A DNA stretch of 64,000 bases from Desulfurococcales archaeon (GTDB taxonomy: Archaea; Thermoproteota; Thermoprotei_A; Sulfolobales; WAQK01), in assembly GCA_027083135.1 (NCBI GenBank), contig JALWQH010000054.1:6648-70647 (forward strand), read 5' to 3'. The notes under the pieces were generated by a model, which saw only the letters and a list, made by a program, of their open reading frames with translations, searched no databases and was not told the DNA's origin. Positions within the stretch are counted from its first letter, which is position 1, and every line of letters starts with the position of its first letter. The translations under genes and the position numbers were made by a program. This document shows positions 1 to 64,000 of the stretch, one piece after another.

Positions 1-476
1 TTGTACCTCCTAAGACAAGGCTTAAGGATATCCTAAGAATAATAGCGGAGAACCTAGAGCATAAGAATTGGTTGCTTGCCTAGGCGGTAGACTGCTAGTA
101 CAAGGTATGTAGGAAAATAATGTTTGGGCATACAAGTATATATTCAAAGCCTCCTTATAGTATGCAGGGAACACCTTAATTTCTTTTTATCTGGCTCGTC
201 TTGCAATAGTCTTACCGGCATTGGATAGCTACTGCTCAGGCTTTGCATGTCTCGCTAGGTTTGCAGACCGCCTTGAAGCTCCTACTTCTCACCACTAGGC
301 ACACTACATGTTCAATAATGATTCAACTATAAGGCCTTCTATAGATGTTATTTATAGGAGACGCAGGCTTCCATAAGCATGGGATTGCGTTCCCACGGTA
401 GATTTGCAGTAATATTAAAAATACTCATTAATCTAGCAAGCTATTAACTAGAAAGTGAAAGTTTGGAAAATAAAAG

Positions 477-1688
477 CTAATATTTTTTCAATACTGTAAT
501 TACTATTCCTATCACTATAACTATTCCTACCACTGTTGCTAGGCTGGCTAGGCTGACCTTCCTTGCAGGATGAGTAAAGGGTGAGGAAATGGTGTTTGTC
601 GTGGATGTCGATGAGCCTGTTAGATTAGCTTGACTCGTCCTTGTTGCGGTAGTATGTGTAGTAATTAATGTCGTTGATATAACTGTTGATGAATGCGAAG
701 TATATGTAGTTATAACGGTTGCAGTTGATGTGGGGATTGGCCTAATAGTTGTCACTGTTTTTATAGGTAACAGGCTTGTTATGTTGAAGGGTTTAATCAG
801 CGGGTAATGATCAATATTATTATTACTGTTATTAACAATGTATGGTGTGTCGCCTATGCCATCCCCGTTAGAATCAACGCCACTATAGTCGCTCCAATAA
901 TTGCCTCCTGAAGGGTAGCCATTGTCCCAGACATTAACTGAATCCCTAGAATCCACTTGCACGGTGTTATTAATGAAGTCATTATGATAGAAATTATTGT
1001 TCGAAGAACCAAGGAGGCCTATACCATATGTATTGCCGCTTATCATATTATCCTGGATAATGTTGTTCGAGGAGCCAACTAGGCATAAACCATCATAATT
1101 CTTCCTTACTATATTATTATAGATTAGATTGTTGTCTGAAGAACTATATAGTACTATTCCGCCACTATTGCTTACCATATTGCTATAGATCCTATTGTTC
1201 GAAGAAGTGTAGAGAACAATGCCTATTTTATTCTTGCTTATCTTGTTACCATATATATTATTATCCGAGGAATCATGCATGACTACGCCTAAATACCTGT
1301 TGTTTATCGTGTTATTATATATGTTGCCATTTGAGAAGTTGGAAAGATATATGCCGTCTCTTAACCCTCCTGCTATTCTCACGTTTTCTATAGATACATT
1401 GCTCACGTTTTCAGCCGATATTCCCACTCCATCTCCCTTTATCATATGGTCGTTTCCATTCAGAACAACACTACTTGCCTCTATTGTTATCGCATTCTCA
1501 TCGGCTGCTGCATAGGCATCTGTATCCAGAATATATATCCCAGACTCAGTTATTGTGTATGGCAAGTGGTTAATATGATGAATGCTCTGCCCTGACGCAT
1601 TAACCTGTTGCCCTATTAAAATTAAAGAAGATGATAAAAGAAGAATTAGCACAATAAAAATAACGAAGACCCTATTCATATTCATCAT
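477..1688 (-). CDS. secreted parallel beta-helix (PbH1/NosD-like) repeat surface protein with Thr/Ser-rich stalk and C-terminal membrane anchor
   Basis: ORF track gives 477..1769. I moved the start to the ATG at 1688 (MMNMNRVFVIFIVLILLLSSSLILIG looks like a signal peptide or anchor). The body has about 10 tandem ~22-aa Asn-rich repeats (SDNNIYGNKISKN, SSNNRIYSNMVSN, SSNNIIQDNMISGN). These are followed by a T/S-rich stretch and a terminal hydrophobic helix ending KKY. The gene is clearly more AT-rich than the rest of the window. Confidence 0.6.
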   Translation of the reverse strand: MMNMNRVFVIFIVLILLLSSSLILIGQQVNASGQSIHHINHLPYTITESGIYILDTDAYAAADENAITIEASSVVLNGNDHMIKGDGVGISAENVSNVSIENVRIAGGLRDGIYLSNFSNGNIYNNTINNRYLGVVMHDSSDNNIYGNKISKNKIGIVLYTSSNNRIYSNMVSNSGGIVLYSSSDNNLIYNNIVRKNYDGLCLVGSSNNIIQDNMISGNTYGIGLLGSSNNNFYHNDFINNTVQVDSRDSVNVWDNGYPSGGNYWSDYSGVDSNGDGIGDTPYIVNNSNNNIDHYPLIKPFNITSLLPIKTVTTIRPIPTSTATVITTYTSHSSTVISTTLITTHTTATRTSQANLTGSSTSTTNTISSPFTHPARKVSLASLATVVGIVIVIGIVITVLKKY

Positions 1689-2591
1689 CGCCTTTAAATA
1701 CAAGGCATACTGCTGAGAATAAAAACTTTTGGCAATCCTATGATTAGCCGATGAAACAAGAAAATGCAAAAACCTAGCCTAACATTCATTTAAAACAATA
1801 ACTAGTTATTCATTTGAACAGAGAAGTTTAAAACAACTGGCACTTAGTAATTGCTGATAGCGATGGCATCTATGGGTAGCAGGGTTATCACTACTGGACT
1901 GCCTCCATATATCTTAGAAGACGAGGCTGAGAAGATGATAAATAAAGTCATAGCGAGGCTGGGAGGCAGAGTTAAGTGCTGATGAGGTTAAGAGGAAGAT
2001 TAAAATAAAGTCTGAGAAATTAGCTGAGGAAATCCGCTATTCACCCAACCTTAAACTTATAAGATAATAAAATTACATTAAAAATTTATAATACAAAGAA
2101 AACATTGGCGGCTAGCCGTAGAGTATAAGGCTTACGATAAGTAGGTTAATACTTGCCGTGACCTTCTGGATGCCCTGATTCCTAGTCACGAGTATTACCG
2201 CCTGGGTCTGCGGTATGTAATACCAGGACAGACCTTAGTTTAGACTAATAAATCCATGGGAGGGGCTTTAAGGCAATTTAGTGGCGCCCCCTGCTTATAT
2301 GCCCCGGAGATTCCTCGGCATCATCGTCCCCTCTTAGAAGCCTGAAGTACAGGTAAAACTTCTCTGCATTTCCCGTTAAGATGGAGGGATACGCCCATAA
2401 CAGATTCCTCAATACTACTAGTATGAGCGGGGTGGAGGCTCATTCCCAGGGCTGGCTTAAGGGTATTTGAAAACTAGGTAGAGGACTGCAGTGGATATGT
2501 TTGTATCCATACCTAGTGGTTGTTTCTAGCACCTATTGCCTGGCCGCGGATCTTTAGTTACCTGTCTTGATATCCCACCGAGACATTGTGG

Positions 2592-2902
2592 GTGTACTTG
2601 AGATTGAGGCGAAGGCTCCCAGGACTCTCGGAGCGTGAAGTCGTAGAACCGCTCGCCAAGAGATTCGGGCTCACCGTGAGAAGGGGGAGCCATATGGTCC
2701 TAGCAAGTACGCTGATAATAGGAAGGTTGTAACCGTCGTGCTTCCTCACTTAGAGCTAAAGCTTGGCACGCTTCTTGGAGTACTTGAACTGGCAGAAATA
2801 GGTAGAGAGGAATTCCTGAAGGCATATAAAAAGACTGCTAAAAAGGAATTTACAGAAACCTTAAAAGACCCATGCTTAAGAAGCTGTTCAAAACCCTATT
2901 AG
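2592..2902 (+). pseudogene. HicA/YcfA-like toxin gene, frameshifted
   Basis: Frame 1 reads ..RRLPGLSEREVVEPLAKRFGLTVRRGSHMVL and then stops. The expected continuation (NRKVVTVVLPHLELKLGTLLGVLELAEIGREEFLKAY) is in another frame starting near 2700. Together they resemble the HicA pattern (..GSHxxL..VTVPxH.ELkxGTL..). Confidence 0.4.
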
Positions 2903-2940
2903 TTGCCTTTGAAGTACATAGTGTGTAGGGGGTATGTGGA

Positions 2941-3267
2941 GTGCAGATAGTGAAGCGTAGCGAGCTTGCGTTGTCTGAGAGCGGGCTACGGTTATTGCTG
3001 AGAGCCCTCAGAGCCGAGGCTAGGAGGCTAGAGCTTGAAATAGCTGCTACGAGGGAGAGGATAAGGATGTTTGAGGAAAAATATATGAGATGAACTCCTC
3101 CGAGTTCATGTCAAAGTATACTAAGGGGGGAGCTGAGGGATGAGGAGGAGTTCATGGAGTGATATGGAGAGCTGGTCTTCCTTGAGAAGGCGATTAGGGA
3201 GCTAGAGGAGCTGAGAAGAATTGCAGGCACAGCCTCTCAAAGCCTATCTAGAAAGAGTCAGGGCTAA
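2941..3267 (+). pseudogene. small coiled-coil protein gene (family not identified) with three lesions
   Basis: The reading frame VQIVKRSELALSESGLRLLLRALRAEARRLELEIAATRERIRMFEEKY is broken near 3088. The next piece (MNSSEFMSKYTKGG) is broken again at a G6 run near 3125. The third piece reads ..RDEEEFME-TGA-YGELVFLEKAIRELEELRRIA, with TGA where a Trp (TGG) codon fits the context. Confidence 0.4.
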
Positions 3268-3310
3268 GTTAGAGGAGATTGAACCATTAACCTCGAATGC
3301 TAAGCTATGA

Positions 3311-3601
3311 ATAAACTGGAGAGTACCAACAAGGCTTGTCTTAAAGGGTGTAATAGTCTTCATAGATGGGTCGAAGCCGCACTTCTTAGAATATGTTTCC
3401 GTTGAAGAGGATAGCCTGGCGAGAATAGTATATCGGTTCCACTACGCTAAGCCGAACGATCAACTAGTATTCCGCTATGACAATGCGCCACACTATCCAG
3501 GCATCCCAACGCACCCCCATCACAAGCACCTTGCCGATGGCACCGTAGTCCCATCAACGGAGAAGTTGTTGCCGGAGGTACTTGAGGAGGTAAAACACTG
3601 A
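3311..3601 (+). pseudogene. TumE/DUF6516-like toxin fragment without a usable start codon
   Basis: 96-codon open frame ending ..VYRFHYAKPNDQLVFRYDNAPHYPGIPTHPHHKHLADG.. (the YDNAPH..P.HPHHKH signature as I recall it for DUF6516). It begins right after a TGA at 3308 and has no ATG, GTG or TTG near its 5' end. Confidence 0.4.
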
Positions 3602-3876
3602 TGATGAGGCAACTCCCCGAGGAGAAGCTGGAGCAACAAAACTCGTCGAAAGAATCATAGCCTGCTTTCGGCTAATAGGGGAGACACCTACAATTAAACA
3701 GAATTTCCGTAGGCTATCCCTTCATATCCAGCCTCCTAGCAAACATAGACCACGTCGAAAAGCAGCACTAACGCCAAGGCCACTTAAGCTCAGTTGCTAT
3801 GCCACTAGCCTGCACAGCTAAATCCCCGTCAGCCCTATCCACTATCATTGTGGTTGTGATGGTTAGGAGGTGTTTG

Positions 3877-3972
3877 TGGAGCCGCCGGCGGGATTCGAAC
3901 CCGCGGCCACCGGCTTACAAGGCCGGCGCTTTCGGCCAGGAATTCTCCTCTACCGGGCTGAGCTACGGCGGC
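3877..3972 (-). tRNA. tRNA-Thr (anticodon UGU) with a ~19-nt intron in the D-arm; CCA encoded
   Basis: Minus strand: GCCGCCG-TA-GCTC-AGCCCGGTA-GAG[GAGAATTCCTGGCCGAAAG]C-G-CCGGC-CTTGTAA-GCCGG-TGGCC-GCGGG-TTCGAAT-CCCGC-CGGCGGC-T-CCA. The cloverleaf closes only if the bracketed insert is removed. Hand-folded. Confidence 0.8.
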
Positions 3973-4042
3973 TCCTCAGCCCTGCTTTGTGTTTCTCGGA
4001 TAGCTTTTTTGTTTTGCGGGGTTACGTAGGGGTTGATGAGAG

Positions 4043-4996
4043 TTGAGGCTTTCAAGGATAGGTGAGTATGGTTTCCACAGGTTGGTGTTAGGCCTTGTGG
4101 AGGGGTCGGGCTGTATTGTTGGGCCAGGTGATGATGCTGGATGCCTCCCCCTGAATGATGGGTTTGTACTGCTAAATATTGATGGCTATGATGTGTCTCG
4201 AGCCATGCTTCCCTGGAACACATGGTATGATATTGGATGGAAGGCTGCTGTAGCCTCTATGAGTGACCTCGTAGCCAAGAATGCCAGGCCTCTGGGGTTG
4301 ATGGTTAGCATGGGGTTCAGGCCTGATGATGACAGCATGGTTGTGTTGGAGGCTGTGAGGGGTGTGAGGGATGCTGCTAGGCGTCACGGAGCCATGCTTC
4401 TAGGAGGAGACACTAATTCATCCGAGGCCAGGTGGATAGACGTGGCTGCCGTGGGTTATTCTAGGAGGCCTGTGCCTAGGAAGGGGGCTAGGCCTGGAGA
4501 CATAGTGGCGGTATCCGGGAGCTTCGGCCTCACAGGCGCAGGCTTCCATGCCTACAGGGAGGGCGTAGATCTGAGGGAGTGGCCTGGAATAAGGGAGGCC
4601 ACCAGCAGGCCCTCCCTACCCTTATGGCTCCTCGACTATGGAGAGAGGATGAATGAATGCATACATGCAGCCATAGATGTGAGCGACGGGCTTGCAGCAT
4701 CACTCCACCTGCTAGCAGAGGCTAGCGGTGTGAGAATAGTCTTGGAGGACGTGCCCATCCATCAGGAGGCTAGGCTGTACGCTGAGAAACACGGCTTAGA
4801 TCCCCTTCAACTAGCATTATATGGTGGGGAGGAGTATGAGGTCATAGTGGTCATAGATGAGGCTTGCAGGCCTCCATCTAAAGCACATGTCGTGGGGAGG
4901 ATTGAGGAGGGAGGGGGAGTCTATATGGATTCGAAGCCTATTGAGAAGGGAGGCTGGGACCAGTTCCTAAGCTCACAGCGAGAGCAGCAGGACTGA
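4043..4996 (+). CDS. thiL: thiamine-monophosphate kinase (AIR synthase-related fold)
   Basis: TTG start. N-terminus LSRIGEYGFHRLV..GPGDDAG, then DGYDV and GGDTN motifs. The 317-aa length is typical of ThiL. Confidence 0.65.
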   Translation: MRLSRIGEYGFHRLVLGLVEGSGCIVGPGDDAGCLPLNDGFVLLNIDGYDVSRAMLPWNTWYDIGWKAAVASMSDLVAKNARPLGLMVSMGFRPDDDSMVVLEAVRGVRDAARRHGAMLLGGDTNSSEARWIDVAAVGYSRRPVPRKGARPGDIVAVSGSFGLTGAGFHAYREGVDLREWPGIREATSRPSLPLWLLDYGERMNECIHAAIDVSDGLAASLHLLAEASGVRIVLEDVPIHQEARLYAEKHGLDPLQLALYGGEEYEVIVVIDEACRPPSKAHVVGRIEEGGGVYMDSKPIEKGGWDQFLSSQREQQD

Positions 4997-5392
4997 AACC
5001 AGGGCTAAAGCTATTCCCAGAGCATGGCGTAGAGTAATATTTTCTCCCAGGAGAAGCACTGAGAGAATCACTGTTACAGCGGGATACATTGCCGTCATAG
5101 GCACAACTATGGATACCCTTCCATGCTGAACAGCTATCACAAGGAATATGTAGCCGAGAGTACCCATAAGACCGGCAGCGAAGGCATACCCTACGTTCAC
5201 CCTCGACACAGCCAGACTCCCCCTAAACACAGCCAGCATGACCAGCATAACGGCCAGTATGGCTAGATTACTATAGAAGTACAGCTGATACCACGTCACC
5301 CCTACAGAAGCATACTTCAAGGCTACTCCCCAGGCACCCCACAACAACAATGCGAGGAGCGCTGCCGCAAGCCACATCAGCTTAACCACCAA
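4973..5392 (-). CDS. small 4-TM EamA/DMT-superfamily-like membrane protein
   Basis: 139 aa with four hydrophobic helices, resembling a half-size EamA domain. Confidence 0.5.
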   Translation of the reverse strand: MVVKLMWLAAALLALLLWGAWGVALKYASVGVTWYQLYFYSNLAILAVMLVMLAVFRGSLAVSRVNVGYAFAAGLMGTLGYIFLVIAVQHGRVSIVVPMTAMYPAVTVILSVLLLGENITLRHALGIALALVSVLLLSL

Positions 5393-5552
5393 TAATACTT
5401 CGCATTAAAGCCGCATTTATTTCTAGCCTAATCCTACTACACCTATAGAGCGGAATCCCTGACTCGGGGGAATGTTATTGCATCTGCCTCCGAAGGCTAC
5501 AGGCCCTCTAAACACGCCTGCTCTAAATGCATGTGCTTCAAAGCGCAAACGC

Positions 5553-5559
5553 TTATATA
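5553..5559 (+). promoter_or_regulatory. TATA-box-like element upstream of the S25e gene
   Basis: TTATATA lies about 40 nt upstream of the TTG start at 5597. Assigned by position and sequence only. Confidence 0.3.
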
Positions 5560-5596
5560 GGGTCCTCTTAACCATGCTCGAAGGGGATTAAGGGCT

Positions 5597-5887
5597 TTGC
5601 CTAAGCAGAGGAAAGGTAGGAAGGAGGCATACGCGGAGAAGGGGCAGCGTGGAATAGTTCAGCAAGCCTACTATGATGTAGGCCTCCCAGAGGAGCTTGT
5701 GAGAAGAGTTGAGAGGGAGGCTAAAAGCGCATCCTACCTTACCCCCTACCTCATCCACAGCAAGTATGGGGTAAGCATGACTACTGCTAGGAGAATACTT
5801 AGGGAATTGGAGAAGCGCGGCGTTCTTAAACTATACTCTCCTGGACGCAGATCCCCGATCTACGTGCCTGCATCAGGAAAATCCTAG
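5597..5887 (+). CDS. rps25e: 30S ribosomal protein S25e
   Basis: Basic N-terminus MPKQRKGRKE.. and a C-terminal winged-helix segment LTPYLIHSKYGVSMTTARRILRELEKRGVLKL. 96 aa, TTG start. Confidence 0.8.
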   Translation: MPKQRKGRKEAYAEKGQRGIVQQAYYDVGLPEELVRRVEREAKSASYLTPYLIHSKYGVSMTTARRILRELEKRGVLKLYSPGRRSPIYVPASGKS

Positions 5888-6513
5888 GTGTATCCCAGCG
5901 ACTCTATGTATTTCAGGTCAGCCCACCTGGGATTCACCGACCATGCTTCAGCCCAAAGCTCGTCTAGAACCCTGTATAACGCTTCCAGAGGCTCTAAGCC
6001 CTCCTCCAATACAAGCCCCGCAACCCTCCTGTAATGCTCCTTGAGCTCCCAGGAGTAGTGTTGAACAAGCTTCACAGGCACTCTCGCCACACTATCCTCA
6101 CCTACTCCAGGACACTTTGTATCAAGGTAGAGGTGATCCACGCTTGGAGAGGGGAGAATGAGGGGGTACAGCCTGCATTTAAGGGGTCTGGCCTCATAGA
6201 TCCTGCACCTAGCTTTATTCTCCGAGACCCTCTCCATGAAGACGCATTCCCCGTTCCCCGTATCCCTGAGAGACATGAATGGGAGGATATCGGCTATTAT
6301 CACCTTAACAAAACTCTCCAAAACCTGCCTCCAATGCATCTTCAAGTACCTAGCAATCCTTATGACATCAAATACCGTGAGGGATACGTTAGGCCCTGTG
6401 CCGCAGCAGTAGTCGCATCCTATGCACCTGAACTTAAAGGTCTCGCCAGGCCTAATCCTAGCATAACTGCTCCACAAGCCGCTTCCCCATGCTGGGAAGG
6501 CAATAAATCCCAC
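5884..6513 (-). CDS. YkgJ/UPF0153-family cysteine-cluster (Zn/Fe-chelating) protein
   Basis: CIGCDYCC motif followed by further spaced Cys residues (CVFM, CRIY, CRLYP, KCPG). Confidence 0.55.
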   Translation of the reverse strand: MGFIAFPAWGSGLWSSYARIRPGETFKFRCIGCDYCCGTGPNVSLTVFDVIRIARYLKMHWRQVLESFVKVIIADILPFMSLRDTGNGECVFMERVSENKARCRIYEARPLKCRLYPLILPSPSVDHLYLDTKCPGVGEDSVARVPVKLVQHYSWELKEHYRRVAGLVLEEGLEPLEALYRVLDELWAEAWSVNPRWADLKYIESLGYT

Positions 6514-6533
6514 ACCATATAATTGTTACCCGA

Positions 6534-6953
6534 GTGGCAGGGTTGAGGCTTATACCTAGATGCAAGGTCTGGCTGGAGACTGAGGAGGGCTTTATCCTCG
6601 GCCCTGGAGGCCTGGAGATCCTGGAGGCCGTGGAGAGGAGAGGCTCGCTTAAAGCAGCCTCGGAGGAGTTGGGCATGTCGTACAAGTTTGTCTGGACCTA
6701 TATTAGGAGGCTTGAGGGAAGCCTAGGCGTAAGGATCCTGGAGACGAGGAGGGGGGGATACAGGCATGGAGGCTCATCCCTCACACCCTGCGGTGAGAGG
6801 CTGTTAGAGGCGTATAAGGGCCTCCTAGAAGCCGCGGAGGAGGCGTGCCGCAAATATAGGGGGGTGATAAACGAACTACTCGTTAGAGGCGAGTGCCGTG
6901 GCTCTCGGGAAAGCAGTTTACCGGATAGTAGCTACAGGCAGCGGGAAGGGTAA
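6534..6953 (+). CDS. ModE-N-like (LysR-type) winged-helix regulator
   Basis: GPGGLEILEAVERRGSLKAASEELGMSYKFVWTYIRRLE..LETRRGG is the ModE N-terminal HTH pattern. The 3' end overlaps the mobB start, so the true stop or overlap is uncertain. Confidence 0.5.
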   Translation: MAGLRLIPRCKVWLETEEGFILGPGGLEILEAVERRGSLKAASEELGMSYKFVWTYIRRLEGSLGVRILETRRGGYRHGGSSLTPCGERLLEAYKGLLEAAEEACRKYRGVINELLVRGECRGSRESSLPDSSYRQREG

Positions 6954-7698
6954 GACCAGCCTAGGCGTAGGCCTCGTGAAAGAGCTCTCCGCTAGAGGCT
7001 ACAAGGTAGCCGTGGTGAAGCATGCTTCAAAAGGCCTGGATGTGGAGGGCAAGGATACTAGGAGATATGCGGAAGCAGGGGCAAGGATCATCGTGGCATC
7101 CTCGCCCTCAGAGACAATGATCATGCTTCCCGAAGGTATGGAGGACCCGGATCTCCTGGCACCCCTCATACCATCCTCCATATTCATAGTGCTTGTAGAA
7201 GGCTTCAGGCATAGTAAGAGGGGGAAGAAGATCATAGTTGCCGAGGAGCCTGGGGAATTAGAGGAGCTTAGATGCAGTCCGCGCGACACGCTGCTAGTGG
7301 TCTCCGACAACCCCGAGGTTATAGGCAGGGCTGAGGAGAAGGGATGCGCTGCAAGCAGGCCTGAGGACATAGAAGCAATAGCAGGCAGAATAGCAGGTGA
7401 TGCTGTGGAGGAGGCTCTTAAAATGCTTCCAGGAGCAGACTGCGGGTACTGCGGATACCCTACATGCAGGATGTTCGCCGAGCATGTAGCTAAAGGTGAG
7501 AAAACATTGGCTGACTGCCCTCTAATCACAGGCGTCGAGGTGGTTGTAGATGGGGTGAGAGTACCCTTAAACCCATATGTGAGAAGCGTGTTTAGAAGCA
7601 TGGCGAGAGCACTGGTATCGACTCTTAAGGGCGTCCCAGAGAATCCGAGGAGCATTGTGATAAGGGTGGAGGAGAGCGGGGAGAAGAGGGGAGGCTAG
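6898..7698 (+). CDS. mobB: molybdopterin-guanine dinucleotide biosynthesis adapter MobB with a C-terminal Cys-cluster domain
   Basis: GTG start. P-loop ATGSGKGKTS and YKVAVVKH, plus a C-terminal CGYCGYPTC..C motif. Confidence 0.7.
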   Translation: MALGKAVYRIVATGSGKGKTSLGVGLVKELSARGYKVAVVKHASKGLDVEGKDTRRYAEAGARIIVASSPSETMIMLPEGMEDPDLLAPLIPSSIFIVLVEGFRHSKRGKKIIVAEEPGELEELRCSPRDTLLVVSDNPEVIGRAEEKGCAASRPEDIEAIAGRIAGDAVEEALKMLPGADCGYCGYPTCRMFAEHVAKGEKTLADCPLITGVEVVVDGVRVPLNPYVRSVFRSMARALVSTLKGVPENPRSIVIRVEESGEKRGG

Positions 7699-8201
7699 CC
7701 CTCCTTAAGCATGGCGTCAGCCTCGCCTGCTATGAAGCCCCTTATACTCCTATAAGTATCCTCCAAGGCTTGGGGGATGACCCTCGTATCGCTTATCACA
7801 GGCATAAAGTTGGTGTCGCCGAGCCACCGCGGCACAATGTGCACATGCACGTGTTCAGCGAACCCTGCTCCAGCCACCCTGCCAATATTCACGCCCACGT
7901 TGAAGCCATCGGGGCTTAGAGCCTTCTCCAGGCCCTTAATAGAGGCCTGTACAAGCACCCCTATCTCAACCACCTCGTCTCTGCTGAGATCAGCTAGGCT
8001 GGCTACATGTCTGTAGGGAGCCACCATTACGTGGCCCGTATTATACGGGTACTTGTTCATCATTATGTATGAGAGCCTCGCCCTGTAGATTATGAGGGCC
8101 TCCTCATCCCTCCTCCTAGGAGCAGTGCAGAATATGCATTCCCTTATCCTGTCAGCCTCCTCCACATACTTCATCCTCCAAGGAGCCCAGAGCCTCTTCA
8201 C
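7695..8201 (-). CDS. HIT-family nucleotide hydrolase/transferase
   Basis: Histidine triad HVHVHIVPRW and an N-terminal CIFC motif. Confidence 0.7.
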   Translation of the reverse strand: MKRLWAPWRMKYVEEADRIRECIFCTAPRRRDEEALIIYRARLSYIMMNKYPYNTGHVMVAPYRHVASLADLSRDEVVEIGVLVQASIKGLEKALSPDGFNVGVNIGRVAGAGFAEHVHVHIVPRWLGDTNFMPVISDTRVIPQALEDTYRSIRGFIAGEADAMLKEG

Positions 8202-8258
8202 GGCGGCGTTTCACCGGGAAGGTGGGTGGCTTGGAGGGAAAAATTTCCTCTCCTCAGG

Positions 8259-9053
8259 CTAGATTATCCTTAAGGCTTGTAGAAGCATTATGAGGAGCCT
8301 GTCTCCAGCCATAAGCCCTGCAATATACCCTGCCGTCATGGGTATGAGGAAGGGGACGCCATAGGTAACCCAGATCACCTGCTCGCCGCTCACCGCTCCT
8401 CTCTCCATGAGGCTTCTAAGAATCCTCTTATGCTCGCCTGGATCCTCATCTATGTCGAAGGAGGATCTAAATCTGGGTTCACCTGACCTATAGTCCTCTA
8501 GGGGGAATAGCCAGGCATCGCTTTCAACATACCTCTTGATCTTCATGGGTATAGCTGTAGCCGCAGCAACTAGTCTGAGCTTCAGGCTTCTAATCCTCCT
8601 GAGCTCCCCTCTATGGAGAGCCAGGTTGTAGAGCATAACGGCTGGAACCGCTATGAGGAACGCTGCAGCAGAGTATACTAGGATGTCGAGGAGGAAAGGC
8701 ATAAGCGACCTAAGCATGGGGGGCCAGGGATGAGCAGCGATCATCATGGCTGAGGCGAATAAATCCCCCCCGCCCATCATTCCAACATAGTATAATGCTC
8801 CAACCAAGCCTAATGCCAGGAGGCTTCCAGCAAGACCCGCCGCAACGTAGCCTGCGCCCCGAGTCGACAATACGTACGGTGCCTCCAGAGCCGAGACCAC
8901 GGCTAGGGGTGTTGAAGCATAAAGCCATAGGCGTGGCTCAACCTCCCTCGTCTTAAAATCAAGCCAGGAGGCATAGATCATCACCGATAAGGCCACCGTA
9001 ATTTTAAGTAGCTCGGCAGCCCTGAAGACGCTGGGATGCATTGCTAACCACAT
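8259..9053 (-). CDS. A24-family archaeal prepilin/preflagellin peptidase (PibD/FlaK-like)
   Basis: Polytopic protein. First catalytic Asp context is ASWLDFKTREV. Second is the GGGDLFAS (GxGD-type) motif. Confidence 0.7.
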   Translation of the reverse strand: MWLAMHPSVFRAAELLKITVALSVMIYASWLDFKTREVEPRLWLYASTPLAVVSALEAPYVLSTRGAGYVAAGLAGSLLALGLVGALYYVGMMGGGDLFASAMMIAAHPWPPMLRSLMPFLLDILVYSAAAFLIAVPAVMLYNLALHRGELRRIRSLKLRLVAAATAIPMKIKRYVESDAWLFPLEDYRSGEPRFRSSFDIDEDPGEHKRILRSLMERGAVSGEQVIWVTYGVPFLIPMTAGYIAGLMAGDRLLIMLLQALRII

Positions 9054-9553
9054 GCCTCAAAAACCTCCTGGAAAGCCATGATGCTCCGCCTTCAAGCTTC
9101 GAGCAGGCAGTATATATACTCGCCGAAAAATGCGGCGTTGAGGCGGAGAATCTAAGGCTCATACACCTCCCCTTAAGGGGGAGAAACCCCAGCAGAATAG
9201 TCTGGAATCTGAGGCCTGGGATCATTGGATCAAAATACATGTGGCTTGTCGAGGAGGGCGGCCGCATACTACTGGTTCTAGCCTCCAGGAACACCTATGA
9301 GGTTAGGTGGAAGAGGAGGTGGAGATATGATCCGCTAAGCGGGCTTAAGCTGAGGCTAGCGGAGGCTGAATGCATGGTAGGCGGCACGGCTGTGTGGAGG
9401 GTTTCGTGGAGGAGAGGGTACTATGAGGCTACGCCTGCATCATGGGAGAGGATTGTTGATCTATGTTCATGTATTCTTCGAGGCGGAGGAGCCCCCAGGC
9501 GTCTGGAGAGCATAGGAGATTTCTGCCATCTTATTCTTCCTCAGGATCCCTGA
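9041..9553 (+). CDS. hypothetical protein
   Basis: 170-aa ORF in an otherwise empty interval. No motif recognised. Start uncertain. Confidence 0.3.
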
Positions 9554-12017
9554 TGCCCTGCTCCGTTATGACGAATATTGTCTCACCCTCCGGCAGGTGG
9601 GGTGCATCCACCATTCTTGCAATCCTCTTGTTACCCTTACTTCTCCTAAGCTGAACCCTGACTCCGGGGGCATGGTACAACACGTGTCCTCCAACAGCCT
9701 GGGTGGGATCGCCGTAGAAGACATCTGGCCTAGCCATAACCTGATTAGTTATGACTACTGCGACATCATAGATCTCCGCCATCTTCATCAACTGGTGTAG
9801 ATGCCTGTTAAGCTTCTGCTGCCTGCTGGCGAGATTCTCCCTTCCAGGATACTCTGCTCTGAAGTGGCCTGTTATTGAATCCACCACTACCAGTTTTATT
9901 CCCTCCTCAGGTATCCTTGACATAAGCTCGTCAACCACAGCCATCTGGTGGTCGCTGTTAACAGCCCTAACATACAGTATGTTCTCCATAGCCTTATCGG
10001 GATCTAGTCCGACGCCCCTAGCCATAGCCTCTATACGCTCCCAGCGGAAAGTACCCTCAGCGTCAACGTACGCCGCCTTAGCCTGCAGGCCGCCCTTCTC
10101 GGGGGGTAGCTGGACGTTGACTGAGAGCTGATGGCATAGCTGCGTGTTATGCATTATGATGGGCGCCTCTCCGCCGACAAAGGTGTGGTAGCCTGGGACA
10201 ACCACATCGTAGACGTAGTCATTGTAGTCAACCTCCCTTACGGAGACCACTCTCTCCCAGCCAAGCTTCTTCACAGTATTGATGAGGCTGAGGGCTTCCC
10301 TAATGATCTCGGAGCGCTTCTCAAGCTCCTCTACCAGTGCTTTCACAATTCTCCTCCTCTTCTCCCTGCTCTTAGGCAGGCCTCTTACCAGGTAGTTTCC
10401 AATAGTGCTGGGCGATACGCCCAGCTTCTCCGCCAAGACGCGTCTGAGTGGGAAGGGAAGCCTCATATATGCTTCAGGGAACCTATCCTCATCTAATTCA
10501 ACCATGCTTCTAGCCTTCTCCAACTCCTCTAAGCCTCTTCTAAACACACCTTCCATCTCGCTCAGCAGGTTCATGGAGATGTACCTGCATCCATGTATAT
10601 ATGGCCCTACCAGCAGCCTGTATGCTCTCCCCGCCTTATTCTCGGAGAGCCTTGCCTGACGCCTCCAAGCCCCTCTGAAAGCCTTTCTATACGCCTCCCT
10701 AAGATGCTGAACCACTATGCCTGGAACCTCCTCGCCATCCTCCACTGCACCCTGCATTCTAGGCTTCCTAGACTTGAAGGGCAGGCTTGCCATAATCCTC
10801 CTATCTACGCCTGATACTATTATCCTATGGTAGGACTTACCTCCAGCATACTTGTCTCTCAGAACTGCCTTTACCCCTAACCTGGCCATGAGGTAGGCGA
10901 GTCCTGCTGCAAGCCTACTATTCTCGGCGACGATCTCCACGGCAGTTGATCCGGCGCATCCTCCTTTCCCCTCCAGGTAGCCTGCGAGGAAGTGCTCTAT
11001 GATCCTCCTAGGAGCCCTGAGGATCTCTTCAGGTATGGATCGTTCACCAGGCTTGGCGTGTACCAGTGGTTCGAGGAACTCTACTGCAGGCTTCTCCAAA
11101 AAGACCCTGGTGAGACGTCTTTCAGAGGGGTTGCGCTGTATTCTGGGCTTAAAACCGAACCTCTTATTCAGGTAGGATTTAAGCCACCTGATGATCCCTT
11201 CATCCCCCACTAATATGGATGGAGGATCATCTACTCCTCCTGCGAGGAAGAGTCCTATGAAGTAGGCGTCATCCTCGGATACCTCCTCAACTGAAACATG
11301 GTCTAAGGGGAGTTCACGGGGCCTGGCAATATAGTCGCCTGGCTCTATGCCGCCTGCCTTAACCCATGACACCCCCGTACGATTAAGTATTAGCAGGGGA
11401 TGCTGCCTGGTCAGCTTGATCCTAGTACCCCTGTCTGTCTCGATCTCTAGGATCCTTCTCACTCGTTCACGGTAGATTAGGGGGGCTCTGGCAAACCTGA
11501 ATCCACTGCCGTCGAAGGCCAGGACCTTTAGTGCTGGAGCCTTAACCGCGAATCCCTCATCCACGCGCTCCTCACCGTAGATCTCAGCATACTTCTCGTA
11601 GAGTTCAGCTATGTTCTTCAAACCAACCTTATCGGGATTCATGTATAGTATGGGTGTATCCTTGGACACGCATTTACCGCTGCCGAAGGGCCCGTAGAAC
11701 TCTGTTATAATCCTTGTCTCTATTCCTCCGCCCAGCAGCTCGTCGAGGTTTCTACTGCCTGTTGTTATCTTCCTAACATTCATCCTCTCCTTCTTGAGGT
11801 CGAGGGCTGTCTTGAACCTTATGTCCAGGGCGTCTCTAGCAGCCCTGATTATCTTCTGAGCCGTTGTGAGGGGTATGCCTGCTATGGCGCTCAGCTCCTG
11901 GGGGGTGGCTACAGCGACGGCTTCAAGTGTAGCGAACCCTGCTTCAACAAGCTTGTTAGCCGCACTAGGGGTGACTCCAGGCAGATCGGTGAGCGTTTTA
12001 GGCTTATCTTCAGGCAT
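9531..12017 (-). CDS. radA: DNA repair and recombination protein RadA, interrupted by one intein
   Basis: Start set at the MPEDKPK ATG (12017). N-terminal HhH domain, Walker A GPFGSGK|[intein]|TQLCHQL, Walker B LVVVDS. The exteins total 319 aa (115 + 204). Confidence 0.9.
10146..11672 (-). mobile_element. RadA intein (509 aa) with LAGLIDADG homing-endonuclease domain
   Basis: Begins with Cys ([10 protein letters not shown]) directly after the Walker-A Lys. Ends ..APIIMHN followed by Thr+1. Block B is LTRQHPLL. The two LAGLIDADG-like motifs are [11 protein letters not shown] and [12 protein letters not shown]. Confidence 0.85.
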
Positions 12018-12037
12018 ACTTTTCTCCCAGGGATAAG

Positions 12038-12568
12038 TTGATTCAAAACAGGGTTTATATCTACACATGCCTGAAAGTATTAGGCTTCCCAGCAGGACTC
12101 CCCTGCGTAACACCTTTAGCCCGGATTACAGTGCAGTGTAACAAGGCTGGAACCGTGCCTGGAATAGCTATAAGGCTTAAGAGCCTGTCGGCTGAGAGGC
12201 TGAGCGACACTGTGGCGGGCCAGATAAACTATCAGACGCAACTCGCCCTGCCGAGCGGCGAGCCCCTCTACAGGGATGATGCAATAACGCTTCCATTCAC
12301 ATTCACCATAAATGCTGCTCCACCCATAGCCACCTTCACGCTGAGAGGCATGGCAGTAATACAGGGCTCTGAGAAGGAGCTAGGGGAGATAAGGGAGGAG
12401 ATATTTAAGAAGAGGGTGCCCCTACCAGTAGTGCAGGCCGCGCTCCACTATAGTCTAGCCGAGGCAGTGCTAATATTCAGGGATCTAGGAGTACCGCCAC
12501 CCATAAGCGTCCCCCTGCCAGGGCAGCCCAAGCAGAAGGGGGGCATGGGGCCCACCATAACCATGTAG
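12038..12568 (+). CDS. hypothetical protein (start uncertain)
   Basis: 176-aa ORF. Its 5' part overlaps the radA upstream region, so an internal GTG near 12155 may be the real start. No motif recognised. Confidence 0.3.
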
Positions 12569-12580
12569 GCGTGATAAGCT

Positions 12581-14113
12581 TTGCGCATGCTGCTGATACA
12601 TGCCAGGCGATTCGAATATCACGTGGTTAAAAAAGCCATTAGAAGCGCTGAGAAGCTGGGTGATGATAAAGGCAGATTTGAAGCGGAGAACACTCTGGTA
12701 GCATTCATCACCGTTGAAAAGCAAGATGAGGCTAATATTCCACTGCTCATTGAGAAGGCATCCAGCGAGATACTCGGAATCTACGGTAAGGTTAAGGCAG
12801 GCTCCATAATACTATACCCCTACGCCCACCTCTCAAGCAGCCTATCATCCCCTGAAACAGCAGTAGAGGTTCTGAGAAGACTTGAAGATACATTGGCTGA
12901 AAGGAATGTGAAGGTGCATAGAGCCCCATTCGGATGGTATAAGGGCTTCCTCATAGAGTGCTACGGCCATCCCCTCAGCGAGCTTAGCCGTAGCATAAGG
13001 ATCGGGGAGGAGGTTAAGCCCGCATACCACCTATACGTGCCTGGAGAGGGTGTTAAACCTCTTAGTGGGAGGAAGCCCCTTAAGAAAGTGGAGAGCAGGG
13101 CTTCAAGCAGGGCTGCAGAGTTCTCCAGGAAGTTTGGGTTAGACCCAATGGATCCATGGATCCTTAAGGGGAGAGCCGAGGAGATCATGAGGCTCGCAGA
13201 GGAGAAGGCAGTGAAGCTTTTGGAGAAGCTTGTAGGCAGGGCCGATAAGGTCAGCGTAAGATGCGTGGAGAACGGGTGCATGGGGTGCCTCACCCCCCTC
13301 GAAGAACTCCCAGCCGCAGATAATAGGCCCCTCATAATGAGCATAGGGTACGCGGGACGCGGGGAATGCAGGAGCCAGGGAGCTGTCAGACCTATGAGAA
13401 GCATTGCCGCTAGGATGAGTGTTGGAAGCATGGAGGAGGCTTACAGGCTTATCGCAGAGGCCCTTAGAATCTCCGAGGAGAACCTGCCATCCCTAAAGAA
13501 CAGCAGCACAACATTGCTGATCGACGCTGATGAGGGAAACCTAAACATGGCTGAGGGCATTGCAGAAGCCCTGGGGTTACAGGGGGTTATAAGGGCTTGG
13601 AGCGGGAGATGCGGGAGGAAAGTATCGGTTGATGTATTCCTAGGTGAGGAGGGTCTGCTAGCCTCCATACTATCAGCGGTCATAAGGCCTGCAGGGGGGA
13701 ACGTCGACCTGCTTGTAAGCATCCCTAGAAGCCTTGAAGACCTATTCTACCTGCATATGCTTCGAGCAGCATTGGATGAGGCTGAGGGCAGGACTCCCAG
13801 CCTACCCCTATGGCTCAGCCCCATCCAGGTTAGAATAATACCGGTCTCAGAGAGGAATATGGAGTATGCTGGAAGAATAGCATCAATGCTTAGGGCGAGG
13901 GGTGTGAGAGTAGATGTTGATGCTGGTGGAGGCCTGGGAAGGAGGATTAGGAGGGCTGGCGTAGAGTGGATTCCCCTCATAGCCGTAATAGGGGACAGGG
14001 AGGAGGAGACAGGGACAATCAACGTGAGAATCCGCTCAGAGAACAAGCAGGTCTCAGTGACGCCTGAAGAGCTCCTCGAGATCCTGGCATCCGCTGGCGG
14101 GGTCAGGGAATGA
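12581..14113 (+). CDS. threonyl-tRNA synthetase editing paralogue (ThrRS-ed): archaeal editing domain, degenerate class II core and anticodon-binding domain
   Basis: The N-terminus MLLIHARRFEYHVVKKA..TLVAFITVEKQDE resembles the archaeal ThrRS editing domain. The C-terminus LPLWLSPIQVRIIPVSE..IPLIAVIGDREEETGTINVR is the anticodon-binding domain. I could not find clear class II motifs 2 and 3 in the middle. Confidence 0.65.
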   Translation: MRMLLIHARRFEYHVVKKAIRSAEKLGDDKGRFEAENTLVAFITVEKQDEANIPLLIEKASSEILGIYGKVKAGSIILYPYAHLSSSLSSPETAVEVLRRLEDTLAERNVKVHRAPFGWYKGFLIECYGHPLSELSRSIRIGEEVKPAYHLYVPGEGVKPLSGRKPLKKVESRASSRAAEFSRKFGLDPMDPWILKGRAEEIMRLAEEKAVKLLEKLVGRADKVSVRCVENGCMGCLTPLEELPAADNRPLIMSIGYAGRGECRSQGAVRPMRSIAARMSVGSMEEAYRLIAEALRISEENLPSLKNSSTTLLIDADEGNLNMAEGIAEALGLQGVIRAWSGRCGRKVSVDVFLGEEGLLASILSAVIRPAGGNVDLLVSIPRSLEDLFYLHMLRAALDEAEGRTPSLPLWLSPIQVRIIPVSERNMEYAGRIASMLRARGVRVDVDAGGGLGRRIRRAGVEWIPLIAVIGDREEETGTINVRIRSENKQVSVTPEELLEILASAGGVRE

Positions 14114-15105
14114 GCATAATAGTATTCGTCTACAATATTGCCAGGAAGCTTAGAATAGCCTCTAAGGCTAGGATAACATATGTTGCAGTAGCAGTTATAC
14201 TCGTACTGGTTTTCGGGGCCCTGGCCTTTAGTCTAACCGAGCATAGGAGCCTTGGGGAGAGCATGTACTGGGCCTTCATAACTATGACGACTATAGGGTA
14301 CGGGGACATATACCCCACCACCACTGCTGGGAGGGTAGTTGCAGTCATCGTAGCGGTTTCAGGAATAGCCTCCTTCACAGCCATGGTTTCATTAATAGCA
14401 GATTACATTATTACCAGGACTTCGAAGAAGCTTAGAGGGGAGCTCCCAGTGAAGGAGAAGAGGCATATAGTTATAGCTGGCTGGGGGGAGAGCGCCAAGG
14501 CAGTGTTAAATGAGCTTAGGGCCAACATGCCTGAGGCAACCATAGTGCTTGTCAACGAGGATGGACCCATAATACAGGAGGATAATGTTAGAAGTATTAG
14601 AGGGGATCCGTCGGACGAGGAGGCCCTCCTCAAAGCATCGTTGAAGACTGCCTCCCACCTAATAGTATGCACAGGCGATGATTCGAAGAACCTCCTCACG
14701 GTGCTGAGGGCCAGGACCATTAATCCCAATCTCAGAATAGTGGCTGAAGCATATAGGGGTAGAAACATAAGCCTGCTTAGACAGGCGGGTGCAGACAGTG
14801 TTGTGCTTACAGGGGAGCTGGGGGGAATGCTGCTTGCAAGCGCTGTCTTCGAGCCAGGGGTGCCTGACTTCATAATAGATGTTGCAAGCTCCGTGGAAGG
14901 CTACGCAGACCTTGTTGAGAGGCCTGCAGACAGGTATGCTGGCCTCGAGTTCAGGGAGGCTCTCCTCAAAGCCAAGGAGGAGGAGAACGCAATAATAGTT
15001 GCTGTTAAGAGGGATAATAGGCTTCTAATAAACCCTCCCAGCAGCCTGAGGCTCAGAGGGAATGACGCCCTCCTAGTAATAGTTACGAATAAGAGGGAAG
15101 CATAG
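14110..15105 (+). CDS. potassium channel with C-terminal RCK/TrkA-N domain (MthK/Kch-like)
   Basis: Two TM helices flank the selectivity filter TTIGYGD. Followed by a Rossmann-like segment HIVIAGWGESAK. Confidence 0.8.
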   Translation: MSIIVFVYNIARKLRIASKARITYVAVAVILVLVFGALAFSLTEHRSLGESMYWAFITMTTIGYGDIYPTTTAGRVVAVIVAVSGIASFTAMVSLIADYIITRTSKKLRGELPVKEKRHIVIAGWGESAKAVLNELRANMPEATIVLVNEDGPIIQEDNVRSIRGDPSDEEALLKASLKTASHLIVCTGDDSKNLLTVLRARTINPNLRIVAEAYRGRNISLLRQAGADSVVLTGELGGMLLASAVFEPGVPDFIIDVASSVEGYADLVERPADRYAGLEFREALLKAKEEENAIIVAVKRDNRLLINPPSSLRLRGNDALLVIVTNKREA

Positions 15106-15183
15106 GCGAGCCCTCATTCAAGCCCTCCTAGTAAGGGCTTCACTTATAATGCACCTTGATCCCTATTGACGGGGAGATAATCC

Positions 15184-15993
15184 TTGAGCAGCGAGAATAA
15201 AGTATTGATGAGGCTTAGGCCCCATCCCCTAGCATTTGCAGGGATGTATGTGTTCTGGCTCTACGTTATAATTGTAAGCCTAGGCGTGTGGAGGTATCAG
15301 GGCATCCTCGAATCCAAGGCTTCAAGCATACCTCTCATAGGAGGCCTAGCCTCCACCTACATCCCCATAACCGTCTGGTTCCTCCTACTCCTAATACCTG
15401 CGCTCATATACTCCGTGGCTAGGATTTCATGGAGGTATACTGGCATAGTGATCCTGATAGGCCTGGTTCTGCCAGTCCTGCTCAAATATTTTACAGGCAG
15501 GCTCTACCCAGACACATATTATATTGGAGTGGCTGCAGGGATCCTCGGCATACTGGCAGCAGAGCTTCATAGGAGGGCTCATAGATTCCTGGTGACGGAG
15601 CGGAGCATCATACTGGAGTATAGGGGGCTTAAAAGCTCCAGGAGGGAAATACTATACTCACGGATAACCGACATAGTCTTGGAGAGAGGCTGGCTTGGAA
15701 GGATCTTCAAGTTCGGCAACATAATACCTGTGACAGGCTCAGGGCTGGGCACAGGCGAGGACATGTCAGGCGTGATGGCGGGAGTAGGGGCAGGCAAAGG
15801 CATTGGAGGAGGAGTAGCGGTAGCCGGGGGGAGAATGGTCAGCGTGCCCCGGACGAGAAGCTACTACATGCTCTTCGCAATACCCCACCCTGAGAAAGTC
15901 TACGATACCATAATAGAGGCTATGAGAGGCTCCGAGGAAGCACCATACCTCAAGAAAATACTGGAGGAGCTGCGTGAAGGAAAGCAGGCCTAA
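15184..15993 (+). CDS. membrane protein with bacterial-type PH (bPH_2/YdbS-like) domain
   Basis: N-terminal TM helices, then FLVTERSIILEYRGLKSSRREILYSRITDIVLERGWLGRIFKFGNI, then a Gly-rich segment. TTG start. Confidence 0.5.
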   Translation: MSSENKVLMRLRPHPLAFAGMYVFWLYVIIVSLGVWRYQGILESKASSIPLIGGLASTYIPITVWFLLLLIPALIYSVARISWRYTGIVILIGLVLPVLLKYFTGRLYPDTYYIGVAAGILGILAAELHRRAHRFLVTERSIILEYRGLKSSRREILYSRITDIVLERGWLGRIFKFGNIIPVTGSGLGTGEDMSGVMAGVGAGKGIGGGVAVAGGRMVSVPRTRSYYMLFAIPHPEKVYDTIIEAMRGSEEAPYLKKILEELREGKQA

Positions 15994-16047
15994 AACCGCC
16001 TTAACGCCAAGATGAGGGTAGGAGAACCAGCCTCCTAGCAGTATTCA

Positions 16048-16151
16048 TGGTGCGGGGGGTGGGATTTGAACCCACGCAGGCCTACGCCAGCGGATATCTC
16101 CCCTAGAGGGTCTTAAGTCCGCCCCCTTAGTCCTGGCTCGGGCACCCCCGC
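16048..16151 (-). tRNA. tRNA-Leu (anticodon UAA) with a 16-nt canonical intron; CCA encoded
   Basis: Minus strand: GCGGGGG..GCGGA-CTTAAG[ACCCTCTAGGGGAGAT]A-TCCGC, long variable arm TGGCGTAGGCCTGC, GTGGG-TTCAAAT-CCCAC, CCCCCGC-A-CCA. Hand-folded. Confidence 0.85.
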
Positions 16152-16238
16152 ACATCTATTTGTAACCTGATGCTGTGAGGGATTATAGGCTCTTCCTCCC
16201 CCTAGAATAATGGTTGATGGGGGCCCGTAAAGGGCTTG

Positions 16239-16378
16239 TGGCGGGCCCGGGGGGATTTGAACCCCCGACCACCGGCATCCCCGGATGCCGGGGCCTTCAG
16301 CGGTTCCTTTAGGAGGCCGGCGCCTAACAGGCTGGGCCTGGCGGCTCCAGCCCTCTGTCCTGGCTGAGCTACGGGCCC
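16239..16378 (-). tRNA. tRNA-Arg (anticodon CCU) with two introns (~30 nt in the D-arm, ~32 nt at 37/38); CCA encoded
   Basis: Minus strand: GGGCCCG-TA-GCTC-AGCCAGGACA-GAG[GGCTGGAGCCGCCAGGCCCAGCCTGTTAGG]C-G-CCGGC-CTCCTA[AAGGAACCGCTGAAGGCCCCGGCATCCGGGGA]T-GCCGG-TGGTC-GGGGG-TTCAAAT-CCCCC-CGGGCCC-G-CCA. 140 nt minus 62 nt leaves 78 nt. Exact splice points are ambiguous by 1 nt. Confidence 0.75.
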
Positions 16379-16420
16379 CGCCTGCCCGGACTAGTGTTCG
16401 CAGCTTATATGTTATAAGAT

Positions 16421-18286
16421 TTGAGCCTGCCTGGTGGAAACCTATATTTAGGCTGGGTGTCAGGGGGAGAGGTGTGCTATACGGGTGATCAAGGATTGAC
16501 GCGTAGAGTTATCCCGCCCTTAGAGGAGCTTGACCCCGAGAAGTTCAGGGAGGCTTTCCGCAGGATCCTTGAGGTCAAGGAGAAGGCGGGGCTGACACCC
16601 CTACTAGACAATCCCGACGACTTGTTGGAGAGGGCTAAGCTTTACGGGACTCACTACCGTAACGGGTCCTGGGGATGGGCTTCAAACATTTGGAGCAGGT
16701 CTGCAAGCAACACCGTGGTTGTGGATAGAGATGAGGATCTGAGGACCGAGCATAAGCTGCTGCTCATGAGGGTGTTGGAGCACATATTGGCTCAGGGCCC
16801 CTTCATAAAGGTGGATGGATACGCTGGTAAGCCTGGGACGAGGGTTCAGATGCATGCACGCGTTTACGTTGACCCCCAGTTCCCCGACATAGCGTATAGG
16901 TGGAAGCAACTAGTGTTCCCAGCCCCTCCAGACGAGGATCCAGACGCCGAGGTATTCGTTGTACCCCACTATTTAGGCAACCCGAAGATACCTGGGACGG
17001 ATAGGATGCTCATGGTTATGAGGTTCCCCAACCACGGCCTAACAATCATAACCGTATCCTCCTATCAGGGGGAGGTTAAGAAAGCCGTGCTAACCCACTG
17101 GATACTCCACGCATACAGGCAGGGATGCACAGGAGAGCATGCTGCTCTAAGGGAGTTCAGCGTGAAGACGGTGGAGAATGAGTGGAGGAGGATCATAATG
17201 GCTGTCTGGGGCCTAACAGGCACGGGTAAGAGCACCCATGGATTATACGTGTGGACCCCCCGCAACGCCAAGCTCTATCAGGAGAAGTTCGGCGTAAATC
17301 CCCTCGAATATGTTAGAGACCAGGCGATAAAGAATGACGACATAGTGGCCATATGTGAGGATAGAGTCATAGGCTCCGAGCGCAACGCGTGGACGAAGAC
17401 CGAGGACCTGAACCCCGAGCAGGAGACCATGTGGAGAGCCGCCACCAGTCCCAGAGCACTGCATGAGAACACCGAGTTCGACGAGGAGGGTAACCCGAGC
17501 TTCAAGGGAGAACTATACCAGTACTTCGGAGCCCCTAACAGGAACTCTAGGAGCGTCATATTCCTCGAGGATACGGGGTATTTTGACGGAGATGTAGCGT
17601 CCAGCGGCCCCCTAAACACGGCTGTATTCCTCACGCCAGGCTACTTCACAGACTACGCCTGGATCAAGATAAAGGATCCAGCATTAGCAGCCAAGGTCCT
17701 AGCAGACGGGAGGACCATAGGGCATCCAGCCCAGGCTAAGGAGGTTGTAGGCAGGGTGAGGTATGTCGCCAGATACGCGCAGCCATTCACCATGGGTGTC
17801 CCCAGCACAGCCCACGTAGTTAGGTTCTACGAATACATGGTTAAAAGACTTGAGAAGGGAAGCCCCATAGAGGTATACCAGTTCAACACCACTGGCAGAA
17901 TAGTGGCCAAGTACAAGTGGGTTGAGAAGAAACTGGGCTCCAAGACCATAAAGGCACCCGAACCCATACTAGTCGAGAAGAACGGGATACCTAGAGCCAT
18001 AGGCGGTACAAGGCCCTCTATAGAGGAGACAGAGCTATTCCTACTCCAAGCCGCTAGAGGCGCAGTGAAATACAAGCCACACCCAGTGTGGGGGGAGAAG
18101 GTCCTGGTTCCAGCAGATGTTCCAGGCCTAAGTCAGGAGAGGCTCAGAGAACTAGACCCAACAACCCATCTACCGAGAGAGGAGTTTGTAGCACTCCTCA
18201 AAGCACAGATCGAGGAGAGCAAATACTGGCTTAAAAAGAACTGCCCAGGCCTCCCACAACACATAATGAACGCCATGGACTTCTAA
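16421..18286 (+). CDS. divergent ATP-type phosphoenolpyruvate carboxykinase-like protein
   Basis: Kinase-1a-like P-loop WGLTGTGKSTHG (compare GLSGTGKTT). IKNDDIVAI..NAWTKTEDL aligns by eye with IGDDEH..GCYAKT. LHENTEF and NRNSRSV align with LENV and ENTR. At 621 aa it is about 80 aa longer than classical PckA. Start (TTG at 16421) uncertain. Confidence 0.55.
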   Translation: MSLPGGNLYLGWVSGGEVCYTGDQGLTRRVIPPLEELDPEKFREAFRRILEVKEKAGLTPLLDNPDDLLERAKLYGTHYRNGSWGWASNIWSRSASNTVVVDRDEDLRTEHKLLLMRVLEHILAQGPFIKVDGYAGKPGTRVQMHARVYVDPQFPDIAYRWKQLVFPAPPDEDPDAEVFVVPHYLGNPKIPGTDRMLMVMRFPNHGLTIITVSSYQGEVKKAVLTHWILHAYRQGCTGEHAALREFSVKTVENEWRRIIMAVWGLTGTGKSTHGLYVWTPRNAKLYQEKFGVNPLEYVRDQAIKNDDIVAICEDRVIGSERNAWTKTEDLNPEQETMWRAATSPRALHENTEFDEEGNPSFKGELYQYFGAPNRNSRSVIFLEDTGYFDGDVASSGPLNTAVFLTPGYFTDYAWIKIKDPALAAKVLADGRTIGHPAQAKEVVGRVRYVARYAQPFTMGVPSTAHVVRFYEYMVKRLEKGSPIEVYQFNTTGRIVAKYKWVEKKLGSKTIKAPEPILVEKNGIPRAIGGTRPSIEETELFLLQAARGAVKYKPHPVWGEKVLVPADVPGLSQERLRELDPTTHLPREEFVALLKAQIEESKYWLKKNCPGLPQHIMNAMDF

Positions 18287-18382
18287 GCACCCACACCTAT
18301 TTTCCCCAAACTAATTATCCGGCTGAGAAACCCTACTAGACACTCTCAACATTAGCCGGCACTTATATATCGCGGGCTATAC

Positions 18383-19333
18383 ATGTGGCCTAAAGGTGCA
18401 CGATGCATGGAGAAGTACTCAGTAAGAGATTCCAAAGGCAGAGTAGTACATCTCTACGAGAAGACATCCCTCCTACTAACAATCGCGGCAGCATTATCAG
18501 CGCTGACATTCCTCGCCGCAGCGGCAGGGGGATCAATGATCCTCCTAAGGGGAGCGGAGGCTAAGGGATCAGTATTGCTGGCAGCCAGCATCCTCCCCCT
18601 AATCTACACGTTCGTCTTCAACCATCTTAGGAGGAAGGGGGACATGGATGTGGATCATGCCGAGCTGCCCACCATTAACGGGGGGGTCGTGGAGGTCAGG
18701 GTGAAGACCAGCATCTGGATAACACTAGCCTACGCTCTCACCATACTGTTCATCCTGCTAGCCCTAGGCGCCACAGCATATGGAGCATACCTACTATACA
18801 CTGGGTCCAGTGTAAAGGTATTGGCAGCAGGGCTTGGAGGACTAATAGCAGGCCTAATCTACGCATCCGTACTCCGCTTCCTGAGAACAAAGCTCGACTT
18901 CCCCGGCAGCAGAGCCCTTGTAAGAAGCCTCGAGGGATACGTGTTAGAGCTATATAAGTCGAGATCCATCTGGATAACCCTAGCCATGATATTCACCCTC
19001 CTAGCAGCGATAGGCCTCCTAGGCCTAGGAGCAGCCCTCGCAAACACCCACAGCATAGCCGCGCCTGGAAAACTAGTAGCAGCCAAGCTTAACAGAGGGA
19101 TAACCACATACTATGAGGCTTCCAGCCTCATAGTAGCAGGCCTCACACTACTAATCAACGTCGCAGTACTAAACTTCCTAAGCATAAAAGCCCACATAAA
19201 AACAGCCGAACACCCAGAGCCCAGCAGAAACCCTAGGAAAAACAATACAAGACACTACACGTCTGAAGAATACCTATACGGAGAAGAAATAGAGGAAGAA
19301 GAAAGCATAGAGGAGGAACCAGAGGAAGAATAA
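18383..19333 (+). CDS. polytopic membrane protein with Glu-rich C-terminal tail
   Basis: 316 aa with about 8 hydrophobic helices in a repeated pattern. The tail is EEIEEEESIEEEPEEE. Confidence 0.5.
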   Translation: MWPKGARCMEKYSVRDSKGRVVHLYEKTSLLLTIAAALSALTFLAAAAGGSMILLRGAEAKGSVLLAASILPLIYTFVFNHLRRKGDMDVDHAELPTINGGVVEVRVKTSIWITLAYALTILFILLALGATAYGAYLLYTGSSVKVLAAGLGGLIAGLIYASVLRFLRTKLDFPGSRALVRSLEGYVLELYKSRSIWITLAMIFTLLAAIGLLGLGAALANTHSIAAPGKLVAAKLNRGITTYYEASSLIVAGLTLLINVAVLNFLSIKAHIKTAEHPEPSRNPRKNNTRHYTSEEYLYGEEIEEEESIEEEPEEE

Positions 19334-19551
19334 CCGTTCGCTTTAGCCATGCCTTCATGTATCGGTTTATAGCATTTGTGTCTGGCACAGTTAGGTTCAT
19401 CGCGGCTATGTCCCTCTGTTTCTAAACCCCCTCTAGGATAATCCAAGGATAAAGGGGGGAGACAACCCGAGCAAACACACATACAAGGACATTCAATCCC
19501 AATATCATCCTAGACATAACATGAGAAGCAGGGATCAATGCTAGAAGAGCT

Positions 19552-19629
19552 TGGCGCCGCGGCCGGGATTTGAACCCGGGTCACGGGCTTGACAGGCCCG
19601 CATACTAAGCCGGGCTATACTACCGCGGC
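19552..19629 (-). tRNA. tRNA-Asp (anticodon GUC), intron-less; CCA encoded
   Basis: Minus strand: GCCGCGG-TA-GTAT-AGCCCGGCTTA-GTAT-G-CGGGC-CTGTCAA-GCCCG-TGAC-CCGGG-TTCAAAT-CCCGG-CCGCGGC-G-CCA (78 nt). Confidence 0.9.
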
Positions 19630-19710
19630 ACCCTCTGCGCGGGTTAAAGTCTTTGCTCCCAGTTTTTAAGGTTTAAGGTATTATTGCTTTGAGGCCTCGT
19701 GGCCCTTAAC

Positions 19711-19717
19711 TTATATT
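19711..19717 (+). promoter_or_regulatory. TATA-box-like element upstream of aIF5A
   Basis: TTATATT lies about 40 nt upstream of the ATG at 19755. Confidence 0.3.
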
Positions 19718-19754
19718 AGTGGGCTTCTCGATGATGGTGTGTGAGGCTGATAGT

Positions 19755-20150
19755 ATGAGTAAGACGTATGGTAGTTTAGGGGAGCTTAAGAAGGGGAGCT
19801 ATGTAATGATCTCGGGGGAGCCCTGCAGGGTTGTCGAGATAACTAAGGCTAAGACTGGGAAGCATGGCAGCGCTAAGGCCCATGTGGTGGCTATAGGCTT
19901 GTTCACAGGCACTAAGAGAACCCTTGTAGGACCTGTGAGCCAGAGCGTGGAGATACCTATTATTGATAAGAGGGTTGCACAGGTGCTGGCTGACACTGGC
20001 AGCGCCCTCCAACTCATGGATATGGAGACCTATGAGACATTCGAGGTTGAGAAGCCCAGCGACCCTGACCTAGCCTCCAAGATCCAGCCAGGCGTTGAGG
20101 TTGAGTACTGGGAGGTTATGGGTAAGAGGATCATAATGAGGGTAAGGTAA
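19755..20150 (+). CDS. eif5a: translation initiation factor 5A (aIF5A)
   Basis: Start set at [17 protein letters not shown]. The hypusination loop [10 protein letters not shown] is present. Confidence 0.9.
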
Positions 20151-20157
20151 GCCGAGG

Positions 20158-21501
20158 ATGCCTGGACTAGAATCGCTGAGAGAGGCTGTTAGAAGGTTCC
20201 TCCGCTCCTCTGGAACCTATGAGAAGGCTGTGGACTCCTTCATAAGGGATATTCAGAGAGCCCTGATAAGCAGCGACGTTAACGTTAAGCTGGTCTTCGA
20301 GCTTTCAAAGAGGATTAGGGAGAGAGCCCTCAAGGAGAAGCCTCCACCCGGAGCAGGGCGCAGGGAGTGGCTGGTTAAAATAGTGTACGAGGAGCTGGCG
20401 AAGCTGTTCGGCGGGGGCGGGGAGCCCGAGCTCATGCCGCCCCGCAAACCCTACACCATAATGCTCGTAGGGGTTCAGGGAAGCGGTAAGACGACGACGG
20501 CGGCCAAGCTGGCATACTATTATAAGAAGAAGGGGCTGAGAGTAGGACTAGTAGCCGCGGATACTTATAGGCCTGGAGCCTACGACCAGCTACGCCAGCT
20601 GGCAGAGCAGGTTGGAGCCTCATTCTACGGAGAGCCTGGGGAGAAGGATCCCGTGAAGATAGCTAGGAGGGGGCTGAGAGACCTTCAGGGGAGAGCAGAC
20701 ATCATAATAATAGATACTGCAGGCCGCCACGGCTACGGTGGGGAGGAGGCCCTGCTCAAGGAGATGAGGGATATAGCTGGAGCAGTGAAGCCTGACGAAG
20801 TAGTATTAGTAATAGATGCAGCCATGGGGCAAAAGGCATATGATCTTGCCAGAAGGTTCCACGAGGCAACCCCCATAGGATCAATAATAGTAACCAAGCT
20901 TGACGGGACGGCTAAGGGTGGAGGAGCCCTAAGCGCAGTAGCAGCAACAGGAGCCACCATAAAGTTCATAGGGACAGGTGAGAAGATAGAGGAGCTCGAG
21001 CCATTCAGGCCTAAGAGCTTCGTAGGCCGCCTCCTAGGAATGGGCGACCTGGAAGCCCTCCTAGAACGCCTAGAAGCCCTAGAACACACAGAGAAGCTGC
21101 AGAAAACCATGGGGGAGATGCTTTCAGGAAGAATAAACATGAGGATGATCTACGAGCAAATACAGCAGATAAGCAAGCTAGGCCCCCTCAGAAAAGTCCT
21201 CCAAATGATACCAGGGCTAAGCCTATCCCTACCCACAGACGATGAGAAGCTGAGAATAACGGAGGAAAAAATGAGGAAATGGCTCCACATAATAGAATCA
21301 ATGACCTACGAGGAACTCGACAAACCTGAAATCATAGACCGCTCAAGAATGAGGAGAATAGCCATAGGCTCAGGGACAAGCCCAGAGGAAGTCAGAGAAC
21401 TAGTAGAATACTACAAGACAGTTAAAAGAACAATCAAGCAGATCAAGAGGAGGAAAGGACTACTAGCAAAACTACAACGACAGCTAGGAATACCAGAATA
21501 A
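20158..21501 (+). CDS. srp54: signal recognition particle protein SRP54
   Basis: N domain, G domain (GVQGSGKTTTAAKLA, DTAGR, TKLDG), and a Met-rich M domain. Confidence 0.9.
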   Translation: MPGLESLREAVRRFLRSSGTYEKAVDSFIRDIQRALISSDVNVKLVFELSKRIRERALKEKPPPGAGRREWLVKIVYEELAKLFGGGGEPELMPPRKPYTIMLVGVQGSGKTTTAAKLAYYYKKKGLRVGLVAADTYRPGAYDQLRQLAEQVGASFYGEPGEKDPVKIARRGLRDLQGRADIIIIDTAGRHGYGGEEALLKEMRDIAGAVKPDEVVLVIDAAMGQKAYDLARRFHEATPIGSIIVTKLDGTAKGGGALSAVAATGATIKFIGTGEKIEELEPFRPKSFVGRLLGMGDLEALLERLEALEHTEKLQKTMGEMLSGRINMRMIYEQIQQISKLGPLRKVLQMIPGLSLSLPTDDEKLRITEEKMRKWLHIIESMTYEELDKPEIIDRSRMRRIAIGSGTSPEEVRELVEYYKTVKRTIKQIKRRKGLLAKLQRQLGIPE

Positions 21502-21550
21502 ACAAAGCAAAAAATAAAACACCACACCCCAATCTAAACAAGCCCGGAAC

Positions 21551-22519
<969 letters not shown>

Positions 22520-22545
22520 TTTGCCAGTAAGGCTTGGGCTAGCTT

Positions 22546-23148
22546 TTAGGCGATCCGTTGAACAGAGTAGCCCTTACTGTTGAGGATAAATGTTAGCTGT
22601 TTTTCCAGCATGTCAAGTAGTGCTTCGGAATACGTAATAGCTAAATTTGCCAGTTCTGATGATGCTGATACTCCTTTGAAGCGAGTTGCTATACCTAGGC
22701 GAATATGAGGTTCATTGTCCTTCATATAGAACTTGCTGTGCATCTTCATGATCTCTTCCTCTAATGATAGACGCTTGCTTAAGGCTTGGAATACATCGTG
22801 TTTCAAGGGATTAATGCGGGGCCATACGTCTAGCGCGAAGTTCAGTGTTCCCTGAATTTTAGAGATTCCCAAAGTTTTAGCTAGTCTGTATCTCAAGGTT
22901 TTAGCTTCACTCAGAATGATTGGCGGCACGAATCTTGCACGAATCTCAAGACGCTTCTGTGCCCCCGCTTTTTCAGCAAGCATATAGCTTCGTGTGAATT
23001 CCCAGCCTAGCCCACTAAGAAACGCACTGAACTCTTGATTCAGGCTGCTCTCGAGTTCCGTGATCTTAGGTGTAGCGGCAGCCCTCCATGCCAGGTAGCC
23101 GAATATTGTAGCAAGGATGCCTGCAATAGCGGCTATTGCTTCAAGCAT
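22546..23148 (-). CDS. hypothetical protein with N-terminal TM helix (low-GC cargo gene)
   Basis: MLEAIAAIAGILATIFGYLAW is a TM anchor, followed by a ~175-aa soluble domain with no motif recognised. Visibly more AT-rich than its neighbours. Confidence 0.5.
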   Translation of the reverse strand: MLEAIAAIAGILATIFGYLAWRAAATPKITELESSLNQEFSAFLSGLGWEFTRSYMLAEKAGAQKRLEIRARFVPPIILSEAKTLRYRLAKTLGISKIQGTLNFALDVWPRINPLKHDVFQALSKRLSLEEEIMKMHSKFYMKDNEPHIRLGIATRFKGVSASSELANLAITYSEALLDMLEKQLTFILNSKGYSVQRIA

Positions 23149-23236
23149 TCCAGCTCATGGCAGCCTTAATGCACGGCTTCTTTTAATGCTTTAGCTTTAA
23201 ATATCGCTGCCAGAGCTTTATTCATGGTATATTAGT

Positions 23237-23671
23237 TTGAGTGAGCCCCGTGTGGTTTACCGTGCCAAGATCAAGGATAAGGAGGTTGCTGTGACTGATC
23301 GGAGCCTTATCGTGAAGGATCCCTCTAGGACTATTGATATATCGTTGGTTCATGTTGAGAGCATTGAGGTTAAGGAGTCTTGGTGGATGTTTAGCCTGGG
23401 CTTGATCATATTGTTCATCAGCTTGTTGATGGCGTTTTCAAGCAACTGTAATGAGGGCTTTTGCATTGAGCCAGCCATGATTATATTCTGGCTTCTAGTA
23501 GGCATAGGATTAGCGTGGTACGGCTGGAACAACAGGTATCTGCTTAAAATACATACGCTTAGAAGAACTGTTAAGCTGAGGGATGGGACTGCTATAAAGA
23601 GGCTGCATAGGAGGATCAGGGAGCAGGTTCTAAGAGTAGTTGTCGAGAGGAGTGAGGGGAGGGAGGCTTGA
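23237..23671 (+). CDS. two-TM membrane protein with PH/GRAM-like N-terminal segment
   Basis: TTG start. VAVTDRSLIVKDPSRTIDISLVHVESIEV, then two hydrophobic helices, then a basic tail. Its stop overlaps the start of the next gene (TTGA). Confidence 0.45.
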   Translation: MSEPRVVYRAKIKDKEVAVTDRSLIVKDPSRTIDISLVHVESIEVKESWWMFSLGLIILFISLLMAFSSNCNEGFCIEPAMIIFWLLVGIGLAWYGWNNRYLLKIHTLRRTVKLRDGTAIKRLHRRIREQVLRVVVERSEGREA

Positions 23672-24243
23672 AGAGCTATGCTGGCAGAGGCGTGGGTGCT
23701 CATTTCCTGGACGACATGTTGTTGGCTGAGAGCTACATCTACGTGGTGAGCAGGTGGATCAGCCCCGAATATGCTGACAGGCTGATCAGCAGGGCTAGGG
23801 AGGGAGTAGCCGTCAAGGTGATCACGAGCAATGATCCCGAGAAGCATCACCAGGAGGCGTTGAAGAGGCTTAGGAAGGCATTGAAGCCTGGCAGGTTCCT
23901 CCTGAGGAGGAGGGACTGGGAGCCCCCCAACATGGAGCTAGGAGTAGTCGAGCAGAGATACCTGCACGTCAAGATGTACATCTACGACGACAAGCTGGCA
24001 GTCGTAGGGTCAGCCAACCTAACCCAGAACGGCATGTGGAGCAACATCGAGCACATAGTCGTCTTCGACAAGCCCGAGGAAATACAGGCCATCAAGAAGG
24101 ACTTCGAGAAGCTATGGAAACTATACACCGAGTCAAGGGAAACAGCCGTAGAGGTCGTCACCCTCGAAGACATAGCCAAGATGCTTGGAAAACCACTAGC
24201 AGAACTAGCATCATTCTTCAAACACAGGTTACACGGAGAATAA
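23668..24243 (+). CDS. single-HKD phospholipase-D-family protein (Nuc-like nuclease candidate)
   Basis: Complete HxK(x)4D(x)6GSxN motif: HVKMYIYDDKLAVVGSAN (nt 23965-24018). The 191-aa length fits a single-domain PLD that would act as a dimer. TTG start overlaps the upstream stop. Confidence 0.7.
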   Translation: MKSYAGRGVGAHFLDDMLLAESYIYVVSRWISPEYADRLISRAREGVAVKVITSNDPEKHHQEALKRLRKALKPGRFLLRRRDWEPPNMELGVVEQRYLHVKMYIYDDKLAVVGSANLTQNGMWSNIEHIVVFDKPEEIQAIKKDFEKLWKLYTESRETAVEVVTLEDIAKMLGKPLAELASFFKHRLHGE

Positions 24244-24282
24244 TCCTAAACCCCAGTCTCTTTTTCCTCTCTTTAAAAACAT

Positions 24283-24501
24283 TTGATTATTCAAATGCTT
24301 ATTTGCCGTGGGTTAGGCTTGATTATTGGGGCATTGGCTGTGAGCTGTACGAGGGCTCAGGTCTTGGTGCTTATTGACTATGTGTTGGGCTTGATTAGGG
24401 ATTCCAGGAGCGCTGAGGAGGCTTACCGCAGGGTTCTGGGGCTTAGGGCCAGGCTGCAGGAAGTGGCCTTCGACCAGCTTGTAGAGGAGCTAGGCCTCTA
24501 G
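24283..24501 (+). CDS. hypothetical small protein
   Basis: 72-aa ORF (the internal ATG at 24295 is the more likely start). N-terminal hydrophobic helix and helical C-terminus. Confidence 0.3.
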   Translation: MIIQMLICRGLGLIIGALAVSCTRAQVLVLIDYVLGLIRDSRSAEEAYRRVLGLRARLQEVAFDQLVEELGL

Positions 24502-24597
24502 GGGGTTTAAAAAGTATTATTTGGATGTTACGCAGGGCTTCATTATGCTAACTTCTATAAGAAGGAATTCAATTGTTACCTTATCCTAGGGTGACAC

Positions 24598-24912
24598 ATG
24601 TATAGGAAGAGATTTGTTAAGAGGATGGTGGTGCTGAAAGGCAGGGCTACTCGAGAGGTCTATAGATTTGCTTCATGGCTTCGAGGCTATCCATTAGTTG
24701 ATTATGTGAGGACTAGGGATCTAGTAGGGCAGGGCGATTATGTAGAGATAGATGTAGTTTTCCTGAGGCCTAAGAGGGGGGCTACGCTCCCCCAGGTTCT
24801 CTGCCGTCTTCCCTCATCAGCCTCGATGGAAGAGATTAAGGATTGCTTCCTTAAGCGTTTCAAGCTGCTCCTTAAGGAAGTAGGGTTCTACGGGTATAAC
24901 ATTCTTCCCTAA
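24598..24912 (+). CDS. hypothetical protein
   Basis: 104-aa ORF with an ATG start. No motif recognised. Confidence 0.4.
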   Translation: MYRKRFVKRMVVLKGRATREVYRFASWLRGYPLVDYVRTRDLVGQGDYVEIDVVFLRPKRGATLPQVLCRLPSSASMEEIKDCFLKRFKLLLKEVGFYGYNILP

Positions 24913-25169
24913 GCCTCTAGGATGCGGTAGATTTCATCGAGATGCGTAGCTACTTTCCGTCCTTTCTCTGTTAGTTTTAGGAATCTTCTGTTGGGTGGGC
25001 GTCTCTCGTATCTGCTTTCTATTAGGCCTAGGTGCTCGGCTTCTCTCAGGTAGTTGTATAGGGTGTTGAGCGAGACGCCTAGCTTCTTCTTAAGGCTTGA
25101 GACGTCGATCTCGTCTTCGTCTAGCAGGGCTACTAGGAGTTTTCCCAGCCCGTTGATCACTATGGGCAC
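24909..25169 (-). CDS. winged-helix (MarR/ArsR-like) transcription regulator
   Basis: GTG start. DVSSLKKKLGVSLNTLYNYLREAEHLGLIESRYERRPPNRRFLKLTEKG is an HTH plus wing. Transcribed divergently from the small-ORF block. Confidence 0.6.
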   Translation of the reverse strand: MPIVINGLGKLLVALLDEDEIDVSSLKKKLGVSLNTLYNYLREAEHLGLIESRYERRPPNRRFLKLTEKGRKVATHLDEIYRILEA

Positions 25170-25306
25170 CAGTTGTCACTTCTGGTGTATTATGCTTGAT
25201 ATAACCATATATCTGGTGCTATAGAGTTCTAGAGTTATGAAGGACAGTAAAGCTTAATTAGGATTACAGCTATACAGATTTCTAGAAACCTGTGGGGTGA
25301 AAGTCT
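25170..25306. promoter_or_regulatory. divergent intergenic control region (wHTH gene vs RHH-led ORF block)
   Basis: 137-bp AT-rich spacer with TATA-like GATATAAC and ATATATC. TCTGGTG occurs twice, about 30 nt apart. Functional assignment is inference. Confidence 0.3.
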
Positions 25307-25561
25307 GTGTCTGTATCCGTGCTCTCGGATCATAAGAAGAAGCTGGGTACCCTGATCCCAGCCTCCCTTGATATGAGGATAGAGATCATGGCTGCCAGGG
25401 CCGATGTGACTAAGCAGAGCCTGATCGAGCATGCCCTCAGACTAATGGTAGTGGTGGCTGAGTGGGGAGTGCCCGACGACCTAGGCGAGCTCCTACAAGC
25501 CAGGGACCCCGAGCTCCTAGACTACCTAGCAGAGCTCCACAAGGCCCTGAGAGGCGAGTAG
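25307..25561 (+). CDS. ribbon-helix-helix (CopG/Arc-like) DNA-binding protein
   Basis: KKKLGTLIPASLDMRIEIMAARADVTKQSLIEHALRLM is a beta-strand plus two helices. GTG start. Confidence 0.55.
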   Translation: MSVSVLSDHKKKLGTLIPASLDMRIEIMAARADVTKQSLIEHALRLMVVVAEWGVPDDLGELLQARDPELLDYLAELHKALRGE

Positions 25562-25563
25562 CC

Positions 25564-25722
25564 GTGAGCTGGATCGAGGAGTATGAGCGTGAGAGGCTTG
25601 AGAGGGCCGCTGAGCGTGAGGAGCGTTATGCCTGGTGGCTCCTGCAGCACGGTGATCGTGATGGGGCGGAGCTAGCCCTCAGCACAGCCGAGATGCTGAG
25701 GCGTAGAGCCGAGGGGTGGTAG
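25564..25722 (+). CDS. hypothetical small helical protein
   Basis: GTG start 2 nt after the upstream stop (VSWIEEYERERLERAAE..). The longer track ORF 25462..25722 would overlap the RHH gene. Confidence 0.3.
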   Translation: MSWIEEYERERLERAAEREERYAWWLLQHGDRDGAELALSTAEMLRRRAEGW

Positions 25723-25997
25723 GCGTGGCTAGGCTTTATTATCAAATCTACTGGGATGATAAGGAGCGGGTAAGCTTCAAGCCAGATGAGCTCGCCGCTC
25801 TCGTCAAGGCGGTTGCACCTGAGCTAGAGGGGATGGTTGTCCAGCGCCACCAGATGCGCCTCATGCTGGCAAACGATGTTGAGGTGAAGATAGGGTTCGA
25901 CGTCTTCGTCCAGGTGTCTTCACCAAACTTAGAGGACACTAAGCGCGTCTTCGACAAGCTGAGATCAGTCTACATCGTTGAAAAACAGGAAGGGTGA
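25716..25997 (+). CDS. hypothetical protein
   Basis: 93-aa ORF overlapping both neighbours by a few nt (operon-style coupling). Confidence 0.4.
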   Translation: MVGVARLYYQIYWDDKERVSFKPDELAALVKAVAPELEGMVVQRHQMRLMLANDVEVKIGFDVFVQVSSPNLEDTKRVFDKLRSVYIVEKQEG

Positions 25998-26296
25998 TGG
26001 TAGCCATGGCTGTGGAGCAGGCTAGGATGGGGAATGGTGCGGGTAAGGCAGGCCTCGGAGTTGAGAGAAGGGTGTGGGAGCTGCTTGAGAGGGCTGCTGA
26101 GCGCGGCGGCTTCTATGTGAACCTGGATAGGGTTGCACGGGACGCGGTCTGGATAGAGTCCGTGGAGCGGAGCAACGGGGCGCATAGGTGGACGGAGTAC
26201 ACCGTCTACCTGCCGTACGGCGAGATAAGTATACGTGTATATGGTGACGGCGAGGTGTACGCCGAGTTCACCAGGCCCACAATATACGTCGAATAG
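25994..26296 (+). CDS. hypothetical protein
   Basis: 100-aa ORF whose start overlaps the upstream stop. Confidence 0.4.
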   Translation: MMVAMAVEQARMGNGAGKAGLGVERRVWELLERAAERGGFYVNLDRVARDAVWIESVERSNGAHRWTEYTVYLPYGEISIRVYGDGEVYAEFTRPTIYVE

Positions 26297-26310
26297 CGGG
26301 GCAGGTAGCC

Positions 26311-26487
26311 ATGCCCATGCGTATCATCACCTTCAAGCTCCCAGAGGAAATCTACTCTGCGCTTGAGAAGCATGCCCGTAGGCGGCACACCAGTATCTCA
26401 CAGATCATCAGGGATGCCATAGGCCTCTACCTGGCCTTCCACTACACTCCTCGAAGCATCGAGGATGAGGAGTGGGTGCCAGCATGA
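26311..26487 (+). CDS. ribbon-helix-helix (CopG-family) protein, 58 aa (not in ORF track)
   Basis: My own translation: MPMRIITFKLPEEIYSALEKHARRRHTSISQIIRDAIGLYLAFHYTPRSIEDEEWVPA. This is the classic RHH pattern (beta-strand ITFKLP plus two helices). Confidence 0.55.
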   Translation: MPMRIITFKLPEEIYSALEKHARRRHTSISQIIRDAIGLYLAFHYTPRSIEDEEWVPA

Positions 26488-26690
26488 CGGAGTGGGTTGT
26501 CAAGCTGTGGAAGCGGTTCAGCGATGATGAGATAGATGATGAGATAGTGGTGATCGTTGAGAAGAATGGCAAGTACTATGATGGTGTCGAGTTCCACGCA
26601 ACCGAGAAGCTGGAGCTCCGCGAATACCTCATCGACCTAGTCGGCAAGATAATCCATTCTCTGAGGGATGGTAGCCGTGAAGAAGAGTGA
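26472..26690 (+). CDS. hypothetical small acidic protein
   Basis: 72-aa ORF overlapping the RHH gene end. Confidence 0.35.
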   Translation: MGASMTEWVVKLWKRFSDDEIDDEIVVIVEKNGKYYDGVEFHATEKLELREYLIDLVGKIIHSLRDGSREEE

Positions 26691-26838
26691 TGCTGAGGTA
26701 GGGCAGAGGCTGATCACCGAGTACGCTGAATACGGCTCCAAGAAGCTCCACGAGGGTGAAGCCGATGCTGAGAGCCTCAGACGCCTAGCCCAAGAACTCC
26801 TAGAAGAATTGAAGAGGTGGCATAATAGTGGCTCTTGA
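26677..26838 (+). CDS. hypothetical small protein, 53 aa (not in ORF track)
   Basis: A GTG at 26677 opens VKKSDAEVGQRLITEYAEYGSKKLHEGEADAESLRRLAQELLEELKRWHNSGS. It bridges the gap between neighbouring ORFs with overlaps at both ends. Confidence 0.25.
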   Translation: MKKSDAEVGQRLITEYAEYGSKKLHEGEADAESLRRLAQELLEELKRWHNSGS

Positions 26839-27151
26839 ATGGCTTAGCCACAGGCCCTCGCTTTACCAGACACTCATAGTCATCAATGATTATCTTAATA
26901 GCGGCGAGCAGCCGCGCAGATGCTTCACCTACCGCGGCATAAGGGCCTACTGGACTAGGAACAAGCTCTGGGACACGATAGAGTACCACACATTAACGAG
27001 GAACATTAGGAAACTGGTGGAGCTCGGCTACCTCAAGAGAATTTACATCAAGCACATGAGAGCTAGGGGGAGCAGGACCATCTACTGTCCCACCCAGCGC
27101 TTCTACGATGTGATCAAGGAGCGTGAGAAGGTGGTTGGGAGTGGTGGCTAG
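26828..27151 (+). CDS. winged-helix DNA-binding protein
   Basis: YHTLTRNIRKLVELGYLKRIYIKH resembles a recognition helix plus wing. GTG start. Confidence 0.45.
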   Translation: MALEWLSHRPSLYQTLIVINDYLNSGEQPRRCFTYRGIRAYWTRNKLWDTIEYHTLTRNIRKLVELGYLKRIYIKHMRARGSRTIYCPTQRFYDVIKEREKVVGSGG

Positions 27152-27231
27152 GTGGTTTAGGCTGCTTGCAGGCCTCGCTGCATGGATGCTCATCCTCTGG
27201 GTTGTAGCATTAGTGTATCCTTTTCTCAGAG

Positions 27232-28215
27232 GTGAGAGCCATGCATAGCAGGTGGCTCCTCGAATATGATGATCCTCACGCCATTGTTGAGGAAATACTG
27301 CGGCTGCGTAGGCGTGGGTTAGGCGCCAGAAGGATCGCCAAGCTTGTTTTCGGTAATCGCATCAGCCTCGATGCTGCTACGAAGAGGATTCAGCGTCTTC
27401 TCTCGAGGATCGGGGCGAAATTCTCGCCTCGCCAGTCTGCAGATTTGGACATTTTTGGACAGAAACCCGAGAAGTCTGCCCCACTATCCGAGAAGGTTAC
27501 TAGTAGTGAGCCTAGGCTCGGGCCTACTGAGAGGCTGATCTACGATGCATTGAACATACTCGAGGAAGCCACGCCCTCAATGATCAAGGCTTACCTCGAG
27601 GAGCAGGGGCTCACCAAATCCCTGCGATCCATATACTCTGCTCTCTGGCGCCTCGAGAGACGGGGCATAGCTTGGCGCACCCGTAGGGGCTTCTACGCCC
27701 TGGCTACAGGCCTCTACTACCACGACCTACTGGCTGAGAACGTGCATGTAAGCGAGCTCCCAGTACCCCTGCACAGCAAGAAAGAGAGAGGCCATGCAGC
27801 CATGTTCTCAAGCGTGGTAGCCATGGCTGAGCAGCTGAATGCCACATCCACGGAGCGAATAGAGCTCTGGATGCCAGTCCCCGATAAGCGCCTCAGGGAA
27901 TGGGCTTTGAGGCTCCGCCGCCTGGGATGGCGCCTAGTCAAAATCTACTATAACACGTATGAGAACGCATTGAAGGTTGAGGCAGCATACTATAACCCCG
28001 CCTACCCTCTGCGGACAGCTTATAGGAGCGAGTGGCTTAAACTATACGTTGAGACACTGATGATGGGCTCCCAAGCCATAACAAGCATCCTGAGGAGGCT
28101 TGGAGCAGTGGGACAAAGTGTCCAGGGTACGGGGTGGCGCGGTGTGTCCAAGCTTGGCTCTGGTTCTGGTTCTTCTGCTGTTGGTGGTTGTGTGGGGGGT
28201 GTTGGTTTTGCGTAG
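27232..28215 (+). CDS. multi-HTH protein (candidate replication or regulatory protein of the element)
   Basis: N-terminal HTH LRRRGLGARRIAKLV. Central wHTH TERLIYDALNILEEATPSMIKAYLEE..IYSALWRLERRGIAWR. Gly/Ser/Val-rich tail runs into the G+T-rich tract. Confidence 0.5.
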   Translation: MRAMHSRWLLEYDDPHAIVEEILRLRRRGLGARRIAKLVFGNRISLDAATKRIQRLLSRIGAKFSPRQSADLDIFGQKPEKSAPLSEKVTSSEPRLGPTERLIYDALNILEEATPSMIKAYLEEQGLTKSLRSIYSALWRLERRGIAWRTRRGFYALATGLYYHDLLAENVHVSELPVPLHSKKERGHAAMFSSVVAMAEQLNATSTERIELWMPVPDKRLREWALRLRRLGWRLVKIYYNTYENALKVEAAYYNPAYPLRTAYRSEWLKLYVETLMMGSQAITSILRRLGAVGQSVQGTGWRGVSKLGSGSGSSAVGGCVGGVGFA

Positions 28216-28376
28216 GTATGTGTTGAGTTTTGATGATTATGGTGAGGCTTTGCGTGCTTTGCGTAGGTTGAGGAAGCGTGGTGTTGTGTTGAGGGTTGTG
28301 GTGGTTGTTGTGGATGTTGATCATTGGAATAAGGTTAAGGATTTGGGTAATGGTGGTGGGGGTGGGCGTGCTGTTA

Positions 28377-29207
28377 TTATTGTTTAGTGGTGGTTTTTCT
28401 TGGTGTGGTGTTGGGGTTATTGTATTCTTCTGTTTGTTGTAGGGTTGTTTTTAGGCGGTTGCGGGCGTATTTGCTGTATTGTTTTCTGAGTATTTGGTAG
28501 TATTGGTAGACTGGGTCTGGTAGGTATACCATGTAGTAGTCTCTGAAGAGTTCTGTTCTGTATGTTTTGTCGTTGTAGAGGCTCTCGGTGTTGCGTGCAG
28601 CGGTTGCGGTTGATATTTTTATTCTTCTGCCTCTGTATTCTTTGTGCCCGTATTTCGCCACCTTGATTATTAGTGCGTCTGGGTCTTCTCTTATTCTGGG
28701 TGGGAGTTTCTTCTTGCTGGGCGTGGTCATTAGGAGTATGTTGACGTCTGTGCGGACGACGTCGTACCAGTCTAGTAGGGCTTCGAGGTATGGGCGGCGC
28801 TGCTCGTCGAACCACATGTATGTTGATCCCCATAGTCCTGCGTCATCCCATATTATGATCTCTCTGCCTTCATCTATCTTTGCGAGCAGGTCTGCGGCAG
28901 TGAAGGCTAGGCTGCTGAGGGCTTCGCGGTAAGCGTCGCCGCATTCCAGGCCCTCGTATCTCATGAGGTATGCTGCCAGTGTTTTTATGGCGTATGTGCT
29001 TTTGCCCCCGCCCTTCTTGCCATAGATGATCACGCCTAGAAACTCATCATCGTTGATTGTCTCTCTATAGAAGACGTGGATCGAGTAGCCTGTAGCCCTG
29101 CATCCCAGCTGTGGCTCCTCGTTCAGCTCCTCTATCTTGTCCCAGAGCCCGAGTAGCCTGGCCCTCGTCTCAGCATCCAGGCTGTTGAAGATCTCAAGGC
29201 TGCTCAT
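28377..29207 (-). CDS. P-loop NTPase (candidate genome-packaging or replication ATPase)
   Basis: Walker A IIYGKKGGGKST and Walker B REIIIWDDAG. 276 aa. Confidence 0.7.
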   Translation of the reverse strand: MSSLEIFNSLDAETRARLLGLWDKIEELNEEPQLGCRATGYSIHVFYRETINDDEFLGVIIYGKKGGGKSTYAIKTLAAYLMRYEGLECGDAYREALSSLAFTAADLLAKIDEGREIIIWDDAGLWGSTYMWFDEQRRPYLEALLDWYDVVRTDVNILLMTTPSKKKLPPRIREDPDALIIKVAKYGHKEYRGRRIKISTATAARNTESLYNDKTYRTELFRDYYMVYLPDPVYQYYQILRKQYSKYARNRLKTTLQQTEEYNNPNTTPRKTTTKQ

Positions 29208-29553
29208 CCTCGAGCTCGCCTCCAGTCAGTATCTTCTTGGTTGGCAGCAGGCCTGGGGTCCTGTGGAGCTCGTCGACTATTACCTGTATGTAGTCGTCTA
29301 TTTCGCCGAGGCTCTCTGGGACTGCTCCAAGCCTCCCCCTCACCTTTGAGGGCAGGATGTCGACCAGTGCCTGCAGCGCTGCTCTGAGCTCGGCTAGCTG
29401 GTCTCTGAACACGATTACGCCTATACCCGCCCTCCTCCTCCTAACATCCCTCAAAGCCTCGAGGATCAGGTAGGGGTAGTCGAGGCTCTGCCTGTACCTC
29501 TGCTCCCAGCTCACCGTTAATCCCTCGAGAACTTCTCGCGGTATATCTCCCAC
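29194..29553 (-). CDS. hypothetical protein
   Basis: 119-aa ORF overlapping both neighbours in the minus-strand operon. Confidence 0.4.
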   Translation of the reverse strand: MGDIPREVLEGLTVSWEQRYRQSLDYPYLILEALRDVRRRRAGIGVIVFRDQLAELRAALQALVDILPSKVRGRLGAVPESLGEIDDYIQVIVDELHRTPGLLPTKKILTGGELEDEQP

Positions 29554-29864
29554 GCTTCATCCGCGGCTTCATCGTAGATCTTGGCTATTTCTCTGAGCTC
29601 TCTGCGCTCCCTCGAGGACAGGTTTCTGCGCTTAGCGCTGGCCCTAGCCCTGTTAGCAGCCATCTGCAGCGCCCTGGCCTCTCTCAAAGCCTTGTCACGC
29701 CTCTTGCTCTGCCTTATTGATCTGAGAACCTCTTTTGCTGCTCCCCTGGCCTGATCTGGATCCCTGAATGATATAATGTCTGCAAGGTACTTGTAGCGGG
29801 CTGGGGCGAAGAGCCCCCTCCTCCCGCCCTTACTCCTGCCTCCTGACCTCCTTCTCCTCGGCAT
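29517..29864 (-). CDS. highly basic Arg-rich protein (candidate nucleic-acid-binding protein)
   Basis: MPRRRRSGGRSKGGRRG.. N-terminus and Arg/Lys-rich helices (RARASAKRRNLSSRERRELRE). Confidence 0.45.
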   Translation of the reverse strand: MPRRRRSGGRSKGGRRGLFAPARYKYLADIISFRDPDQARGAAKEVLRSIRQSKRRDKALREARALQMAANRARASAKRRNLSSRERRELREIAKIYDEAADEAWEIYREKFSRD

Positions 29865-30180
29865 GGCTTACACCTCCTCTTGCTCCTAGGAGCTCGGCTA
29901 TGCTTACAAGCACGCCTTTCCCGCTCCTGGCGACAGCATCTGCTATGCAGACTTGAATCGTGGGTGTCAGCTGGAGGTCTCTGCCCAACGTGTAGTCTAT
30001 GGCTGCTACGAGCTCTATCTCGCCTCTGCATGGGAGCTGCTCGACGTAGGGTGCTATCCTGCCCCACTCCCCCACGCTCCTCCTGAGCACGGCTGAAAGC
30101 AGGTCGACGCTCCCAGAGCCCAGCAGCACTCCTCTCTCAAAGTCTCGGCTCGGAGCACTCATACTATCACCGTAATCCAT
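29830..30180 (-). CDS. hypothetical protein (first gene of the minus-strand operon)
   Basis: 116-aa ORF with an ATG start. No motif recognised. Confidence 0.4.
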   Translation of the reverse strand: MDYGDSMSAPSRDFERGVLLGSGSVDLLSAVLRRSVGEWGRIAPYVEQLPCRGEIELVAAIDYTLGRDLQLTPTIQVCIADAVARSGKGVLVSIAELLGARGGVSHAEEKEVRRQE

Positions 30181-30296
30181 GTGGCGGTAATGCTAGATTA
30201 CGGTGAGCCGCGTTTTCATAATTGATTCAACATGGTTATCCATGCTCACATCTAATTGCAATGGCTGCGAGCATCTCTGCAAAGGGGTGATAGTGG
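30181..30296. promoter_or_regulatory. divergent promoter region between the NTPase operon and the envelope-like operon
   Basis: 116-bp spacer between divergently oriented operons, with AT-rich TTTCATAATTGATT. Function inferred from position only. Confidence 0.3.
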
Positions 30297-31160
30297 GTGG
30301 ATAAGCGTGTCTATGCCCTGCTAGCACTAGCGGTACTTGTAGCCCCCCTGCTGAGCCTGGGCATAGCCCATGCAGATGTTGTGAGCGTGAATCCAGGTGA
30401 ATCATACAATGTGACCTTCATGTACGTGAATGTTACGAGCGACGAGCAGGTGACCTTCCAGCTGAGCTATGTTAACGAGGATAATGAGACTGTGCCGTAC
30501 ATGACTCTCAGCGGGACAGAGTTCACATACAACGCCTCTGTGCCCCTGATCCTGACTGTGAGCGTCGACGCCTCCGCCACTGCCCCCGCCAACTTAACCT
30601 TCAACGACATTATTCAGACTGCGAGCTCGACTGGCCAGGCAACTATAACGCCGTCGGATAAGGTGGTGCGCATACCAGTATCAGCGCCTACTGGCAGCAC
30701 GATTAAGGTGAGCGTCAGCCCGAATGGTGATCCCTATGCCCGCGCCATCGGCATAGTCTTAGAGTACAGCGATGGTACGTATAAGCTGATGACTCCTGGC
30801 TCTTACCACGAGGATGCGGCAGCCGCTGATAGCGACTGGCCTGCCAGCGTGACTCCTGATCTCGCTGGCATCTGGGGAAGCAAGACCTACACCTTCACTG
30901 TGGATAAGGATGTGCAGGCCGTGATAATCTACATCAGCACCTATCAGGGACAGTGGGATGTCTCTGTCAGCGTCTCTCAGCCCAGCACTAGTGAGACCAC
31001 TACGACTAGTACTGCCACTGTTCCGCAGCCAAGCGGTTCAAGCAACATATTAGCTGCAGATGTAGACATCATGGGGCATCACACGAATGTTGCCACCATC
31101 GTTGTGCTGCTCATAGTGTTCCTGGGGCTGATATGGCTGCTGGCTGGCCGTAGGCGCTGA
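30297..31160 (+). CDS. secreted glycoprotein-like type I membrane protein
   Basis: GTG start. Signal peptide ..APLLSLGIAHA|D. Several N-x-S/T sequons (NVTF, NVTS, NETV, NASV, NLTF). T/S-rich linker, then C-terminal TM helix plus RRR. Confidence 0.65.
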   Translation: MDKRVYALLALAVLVAPLLSLGIAHADVVSVNPGESYNVTFMYVNVTSDEQVTFQLSYVNEDNETVPYMTLSGTEFTYNASVPLILTVSVDASATAPANLTFNDIIQTASSTGQATITPSDKVVRIPVSAPTGSTIKVSVSPNGDPYARAIGIVLEYSDGTYKLMTPGSYHEDAAAADSDWPASVTPDLAGIWGSKTYTFTVDKDVQAVIIYISTYQGQWDVSVSVSQPSTSETTTTSTATVPQPSGSSNILAADVDIMGHHTNVATIVVLLIVFLGLIWLLAGRRR

Positions 31161-31176
31161 GCCCCCTTGGAGCGGG

Positions 31177-32421
31177 GTGGGGGCAGTGAAGCGCACAGCA
31201 CTCCTGCTACTGCCAGTAATGCTGCTATTCCTAGCGGCTCCAGCAGCCCTAGCTGACACCAGCACCACGACTATTCCATTGGAGTATAGCGGTTATGATC
31301 TTGTGCCAGGCTATGTGTATAGTGTTTCTTTCGAGATGGATTGGACTCGTCTGCCTGGATGGGTATATGCTGATGAGGCGGAGTTTGTTGCTGGACCTAT
31401 GCGCATCGACATCATGCCTGCCGCGACTCTCGGCGGCATGGGCTTCAAGCTGACAGTGTATATTGATGGTGTTAAGAAGTGGAGTAAGACTGATACATGG
31501 GATATTGATTTTGGCGGCAAGGGAACTAAGGAGTATCACTTCACAATCGATATCGATTGTAAGGGGCAGGGTAGGCTGATATACGCTGATGACAATAAGG
31601 TTGTAGCTGGCTTCATACTTCAGGATGCTACTCCCATCTACACTTGGGGCGATGGTCATGCAGACATAGTAACGACCAAGAGCTATGGCTGTAATGGTGG
31701 AGGAGGCTCCACAGCCACCTTGCCTCCTGGGCCTGGCGGGCCTGGTAGAAGCGTTCTCAGCGGTCTTGCCCATGGGTTGAGCACCGCAACCGTCGTCGGC
31801 TTCACGCTGGTGATGCTTGGATTAGCAGGCCTAATCATCCTGATAGCCTTCAAGCAGGCTAAGCGCCACAAGCTTGTGCAGAGCTCTGCACTGGCACTAT
31901 TGCTGCTCGGCAGCATTGTGCTGGGAGTGCTGGTGCTGGGTGCAGCGGCAACTATGAATCACCTCTCAATTCCAGGTGCCCCTACATCCAGGTACACCAC
32001 CACGGTGATCACGACTGATAACACCGTGATAACTACGAGTGTGCCGATCACTCCTCCAGGCAGTACTTCGAGCAGCGGTGGAGGCACAGGTAATCCCACA
32101 ACCACCACTACTACGACTAGTAGCGGTCCTCTAGCCAAGACGACTGTTTACGGCTACATTGACTGCGGTGTAGGCGTCCCCCACCTTATAGCCAAGTACA
32201 ATGTTGCCGAGAAGACCCTCACAGCGGATGTAGAGTATGCCACTGAGCGTCTCAGCACTTCCCTTAGCTCCAGCCTGGTGATGAAGGTCTACGATAGCGA
32301 TGGATCGTTTATCGGTGAGACGCAGATGGAGTGGGATCCCTCTACAAGCACCTATCTCGGCGACCTCGTCCTGCAGATCTGTGGCTACCATGAGCTAACG
32401 GTGGAGGTGTGGCAGGGATGA
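31177..32421 (+). CDS. secreted two-domain membrane protein with central TM hairpin
   Basis: Signal peptide ..LAAPAALA|D. Beta-rich domain, Gly/Pro linker, two TM helices, poly-Thr linker, and a second beta-rich domain. Confidence 0.6.
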   Translation: MGAVKRTALLLLPVMLLFLAAPAALADTSTTTIPLEYSGYDLVPGYVYSVSFEMDWTRLPGWVYADEAEFVAGPMRIDIMPAATLGGMGFKLTVYIDGVKKWSKTDTWDIDFGGKGTKEYHFTIDIDCKGQGRLIYADDNKVVAGFILQDATPIYTWGDGHADIVTTKSYGCNGGGGSTATLPPGPGGPGRSVLSGLAHGLSTATVVGFTLVMLGLAGLIILIAFKQAKRHKLVQSSALALLLLGSIVLGVLVLGAAATMNHLSIPGAPTSRYTTTVITTDNTVITTSVPITPPGSTSSSGGGTGNPTTTTTTTSSGPLAKTTVYGYIDCGVGVPHLIAKYNVAEKTLTADVEYATERLSTSLSSSLVMKVYDSDGSFIGETQMEWDPSTSTYLGDLVLQICGYHELTVEVWQG

Positions 32422-33002
32422 CTCGTAGAGCCATAGTGCCAATACTGGTGCTGGCAATCATTGTAGGAGTATTAGTTGTCGGAGCCGTAGCGGCTCATCA
32501 TGCAGGCTTGATTAATGGAATCGGTGGTGTGGGACTGGCTGCTTCAAGCACCAGTATTGGTTCAAGCGGCTCTACTGGCTCGCAGAGTCAGAGCACGTCT
32601 ACGACTGCTGTGCGTAGGCCTGTTGGGAACGGCTGGGTGGGCGGCTCTGCGTGTGGCTGCGGCGGGCCAGGAGTACCCATGTATGGGTCTGCGTGCATCG
32701 GCTTCAAGTACTCCGCCTACATTGAGCAGGGCAGCAGCGTAGAGGTGGACTTGTGGATCATAAGTGTGAGCGGCTACTCTGGGCCAGGCTCAGTGAAAAT
32801 AATAGAGCACTACCCTGAGGACGGCAAGCTGATCACAGAGAAGAGCATTACAAGTGTTGAGAAAGGCGTAACAACCACCCTCAGCTTCCAGCCTGACAGC
32901 AGCTCGTTGATCAGCGAGTACTACGTGGTGTTGAGCGGTGATTATCCTGCCCCTCACACCTTGGCTAGGGTGAAGATAACCGTGCAGGTGGTGCAGCCAT
33001 GA
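32418..33002 (+). CDS. N-terminally anchored Ser/Thr-rich surface protein
   Basis: I prefer the ATG at 32418 (ATGA overlap with the upstream stop) over the GTG at 32409. TM helix IVPILVLAIIVGVLVVGAV, S/T-rich linker, and a ~90-aa beta domain. Confidence 0.55.
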   Translation: MTRRAIVPILVLAIIVGVLVVGAVAAHHAGLINGIGGVGLAASSTSIGSSGSTGSQSQSTSTTAVRRPVGNGWVGGSACGCGGPGVPMYGSACIGFKYSAYIEQGSSVEVDLWIISVSGYSGPGSVKIIEHYPEDGKLITEKSITSVEKGVTTTLSFQPDSSSLISEYYVVLSGDYPAPHTLARVKITVQVVQP

Positions 33003-34669
33003 GGCGTGGCGGAAACTATCTTCCAATAATAGCCGTCCTTCTGCTGGTGTTGTTCATAGTCGGTATTGCGGCATACACGGTGCACAGGATCAGTGAGAGC
33101 CCACTGCTGCGTCTGCCGCTGGCTGAGGAAGAGAGCGGTAAGATCGAGTTGGCTAGGGGCTCTGTGCAGGCGGGCTACGTCTATTCTTTGACATGGACAC
33201 AGTCGGGATGGGCGTTTGCAGCTAAGCAGAACACGAGGCTCATCGAGAAGCTATCGCTGAGCAGCGTTGATTTGAGCGTTAATGATGTTATAGCGCCGAT
33301 ACTGTGGGACTGGTACTTTGACGGTATGGACGACTATATACTCTTCAGTGGGTTCAGTGTTCCTAACATGACTAGTGCATACGTGGATGCATCTGTGAAT
33401 GCTGAGGTGAAAAATAGCAAAATATTCATATCATATGTGCCAGGCAATGGCCCAAGCATATATTTTGGCATAACTAGTGGCGGGCAGTTCTGGTATGAGG
33501 TGTGGAACTCGACGTCCACTAGTACAACAGAAGGAAGAATATCGGGATGGACCTTTGGGCAGGTAGGCGGCTACCAGCATATCCAAATAGTGCATACGAG
33601 CACAAGCATCGTGGCATATGTGAATGGCGTAGAATACACGTACACACCGCTAGAGGATGGTCCCATACACTGGCTCACAAATATGAAGGTGGGGACACTC
33701 GACACGACATCGGCCTCGACGCTGAAGGGCAGGGTATCACACATATGCATAGCGGATAGAAACAGTCTACCCAACAACTGGCAGGTAATCGAGAACCCAT
33801 ACCTACTGTTATCAGCAACATTCTACAACGGAACCCACTACTTCGACCTTGTAAATGGCGTTGTAGGTGCACCGTACGGCGGTGTAACCAGAGTACCATC
33901 AGAGAACCCATTCCTTTTCCTAGTCAAATCCCTAGCCAGCGACAACAAGCTGCACCTCAAATATTTCCCGCCAGGCACCGTGATCAAGATCATTGACTCT
34001 AATGGAAACGTTATCAGGGAATACACTGTCCCCAGCACGGATGTGAATGCAGCTGGCCTCGTGGAAGACTATGCGGTAGATCTAGGCATGGATATCCTCA
34101 GCGGTGTTAACGTTGAGGCAGTTATACCAGCATCTAAGGCGAGAATCTATGCTCCCCCAGGCTTCACGGTGAAAGTCGACTTATCAAGCTATTCGCAGGA
34201 GTATACTGTCCCCAGCACAGGCTACGTGGATGTCCCTGTAGATGACCAGGCTACAGTGGAACTCCTAGCTTCCGCCAAGCAGGATGACAAGCTAGGCATA
34301 AGCGTGTACAGCGAGGGCAGTGGCCTCAAAGTACAGGTCTATAATTCAAGCAGCGGAGTGGCTATCTCTAATGCTGTTGTGATCGCTAAGAAGAACAATC
34401 TAGCTGCATCCGCCACAACGGATGCCAATGGATTTGCAGAGATAAGCGGCATCACTCCAGACGCACCCATCACAATCGAGGCCTACGCCCTCAACGACGG
34501 CACCATCTATACTGGGAGCACTGTCTACAGCCCGCCTGCACAGCAGAACACGCTGGCAGCCCCAGCGCCTACATCGAGCAGTCATAGAACAGCGATAGCG
34601 CTGCTGCTCATAGTCTTCGCACTGATTGCAGGGATACTGCTAATCAGCAGAGGGGGGCGTAGAAGATGA
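32999..34669 (+). CDS. large surface protein: N-terminal TM, LamG/ConA-like lectin domain, Ig/CarboxypepD_reg-like repeats, C-terminal TM anchor
   Basis: ATGA overlap with the upstream gene. The LamG-like stretch is ..ILFSGFSVPN..KIFISYVPGNGPSIYFGITSGGQFWYEVW..HIQIVHTSTSIVAYVNGVEY..LKGRVSHICIADR. The CarboxypepD_reg-like segment is AISNAVVIAKKNNLAASATTDANGFAEISG. The tail is LLLIVFALIAGILLISRGGRRR. Confidence 0.65.
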   Translation: MRRGGNYLPIIAVLLLVLFIVGIAAYTVHRISESPLLRLPLAEEESGKIELARGSVQAGYVYSLTWTQSGWAFAAKQNTRLIEKLSLSSVDLSVNDVIAPILWDWYFDGMDDYILFSGFSVPNMTSAYVDASVNAEVKNSKIFISYVPGNGPSIYFGITSGGQFWYEVWNSTSTSTTEGRISGWTFGQVGGYQHIQIVHTSTSIVAYVNGVEYTYTPLEDGPIHWLTNMKVGTLDTTSASTLKGRVSHICIADRNSLPNNWQVIENPYLLLSATFYNGTHYFDLVNGVVGAPYGGVTRVPSENPFLFLVKSLASDNKLHLKYFPPGTVIKIIDSNGNVIREYTVPSTDVNAAGLVEDYAVDLGMDILSGVNVEAVIPASKARIYAPPGFTVKVDLSSYSQEYTVPSTGYVDVPVDDQATVELLASAKQDDKLGISVYSEGSGLKVQVYNSSSGVAISNAVVIAKKNNLAASATTDANGFAEISGITPDAPITIEAYALNDGTIYTGSTVYSPPAQQNTLAAPAPTSSSHRTAIALLLIVFALIAGILLISRGGRRR

Positions 34670-35523
34670 AAACCAAACACATTTTTTTCATTCTCTTTAT
34701 TTTTTTGATCATGATTATAACAGCCCCAGCCCTAGCCCAAACAAACGGGTCATCCAACAGCACCACGACCACTCAGAGGCTCTACGGATTCGATGAGGAC
34801 TGGCTTAAGAGCACCGTCGTGGTGGTGTATCAATCGCAGTACGGCACGGGCTGGTGGGTGAATCCATCATACATTGTTACTGCAGCGCATGTTGTGAACT
34901 ATCAGTCTAATGTAGCAGTCACGATTGTGCGTGGCTCGATCAGGCTCTCAGGCACAGTGGTGGCAGCGGATCAGCAGAGAGACGTGGCCGTGATCCAAGT
35001 AGCGAACTCGGATAAGATCGCTAAGCATGTGTTGAGGCTGGCTAGGCAGCTCCCAGACTATGGTGAAACTATTTACACGATAGGGTATCCAAGCGAATTA
35101 CTCCAGATCATGGGGAGCGTAGAGAAGATGAGTGAGAATCCAAGGGTCCTAAGCAGCGCTTTAACCTGGAGGGATCCCTATAGCCACATATTCGAGATAG
35201 GCGGCATAACCGACGCTGGCAATTCAGGCGGGCCTGTATTAGACTCATCTGGCAATGTAATAGGGCTTGTCAGCTTCGCTCTCGAGGGGAAGGCTGGCAC
35301 ACTGTATTTCGCCAGCGATGTTGAGAACATTAAGGCTGTGCTCAGCCAGGCTGGCGTGTCGTATGAGCTCGGCTCGTCTGGGCTGCTGCCAGACATGAAT
35401 AGTAATCCTGCATTGGCTGGGGCTGTGGCTGGAGCAGTCACCAACGTGGTGACTGACACTATTATTATTCTAGTTGGGGTGGGCCTCGGTGCAGCGGTTG
35501 TATCCCGCAAGAAGAGGAGGTAG
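34666..35523 (+). CDS. membrane-tethered secreted trypsin-like (S1/HtrA-type) serine protease
   Basis: Signal peptide ..ITAPALA|Q. Catalytic triad contexts are VTAAHVV (His), RDVAVIQV (Asp) and DAGNSGGPVLD (Ser). C-terminal TM helix plus RKKRR. Confidence 0.75.
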   Translation: MKTKHIFFILFIFLIMIITAPALAQTNGSSNSTTTTQRLYGFDEDWLKSTVVVVYQSQYGTGWWVNPSYIVTAAHVVNYQSNVAVTIVRGSIRLSGTVVAADQQRDVAVIQVANSDKIAKHVLRLARQLPDYGETIYTIGYPSELLQIMGSVEKMSENPRVLSSALTWRDPYSHIFEIGGITDAGNSGGPVLDSSGNVIGLVSFALEGKAGTLYFASDVENIKAVLSQAGVSYELGSSGLLPDMNSNPALAGAVAGAVTNVVTDTIIILVGVGLGAAVVSRKKRR

Positions 35524-35662
35524 GCTGCTGGGCCTCTACCTTATTGTTAGGCCTAAGCATAGGCCTGTAGGCCTGGAGGATTTCATTGAACGTGAGCTAG
35601 ACTCGTTTTTGAGGAGGCATAACTTGCTCATAGTTTCATACGAGGTGGTAAGCATTGATTGA
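35474..35662 (+). CDS. possible small protein bridging the protease gene and the next gene
   Basis: The 3' two thirds (LLGLYLIVRPKHRPVGLEDFIERELDSFLRRHNLLIVSYEVVSID) fill an otherwise non-coding 130-bp gap. The only starts (TTG/GTG) lie inside the protease gene. Weak call. Confidence 0.25.
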   Translation: MGWASVQRLYPARRGGRLLGLYLIVRPKHRPVGLEDFIERELDSFLRRHNLLIVSYEVVSID

Positions 35663-36059
35663 AGCCTTAGCCCTGTTATTCTACCTAGCAATAGCAGTCA
35701 TAACAATCGTCCTGCTCGCCATGCTCAAAGAATTGTTCAGCAGCAATGATTGTAAGGCATGGGAGCAGCGTGTAGGCGAGCTTAAAGACATGTTGGAAAA
35801 GCAGCGGCGGCACTATGAATTATTGTTGAAGGATGCAGCCGTCAAGAACAGCATGATGCGAGGCCTGTGGAACGCTTTCCGCCAGGGGAAGCTCAGAGAC
35901 TGCTATAGCGATGGCGGCGAGATCAGAGTGCTTGCCGACGGCTACGTTATCTGCGAGAAGCAAGAGAAACCTGCAAGGGTTGAAGAGGCTCCCTCAGCAT
36001 TCGTCATAGCTACTCCTCAAGACTTGGAAGAATACGGAGTGGAGGGGGAGGAGCAGTGA
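35655..36059 (+). CDS. N-terminally anchored coiled-coil protein
   Basis: TTG start. TM helix ALALLFYLAIAVITIVLLAML, then a helical region and an acidic tail. Confidence 0.45.
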   Translation: MIEALALLFYLAIAVITIVLLAMLKELFSSNDCKAWEQRVGELKDMLEKQRRHYELLLKDAAVKNSMMRGLWNAFRQGKLRDCYSDGGEIRVLADGYVICEKQEKPARVEEAPSAFVIATPQDLEEYGVEGEEQ

Positions 36060-37303
36060 ATCCCCCGAATGTGAACGAGGAGCTGTTGAAGCAGCTGCTA
36101 CAGTACCTGTGGCAGCGGCATGTTGCTGGCGAGCAGCAGTATCTCTACTGGATATTGGGTGCTCCGCTGCTAGCCCTCTTTATTTTCCTGCTGCTTTGGA
36201 GTAGGCATAGGGCGCATGCCACTACTCTGCTTGACGCATTGTCGTTTTTCTTTGCTCCCAGGGGTCCCGAGAAGATGCTGATTTTCAAGGACTTGGTGGG
36301 GGACAGGGTGCTTGTCTACGATTATAGGACGGTTAAGAGCGGGGACGGCTACCTCGTGCAGGCAGGCCCATACTTGATTAAGACCAATGAGGATCCAGAC
36401 GCCTATGCTGAGCCTCTTTCACTGGTTGATGCCAGGGGGCCGCCAGGAGTTCCCTCGCCCTTCGGCCTCTTCGTCAGACAATTGATCAGCGTCTACATGC
36501 TTGTAGCCCTAGTGGCAATCAGCTTCGTCAATACCTTCTACACTACCTATGATCCCTATATGAAGTATGCTAGGCTCATAGGCCCAGTCACATATACTAC
36601 TGTCGACCTATTGGCATTCGCAGCGCTAGTAATAGTGAGTGCATGGCTAATAGCGATCCTTGTAAGAGCGCTTAGCCCTCAGACACTGGTCGTAGGCTTA
36701 TCGGCTACTGGGATGAGCGGCGAGTATATTGAGGCCAGCCCAGGCCTAGACGTGTATAGCGGTTACCCGCCAGCCAGGCTGCTGCGGGCTATCAGCAGGG
36801 AGCCGAGGATAGAGGTGCCTCAGCCAGTGTTCACATATGTGGATGAGAGGGAGCGTGAGGCTAAGCAGACGTTCTGGGACAAGCTCTACGAGCAGATCAG
36901 CTCGTCGCATCTAACAGCATCGGTCCTAGCACTGCTGGGACAGGTCTACGAGGCGTGGCGCAGATCAGTAGGCCTACTCCTACAAGACCGCTACGACATC
37001 AGCGTGGCCGCCAGAGCACGCTACCAACTCTCTGAAGAGAGGCTTCCTCGAGGATTCCTCAGCAAGTATGCAGGTGTCCTGGCGTTGCTGGCAATCATAG
37101 GCATAATCATACTGGGAGTAGTGTGGCTGCAGCCAAGCCTACATGCACCTACAAATACAACAGCAACAATGATCACTACCACTACAAGCATTCTACCCAG
37201 CCCGCCCACAATGCCGACACCACCAACCAGCCCAGCCACCACCAGCATAACTCCAGCCAAGCCGCCAATACCAGGTAGAACAACCACGCCTAGGGGTGGC
37301 TAG
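36056..37303 (+). CDS. polytopic membrane protein with Thr/Pro-rich C-terminal tail
   Basis: GTGA overlap with the upstream gene. About 4 TM helices. The tail is TNTTATMITTTTSILPSPPTMPTPPTSPATTSITPAKPP. Confidence 0.55.
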   Translation: MNPPNVNEELLKQLLQYLWQRHVAGEQQYLYWILGAPLLALFIFLLLWSRHRAHATTLLDALSFFFAPRGPEKMLIFKDLVGDRVLVYDYRTVKSGDGYLVQAGPYLIKTNEDPDAYAEPLSLVDARGPPGVPSPFGLFVRQLISVYMLVALVAISFVNTFYTTYDPYMKYARLIGPVTYTTVDLLAFAALVIVSAWLIAILVRALSPQTLVVGLSATGMSGEYIEASPGLDVYSGYPPARLLRAISREPRIEVPQPVFTYVDEREREAKQTFWDKLYEQISSSHLTASVLALLGQVYEAWRRSVGLLLQDRYDISVAARARYQLSEERLPRGFLSKYAGVLALLAIIGIIILGVVWLQPSLHAPTNTTATMITTTTSILPSPPTMPTPPTSPATTSITPAKPPIPGRTTTPRGG

Positions 37304-37607
37304 AATGCAGCAGCTAGTATTGGCAGTAGCGGCGCTCGGCTTCATGCTCTCAATATCCTACATATTCATAAAGAGCCTGCAGACCGTGGGCCCCTCAAGA
37401 GCATTCATACTCACACTAATGCTAGCAGACCTATTCTTAATCATGCTCATGTTATTGGGGCTGGACAGGCCCTGGAAAACACTATACCTGCGAGGCAAGC
37501 CAGCATGGACCATAACATACCTACAATTATTCTTGGTGGTGAAGATCCCCATAACGGCGTGGGCCACATGGAACAGGGAGCGCTTAAGGGAGGTACTGGG
37601 GGGATAA
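37296..37607 (+). CDS. small 3-TM membrane protein
   Basis: 103 aa (or 100 aa from the ATG at 37305) with three hydrophobic helices. Last gene before Int(N). Confidence 0.5.
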   Translation: MARMQQLVLAVAALGFMLSISYIFIKSLQTVGPSRAFILTLMLADLFLIMLMLLGLDRPWKTLYLRGKPAWTITYLQLFLVVKIPITAWATWNRERLREVLGG

Positions 37608-37610
37608 GCC

Positions 37611-37942
37611 ATGAGCGAGCAGCTTCATATAACAAGCCTACCTAGAATTATCCATGAAAATATAACAATCAGGCTCGGTGATACTGTGAACCCCTCGACA
37701 CGCTGGCTACTATTCATCTACGCCACCAAGGTGAAAGGCATACGCTACAAGCAGCTAGGCATAACCCCAGCCATGGGCAACATGATCAAAAACAGGCGGC
37801 GAGGCGTAAGCAACGAGTTACTCGAGCGGATACTAAGCATGCTCACCGCGAAAGATTTAATCGATCTGGCAATCGCATATCACGAATGGGAAAACGGGGC
37901 CCGTCGTCTAGCCTGGTTAGGACGCCGCCCTCACACGGCGGA
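37611..37942 (+). CDS. SSV-type integrase N-terminal fragment Int(N) (track ORF runs on through the tRNA to 38078)
   Basis: ATG at 37611. It reads into the att core in the same frame as Int(C) (..HEWENG-ARRLAWLGRRPHTA). 332 nt here plus 907 nt of Int(C) after the core gives 1239 nt, or 413 codons. Confidence 0.75.
37897..37942 (+). repeat. attR core (46 bp, part of the intact tRNA-Val(CAC))
   Basis: Identical to 21564-21609. Confidence 0.9.
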
Positions 37943-37974
37943 GGTCCGGGGTTCAAGTCCCCGCGGGCCCACCA
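37897..37974 (+). tRNA. tRNA-Val (anticodon CAC), intron-less; CCA encoded
   Basis: GGGCCCG-TC-GTCT-AGCCTGGTTA-GGAC-G-CCGCC-CTCACAC-GGCGG-AGGTC-CGGGG-TTCAAGT-CCCCG-CGGGCCC-A-CCA. Confidence 0.9.
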
Positions 37975-37977
37975 AGC

Positions 37978-38337
37978 CTATCTTAACGGAATTACTCTTA
38001 CGGTATTTCTGCGGACTACGATTAATTTGCCATAGGGATTCTCTATGGCTTCGAGAGCCGAGATTATTCGGTTCGTGATGTACTCCGGGTTCACTGGTGG
38101 GATTCGCATTAACATTACGCCCGGTATGTTGGGGTTAGTGAGGGCGATTCTCCCGAAGTCCTTGTCAAATGTTATAATTATCCTCTGGTCCCTTATCGAG
38201 AGTCGTACTACCTGCTCATCACTTAGCCCGGGATTTATTTCTCAGACGGATACTACGTCATAACCGGAGCTTCGGAGGGACTGAATGGTGGTTCTTGGAA
38301 TGTTCTCGTCTGCCAGGATTTTAGGCTTTGACGACAA
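37978..38337 (-). pseudogene. DUF5615/Mut7-C-like (PIN-like) putative toxin with in-frame TGA at codon 32
   Basis: My own translation from the TTG at 38337: MSSKPKILADENIPRTTIQSLRSSGYDVVSV-TGA(38242-38244)-EINPGLSDEQVVRLSIRDQRIIITFDKDFGRIALTNPNIPGVMLMRIPP..VIPLR-TAG(37978). Both halves are in the same frame. The LADENIP and ITFDKDFG motifs are typical of the DUF433 partner family. Confidence 0.55.
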
Positions 38338-38548
38338 CTTCCTCCCTCAGCACCCTTGCAGCATACTTTACCGCTGCTAACACATCCTCCCGTGTGAGGT
38401 GAGGGTATTCCTTTAGTATATCATCGATAGTCCACCCATTAGCAATAAGCTCCAATATGAAGTAAACCGGAATCCTCGTTCCTTTTATGACAGGCTTACC
38501 ACCCATAATTTTCGGGTTAACAACTATCCTTCCATCAACATTAGACAT
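38321..38548 (-). CDS. DUF433-family (antitoxin-like, HTH) protein
   Basis: IVVNPKIMGGKPVIKGTRIPVYFILELIANGWTIDDILKEYPHLTREDVLAAVKYA is the DUF433 pattern. Confidence 0.7.
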   Translation of the reverse strand: MSNVDGRIVVNPKIMGGKPVIKGTRIPVYFILELIANGWTIDDILKEYPHLTREDVLAAVKYAARVLREEVVVKA

Positions 38549-38794
38549 CAGTGCCTACCCTAGTTATATCTAGTAGGCTTAGCTCACTTAAACCTAGCTT
38601 ATCACAGTAACCAGTTGACATGCATATTTGATGGTAAATGATATCGCTTCAAATATACCTATTACTATTATCTTCTATGGAGTACATGCATATCACTGAT
38701 ATGCAAGAATACATATTCTCTTCGACAGTTGCCTAAGGCGATAAATGGTTAAGAGCCTCGAGCACTATCTAACCCTAGAGGAGGGGAACTGCCG

Positions 38795-39007
38795 TTGGCT
38801 GTAGGCAAAGAGGAGTTATTATACAGGGAGCTATGTGAGCTGAGGAGTATATTAGAGCGTATTGAGGCCTTATTGGAAGAGCGGCTTATCGGTATCGAGG
38901 AACCCCTACCAGACGAAGCTGAAGCGATAAGAGAGTATGAGGACGAGAAAAAGAAGGGAAAGGTAGAGCTAGTTGATTTGGAGGATGTCCTTAGGGAGCT
39001 AGAATGA
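38795..39007 (+). CDS. small acidic coiled-coil protein (antitoxin-like)
   Basis: TTG start. ..EEPLPDEAEAIREYEDEKKKGKVELVDLEDVLRELE. The overlapping ATGA opens only a 4-codon ORF, so no partner gene is present. Confidence 0.4.
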   Translation: MAVGKEELLYRELCELRSILERIEALLEERLIGIEEPLPDEAEAIREYEDEKKKGKVELVDLEDVLRELE

Positions 39008-39029
39008 CATCGTTCTAGGGACGTTTTCG

Positions 39030-39266
39030 TCAAGCAGGAATTGGTATGACACGCCTCTCCCTCCTAAGGAGCTCTGCTGCAAGCGCTATTGCCTCGAGAA
39101 TCATCTCCCTATTCAGCTGAGGATACTCCTCTAAAATCTCATCAATACTCGTACCGGATGCAATCATTTCAAGTACATCAGCTACCAGGACCCTAGTACC
39201 CCTAAAAACAGGTTTACCGTGGCAGACATTTGGATCTATCTCAATCCATTTGAACTTCCCCTTCAA
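39030..39266 (-). CDS. DUF433-family protein (second copy)
   Basis: IEIDPNVCHGKPVFRGTRVLVADVLEMIASGTSIDEILEEYPQLNREMILEAIALA. Confidence 0.7.
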   Translation of the reverse strand: MKGKFKWIEIDPNVCHGKPVFRGTRVLVADVLEMIASGTSIDEILEEYPQLNREMILEAIALAAELLRRERRVIPIPA

Positions 39267-39413
39267 ACCTAACTCCCAGGATTAATCGACTAGCCTAGCT
39301 CTCTTAAAGCTAGTCTAAGATACGGAGTAATCCCCATGCATATCTGATGGTGTTTGACGTTCTCCATGCTTGCTGCATGTATGGTGGTTTGAGCGCTGTT
39401 ATGGTGCTGTGCT

Positions 39414-40145
39414 TTAAGGCTTGCTTCTCCTAATGGTGTCGCTTGCTAGTAGTAGGAATGCTATGCCTAGTATTAGTGATATTGTGAATGATAGGGTTGG
39501 TGGGAGTATATCGTAGGTCCCCGTATAGGCGTATCTCACCGTCTCTGTCAGGTAGGTTAGAGGCTGTACGAGTACTACTGGGATCAGGTAGTGGGGCATG
39601 GATGATACTGGTATGATTATGTCTGAGAGAAACATCATTGGGAATCTCACCAGGTTGAATACAACCATTACTTGCTCAGGCTCTTTCACCAGGAATGATA
39701 GGAGTACTCCGAAGGTGGAGGAAGCGAATGCTGCCAGCACGGCTGCGACTACTAGGAGCAATGGATGCGCAGGCGGTACGCGGAGCACTGCCAGCGATAG
39801 GAGGAAGACGGGTACAACGGATATTACTCCTAGGAGGAAGCTGCTCAGAGACTTGCCTAGGGCTATGCACACATATGTTACCGGGAATAATAGTAGTCTT
39901 TCAAAAGACCCCATCCTCCTCTCAAAGACTATGGACATGGCTGACATCGATGTTGAGCCGAAGAATAATGCCAGCGCTATCATTCCAGGAGCCAGCCACT
40001 CCGTCAATCCCCCCCGCTTAGCCATGAAGGCTAGTGCAAATACGAATGGGAACAGTATGCCCCAGCTTATGGATCCAGGCTTCATATAGTATTCTCTGAG
40101 ATCTTTCAGAGCTATGTAAAACGACCTTGCGAACTCCTCGATCAT
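39414..40145 (-). CDS. ABC-2-type transporter permease
   Basis: 243 aa with 6 TM helices. Overlaps the upstream ATPase gene by 4 nt. Confidence 0.7.
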   Translation of the reverse strand: MIEEFARSFYIALKDLREYYMKPGSISWGILFPFVFALAFMAKRGGLTEWLAPGMIALALFFGSTSMSAMSIVFERRMGSFERLLLFPVTYVCIALGKSLSSFLLGVISVVPVFLLSLAVLRVPPAHPLLLVVAAVLAAFASSTFGVLLSFLVKEPEQVMVVFNLVRFPMMFLSDIIIPVSSMPHYLIPVVLVQPLTYLTETVRYAYTGTYDILPPTLSFTISLILGIAFLLLASDTIRRSKP

Positions 40146-41086
40146 TCCGCCTCACCAATTATCTTGAGGAATAGTTCCTCAGCATCCGCTCCCCTAAGCC
40201 TGAGCATGGATATGCTGAGGCCGCGGAGCCTAGCATACCGAGCCAAATCCTCTAAGGCTACCGTGGGGTCCGAGGCTATGATCTCCAGGTGATCCCCCCT
40301 AACCCTCACTTCTAGAACCCCCTTAACATTGCCTAGAATCTCCTCTTCACTAGGGTTGCGGGGATGGAAGCCGGCCTCAATAACCTCCTGGACGCTGAAC
40401 TTCCTGCTCAGCTCTCCTGGAGAGCCTATAGCCGTTATCCTCCCCTTATTGATCACCGCTATCCTGCTGGATATGTGGAAGGCCTCGTAAACATTATGCG
40501 TTGTGAGGAATATTGTTACGCCAGACTTGTTCAGCTCCCTCAGCTTGGACCAGAGCATCCGGCGGCTCATCACATCTAAACCCGAGGTAGGCTCGTCTAG
40601 GAACAATACTTTAGGATCATGCACGAGTGCGGCAGCTATTGCCAGCCTCCTCTTCAAACCCTTTGACAATGCCTTAAACTTCCTATTCCTTATCTCCCAG
40701 AGCCCGAAGAACTTCAAAACATCCTCAACACGCCTACGCGCAATGCTTCCCGGAACTCCGTACATTTTAGCTGAGAATAAGAGGTTCTGATAACATGTCA
40801 GCTCGAAGTACAGGTTAGAGACGTCTGGGACAACGCCGAACAAAGCTCTGGCACGCTTATAATCTCTGACCACATCATAGCCGCATATCCGTGCACTCCC
40901 ACTAGTAATCCTCGTAAGCCCGACCAGCATTCTGACAGTAGTAGTCTTCCCAGCCCCATTGGGGCCCAGGAAGCCGAATATCTCCCCCCTCCTCACACAG
41001 AATGATATGTGATCCACGGCAAGAGTTCCATCATAAATCTTAGTCAAACCCTCAACAGATACTGCACATCCCCCGCATTCAGTCAA
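40142..41086 (-). CDS. ABC transporter ATP-binding protein
   Basis: Walker A GPNGAGKTTT, signature LSKGLKRRL, Walker B VLFLDEPTSGLD, H-loop TTHN. Confidence 0.85.
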   Translation of the reverse strand: MTECGGCAVSVEGLTKIYDGTLAVDHISFCVRRGEIFGFLGPNGAGKTTTVRMLVGLTRITSGSARICGYDVVRDYKRARALFGVVPDVSNLYFELTCYQNLLFSAKMYGVPGSIARRRVEDVLKFFGLWEIRNRKFKALSKGLKRRLAIAAALVHDPKVLFLDEPTSGLDVMSRRMLWSKLRELNKSGVTIFLTTHNVYEAFHISSRIAVINKGRITAIGSPGELSRKFSVQEVIEAGFHPRNPSEEEILGNVKGVLEVRVRGDHLEIIASDPTVALEDLARYARLRGLSISMLRLRGADAEELFLKIIGEAE

Positions 41087-41423
41087 CCGCTCCTCCCCTC
41101 AGCCTCATCGACCCTAAGGCAGTATGAAGAAGCTAATCTAAAAAGGCTTTCTAAAAAATAATAATGCAAGCTGACATCTAAGCGCATAGATGCAATACTG
41201 TTACTATAGTCATATAAATAAAACAAAAAGCATGCATGCCACACTCGAATTCTACAATAGTACACGGCATATATGCATGGTAATTATGGGGATACAGGTT
41301 CTCTATATGCATGCGGGAGGCTTTCAGCAAAGACGTGAGGCCTAGTCTTTAGGCGAGGTGGGAATGACAGGCATGCCGGGATGTTTATAGGGGTGTTCCC
41401 CAACACTGTCTCGGCGATGAGGA

Positions 41424-42038
41424 ATGGGGGTGGCATATAGGGATATATACATGGTTACAGACGAGTTCGTCAACGCGTACATTATTGTGAGGGCCGGTGG
41501 AGTCATACTTATTGACACAGGCTTGGAGTCCACGTGGAGGCTTATCGAGGAGCTTTTATCATCGCTGGGCCTCTCCATGCAGGACATATCAGCGGTTATT
41601 CTAACCCATCATCACAGGGATCATGTAGGCAGCCTTAGGAGGATTGCCGAGGCCTCTGGGGCAAGGGTAGCAGCCCATGTGAATGAGGCCGAGCTGATCA
41701 GATCTGAGGCCGGCGTGGAGGTGGATGTGAAGCTGAGGGATGGAGACATGTTTCATGGATTAAAGGTGATCCACACGCCTGGCCACACTCCGGGCCACAT
41801 AGCCCTCCTAGACTATGAGACTAGATCGCTGTTCACAGGCGACCTAGTATATAAGCAGGATGGAGATCTCTACGAGATCCCTGAGAAATACTCGGTGGAT
41901 CCTGAGAGTAATAGGAGATCGATGGCAAGGCTCCTCGAACTCGACTTTGAGAATCTTATGCCATGTCATGGGAGACCCATCATAGGCCGCGGGAAGGAGA
42001 AGCTGGGGGAGCTTGCCGGACGACTGGGATTAATCTAA
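41424..42038 (+). CDS. MBL-fold metallo-hydrolase
   Basis: THHHRDHVG (HxHxDH) motif plus the downstream HTPGHTPGH. Confidence 0.75.
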   Translation: MGVAYRDIYMVTDEFVNAYIIVRAGGVILIDTGLESTWRLIEELLSSLGLSMQDISAVILTHHHRDHVGSLRRIAEASGARVAAHVNEAELIRSEAGVEVDVKLRDGDMFHGLKVIHTPGHTPGHIALLDYETRSLFTGDLVYKQDGDLYEIPEKYSVDPESNRRSMARLLELDFENLMPCHGRPIIGRGKEKLGELAGRLGLI

Positions 42039-42082
42039 GAATTACTTGGAGGATCCCTGTGCAGGTTATAGTTAGCTTTCAC

Positions 42083-42161
42083 TGTGGCAGGCGGTAGAAC
42101 CACCCTCCTCATACTACCCGCTGCTTCGGCGGTGTTGGAGGGTGAGCGGGCGCCGCCTGCC
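42083..42161 (-). ncRNA. H/ACA-box guide sRNA candidate (single hairpin)
   Basis: Minus strand: GGCAGGCGG-CGCCCGCU-CACCCUCC-AACA-CCGC-CGAAGCA-GCGG-GUAGUAUGA-GGAGGGUG-GUUCUA-CCGCCUGCC-ACA. This gives a 9-bp lower stem, an 8/6-nt internal pocket, an 8-bp upper stem, an apical element with GA/UGA, and ACA directly after the stem. The upper-stem base is 15 nt from ACA. It forms a GC-rich island in an intergenic gap. Confidence 0.6.
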
Positions 42162-42209
42162 GTGGATCAGCCTGTAGTGGTGGGGGGAGATAAGGGTTGC
42201 TTCACGGCC

Positions 42210-42509
42210 CTATGAGTGGTGGAGCCTAAGGGAGACTCCGAGCAGCTTGATCCTCACGGGATACTTGGCCATCAATTCTAGGAGATCACTGGTCTTACCT
42301 GTCTCGTGTAGTGCTGCTAGTAGGCGGAGCATCTGAGCAGGGCTTATGGGTCCTCCTCTAACGGCTATCTCCATGCCTTCAGGAGTGACCTCCACGTCTA
42401 GCGTGAGGCCTTGGGCTCTTAGAGTTGCCCTGAACTCGTAGTCCAGGCTTAGGGGCACAGCCTCCTCATTGATCCATGCTTTAGCAGTGATGGGCTCCGA
42501 GTCCTTCAT
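42210..42509 (-). CDS. hypothetical protein
   Basis: 99-aa ORF with an ATG start. No motif recognised. Confidence 0.35.
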   Translation of the reverse strand: MKDSEPITAKAWINEEAVPLSLDYEFRATLRAQGLTLDVEVTPEGMEIAVRGGPISPAQMLRLLAALHETGKTSDLLELMAKYPVRIKLLGVSLRLHHS

Positions 42510-42519
42510 CTCGCTCAGC

Positions 42520-42711
42520 CTAGGATGTGGCCCCGCTCTGAGGGAGGACTCTGAGGACAGCCTTACCGCTCACATTATGCAGCTCTAATTCAAGCACGCG
42601 TGGCAGCACCTTGGACATCTCCTCGGGCCCCAGTTTATCGGACACTGGGAGCAGTAGTTTAAGCAGCTCGTCGGGCAGCTCTATAGCCATTTCTACGCGT
42701 AGTTTGACCAT
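42520..42711 (-). CDS. hypothetical small protein
   Basis: 63-aa ORF lying 10 nt upstream of the previous gene. Confidence 0.3.
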   Translation of the reverse strand: MVKLRVEMAIELPDELLKLLLPVSDKLGPEEMSKVLPRVLELELHNVSGKAVLRVLPQSGATS

Positions 42712-42754
42712 TATGTTCCACCATCATATTATGATGAAAGCCTGGGCTAAAACA

Positions 42755-43231
42755 TCATCGTAGATGCGGTTGGCCTGCAAGCCTCTCCACATGCTCTAAC
42801 GCCAGGTCGGCATGCTTCTCAGCAGGCCTAATCTTCCTTAGAACAGCTCTAACCACATCCTCCCCATCTATGATGAACGTCGTCCTCTCTACTCCTACAC
42901 GCTTCCCCCTAGCCCTAAGCACACCGTACGTCTCGGATACCCTCCCCTCAGAGTCTGATAGGAGTGTGAAGCGGAGGTCCAGCTTCTCCCTGAATCTGGC
43001 TATCCTGGATACAGGATCCCTGCTCACACCTACCACCACTGCACCCAGACTATTGAACCTGTCCAGCAGCTCATTGAACCTCTCAGCCTCCCTGGTACAG
43101 CCTGATGTGAAGGCCCTGGGATAGAAGTATAAAACCACTATCCGCCCCCTCAGATCAGATAATCTGAGCCTTGAGCCGTCATGGGCTGGCAGCTCGAATT
43201 CTGGGGCCTTCCCACCGATATTCACCGCCAC
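42755..43231 (-). CDS. bcp: peroxiredoxin (Bcp-type thiol peroxidase)
   Basis: FYPRAFTSGCTREA peroxidatic Cys context. 158 aa. Confidence 0.8.
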   Translation of the reverse strand: MAVNIGGKAPEFELPAHDGSRLRLSDLRGRIVVLYFYPRAFTSGCTREAERFNELLDRFNSLGAVVVGVSRDPVSRIARFREKLDLRFTLLSDSEGRVSETYGVLRARGKRVGVERTTFIIDGEDVVRAVLRKIRPAEKHADLALEHVERLAGQPHLR

Positions 43232-43316
43232 GGCCGTGAACCTCCAAAATACTCATGGTGCATGAAGGCTCAAAACATTATTCCTAGATCACCATATTAT
43301 TTCAGGGGGGATCACT

Positions 43317-44057
43317 GTGGAGAGATACGTCTTCGTGACAGGTGGTTCGAGGGGGATTGGAAGGGCAGTTGTGCTCAGATTCTCCGAGCCTGGAGTGAGG
43401 GTTGCCTTCACCTATCACTCGAAGTTCAGGGAGGCTGAGGAGACTGCAAGGCTGGCTAGGGAGAGGGGGGCTGACCCCATGGTGGTGGAGATGGATGTAG
43501 GTGATCCTGAAAGCATAGGGGAGGCCTACAGGATCATATCCGAGCATTACCCCAGGCTAGACGTGCTGGTTAACAATGCAGGAATACTCAGCCTCAGCGG
43601 CCTTAGGGAGACAAGCCTGGAGGAGTGGGAGAGGGTGTTGAGAATAGATCTCACGGGAGTATTCCTTGTCACTAAGGCCTTCCTACCCCTGCTTGAGAAG
43701 GGTGTGGATCCAGTCATAGTTAACGTCTCAAGCCTTGCAGGCCAGACTGCAGGGGTTGCTGGGATAGCGTACCATGCAGCTAAGGCAGGGGTCATAGGGC
43801 TTACAAGGAAGCTGGCATTAGAGCTGGCCCCTAGGATAAGGGTTAACGCCGTGGCTCCCAGCTTCGTTGAGACAGATATGGTTTCAGAGTTCATTAATAC
43901 TCCTGAGAAGAGGAGGAGGGTTGAGGAGCTACACCCCCTTAGAAGAATATGTAGGCCTGAGGATGTGGCTGAGCTAGTATACTTCTTGGCAAGCCCCGCC
44001 TCATCCTTCATAACAGGGCAGACTATAGGGATAAATGGGGGGAGGCTGATATGCTAG
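43317..44057 (+). CDS. short-chain dehydrogenase/reductase (FabG-like)
   Basis: GTG start. VTGGSRGIGRAV, NNAG, and the catalytic motif YHAAKAG. Confidence 0.8.
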   Translation: MERYVFVTGGSRGIGRAVVLRFSEPGVRVAFTYHSKFREAEETARLARERGADPMVVEMDVGDPESIGEAYRIISEHYPRLDVLVNNAGILSLSGLRETSLEEWERVLRIDLTGVFLVTKAFLPLLEKGVDPVIVNVSSLAGQTAGVAGIAYHAAKAGVIGLTRKLALELAPRIRVNAVAPSFVETDMVSEFINTPEKRRRVEELHPLRRICRPEDVAELVYFLASPASSFITGQTIGINGGRLIC

Positions 44058-44075
44058 TGCTAGCATGAGTGGAGG

Positions 44076-44777
44076 CTACTCGGGCTCCACCATGCTTCCA
44101 ACACTCTCCCCGCCCAGCAGCCTGGCAAGGTTTTCAGGGTTGAAGCCGTTGATAACCGCCAGCCTTATCCTGCTTCTAAGCATTATCCTCATGGCTATGG
44201 GGTCTAGGAGCTCATACTTGCCTGCCTTATGGCTCTGCGTCCTGCTCAGAATCTTCACGAGCTCTGAGACCGTAACCCTGGGCAGCATCCTTGCATCAGG
44301 ATGAATCCTGGGATCCTTATCGTAGACCCCGTCCACCGTGCTACAATTGATTATCAGCTTCGAGCCTATAGCCTCCGCCAGGATCGCTGACACGGCATTA
44401 GTGCTCTGCCCAGGCTGAAAGCCGCCTGCAACCACTATCTTACCCGTAGACCAGAACGCCATGAACTCCTCCAAGCCCCTAGCCACAAGGGGATAAGCTT
44501 TCCCCCCTAAAGCCAGTGCCAGGAGATAAGCATTCATACGGGAGGCAGCTATACCTATAAGGTCCAGTATAGCCTCATTGCTGCCAAGCCTCCTAGCAGC
44601 ATTAATATACCTCCTAGCAACATGGCCTCCCCCAACAACGACAGCCACCCTGTAGCCCTCCTCCTCAAGCCTTCCAAGAATAGCGGCATAATCCTCCACG
44701 AGTTCAGGGTGATCAGGCGATATAAGCTTCCCAGAAATCTTAACCACTATCCTCTCCGCCCTGCCAGGATCCCCCAT
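44076..44777 (-). CDS. pyrH: uridylate (UMP) kinase, archaeal type
   Basis: Start set at the ATG at 44777 (MGDPGRAERIVVKISGKLI). VAVVVGGG motif. Amino-acid-kinase fold. Confidence 0.75.
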   Translation of the reverse strand: MGDPGRAERIVVKISGKLISPDHPELVEDYAAILGRLEEEGYRVAVVVGGGHVARRYINAARRLGSNEAILDLIGIAASRMNAYLLALALGGKAYPLVARGLEEFMAFWSTGKIVVAGGFQPGQSTNAVSAILAEAIGSKLIINCSTVDGVYDKDPRIHPDARMLPRVTVSELVKILSRTQSHKAGKYELLDPIAMRIMLRSRIRLAVINGFNPENLARLLGGESVGSMVEPE

Positions 44778-44880
44778 AATGCATCCCAACACCAAGTAGC
44801 ATCCGCCAGGCTTAAAGCCTACCCTTCAGCCCTGAAAACCTACAATAAGCGCCAATGCGGAGCAGAAAAAGGGTGACAAA

Positions 44881-45207
44881 ATGGAGAAATGGAAATGCCC
44901 CATATGCGGGAAAGAAGTAGTAGAGGGGCAAAGATTCGCACAAATAGGCGAAAACTACGCCCACATAGAATGCATTAGGAAAATAATAGCGGAGAAGAAG
45001 GAGAGCATACCCCTAGACCTTGAAGCATCCCTTGACACCCTCGAAGCAACACTATACGCGCTCATACGGACCAAGGAGGCGCTGAAATACTCCGTGAAAA
45101 GAGACGTGAAGGAAGTATTAGAGAAGCATCTCTCAATACTTGAGGATCAAGCCCTCATACTAAGCCTAGTTGTGGAGGGAGAGCTGAGGGACCACGGCAT
45201 CATATAA
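44881..45207 (+). CDS. small zinc-ribbon-like archaeal protein
   Basis: MEKWKCPICGKEV..YAHIECIRK, followed by a helical C-terminus. Confidence 0.5.
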   Translation: MEKWKCPICGKEVVEGQRFAQIGENYAHIECIRKIIAEKKESIPLDLEASLDTLEATLYALIRTKEALKYSVKRDVKEVLEKHLSILEDQALILSLVVEGELRDHGII

Positions 45208-45301
45208 TAATGCAACATGGTAGCGGTGACATGTGACTAATGGTAATACCCAGGGTATTATCGAATAGAATATAGTAATACCTATACTGGTTTAAACATA
45301 G

Positions 45302-45622
45302 TTATATTAGTACTCCAAGAGAGTCGCTTATTACTCCTCTTCTCACAAGGTTCTCATATGTCCTCCATATCCTCTTCTCTGTTACATGCCTGGTATCGAA
45401 ACCCCTTGACCTCAGAATGGTGATCACTACTTCGGGGAAATCATTGGGATGCATGCTTCTCCCCATGTGTGCGGCCTCTATGACTGCCTCAACTATGTCT
45501 CTGCTTGAAGGATACTGGGCTTTGCGCTTATGCTTGGAGGCCTGCCTTGTAGCCTCCATGATTTCTTCTAGGAGATCCTTGGGAATATACTTGTCATAGT
45601 CTTCTAGAGTAGGCTTATCCAT
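45302..45622 (-). CDS. hypothetical protein
   Basis: 106-aa ORF with an ATG start. No motif recognised. Confidence 0.4.
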   Translation of the reverse strand: MDKPTLEDYDKYIPKDLLEEIMEATRQASKHKRKAQYPSSRDIVEAVIEAAHMGRSMHPNDFPEVVITILRSRGFDTRHVTEKRIWRTYENLVRRGVISDSLGVLI

Positions 45623-45679
45623 ATGGCTGCCCCATCTAGATGGTTATACTCGCTGGATCTTTTGTAGTTTTCCACGCCT

Positions 45680-46534
45680 TTATCTAGTAAGCGAGGGGGC
45701 TGGAGGCTCATAGAATGGTATTTTCGCCTTGTGATAGTCTCTTATAATGGTTCTCGCAGCCTCCTCTATTAGGGGTTCACCCGTCTTCTTGTAGCGCCAT
45801 CCCCTCCTAAGAGCAAGTTGCTCCATTATCCTGTAGGGGTCGAGGGAGCTTATACTGTATGCTTGCCTGAAGGCCGCAGGGTTGAAGCGGAGCACATGGC
45901 GTATAAGCATGGCTGCTGCTGGGACAGGGTCCTCCAGTGTTTCAGGGCTTGTTCCACGTATTATTCTTTCCAGGAGGCCTCCCTCTATGGGAATAGTGCC
46001 TGGAGAGTCAATCATGTATATGTCTTCATCCACCCTGTAGAGCTGCGGGTGCCTAGTGTAGCCATGGCTTCCAGGTATGGGGCTCGTGGAGGCGCTGTGC
46101 CTCCCTTTAAGCGCATTTATAATGGTGGACTTCCCCACCTTAGGATACCCTGTGACAGCCACGATTATTGGGGGTTCCTCCATATGTTTCCTGATAGCTG
46201 AGCGGAGCATCCCTGTACCAAGATGACTGCGCGCCGCCATGTAAAGTGTCGGGAACCCCTCATCCTCGAAGATCCTCTTCCACTTCTCAGCCACCTCGCG
46301 TGGAATCAGATCGCTCTTATTGATGATGAGCATCAGATTCTTGCCAAGAGCCTCAGCCATGCGTTCGAGGCGGCGGCTCCTCGTACGCAGAGGCTCCCTA
46401 GCATCAAGTACTTCCAACACTAGATCTGCACGCCTCACAATCCTTGCCAGCATCCTCCATGTAGCTAGCTGCAAGCGGAGACACCCTCCCACAGGAGCTG
46501 AGAGGCCAAGGCTAATATAGCTCTCCATTCCCAC
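45680..46534 (-). CDS. circularly permuted ribosome-biogenesis GTPase (YlqF/RbgA/Nug-like)
   Basis: G4 (INKSDL) precedes G1 (GYPKVGKST) and G3 (DSPG). Start uncertain. Confidence 0.7.
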   Translation of the reverse strand: MGMESYISLGLSAPVGGCLRLQLATWRMLARIVRRADLVLEVLDAREPLRTRSRRLERMAEALGKNLMLIINKSDLIPREVAEKWKRIFEDEGFPTLYMAARSHLGTGMLRSAIRKHMEEPPIIVAVTGYPKVGKSTIINALKGRHSASTSPIPGSHGYTRHPQLYRVDEDIYMIDSPGTIPIEGGLLERIIRGTSPETLEDPVPAAAMLIRHVLRFNPAAFRQAYSISSLDPYRIMEQLALRRGWRYKKTGEPLIEEAARTIIRDYHKAKIPFYEPPAPSLTR

Positions 46535-46571
46535 AGAACTTATAAAGAGAGGGTGAAACCAATATTCCTGG

Positions 46572-46663
46572 GCCGCCGTAGCTCAGCTCGGCAGAGCGCC
46601 GCCCTGGTAGCGGAGCCGCCTGAGAGGCGGAGGTCCCGGGTTCAAACCCCGGCGGCGGCTCCA
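46572..46663 (+). tRNA. tRNA-Thr (anticodon GGU) with a 15-nt canonical intron; CCA encoded
   Basis: GCCGCCG-TA-GCTC-AGCTCGGCA-GAGC-G-CCGCC-CTGGTA[GCGGAGCCGCCTGAG]A-GGCGG-AGGTC-CCGGG-TTCAAAC-CCCGG-CGGCGGC-T-CCA. Confidence 0.85.
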
Positions 46664-46786
46664 CGAATCCATTTAAACTCCTGCCGCCCAGCATGCTGGG
46701 CATCTAGGCTTGATTCAGGCATCCCGCCTAGCCAGGGTTTATTTATGTAGGGCTGGGATAATGTTCTAAGGCGTGATCACCTGGTT

Positions 46787-48292
46787 ATGAGCCTGGCTGG
46801 AGGACATGGGGGAAGCAGGTATACTAGTCTCCTAGCATACATAGGGCTTGTACTCATCACCAGCAGCCTTCCACTCATAGCCTCAGGGATTGTGGGCTTC
46901 GCATACCTCCTATACGCAGGCGTTCCATGGGAGCTTAGGCCCGCATCCATAATGCTGGGCTACGGTGTCCTCCTCCTGTCCATAGGGTTATTTCTCTCCG
47001 AGATGGAGAGAGGGAGTATAAGGACGGGGGACGCCGTAGTTATGACGGCTTTCGTATGGATAACCGTGCCTCTCCTAGCAGCAGTCCCCTTCATGACGGC
47101 GGCAGGTATACCCTATGCCGACGCCTTATTCGAAGCCGTCAGCGGGTGGACCACCACAGGGCTGACCATTCTTTCAGGAGAACCCAGCAGCTCTGGAGGA
47201 GTATATGTACCGCACGTGGAGGAGCTTCCACTAACACTCCAGGCGTGGAGAACAATCATGCAGTGGGTTGGAGGCCTAGGCATAGTTGTATTCACGGTAG
47301 CCTTCCTTACGAGGCCTGGAGTATCAGCCGCGATACTATACATGGCTGAGGGTAAGTTCGAGAGGCTTGAGGCGAGCATTCGGAGAAGCGCCTTTAAAAT
47401 GGGTTTAATCTACGTGGTCCTCACAATAATATCCATATCCCTACTATACTTTGCAGGCATGAGTCTTCCAGACGCTGTTCACCATGCCATGACAGGCATA
47501 GCTACTGCAGGCTTCTCAGTCCATACTAGTAGCCTGGGCTACTATATCGATAAGCCGGCTGTCCTAGTGGCAGCAATGATCGTCATGTTCATGGGTGCCG
47601 TAAGCTTCGCAACCCATGACAACGTATTATCACTGAGACTGGGCAAGCTTAAGTATAGCATAGAGCTTCACGCCCAGCTAGTATTAATAGGAGTATCCTC
47701 GCTCTTCGCCCTATACCTCTGGCACAGCGATCCAGGCATGCATAGGTTGTTCTCGCCGCTGCAAATAGTATTCCACGTGGTGTCAAGCTCGGCTACAGCA
47801 GGCTTCCAGGTAGGAGACCTAAAGCTAGCCAACGATTCCTACAAGCTGCTGCTCACAACCCTCGCCCTAATAGGTGGAAGCGCATTCTCAACGGCCGGTG
47901 GAATAAAGGTATTGAGAATACTGATAGCAGTTAAATCCCTCTCCATGGAGACAGGCTCAGTCATAAATCCGCCTGGATACGTGCCGTCACGGAAGCTTGG
48001 AAAATATGTTTTAGATGAGCCCCTCATCAGGAGGACCCTGGCAGTGATCACAGCCATAATAGCTACGCATAACATTCTGACAATGATGCTGGCAGGACTT
48101 TACCCAACAATGTATAGTCTTGCAGACTCGGCCTTCGAGGTGGCAAGCGCTATGGGGAATGTGGGGCTAAGTGTAGGCATAAGCGCAGCCCACGCCCCCC
48201 TGGGAGCAAAGCTCATACTCATAGCAGCAATGACTCTAGGCAGACTGGAGGTTATCACTTATCTTGTAGCTCTTAAAAGAATCCTGAGATGA
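46787..48292 (+). CDS. trkH: TrkH/KtrB-family potassium uptake membrane subunit
   Basis: 501 aa, polytopic, with repeated pore-loop-like segments (WTTTGLT, IATAGFS, SATAGFQ, FSTAGG, MGNVGLS). Confidence 0.75.
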   Translation: MSLAGGHGGSRYTSLLAYIGLVLITSSLPLIASGIVGFAYLLYAGVPWELRPASIMLGYGVLLLSIGLFLSEMERGSIRTGDAVVMTAFVWITVPLLAAVPFMTAAGIPYADALFEAVSGWTTTGLTILSGEPSSSGGVYVPHVEELPLTLQAWRTIMQWVGGLGIVVFTVAFLTRPGVSAAILYMAEGKFERLEASIRRSAFKMGLIYVVLTIISISLLYFAGMSLPDAVHHAMTGIATAGFSVHTSSLGYYIDKPAVLVAAMIVMFMGAVSFATHDNVLSLRLGKLKYSIELHAQLVLIGVSSLFALYLWHSDPGMHRLFSPLQIVFHVVSSSATAGFQVGDLKLANDSYKLLLTTLALIGGSAFSTAGGIKVLRILIAVKSLSMETGSVINPPGYVPSRKLGKYVLDEPLIRRTLAVITAIIATHNILTMMLAGLYPTMYSLADSAFEVASAMGNVGLSVGISAAHAPLGAKLILIAAMTLGRLEVITYLVALKRILR

Positions 48293-48294
48293 CG

Positions 48295-48639
48295 CTAGGC
48301 AAGCCAAAGCAATATGATCTGCCATCCAATCAAAGCGCCGAGCACTGTGACCAGAGGGTAGAGGAGGAGGGCAAGGCTTCTCGAAGCATATTTATCGATG
48401 ACCACTAGTGTCGCTGAGACTCCGTGGATCACTAGTAGGAGGCCGAGCAGCAATGAGCCTAGACCCATATGTACATGGCTGCAGAGAGCATAGTCTCTAA
48501 GCAACCCGAAGGTAAGCCTCCCAGTAGCCTCAGGCCTCGCTATGCAGAATCCGGTGAGCAGGATGAAATATCCCAGCGGAGCTGATAGAATACCTGTAAC
48601 CTCTGATAAAAGTATCAACACTTGTGTGTAGCGCATCAC
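48295..48639 (-). CDS. small membrane protein
   Basis: 114 aa with 4 hydrophobic helices. Confidence 0.4.
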   Translation of the reverse strand: MMRYTQVLILLSEVTGILSAPLGYFILLTGFCIARPEATGRLTFGLLRDYALCSHVHMGLGSLLLGLLLVIHGVSATLVVIDKYASRSLALLLYPLVTVLGALIGWQIILLWLA

Positions 48640-49505
48640 TTATCACCCTTAACATGAAGTATCTGTTCCCGGAGGGATTAATCCTGGTTAGAGTGTCTAG
48701 GCGGACTGCTATAAGAGCTATACTGGCCTCACTGGCGGTAGGCCTGACGCTACCATGGATCCTTGCAGCAGACTACTACGAGTCTCGGAGGAAGCTTAGG
48801 AAGCCTACCGGGGAAACAGTCGTGGAGAATGGGAGAATACTGCTTCCCCCACCCACGCTGAAAGGAGAGATAAGCCTGGAGGAAGCCATGGCCAACCGCA
48901 GATCCCTGCGCGAATACCTGGACGAACCTATAACCCTGGAGGAGCTGAGCCAGCTCCTATGGGCTGCCTACGGCATAACCGAGATCAGGTGGGGCTTTAA
49001 GACAACTCCCAGCGCAGGGGCCACCTATCCTCTCATAGTATACGCTGTTCTAGCCCCCCGCGGAGTAGCTGTCCCCGGAGGCTACCTGGCCTCCGGATCC
49101 TACCGCTATGACCCCCATACTCATAGCCTTGGCTTAGTGAGGAGAGGGGATTTATCAGGGGATCTCTACGAGGCGGGGCTCAGGCAGGAGTGGATAAGGG
49201 ATGCCCCCCTCAACCTTGTGTTCACGGCGATCTACGAGCGCACCACCGACTACTATGGTTCCCGGGGAGTAAGATATGTTCACATGGAGGTGGGGCACGC
49301 AGGCCAGAACGTCTACCTACAGGCCACTGCACTGGGCCTGGGAACAGTGGCTGTGGGGGCATTCCATGACGACCAGGTAGCCAGGATCATCGGCGCCTCG
49401 CCTAGGGAGAAGCCCCTCTACATAATGCCTGTAGGCAGGCCGGTCAAACCCTACAGGCTCAGCAGGGAGGAGCTGGCGGACTACATAGCCAGCCATAGGG
49501 GATAA
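48624..49505 (+). CDS. SagB/nitroreductase-family dehydrogenase with N-terminal anchor or Tat-like signal
   Basis: SRRTAIRAILASLAVG.. N-terminus. R(R)SLREY, LLWAAYG, and a nitroreductase-like C-terminal part. Confidence 0.6.
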   Translation: MCSASLITLNMKYLFPEGLILVRVSRRTAIRAILASLAVGLTLPWILAADYYESRRKLRKPTGETVVENGRILLPPPTLKGEISLEEAMANRRSLREYLDEPITLEELSQLLWAAYGITEIRWGFKTTPSAGATYPLIVYAVLAPRGVAVPGGYLASGSYRYDPHTHSLGLVRRGDLSGDLYEAGLRQEWIRDAPLNLVFTAIYERTTDYYGSRGVRYVHMEVGHAGQNVYLQATALGLGTVAVGAFHDDQVARIIGASPREKPLYIMPVGRPVKPYRLSREELADYIASHRG

Positions 49506-49667
49506 CCGGGGTAATCCCAGAGATCCAATATGGATAAGGGTGCAGGCTCCGCTCAACACGGATGAGGTGGGGGAAGGATGCCAAGCCGTGATGCAGATAA
49601 TATTATTTTACTATTATACATAGTTTTGGTAAATAATCGATAAATATTTAAGTGTTTGCATTAACAG

Positions 49668-50159
49668 TTGTTAATGATTCCGGGTGTTAAAATGACTGTT
49701 CCTGGAATGGAGACCGGAGTACATGTTTTCACCGCTCTGCTATCAGGGCTGTCAGCAGTGCTGATGCTGGGACTGTTGTACAGCTCCTCGCCCAACAAGA
49801 AGATGGTTAGAAGGATCGCAGTGGCCTTCGCCGTCCTGGTATGGATAACTTGGATCGCAGTGGCCCCGGTTTACGTTAACGAGTATGGTGCGGATAAGGC
49901 TGTCATCAAAAGCTTCTCGGAGACAAGGAACGCGCACTCGCTGGGGATGGAGACCAAGGAGCACATATTCTACACAGGCCTGATCCTCTCGCTGCTCGTA
50001 CCTATAGGGGCGTATACGTTGAACCTGGATAAACCTGGAGCCAGGAAACTGATGGGGTGGTTAGCAGCCACCCTGATCATAGGCTTCATAGTGATGGATG
50101 CCCTGGGAGCCTGGATCAGCTTGTCGGCGAAGCTTGCCTGGAGCATGAAGGCGGGGTGA
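49668..50159 (+). CDS. membrane protein
   Basis: 163 aa with 4-5 TM helices. Confidence 0.45.
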   Translation: MLMIPGVKMTVPGMETGVHVFTALLSGLSAVLMLGLLYSSSPNKKMVRRIAVAFAVLVWITWIAVAPVYVNEYGADKAVIKSFSETRNAHSLGMETKEHIFYTGLILSLLVPIGAYTLNLDKPGARKLMGWLAATLIIGFIVMDALGAWISLSAKLAWSMKAG

Positions 50160-50165
50160 GGAGGC

Positions 50166-50486
50166 ATGGCTGAGTCCGAATCCAATCCGAGGCTACTGGT
50201 AGCCTCCGTGGCAGGCTATGTCGTTGCAGCGCTGTTCAACTCCCTGCTAGTGATACTCAAGGAAACACATGAGGGCGTGGAGGGCTGGCTGGTCAACACT
50301 TTCGGCCACCACTGGATAGGCCATGGAATCCTAGTAGTCCTGACATTCATCATAGCTACAGGAATAAGCTACGGCGCCTATAAGGGAGAAACAGAGGAAA
50401 AACTATACGGCAAGCTGCTGGCAGCAATACTGGGAGCAACCATAGTAAGCGTAGCGATAATCGCCCTCTTCTTCCTAGCAGAATAG
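50166..50486 (+). CDS. membrane protein
   Basis: 106 aa with 3 TM helices. Adjacent to the previous gene. Confidence 0.45.
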   Translation: MAESESNPRLLVASVAGYVVAALFNSLLVILKETHEGVEGWLVNTFGHHWIGHGILVVLTFIIATGISYGAYKGETEEKLYGKLLAAILGATIVSVAIIALFFLAE

Positions 50487-50630
50487 CAGAGCACTGAGGG
50501 ATGCATGGAAGACAAGGAGTAGCAGCCAAATAACACAATTATTTTCCAAGCCCCTAGGCAAATTCTTTTACCACAGCACCCACAGCGATGCTCTCCTACA
50601 TAATCCCGCATGAAGAATGTTTCCGGGGAA

Positions 50631-50729
50631 TGGTGGGCCCGCGGGGACTTGAACCCCGGACCTCCGCCTCTCCTAGAGCTTCTAGGCTCCTGTAAGGGCG
50701 GCGTCCTAACCAGGCTAGACGACGGGCCC
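50631..50729 (-). tRNA. tRNA-Val (anticodon UAC) with a 21-nt canonical intron; CCA encoded
   Basis: Minus strand is identical to tRNA-Val(CAC) except for the anticodon first base and the insert: ..CCGCC-CTTACA[GGAGCCTAGAAGCTCTAGGAG]A-GGCGG... Confidence 0.85.
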
Positions 50730-50754
50730 CGCCATAAGGCATTATTCCCTGCTG

Positions 50755-50764
50755 TAAATCTTTT
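50755..50764 (-). promoter_or_regulatory. TATA-like box of tRNA-Val(UAC)
   Basis: Minus strand AAAAGATTTA is centred about 28 nt upstream of tRNA position 1. Confidence 0.35.
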
Positions 50765-51084
50765 ACGGTTGGATATATGCTTCTAGGAACCTGTGGCCTT
50801 ATGGCTGGTGCCCGCTTCTGCTCAACGGTTTGAAGCGTCCAGCGATTCGTAGCCTCCCTACAAGCCTGTAGCATCTGTAAATCACCGTCTACCGAACTCC
50901 AGGTTCTGCAGGTGAAGCCGGAAGGCTCTACGCCCACCATAACGCCTAAAACTCCCCAGAGTTTCATGAGCATAGCTTATTTTCTCCGGCAGCTTCCATA
51001 TAACGTCATAATGCTTTTCGAGCTTAACGCAGAGATGTGTTTTCCTTATTCCTCAAGAATCCTGGGATAGGAGTGTGGCTAGGC

Positions 51085-51948
51085 TTATAGTAGCTGCTCC
51101 TCCTGCCAGATTACTGCAAGCACGCCGAGAATACTCATCGCCATGGCTGGAGCATACCATGGGTTAAGGGGTTCCCCTAGAATAAGGTATGCTAGCAGGC
51201 TTGCCCCTATAGGTTCTCCTAGAGCTATGGAAGTAGTTGTACTAGCCTTAACGTAGCGAAGAGTATAGTTCATGAGGGTATGCCCCCCAATCATGGGGAC
51301 GAGTGCCAGCATGAGGAGGTAGAACCAAGTCTTCAAGCCATAGTGCAGGGGATCCACACCTGCTATAATAATATATGTGAGAACAGTGGCTGAAGCAACA
51401 CTGTATACAGGGGTAGTATAACTGAGGGTTGAGATCCCGCTTCTACGCGTGTATCTGCCTACTTCAAAGTAAACAGCGGCGGCTAGGGCTCCAGCCAACG
51501 CGTATAGAACTCCGAGAGCATTGATCTCTAAACCCTGCATCCTAGGCCCAATGTACAGCAACACTATTCCCGTAAATGCTGAGAGCAGGCCTGAAAACTG
51601 GATCCCCGTAGGCTTCTCCCCCATCACGAGAGCATCAGCCAGAGCTGCGAAGAGAGGATACATTACTACAATAGTAGTGCTCACAGCTACGGGGATCAGG
51701 AAGAGGCTTTTCATCCATACCACGAAATGAGCGCCTAGTGCAACACCTCCCACAATGACAGGCCAGCCGAAATATGCTTCCTCACCCCTGATCAGCATAG
51801 CCACAGCTAGTATGAACGAGGATATTACAAGCCTCCATAAAGCACACACAGAGGCGGGAGCACCTGCAAGCAATACTAGTACTGCTGCCCAGGAGATGGA
51901 GAACAAGGCAATACTGAGCGCTGCCCACACCCTAGCCTCCACACCCAT
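51085..51948 (-). CDS. EamA/DMT-family transporter
   Basis: 287 aa with 10 TM helices in two EamA-like halves. Confidence 0.7.
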   Translation of the reverse strand: MGVEARVWAALSIALFSISWAAVLVLLAGAPASVCALWRLVISSFILAVAMLIRGEEAYFGWPVIVGGVALGAHFVVWMKSLFLIPVAVSTTIVVMYPLFAALADALVMGEKPTGIQFSGLLSAFTGIVLLYIGPRMQGLEINALGVLYALAGALAAAVYFEVGRYTRRSGISTLSYTTPVYSVASATVLTYIIIAGVDPLHYGLKTWFYLLMLALVPMIGGHTLMNYTLRYVKASTTTSIALGEPIGASLLAYLILGEPLNPWYAPAMAMSILGVLAVIWQEEQLL

Positions 51949-52111
51949 AATTCTCAGCCCTACTATGAGGTTAAAGCTCCATGTAGAGGAAGTCAGCCTG
52001 GGAAGGAAGAATTAATCCGTAGAGAAGCGTCGGCTGAGACAGGTGTCTGCATCGGGTTTCCCCTCAGCCCCCGTTGCATCTTCATCCTGGATACCTTAGG
52101 TGCTGCCAGGA

Positions 52112-52828
52112 CTATTTTACCTGTTGCTTAAGCTCCTCATAGCTCTGCATTATCTGGACGCTGTGGCTGGCTCCAAGCCTCTCAGCCCCTGCATCCAGTA
52201 GTAGGAGGGCTGTAAGGGCATCCCTAATGCCTCCCGCAGCCTTTATTCTCAGAGATCCTCCGACAGCTGTTCTTATGAACACTACATCTGCTAGGCTTAC
52301 GCCACGCGGCCCGAAGCCCGTGTTCGTCTTAATGAAATCAGCGCCGGATTCCTTGACAAGTCTTGCAGCCTCTACTATCTCGCTGGGTGTGAGGAGGCTT
52401 GTCTCAACAATGATTTTAACCTCCGCCCCCCTCTGCTTAACAGCATTTACTATGCTTTTAAGCTCCTTCTCCACGTAGTCTAAGCGCCTCGACTTGTACG
52501 CTGATATATTCCACACTGCATCTATCCCTGAGGCGCCGTCGGAGAGAGCTTCCTCCACCTCCACAAGCTTCACTCGAATAGTCCCGTACCCGTTGGGAAA
52601 TCCAACCACTGTGCATACGGGCAGCCTCGTGATGCTTGAGGCTTCTCTTACAAGAATGGGTGGAACTACTATGCAGTGGAAGCCGTGATGCTCAGCCTCC
52701 TCCACGAGTCCCGCGAGATCTCTGGCGGTCGAGCCAGGTCTTAGAAGCGTATGCTCTATGCTTGCTGCGAGATCCTCCGAGCTGATCCTTTCTACGAGGC
52801 TCCTGACATATTCTCCGAGGCCTCTCAC
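52112..52828 (-). CDS. deoC: deoxyribose-phosphate aldolase
   Basis: ADFIKTNTGFG (Schiff-base Lys context) and a TIM-barrel pattern with IKAAGGIR. Confidence 0.75.
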   Translation of the reverse strand: MRGLGEYVRSLVERISSEDLAASIEHTLLRPGSTARDLAGLVEEAEHHGFHCIVVPPILVREASSITRLPVCTVVGFPNGYGTIRVKLVEVEEALSDGASGIDAVWNISAYKSRRLDYVEKELKSIVNAVKQRGAEVKIIVETSLLTPSEIVEAARLVKESGADFIKTNTGFGPRGVSLADVVFIRTAVGGSLRIKAAGGIRDALTALLLLDAGAERLGASHSVQIMQSYEELKQQVK

Positions 52829-54114
52829 TCTATCCAGTCACCCGTCTCTATTTTCTCAGGGATGTATTTATGGGCTAGGAATCTCAGCCCCCTGCTGGTC
52901 AGAGCCTCTATCTCAAGCTTCGAGAGAGTGGCGAAGAATATGCCGATCTCACGTATCCATTCAGGAGTCTTGAACCAATCGTACCCTGCATGCTCCTTGC
53001 GGCGCAGCTCTCGGAGCTCCTTGCCCCCCACCCTAAGCTTTGATTCCACGTATTTTCTGAAGGGGGCATAGGTATCCACTCCTACAAGCTCTATAGCCCT
53101 CATCACGTCGCTTGGCTTAGCCCTAATAATATAGTTCCTCCTCTCCCCGGCGCTGAGGACAGGCTTCTTCCCTGTCAGAATCTTCCTTAACCCTCTCTTC
53201 CCCAGAAGCTTTGCGAAGGCATCAGCATACTTCTCTAGGACCTCGTCTCCAAATATGTCGCTGGGCATGACTCCTATGAACTTGGCATCAGGGGTGGCCA
53301 GCCTCTCGCTCTCATAGCTCAGGGTAACCGAGCCTATCTTAAACACGCTGTAAATGTAGAAGCCGTAGGGATCACTATCAGTTAGAATATAGACAGGTAG
53401 CCCTAGCTCGTCGCTTAGCCTGCGGACAAACCTTCTCGTCGCCCTGTCAGGCTGCCCTGCACTTGTTATGAGGAGGGCCTTATGCTTATCCCAGAATTTT
53501 ATCCTATGCAGCTGCTGGAAGACGGCATCCTTCTCTATTACAAGCACGTATTCAGCATCAATGTCCAGGAACTCTATTTGATCAGGCGTCGGCTCTATAG
53601 AGTATGCTCCATGCCCCATTCTACTGAGATCAATTACATCGCCGCCGCTTCTAATCCTCATCCTCCCAACAACCTTACCCTTCTCCTTGCTTAGAATCAG
53701 CATCTCCTCTCGGAGAAGCCCAGTATATGATTCCACATCCCTTATTGCTGCGTCAGACTCCCTCTGCGTGTCCCAAGTGTTCTCACGTCCCCTAAGGGTA
53801 TGCTTCCCCCTGTAGTATAGGTCTCTAATAGTAGGGTACTCGTCGTTTACTAGGGCCTCATATATTATTGACGCCATGAGAAGCGTTTGCATGAACCTTC
53901 TAGCCTCGCCTAGATCCAGGAAGCTCCTCTTGATCTTATCTGGACCTAGGAGCAGCATCCTCCTCCTAACATCATAGATAGTGTTGCTTAACGTACGCTT
54001 AGGCATAACTAGTACGGGCTTCTCCCCGCGACGCATCTGCTCAACTATCTCGAGAAACCTCTCCCTAATAGTTGCTGCAGCCCTTCTCCTAGCCTCAACA
54101 TCCATCTGCCTCAA
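52825..54114 (-). CDS. top6A: DNA topoisomerase VI subunit A (Spo11-like)
   Basis: Overlaps top6B by 4 nt. Has the YYRGKH-type tyrosine region, and the Toprim segment VLVIEKDAVF..ILTDSDPYG. Confidence 0.85.
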   Translation of the reverse strand: MRQMDVEARRRAAATIRERFLEIVEQMRRGEKPVLVMPKRTLSNTIYDVRRRMLLLGPDKIKRSFLDLGEARRFMQTLLMASIIYEALVNDEYPTIRDLYYRGKHTLRGRENTWDTQRESDAAIRDVESYTGLLREEMLILSKEKGKVVGRMRIRSGGDVIDLSRMGHGAYSIEPTPDQIEFLDIDAEYVLVIEKDAVFQQLHRIKFWDKHKALLITSAGQPDRATRRFVRRLSDELGLPVYILTDSDPYGFYIYSVFKIGSVTLSYESERLATPDAKFIGVMPSDIFGDEVLEKYADAFAKLLGKRGLRKILTGKKPVLSAGERRNYIIRAKPSDVMRAIELVGVDTYAPFRKYVESKLRVGGKELRELRRKEHAGYDWFKTPEWIREIGIFFATLSKLEIEALTSRGLRFLAHKYIPEKIETGDWIE

Positions 54115-55787
54115 CGCTTATCCCCCAATCTCCCCAACTTCTCCTCAAGGCTCCTCGCCTCATGCTCGGGAAGCCCTACATGCCTACGTATGACTTCTAG
54201 GAGCATTCTCCTAAGCTCCTTCTCCCCGTCTCCACCCATTATCACTGAGAGGCTCCTCGCAACTTCAGGCACGTATTTCAGAAACGTGTCTATCCTCTGC
54301 TTAAGCTCCTCCTCCCTACGCTTACGGGATAAGAAACGTCTAAGCCTCCTCGCAACCTCTCTCACAGCATTCCTTATCTCGGATTCAAGTTCAGGTACAT
54401 CGGCAATGCTCTCCTTGCCAACCCCTCTGAACGGAACCTTAGTGCTGCAGACATGTACGAGTACTAGCAGAGGGGCTGGGAAGGAGACAAGATAGTTCCT
54501 CCAGTCAAACCTCTTGGGATCCACCACCTTCCACGAGACATCGGACTTCATATCCATGAGCAGCGGTATCTTGTTAGCATACCTTATCAGCATGGGCTCA
54601 TCGCTGGACTTTATTCTGCCCCCATAGGCTACCGCAGCTTCAACTATGAAGGGGTGGCCTGAGTAGGCCCTAGGCCTCCTAGTAACAGCTGCCACAAAGT
54701 CGGGCTCATATACCTTCTTCAAGCCAGCAACTATTATTTCCTCGCCTAGGGGGGATAGGGGGTCGGTTCGAGGAGCCTTAAAGCCAGAATACTCTTTAAG
54801 CTTCCTTGCAAGGTACTCCAACTCCCCTCTCTTCATCTTATGTGGATCTATGCCTTTATCATCAGGGTTCTCAGGATCCACTAGGCCCGCCCATTCTAGG
54901 AAGCTTCGAGCAGACTTAGGGCCTATAGCCTGAAACGACTCGACGAGGAAGTCGTAAAGGTTCGTCGCCTTGGAAGCCGATATAAGCATCTTAAGCTGCT
55001 CTATGTCGACTCCATGGGGATGCGGCTTAACCTTCCTTGGAGGCGGAGGCATCTTGGAGATGCTTCGGGGAAACCTAACTATGTTGCCGTCAGGATCCTG
55101 GAAGAATATGTCGGCATAAGGTGCCACCACAGCTGTGCCGCGAATATAATCGTATATGTAGCTTCTAGCCCTGCTCCAGTCTCCTTCAACAGTGGTTGAA
55201 ACTATGGTGCCATGCCAGGAGCCACTCTTCCTCCAACTCTTATGCTCCAGTATTATGGGCTTATTCTCCTTAACATCTATCAGGATCTTATAGTAATGTA
55301 TCCTGTAATGCCTTGCAGGGGAGGATACGACTTCTACGGGCAGCCCTGTGGTCATCTGCCCGTAGAGTATAGCCATTTTCGCCCCTAGGCCGAACATCCC
55401 CCTAGACTGGCGTAACACGTATTTAGAGCTGAATAATACCTGGCCGAAAGCCTGAGGCACATACTGTGGGGGGATCCCTATACCATTATCCTCCACCGTC
55501 ACCCTGTAGTAGCCCACGTCCCCCCTAACCCTCTCCACATAAACCTTAACTACGGGGAGTATTCCATGAGTATCGGCAGCGTCGAGGGCGTTCTCCACGA
55601 GTTCCCGTACAGTCTGATATAAGGCTCTCGTCGGATTAGAGAATCCCGCGATCTCCCTGTTACGGTAGAAGAACTCAGCCGCGCTGAGGCTTCTGAAGCC
55701 TTCAGGACTAGCAGACACGCTGGCCACCCCTACCCCCCATAGCTTGATATTTGGGCAGTTACACTTAAATTCGGAATGGCTTTTCAA
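54111..55787 (-). CDS. top6B: DNA topoisomerase VI subunit B (GHKL ATPase)
   Basis: SAAEFFYRNREIAGF, the Bergerat-fold N-box ELVENALDA, and the G-boxes DNGIGI and GMFGLG. The true start is probably an internal GTG downstream of 55787. Confidence 0.85.
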   Translation of the reverse strand: MKSHSEFKCNCPNIKLWGVGVASVSASPEGFRSLSAAEFFYRNREIAGFSNPTRALYQTVRELVENALDAADTHGILPVVKVYVERVRGDVGYYRVTVEDNGIGIPPQYVPQAFGQVLFSSKYVLRQSRGMFGLGAKMAILYGQMTTGLPVEVVSSPARHYRIHYYKILIDVKENKPIILEHKSWRKSGSWHGTIVSTTVEGDWSRARSYIYDYIRGTAVVAPYADIFFQDPDGNIVRFPRSISKMPPPPRKVKPHPHGVDIEQLKMLISASKATNLYDFLVESFQAIGPKSARSFLEWAGLVDPENPDDKGIDPHKMKRGELEYLARKLKEYSGFKAPRTDPLSPLGEEIIVAGLKKVYEPDFVAAVTRRPRAYSGHPFIVEAAVAYGGRIKSSDEPMLIRYANKIPLLMDMKSDVSWKVVDPKRFDWRNYLVSFPAPLLVLVHVCSTKVPFRGVGKESIADVPELESEIRNAVREVARRLRRFLSRKRREEELKQRIDTFLKYVPEVARSLSVIMGGDGEKELRRMLLEVIRRHVGLPEHEARSLEEKLGRLGDKR

Positions 55788-55799
55788 GCAACCCTTAAT

Positions 55800-56741
55800 T
55801 TATGTTTGCATCCTGTCCCGGAGGAGGCCTGCAATAATTATGGGTACAATGATCGTTGCATCCCCATACACTATTACCCGTTTACCCTTAGGCTTAACCT
55901 TGCCCCAAGTTATAGCCTCCCTGGGATGAGCGCCGCTCAGGCTTCCATCATACTCCACCGCGGTGGTCACATATACCACGTAGTCGAGCCCTCCCTTAAA
56001 CTGGTTCCACCATATGGTGTGATGCTTGCTTATACCGCCACCTATGATTAATGCCATGCTTGTCTTAGCAGGGAACACTAGGTCTGCAAGGCTCTTCATA
56101 TCTGCAAGTATATCCAGCTTGAAGCCCCCTCTCTGAGCATACATGAAGAGAGCTGTGCCGAAGCTGCCGTCAACAATTCCAGGTACGAATATAGGGGTTC
56201 TCGTCTCATAGGCTGCCCGCAGTATGGAGTGCTCATCCCTAATCCTCCTCCCGAACTCCCAGAGCAGCTCGCTTACACTCCATGTTTCCCTGGATCCCCT
56301 TAGCTCGTTCATGATGCTGAAAACAGTCTTCTCTATGAGCGGGCCATAATTCTCGAGGGGTATGAATATGTTTCCAAGCCTATGTATGTTCTCCTCAGCC
56401 AACACCGGGTCATCAGCCTCGAAGAACCCGCGATAATATTTGCCTCCCATGCTCCTCGCAACATCGTGATCAACTGCCCCGCCTGTAGTTATAATGACGT
56501 TGAATAATTTCTCCCTAATAGCCTGGGCTAATACTCCGCGGAGGCCTGTAGCCACGAGGTTAGCTGTAAATGATAGGAATCTGAGCTCGGATGAAGCTCC
56601 CTCCCTAAGCACATCTACAGCCCTCGCCAGATGCCCTGCCATGAAGCCATGCATGGATCTATAGGCCTCTATAAGGCTCTCCACATCCATCCTGGGGGAT
56701 ACTTCGACATCCACTACAGGTTCTCCCAGCTTTTCACCCAT
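55800..56741 (-). CDS. dys: deoxyhypusine synthase
   Basis: 313 aa. FLSFTANLVATGLR, ITTGGAVDHD, IIGGGISKHH. Confidence 0.8.
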   Translation of the reverse strand: MGEKLGEPVVDVEVSPRMDVESLIEAYRSMHGFMAGHLARAVDVLREGASSELRFLSFTANLVATGLRGVLAQAIREKLFNVIITTGGAVDHDVARSMGGKYYRGFFEADDPVLAEENIHRLGNIFIPLENYGPLIEKTVFSIMNELRGSRETWSVSELLWEFGRRIRDEHSILRAAYETRTPIFVPGIVDGSFGTALFMYAQRGGFKLDILADMKSLADLVFPAKTSMALIIGGGISKHHTIWWNQFKGGLDYVVYVTTAVEYDGSLSGAHPREAITWGKVKPKGKRVIVYGDATIIVPIIIAGLLRDRMQT

Positions 56742-56818
56742 GACTAATGCCCCTGCTATTAAGGTGGGCGAAGCATAATATGTTCTAGCATGAATGCGGT
56801 TATTCCGCTGCGCAGAGA

Positions 56819-58024
56819 CTAGAAGACGCGGGCAAATATTGTTTTAAGGTATCTTAAATGCTTGTCAGCAGGCCTCCACACGTGATCTATTGATGCTTCA
56901 GCCACACGCAGTATCCTTGCCTGCACGCCGAGCCTACCCGTACATTCCGAGAGTATGGCCAGCATGTCATCCAGGCTGAGGAAGTAGCTGCAGGAAGATG
57001 CTACTAGAAGCCCTCCCCTACGCACATAGGGGAGGGCTGAACAATATAGCTTCCTATACGTCTTCAATCCCTTAGCTCTGAGATCTTTGGATGGTATGAG
57101 GGCTGGCGGATCAACCACGACGACATCATAGTTTTCCCCCGCCTGAGATAAGAAGTCCTCAACCCTCATGTTAATAATCCTGGCCTTCCCTTCAAGCCCG
57201 TTTAAACTGAGGTTTCGCTCAGCCTCCCCTACAGCCCATTCAGATTCCTCAACCATTGTGGCTGAGGAAGCACCGCTCAGCAGCGCGTGGATCCCGAAAC
57301 CCCCTGTATAGGAGTATAGGTCTAGAACCCGTTCACCACCCCTAATCAGGGAGGCAAGCATGAGCCTATTATCCCTTTGATCAAGGAAGAGGCCGGTTTT
57401 CTGCCCTCTCTCAACATCAACTCTGAACACTGCTTCACCCTCCCTTATAGTTGTTCGAGGAGGGCCTGAGCCTCTCATAACGCCTCTACTTACAGGCAGC
57501 CCGACCCTCCTCCTTGAACGCTGATCATGCCGCCCATAGATTAGGCGGGGATGCAGCAGCTCCTCTAAGCCGTCGGCCACTACACTGAGCATGCGGTCCA
57601 TCCCGAGGCTCCCGCTCTGAACAACCGCTATATCGTTATACACGTCTACTATTAGACCCGGAAGCATATCGCCCTCAGAGTTCACAAGCCTGTAGGCATT
57701 GCTTCTAAGAGGCAATGCTGAGCGAAGCTTATATGCTTCTCGAAGATTTTCAAGTACTGTTTCAGATGGATCAAGGCCGCATTCCCATCCAATGATCCTC
57801 ACCGCCACAGCGCCCACGCCTTCATATAAGCCCGTGGCAATGCACTCATCCCCCAGATAGATGTTCACAGCTTCGCCCGGCCTTGCATCAGCCCTGCTAA
57901 CCCACTTGGAGTATACTGTTAGGATGCCCTGAGATATGAGGGAGCCAGCGTTCCCCCTAAGCCTGATACTCCCCACCATAGATGCATCCTCGCTAAGGAG
58001 AAGGCAGGCATGGATTATACGCAT
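56819..58024 (-). CDS. RlmI-like SAM-dependent RNA (cytosine-C5) methyltransferase with PUA-like N-terminal domain
   Basis: LDLYSYTGGFG (SAM motif I), VVVDPP (motif IV), and LLVASSCS. The start may be the internal ATG at 57979. Confidence 0.65.
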   Translation of the reverse strand: MRIIHACLLLSEDASMVGSIRLRGNAGSLISQGILTVYSKWVSRADARPGEAVNIYLGDECIATGLYEGVGAVAVRIIGWECGLDPSETVLENLREAYKLRSALPLRSNAYRLVNSEGDMLPGLIVDVYNDIAVVQSGSLGMDRMLSVVADGLEELLHPRLIYGRHDQRSRRRVGLPVSRGVMRGSGPPRTTIREGEAVFRVDVERGQKTGLFLDQRDNRLMLASLIRGGERVLDLYSYTGGFGIHALLSGASSATMVEESEWAVGEAERNLSLNGLEGKARIINMRVEDFLSQAGENYDVVVVDPPALIPSKDLRAKGLKTYRKLYCSALPYVRRGGLLVASSCSYFLSLDDMLAILSECTGRLGVQARILRVAEASIDHVWRPADKHLRYLKTIFARVF

Positions 58025-58092
58025 TATAAAAGCATTTCATAGTTCAAACATCAATTGCCCCCTAATCCTAAAGAATTAGCCGGAGGATAGCG

Positions 58093-58518
58093 TTGAAGAA
58101 TAGAAGGGCTCTCTCACCACTCATAGCAACAGCCATACTAATATCGGCAGCAGTAGTTGGAGGAATGATGCTATACAACTATTTCAGCACTACTATGGGC
58201 AGCGTGAACAAGGTGAACTCCCTGATATCTGATTTCACAGCGATGAACGTTGGCTCAACCACGGTGCTGCACTACGAGTTCTGGAACACGGGCACGCAGC
58301 CTGCAAACATTACAGGCATAGTCATAGTCGATGATACGGGTAAGGAAACGCATGTCAGCATAACCCCCATACTGATCAGAGGAGGGGAGAAGAGCTCCGG
58401 CAACATAGTCTTATCATCTCCGCTGAGTCCAGGTGAAACATACGCAGTATACGCTGAATACACAGTTAATGGAAAACAGTCAACAACAAGCCCTGTACAG
58501 ATAACTATATCCCCCTAG
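58093..58518 (+). CDS. archaeal type IV pilin-like protein (class III signal peptide)
   Basis: TTG start. MKNRRALSPLIATAILISAAVVGGMML is the Pilin_N/DUF361-type prepilin N-terminus, followed by a beta-rich domain. Confidence 0.7.
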   Translation: MKNRRALSPLIATAILISAAVVGGMMLYNYFSTTMGSVNKVNSLISDFTAMNVGSTTVLHYEFWNTGTQPANITGIVIVDDTGKETHVSITPILIRGGEKSSGNIVLSSPLSPGETYAVYAEYTVNGKQSTTSPVQITISP

Positions 58519-58562
58519 ACTAGACCCCTCTTTTTCCCTCTACTTCTAGTGGTGAAGAGACG

Positions 58563-61500
58563 ATGACACCTACTACCGGGATCATAAGGATCTGGGAGGA
58601 ACTAGGGCTTAGAAGAATATCATGGGATAGGAAGGATGAGTGGAGCGTGGTTAAAAGCTATAATATAGGCCCCGCCTCCATTCACATAGCTGTCAACATA
58701 GGTAGCGGGGAGTATAGATACTTCATTGATGAGCCCCCTCTATCCGATGATGTTAGAAGGCTCCTGGTAGATGTTCTCTCAGCCATGATTCTCGGGCCAT
58801 TAGAGGAGAGAAGCCCTGAGGAAATGCTTGTTGAGAGGGCTTCAGAGGACCCGCACCTAGAGAGGCTGTTGGAAAAGGAGATGGGTTCAGCAATATATTA
58901 TTTGAGGAGGGCTCTAAGCGGGTATGGACCATTCTACCCGCTACTGCAGGACAGCCTGATAGAGGAGGTAGCGGTTGAGGGGCCAGGCATACCTGTAGCA
59001 GTCTTCCATAGGATAAGGGGGGGCGGGTGGATGGATACAAACCTCACGCTGAACGAGGGGGAACTAGACTCCCTTGTACAGTCTATTGCAAGGAAGATTG
59101 GAAGGCATCTAAGCATAGCTACACCCTTCGCCGAAGGCCTAACCCCAGAGGGTCATAGAGCAGCCCTAACCTTCTCGCGGGAAGTCTCAAGGAGGGGAAG
59201 CAGCATAGTGCTTAGAAAGTATCCTCAAAAACCATTCACCATAATCGACCTGATCAGAGCAAACACTATCTCAGCCCTCGAAGCAGCATATCTCTGGGTA
59301 CTAGTGGAAAACAAGGCATTCATCCTCATAATAGGGGGAATGGCTTCAGGAAAGAGTCTAATAGGTAGTGAACTAGTTCTAGTAAAAATTAATAGAGCAA
59401 GCAGGCTTCTAACAATTGAGCATCTGTGGAACGAGCTAGCTAGAAGAGGCCGCAAAATACAGGAGCTAGGTAACATGGAGTATATTGAGGTCGGCTCTAC
59501 AGATCTTGAGGTATTAACACTGACACCGGAAGCAGTTAGGTGGGTGAAACCCAAATACTTAATCAGGCACAAAGTGAGAGAAAAACTATATAGAATTAAG
59601 ACAAGGACAGGCAGAGAAATACATGTTACCAGAGACCATAGCCTTCTAGTATGGAGTGTCGGAGAAAATGGAGACAAATTCAAGGTAACTGTACGGACAA
59701 TAAGACCATTAGAACTAAAAACAAAACAACACTACCTCCCGTATTTAAGGAAGCTGAGCATCGAAAACAAAAGAACCGCCATTGACGCCTGGCTTGCATC
59801 CCCCGATCTAGGGTATCTGGCAGGCTTCCTGGTAGCTGAGGCACCATGCGGAAGCTATGTCTTCGAGCAAGGTAAGGACGCGATCCTAGAGAAAGTACTG
59901 GGAATACTAGAGAAACACGGGATTCCTCATACCGTGACTCCCTACGATAAAGGAAAACTACACGTAGTACGTGTTATGATTAACCCATCATCTGGAAAAC
60001 TCATTAAAATGCTAGAAGCGGGGAAGTGGGGCTGCGGGAAGAGAATACCAGACGTCTTTTGGAGCATGGATGAGGAGTCTCGTTACGCTTTTCTTGCCGG
60101 TGTTATTGACGGCGATGGTAGAGTTGATGGTGGCAGGTATATTATTAAGATTGCTACGACCAGCAGGGAGCTTGCCTATGGTTTTCTCTACGCATTCGCT
60201 TCTGTAGGTGTTCATGCATACATTCGTGAGAGGAGGATCAAGAAGTATCCGAATAGAGTGTACTACCATGTGCTTATCCCGATCAGTATTAACAGGGATG
60301 GTTTGAGGAGAATTATAAAGCATCTGTCTGATGCCAAGCGTAAGCAAATTGAGGAGGCTATGGAGAAGAGTAGGGGCCATCATTCCGAGACTGATGTTAT
60401 CCCCCCTGATGTAGCATATGCTATCAGCTCCTTGTTAAAGAGAAAAGAGCATGGAAGAAATATAAAAAATGATTGGGATGCAAGGCCTTACAGCTACAAG
60501 GACAAGAATACATCATTCTATAGGATGAAGCAGGGTCTCGGCGGAAAACTCTATGACCTTATACCGAGAGGTGTAGGGTTTGATAGAGTTGAAGAAATAG
60601 GGGAAGTTGAATATGATGGGTACGTATACGATATAGAAGTGCCGGAAACCCAGAATTTCGAGGCTAACGGCATATTCGTCCACAATACATCGATGCTTCA
60701 AGCCATAGCCACCCTGATACCTCCGAATGAAAGGGTGGTTACCCTAGAAGACACTCCTGAACTCAACCTGCCTCATAGACACTGGGATCCCCTGATAACT
60801 AGGTTCAGCTACACAAGGGAGACGTCCCTCAACATAGGATTAGAACAGCTGGCAAAATTCGCGTTGAGACGACGCTCAGAATACCTGATCATAGGGGAGG
60901 TCAGGGGATCAGAGGCGAGAATACTTGCACAAGCCGCTGCCACTGGTCAGGGGTCAATGTGCCTCCCTTACGATGAGCGGATCCTAGTTAGGATCAAAGG
61001 CAGAGCCGCGGCCATGCCTATAGGCATGATGGTAAGAGATATTGTACTAAAAGGAGTTAGGCCTGAGGTGCTTACATATAGTGGTGGGAGATACTCATGG
61101 AAGCCTATTAAGAGGTTCCTTATTGTCCCCGGCCCTAACCGCTGGATCGAGCTTAAACTTACAAGTGGGAGGAGACTCAAAGTAACACCTGACCACCTCA
61201 TACCCGTTGAAGATTCCGGGAAGATAAGGCTTACAAGAGCCTCAAACATAGTTGAAGGAACCCACGTACTATCCGCGGGAAAGCATGATGTAGGCAGAGC
61301 TGTTAAAAATGGGTGGGCTGAGGGAGCCTACAGCATCGACACCGTGTTAAGCATTAATCCAAGCATATCAGCTGAGCCTGCATTCGACATAGAGGTGGAG
61401 GAGAACCACCTCTTCATACATGAATCCCTACTAATAACGCATAACTGCACTTTCCATGCAGATAGCGTTGAGTCAGCTATAGTTAGACTATCATCCCATC

Positions 61501-61883
61501 CAATAGGGCTGGGCGAAGCATTCCTATCACTGATATGGAGCGTCATAACTATGAGAAGGGCGCGTGTGAAGGATAGAGGGATGGCCCGCAGAGCCTCATC
61601 CATAGATGAGGTGACACCGGAGGTTAAAACAAGAAACATATTCTCATGGATGCCCAGCGAGGATAAGCATATCCCCGAGGAGCCCGAAGACGTGGTTAAA
61701 AGGAGTTATAGGCTCAGAATGGTTGCAGGTCTTCTAGGAGTATCTGAGCAAGACGTAGTTGAAGAGCTGGCCCGCAGAAAAGAATTCCTGGAAATACTTG
61801 TCAGGGGAGGGGCTTCAGACTACAGGGATGTGGCGAGAGCCGTAGCAGGATACTATATGAGGGGTGGAGCATGGGGATCCTAG
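58563..61883 (+). CDS. type IV pilus/archaellum-family assembly ATPase (FlaI/TadA/VirB11-like) interrupted by two inteins
   Basis: The exteins total 500 aa. Walker A is IIGGMASGK|[intein 1]|TSMLQAI. Then TLEDTPEL, Walker B YLIIGEVRG, and ATGQGSM|[intein 2]|CTFHADS (the TGH..T.HA box). Confidence 0.85.
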   Translation: MTPTTGIIRIWEELGLRRISWDRKDEWSVVKSYNIGPASIHIAVNIGSGEYRYFIDEPPLSDDVRRLLVDVLSAMILGPLEERSPEEMLVERASEDPHLERLLEKEMGSAIYYLRRALSGYGPFYPLLQDSLIEEVAVEGPGIPVAVFHRIRGGGWMDTNLTLNEGELDSLVQSIARKIGRHLSIATPFAEGLTPEGHRAALTFSREVSRRGSSIVLRKYPQKPFTIIDLIRANTISALEAAYLWVLVENKAFILIIGGMASGKSLIGSELVLVKINRASRLLTIEHLWNELARRGRKIQELGNMEYIEVGSTDLEVLTLTPEAVRWVKPKYLIRHKVREKLYRIKTRTGREIHVTRDHSLLVWSVGENGDKFKVTVRTIRPLELKTKQHYLPYLRKLSIENKRTAIDAWLASPDLGYLAGFLVAEAPCGSYVFEQGKDAILEKVLGILEKHGIPHTVTPYDKGKLHVVRVMINPSSGKLIKMLEAGKWGCGKRIPDVFWSMDEESRYAFLAGVIDGDGRVDGGRYIIKIATTSRELAYGFLYAFASVGVHAYIRERRIKKYPNRVYYHVLIPISINRDGLRRIIKHLSDAKRKQIEEAMEKSRGHHSETDVIPPDVAYAISSLLKRKEHGRNIKNDWDARPYSYKDKNTSFYRMKQGLGGKLYDLIPRGVGFDRVEEIGEVEYDGYVYDIEVPETQNFEANGIFVHNTSMLQAIATLIPPNERVVTLEDTPELNLPHRHWDPLITRFSYTRETSLNIGLEQLAKFALRRRSEYLIIGEVRGSEARILAQAAATGQGSMCLPYDERILVRIKGRAAAMPIGMMVRDIVLKGVRPEVLTYSGGRYSWKPIKRFLIVPGPNRWIELKLTSGRRLKVTPDHLIPVEDSGKIRLTRASNIVEGTHVLSAGKHDVGRAVKNGWAEGAYSIDTVLSINPSISAEPAFDIEVEENHLFIHESLLITHNCTFHADSVESAIVRLSSHPIGLGEAFLSLIWSVITMRRARVKDRGMARRASSIDEVTPEVKTRNIFSWMPSEDKHIPEEPEDVVKRSYRLRMVAGLLGVSEQDVVEELARRKEFLEILVRGGASDYRDVARAVAGYYMRGGAWGS
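59355..60686 (+). mobile_element. intein 1 of the pilus ATPase (444 aa, Ser1, LAGLIDADG endonuclease)
   Basis: Starts SLIGSELVLV directly after the Walker-A Lys. Block B is VTRDHSLLV. LAGLIDADG motifs are LGYLAGFLVAEA and YAFLAGVIDGDG. Ends ..NGIFVHN followed by Thr+1. Confidence 0.8.
60960..61445 (+). mobile_element. intein 2 of the pilus ATPase (162-aa mini-intein, Cys1, Cys+1)
   Basis: Starts CLPYDERILV. Block B is VTPDHLIPV. Ends ..SLLITHN followed by Cys+1 (CTFHA). No endonuclease domain. Confidence 0.8.
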
Positions 61884-63442
61884 CAGGACTAACATCAGCA
61901 TATATTAGCGCTGTGAGAAGGCCCTTCGAAGAGGTATGTATTAGAACAGCTAAGTGCATGTGGAACAGCTATGCCGCATCATTCATACTATACGCTACAG
62001 TTCTAAGCTCCACTGTAGCTTCATCAGCATGCATAATACTATGCGGGCTTAAAGGAGCGTTATTTCTACTAATGATCCCTGCGCCAATACTTGCAGCATA
62101 CATGTATAAACAGGCATCCCTAGACTCGCATCGTAGAGGCTTGGAAAGAGAGGAACCCTACTTCCTAGTATACTCTCTCTCCATGCACTCCTCGGGAATG
62201 CCTCTCCACATAGCGCTTGAAAGCCTCGACGAAGGCATGCTTCCAGCCCACAGCAAGGAGGCAGCCAGATATAAGAGAATAGCTCGTGTGATCCAGGATC
62301 CCTATGAAGCCCTTGCCAGGCTTGCAGACACCTCTCTATCAAGAGGCTTCTCAAGGCTGTTGAGAAGCTATATAGGTGCTCTTAGAAGCGGCACGGGGCT
62401 TGAGTCGTTCTTCGAGGTTAGAGTGGAGGAGGCTATAAGAAGGGTTAGAGACTCGTGGACAAGGTTCGCAGACATAGCTGGAGAGGCGGGTGAAGCCCTC
62501 TCACTCATCAATGTGCTTGGAGTATTCATGGTGCTTCTCTACGGAGTGATAAGCGGGTACACTATGGCCATGATCATGGGAACCATGCTTCTAATACCCC
62601 TGCTCTCCGGGCTCATTTACCTCTACGTGGATCAGCAATCCCCTGGAATGGAGGGCTGGGTGAAGGTACCAGTATGGGTTAAACTCTCATACATCGCCGC
62701 CCTAATATTAGGCCTAGCCTCATACATTATCTTCAGGGAACCATGGACTACACTCATACTTGCATCAACACCTATGATAATTGTAGGAGCAGTATTCGAG
62801 GCTACGACGCTTTCTAGGATTAGAGGCATGGAGGCAGCTCTACCTGCAATTATAAGAGGAGTTTCGGACTACACTAGGCTAGGATACCCTTTAAGCAAGT
62901 CGCTTGCCAGGATTGCGGAGGAAGAGGAGGATGCCTGGATAAAGCGGACACTCAATATTCTCAAAAACATAATTGACTCTGGGGAAAAACTGCCCCGCAG
63001 CATGCTTGAAAACCTGCCAGGTCATGCACGATATGTTTTCAAAATGCTTCACAGCCTTTCTAAAACAATGCTGACTCCACCGAAAGCTCTTGAAGCCCTT
63101 GCAAGCTTCATAGGGGAAGCCATTTATGCTAAGGCTAAAGTTGCCAGCAGACTACACATGCATGAAATAATATTATATGCGTTTGCACCCATGGTTCTCT
63201 ACGCCTTAAAAGCCCTTGTAAATGCGTCTAAAGGGCTTACAGCAGGTATGTCAGGAACCCTGGGTCTCACAGCACCCGAGATGACGCTGGAGCCCAGCCT
63301 CATCTTACTCGTCCTCCTACCATCACTGCTGTCACACGGAGCAGTGGTAGAGAAACTAGTGACAGGTGTGGGATGGCAGCCTCTACGTAAAGGAATAGCA
63401 CTTCTCACACTGGGTGTTTCAGGCCTGATATTAATGGGATGA
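61871..63442 (+). CDS. type II secretion system F-family platform protein (FlaJ/TadC-like)
   Basis: 523 aa, polytopic, with two cytoplasmic helical domains. Overlaps the ATPase gene end by 13 nt. Confidence 0.7.
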   Translation: MGILAGLTSAYISAVRRPFEEVCIRTAKCMWNSYAASFILYATVLSSTVASSACIILCGLKGALFLLMIPAPILAAYMYKQASLDSHRRGLEREEPYFLVYSLSMHSSGMPLHIALESLDEGMLPAHSKEAARYKRIARVIQDPYEALARLADTSLSRGFSRLLRSYIGALRSGTGLESFFEVRVEEAIRRVRDSWTRFADIAGEAGEALSLINVLGVFMVLLYGVISGYTMAMIMGTMLLIPLLSGLIYLYVDQQSPGMEGWVKVPVWVKLSYIAALILGLASYIIFREPWTTLILASTPMIIVGAVFEATTLSRIRGMEAALPAIIRGVSDYTRLGYPLSKSLARIAEEEEDAWIKRTLNILKNIIDSGEKLPRSMLENLPGHARYVFKMLHSLSKTMLTPPKALEALASFIGEAIYAKAKVASRLHMHEIILYAFAPMVLYALKALVNASKGLTAGMSGTLGLTAPEMTLEPSLILLVLLPSLLSHGAVVEKLVTGVGWQPLRKGIALLTLGVSGLILMG

Positions 63443-63450
63443 CATGACGC

Positions 63451-64000
63451 CTATCTGCAAGGTAATTTCCCAGCAAGCTCTCCCAATCCTATGGTTTCCT
63501 GCGTTCTTGAAGTCATGTCCCTCAATGTTACAGCCTCCTCCTCAGCCTCCTTTTTACCGATTAGTATGACATGACTATACCCCTGTTCAGATGCGAAGGA
63601 GAGTATTTTCCTAAGCTTACGTGTTCTACCATGATATAGCTCAGCCACCGCTCCCATACTATGCACTGTTCTAAGAGCCGTAAGAGCCTGGACTAGGAAG
63701 TCCCTGGCGAGAGGAACAACAAGTACTCTTGCACAGGGCTTCCCGACGAGGCTTTTCCCCTCGGCTTTAAGCGCTAGGAGTGTTCTATCCAGGCCTATAG
63801 CAAAGCCTGTGGCTGGAGTGTGTTCCCCTCCGTACAGCTCTATCAAATTATCGTATCGTCCGCCGCCAGCTATGCTTAGCCCGAGACTCGGCACCATAAC
63901 TTCGTATATTAGGCCAGTATAATATGCCAGGCCCCGGGCAAATCCTAGATCTATGATTATTCTATCTCTACCTATAATCCCCCCTAAAATATCAGCTATC
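63451..64000 (-). CDS. hisS: histidyl-tRNA synthetase, C-terminal part (gene continues beyond the window)
   Basis: Frame is open to the window edge: ..RGLAYYTGLIYEV..GGGRYDNLIELYGG..ATGFAIGLDR (class II motif 3 region), plus the anticodon-binding domain. Confidence 0.8.
   Translation of the reverse strand, partial: IADILGGIIGRDRIIIDLGFARGLAYYTGLIYEVMVPSLGLSIAGGGRYDNLIELYGGEHTPATGFAIGLDRTLLALKAEGKSLVGKPCARVLVVPLARDFLVQALTALRTVHSMGAVAELYHGRTRKLRKILSFASEQGYSHVILIGKKEAEEEAVTLRDMTSRTQETIGLGELAGKLPCR

Follow-up and report, generated by a model that had tools for sequence, protein, structure and literature searches.

What does an unbroken open reading frame of 1106 codons encode when it reads as a secretion-type ATPase in three places and as something else in the two stretches between them? 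The frame lies on the forward strand of the window (the whole stretch of DNA analysed, 64,000 nucleotides). The original prediction divided it into a 500-aa FlaI/TadA-like ATPase and two in-frame inteins, and its coordinates match those obtained here exactly (Table 1). The gene very probably does hold a real pair of inteins, acquired by a pilus ATPase gene within a pilus operon through two independent class 1 invasions, and both are predicted to splice.

Table 1. Features of the pilus ATPase locus, in positions of the window.
Feature	Position	Strand	Evidence
Pilin-like gene, 141 aa, class III signal peptide MKNRRA/LSPLIATAILI...	58093..58518	+	ORF, NCBIfam
Type IV pilus assembly ATPase precursor, 2 inteins, 1106 aa	58563..61883	+	ORF, Pfam
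N-extein, aa 1-264, ends at Walker A GGMASGK	58563..59354	+	2oap/4ii7 alignment up to the Walker A Lys
Intein 1, predicted class 1, 444 aa, aa 265-708	59355..60686	+	Pfam, NCBIfam, empty sites
LAGLIDADG motif 1 (LAGFLVAEA), aa 419-427, predicted catalytic Glu at intein residue 162	59817..59843	+	Sequence motif
LAGLIDADG motif 2 (LAGVIDGDG), aa 511-519, predicted catalytic Asp at intein residue 254	60093..60119	+	Sequence motif
Middle extein, 91 aa, Walker A Thr to TGQGSM	60687..60959	+	Gap-free against 2oap and 4ii7
Intein 2, predicted class 1 mini-intein, 162 aa, aa 800-961	60960..61445	+	NCBIfam, model, empty sites
C-extein, 145 aa and stop, begins CTFHADSV (second His-box half)	61446..61883	+	Extein alignment
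TadC/FlaJ-type polytopic membrane platform gene, 523 aa	61871..63442	+	T2SSF 2.6e-13 (Pfam)

Profile searches recover both kinds of component from the one frame. Pfam on the entire ORF returns Intein_splicing (2.5e-28), LAGLIDADG_3 (2.8e-12), Hom_end (7e-05) and T2SSE (6e-14), and removal of both inserts in silico leaves exactly 500 aa. Matches of this spliced extein are Archaeoglobus fulgidus GspE (2oap, 7e-78; the alignment spans residues 60-493), FlaI (4ii7, 2e-56) and CpaF (2e-32). It has Walker A (GGMASGKT) and the His box (TGQGSMCTFHA), and its middle extein supplies the Asp box (LEDTPEL), Walker B (YLIIGEVRG) and the first half of the His box (TGQGSM). With all four motifs present, in an architecture of an N-terminal domain plus a RecA-like part, it falls among the T2SSE (PF00437)/COG0630 ATPases, and on sequence grounds the host protein is classified as a FlaI/GspE/TadA-type ATPase. 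In this clade Gln (TGQ) stands where the canonical His box has its first His, and intein-free members have it too. The Logan contig L081 carries an identical gene and matches the window with 100% identity over 10,130 bp of DNA.

The neighbouring genes point to a pilus rather than an archaellum. The pilin-like gene upstream matches the NCBIfam models for UpsA (3.4e-10) and for the archaellin/type IV pilin N-terminal domain (9e-04), both under cut-off, and the platform gene downstream, whose first 13 nt overlap the end of the ATPase gene, matches UpsF (2e-38), also under cut-off. The same arrangement recurs in the syntenic loci L082 and L083, where a pilin-like gene precedes the ATPase and the T2SSF platform gene is a conserved neighbour. 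Pilin, ATPase and TadC-like platform would together form a minimal archaeal type IV pilus operon. Several better-known identities were rejected. The archaellum motor FlaI/ArlI model (NCBIfam NF058587) gives 284.8 bits against a cut-off of 550, and an archaellum operon, with archaellins and FlaF/G/H/J, does not fit neighbours consisting of only one pilin-like gene and a TadC-like gene. BasE membership is ruled out on curated NCBIfam cut-offs, and the Ups system of Sulfolobales is approached without being reached (UpsA 40 bits versus 130, UpsF 132 bits versus 400), so that the locus is Ups-like but a non-member. The host is an uncultured, probably hyperthermophilic archaeon related to Desulfurococcales, a placement that comes only from synteny and from the 57-66% identity of Top6A, Top6B and DHS. 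The description of the host as a hyperthermophile is plausible: the relatives are Thermoprotei and Desulfurococcales assemblies, and a temperature of about 84 °C is predicted from an IVYWREL fraction of 0.448.

Intein 1 begins with SLIGSE and ends with FVHN, followed by TSMLQ. The claim that it interrupts Walker A is right as to position, between Lys and Thr, but the string is GGMASGK/T (the slash marks the insertion point) and not GASGK/T. Its Ser1 (Ser265 of the ORF), HN end, Thr+1 and two LAGLIDADG motifs are all as originally described. Analysed alone, it matches Pfam Intein_splicing (5e-20), LAGLIDADG_3 (2e-13) and Hom_end (2e-05), and its PDB sequence matches include the PI-PkoII, CDC21 and VMA inteins. 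The splice residues comprise Ser1, T92-x-x-H95 in block B, Y425-D426 in block F, H443-N444 and Thr+1. Ser1 and Thr+1 occur in all 14 of the site-1 inteins found, and T92, H95, D426, H443, N444 and Thr+1 are invariant in 13 alleles. With nucleophiles and blocks B, F and G in place, intein 1 has the residue complement of a class 1 intein and is predicted to splice. The structural model is of moderate quality (pLDDT 65.8, with residues 342-410 under 50); in Foldseek it retrieves TliVMA, PI-PfuI and PI-SceI at 1e-20 to 1e-10, and its endonuclease core, expected to be alpha-beta-beta-alpha-beta-beta-alpha in this family, resembles I-DmoI and I-Tsp061I (TMt 0.62-0.65). The two-motif LAGLIDADG homing endonuclease looks intact, and both putative catalytic acidic residues are present; the Glu of motif 1 is kept in six of seven endonuclease-bearing alleles, as is the Asp of motif 2.

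Intein 2 begins with CLPYDE and ends with ITHN, and CTFHA follows, so that the insertion point reads TGQGSM/CTFHA. As predicted, it is a mini-intein with Cys1, a terminal HN and Cys+1 that splits a conserved box. Its splice residues are Cys1, T76-P-D-H79 in block B, D143 in block F, H161-N162 and Cys+1. The catalytic block residues are invariant across the inteins at this site, all 18 of which have Cys1 with Cys or Ser at +1. The Pfam Intein_splicing score is 35.0 bits, 0.8 under the gathering score of 35.8. The AlphaFold model (pLDDT 92.6) aligns in Foldseek with the solved archaeal TFIIB, Pho RadA, CDC21-1 and PolII mini-inteins at TM 0.80-0.85, and according to this model intein 2 is a HINT fold lacking an endonuclease domain. 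PDB matches to PPR proteins were set aside as sums of scores for 17-residue repeats, with no single significant stretch among them.

Two checks proposed alongside the original prediction, comparison with intein profiles and alignment of the exteins with intein-free orthologues, both bear it out. Scored alone against the curated NCBIfam cut-offs (intein_Nterm, TIGR01445, 24.5 bits; intein_Cterm, TIGR01443, 15.6 bits), intein 1 reaches 41.3 and 32.1 bits and intein 2 reaches 37.5 and 26.9 bits, so all four pass. The spliced extein aligns without gaps over both junctions with the solved archaeal ATPases 2oap and 4ii7: at site 1, GGMASGK+TSMLQAIATLIPP faces GETASGKTTTLNAIMMFIPP, and at site 2, TGQGSM+CTFHADSV faces TGHASYSTLHAGDI and TGHSVMATFHAANI. 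Exact empty sites exist at both positions, so the junctions are precise. Site 1 is empty in P0002-5, intein-free alleles read GGMASGK/TSMLQAL across the junction, and site 2 is empty in P0006, P0013, P0031 and about 100 further homologues. These data leave little room for the reading that the inserts are lineage-specific domains staying in the mature protein. The bare existence of in-frame insertions is all that speaks for it. The P-loop would not survive 444 residues placed between the Lys and Thr of Walker A. Both inserts resemble inteins in profile models and in fold, their bounds are exactly those of inteins (Ser or Cys at position 1, HN and then Thr or Cys), and orthologues lack them with nothing else altered. 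Retention as ordinary domains is effectively refuted.

The two inteins appear instead to have entered the ATPase gene as independent class 1 elements. Among syntenic orthologues some have both inteins, some one and some neither: P0001 (locus L082) has both, and P0002 (locus L083) has intein 2 only and reads GGMASGKTSMLQAL at site 1. Intein 1 shows signs of horizontal transfer. The window's exteins are 76% (N), 91% (middle) and 79% (C) identical to those of P0001, its closest orthologue, despite which the site-1 intein of P0001 is a 163-aa mini-intein only about 32% identical to intein 1. Across all 444 aa, intein 1 shares 50-53% of its residues with the inteins of P0139, P0130 and P0141, the exteins of which are 31-39% identical to those of the window in the N- and C-terminal parts and 38-63% in the short middle part. 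The GC content of intein 1 is 44.0%, versus 50.4% for the extein, and just 3% of windows of equal length are as low. A scan of a genome collection yielded 80 named loci, in every one of which the ATPase is uninterrupted and at most 51% identical; its ranking prefers unbroken matches, for which reason it missed intein-bearing relatives and is unusable as a measure of intein frequency.

Splicing and endonuclease activity are predicted. Intein 1 would leave the precursor through an N-O acyl shift at Ser1, transesterification to Thr+1 and cyclisation of Asn444, and intein 2 through Cys1, Cys+1 and Asn162. The putative LAGLIDADG endonuclease could copy intein 1 into empty alleles; the low GC of intein 1, and a conservation that exceeds that of the N- and C-exteins around it, lend indirect support to the predicted cleavage of the intein-less allele. 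Since each intein splits a catalytic motif, Walker A in one case and the His box in the other, both excisions would be needed to produce the active 500-aa ATPase, and pilus assembly would depend on two splicing events. The Ser1/Thr+1 pair had been put forward as a useful candidate for splicing chemistry or protein engineering, but to see special chemistry in it would be an overstatement: class 1 inteins use Cys1 or Ser1 together with Cys, Ser or Thr at +1, and both residues are standard class 1 nucleophiles (PMC4031507).

Conceivably at least one intein is splicing-incompetent; the allele would then be non-functional, and either another ATPase would build the pilus or no pilus would form. Inteins do decay, as P0145 illustrates in having lost both LAGLIDADG acidic residues, and in P0006 the Walker A Lys is replaced by Ile; an archaeon usually has several paralogues from this ATPase family (PMC4858521). 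In the window, on the other hand, no residue is missing from the splice sites or from blocks B, F and G, these residues agree with invariant columns, the 3.3-kb ORF is unbroken and coupled to the gene after it, and the exteins, 76-91% identical to P0001, keep every ATPase motif. A disabled allele is therefore highly unlikely.

A further possibility would refine the preferred explanation of two spliceable inteins without replacing it, namely that the inteins are kept as conditional switches that gate pilus assembly post-translationally. Such a switch could lie in a disulfide that joins Cys1 to Cys+1 of intein 2, or in a need of the Ser1 intein for a certain temperature. Both inteins sit inside catalytic motifs, Cys1 and Cys+1 are kept together in 16 of 18 site-2 inteins, and conditional splicing has reportedly been seen in other archaeal P-loop inteins such as Pho RadA. 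Against this, occupancy is sporadic among close orthologues, as fits selfish elements, and Cys+1 needs no regulatory explanation because it is also native to intein-free members of the clade. Regulation by splicing is thus unlikely here. A broader version would have the pilus ATPases of uncultured Thermoprotei form an undescribed intein hotspot, in which the Ser1 intein and the Cys1/Cys+1 intein act as a two-key switch, temperature and redox, on pilus assembly. This is an unlikely proposal; if true, the pairing of the inteins would be more than that of two selfish passengers. In this ATPase family inteins occupy four sites or more, and a single gene can hold as many as three of them; a 56-genome survey lists no multi-intein genes in the phylum (PMC10643990).

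Taken on its own, the locus is an ordinary example of a known phenomenon: P-loop inteins are common, nothing here is new in kind, and a two-intein ATPase gene leaves current understanding unchanged. Its practical value is modest. The appropriate annotation for the gene is pilus ATPase, intein-containing, with 500 mature residues. For protein engineering it offers a naturally thermostable and presumably orthogonal pair, Ser1/Thr+1 and Cys1/Cys+1, and intein 1 is a candidate for a new LAGLIDADG specificity. Because several sites are occupied, mini- and full-length inteins share one site and close orthologues differ in occupancy, the family could be used, beyond the haloarchaeal MCM model, as a natural setting in which to follow the homing cycle and the way neighbouring inteins interfere with one another.

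Whether inteins in this ATPase family are catalogued, a question left with the original prediction, can be answered in the affirmative (PMC4760082; PMC2807308). The survey of Novikova et al. (2016), which spans Crenarchaeota, Euryarchaeota and other archaea and stresses P-loop insertion in ATPases, counts 21 inteins among the archaeal COG0630 'VirB11' ATPases (PMC4760082). Those inteins share the host protein family and the domain of life with the inteins of the window, a match by family only, as the main text of that survey gives neither insertion sites nor sequences (PMC4760082).

The KlbA inteins, the textbook example of class 2 (PMC2807308), come close to intein 2. That of Methanocaldococcus jannaschii (MJ0781, PDB 2jmz) has a homologous secretion-type ATPase as host, and a KlbA-like C-extein is 26% identical to that of the window (E 3e-10). 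The KlbA intein, too, is small, close in size to intein 2 and with Cys+1, and it lies in the same loop, between TGH and T-x-HA. KlbA, however, has Ala1 and direct attack by Cys+1, whereas intein 2 and all 18 of its site-mates have Cys1. The insertion point is TGHDG/CSGTLHA in KlbA, a string composed from the 2jmz N-extein and the P0128/P0129 C-exteins, and TGQGSM/CTFHA in the window, an offset of one residue when anchored on TGH and of two on T-x-HA. The two inteins are 17% identical, and 2jmz ranks 40th in Foldseek. Intein 2 was considered as a Cys1 allele of the KlbA intein, and this was rejected because the register differs and no special similarity in sequence or fold is present.

For intein 1 the nearest known systems are the Thermococcus/Pyrococcus VMA (7qss, 7qst), Pho RadA and MCM-a/CDC21-1 inteins, which likewise lie in the P-loop directly after the Walker A Lys, at GK/T, GK/S or GK/C (see PMC10643990 for the MCM-a and VMA-b position). 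These endonuclease-bearing archaeal inteins share with intein 1 a LAGLIDADG domain nested in the HINT domain and are its best matches in fold and sequence. They differ in host protein and in having Cys1, where intein 1, like each of its 13 site-mates, has Ser1; identity of intein 1 to solved inteins is only 12-19%. Also close are unpublished alleles of the ATPase family with two or three inteins in public assemblies (P0139, P0131, P0143, P0145 and P0001). Other family alleles carry inteins at two further sites or an endonuclease inside the site-2 intein. P0139 (1107 aa) is known from five near-identical copies, of which NCBI assemblies supply four. Its intein 1 is 53% identical to that of the window and its exteins only 36-63%, and its inteins are arranged as in the window: a Ser1 intein with an endonuclease in the P-loop, then a Cys1 mini-intein at site 2.

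The window encodes a FlaI/GspE-type type IV pilus ATPase as a single precursor, of which 500 of 1106 aa remain once two in-frame inteins are taken out. String searches place the ORF, both inteins and their motifs exactly where the original prediction had put them; its sole slip was the P-loop string, which reads GGMASGK/T and not GASGK/T (slash, insertion point), the position itself being correct. A Logan contig (run SRR13853571) carries the same 1106-aa gene and is 100% identical to the window over 10,130 bp.

The ATPase precursor, its inteins and other features of the window (aa numbering is that of the ORF)
Feature	Position	Strand	Description
ATPase precursor ORF	58563-61883	+	1106 codons, uninterrupted
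Walker A GGMASGK	last residue at aa 264	+	string search
Intein 1	aa 265-708; nt 59355-60686	+	444 aa; starts SLIGSE, ends FVHN, then TSMLQ
LAGLIDADG motif 1, LAGFLVAEA	aa 419-427	+	string search
LAGLIDADG motif 2, LAGVIDGDG	aa 511-519	+	string search
Intein 2	aa 800-961; nt 60960-61445	+	162 aa; starts CLPYDE, ends ITHN, then CTFHA
His box variant TGQ (of TGQGS)	60945-60953		first His replaced by Gln
RadA gene	9531-12113	-	509-aa intein at ~10146-11672, with LAGLIDADG domain, in P-loop
ThrRS-like protein	12581-14113	+	510 aa; archaea-specific ThrRS editing domain, anticodon-binding domain
tRNA match	3880-3972	-	
tRNA match	16051-16151	-	
tRNA match	16242-16378	-	
tRNA match	46572-46660	+	
tRNA match	50631-50729	-	
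ORF run, same strand	27232-37303	+	327, 287, 414, 197, 556 and 415 aa
HtrA/MarP-like serine protease	34666-35523		surrounded by the ORF run
Lowest-GC stretch	477-1769 and surroundings	-	36.6% over 1332 bases from 751 (mean 51%)

Intein-free relatives bear out the proposed junctions. The protein spliced in silico aligns without gaps across both junctions to Archaeoglobus fulgidus GspE (2oap, 7e-78) and Sulfolobus acidocaldarius FlaI (4ii7, 2e-56), and the 120 best extein homologues are mostly 470-550 aa long with both sites closed. Among the informative homologues, P0001 has inteins at both sites. P0002-P0005 have the site-2 intein only, their site 1 reading GGMASGKTSMLQAL, as do P0082 and P0098 (site 2 only). 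Seven others (P0006, P0013, P0031, P0045, P0058, P0060 and P0078) carry only the site-1 intein and read TGQGS(A/L/M)C(T/S)FHA at site 2. P0001 and P0002 are true orthologues of the window ATPase; their contigs share the order methyltransferase, pilin, ATPase, TadC and HisRS, with DHS and TopoVI upstream. In P0006 (683 aa, on a 3-kb metagenome contig) the Walker A Lys directly before the site-1 intein is replaced by Ile (GPMASGI/S...); either this allele is dead or the sequence contains an error. In the 692-aa fragment P0130 the site-1 intein opens Ser-Cys (MATGK/SCTGDTKVL); here the extein register makes Ser the first residue, followed by an unusual Cys at position 2.

Profile models also identify both inserts as inteins, each exceeding the curated cut-offs of the NCBIfam N-terminal (TIGR01445) and C-terminal (TIGR01443) splicing-region models. 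Pfam matches to the whole ORF comprise Intein_splicing (2.5e-28), LAGLIDADG_3 (2.8e-12), Hom_end and T2SSE. Intein 1 by itself matches Intein_splicing (5e-20), LAGLIDADG_3 (2e-13) and Hom_end (2e-05), and intein 2 matches Intein_splicing at 1.6e-08 and 35.0 bits, slightly below the gathering score of 35.8. The nearest solved structures to intein 1 by sequence are PI-PkoII and the CDC21, VMA and RadA inteins. Its structural model is only moderate (pLDDT 65.8, residues 342-410 poorly defined); the top Foldseek matches are endonuclease-bearing inteins (TliVMA, 1.7e-20; PI-PfuI, PhoVMA, PI-PkoII and PI-SceI), and I-DmoI and I-Tsp061I, LAGLIDADG enzymes that are free-standing, match its core. Intein 2 is weakly similar in sequence to the RadA, DnaX, CDC21 and PolII mini-inteins. 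Its AlphaFold model (pLDDT 92.6), built on seven inteins from the same site, reaches TM scores of 0.80-0.85 when superposed on the mini-inteins of TFIIB, Pho RadA, CDC21-1 and PolII.

All 14 site-1 inteins found have Ser1 and Thr+1. At site 2, Cys1 occurs in 18/18, followed by Cys+1 in 16 and Ser+1 in two. The invariant columns (S1, T92, D94, H95, Y425, D426, H443 and N444 at site 1; C1, D78, H79, D143, H161 and N162 at site 2) correspond to the class 1 intein residues of blocks A, B, F and G. The Ser1/Thr+1 pair is thus normal chemistry, since class 1 nucleophiles are "Cys1 or Ser1" and "Cys+1, Ser+1, or Thr+1" (PMC4031507), and it is a fixed trait of the site-1 lineage. Because intein 1 parts the P-loop Lys from its Thr and intein 2 breaks up the His box, the unspliced ATPase should be inactive.

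The spliced extein has Walker A, Asp box, Walker B and His box. The Gln variant of the His box is shared by P0001-P0007, P0013, P0015, P0024 and P0031 and by intein-free clade members; more distant homologues have TGH. Archaellum FlaI was rejected as an identity (285 bits against an equivalog cut-off of 550), as was bindosome BasE, also below its equivalog cut-off. Upstream lies a 141-aa, weakly UpsA-like protein with a class III signal peptide. The next gene downstream shares 13 nt with the end of the ATPase gene and encodes a weakly UpsF-like, 523-aa membrane protein of the T2SSF/TadC type. The locus represents a minimal type IV pilus module of archaea rather than an archaellum; Desulfurococcales and Thermoproteales have many such modules, of diverse types (PMC4858521).

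Several observations together bear on the mobility of intein 1. Over its full length it shares 50-53% identity with the P0139, P0130 and P0141 inteins, although the N- and C-exteins of these hosts are only 31-39% identical to the window's (short middle extein, 38-63%). P0001, the nearest orthologue, has exteins 76%, 91% and 79% identical, and its site 1 holds a 163-aa mini-intein only ~32% identical to intein 1. GC and GC3 are 44.0% and 43.5% in intein 1 against 50.4% and 51.2% in the exteins, and only 3% of equal-length windows are equally low in GC. Across seven endonuclease-bearing site-1 alleles, the endonuclease and N-terminal splicing regions are each 43% conserved, and six keep both catalytic acidic residues. 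Taken together, these findings suggest that intein 1 arrived fairly recently by homing and that its predicted endonuclease is probably still active. The window also holds a RadA intein (GPFGSGK/CVSKDT...IIMHN/TQL; Cys1/Thr+1), positioned identically to the known Pho RadA intein; unlike intein 1, it does not deviate in GC from its extein (52.5%).

The flanking TopoVI and DHS are 57-66% identical to genes beside the corresponding locus in Thermogladius, Acidilobus/Acidilobaceae, Thermodiscus, Pyrodictiaceae and Desulfurococcales assemblies. A hyperthermophilic host, as originally proposed, is plausible but not proven: 14 window proteins have an IVYWREL fraction of 0.448, for which the Zeldovich relation gives ~84 °C, and two tRNAs have 68-73% GC in a window of 51%. 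Five tRNA matches, 89-137 nt long or without a clean ARAGORN anticodon call, are probably intron-containing archaeal tRNA genes. The ThrRS-like protein, in which a domain scan found no catalytic-core match, appears to be the editing part of a split threonyl-tRNA synthetase, an arrangement known in Crenarchaeota. The ORF run has no NCBIfam matches, nor Pfam matches in the three ORFs scanned. The lowest-GC stretch may be of foreign origin; it overlaps the gene for a right-handed beta-helix/NosD-like protein.

Inteins are already known in this ATPase family. A survey counted 21 in archaeal COG0630 "VirB11" ATPases and five in CpaF, and stressed P-loop insertion in many ATPases (Novikova et al., 2016; PMC4760082). 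The host of the KlbA inteins, the class 2 prototype, is homologous to the window's ATPase. The KlbA N-extein in PDB 2jmz ends TGHDG, and KlbA-like C-exteins open CSGTLHAN and CLGTIHAN, their Cys+1 aligning two residues upstream of the window's; intein 2 therefore sits in the KlbA loop but at a different point. It has Cys1 whereas KlbA has Ala1, and the two show no special similarity (17% identity, Foldseek rank 40). Two-intein genes are common in Euryarchaeota, with none among 56 crenarchaeal genomes surveyed (PMC10643990). An exhaustive intein 2 profile search nevertheless returned many multi-intein relatives from public assemblies. P0139 (1107 aa, four copies in NCBI assemblies) has the window's two-intein layout, P0131 (1377 aa) has endonuclease-sized inserts in both inteins, and P0143 and P0135 have three inteins each. 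Two more sites lie near RVV/T-EDTPE in the Asp box and at AA/SGHG just before site 2; these sites were noticed in P0135, P0137, P0141 and P0143. The two-intein pilus ATPase is real and was rightly interpreted, and it is a further case of a well-described phenomenon in a known intein host family. Its minor value lies in providing two thermostable, presumably orthogonal inteins and in its place within a multi-site intein family of uncultured Thermoprotei.
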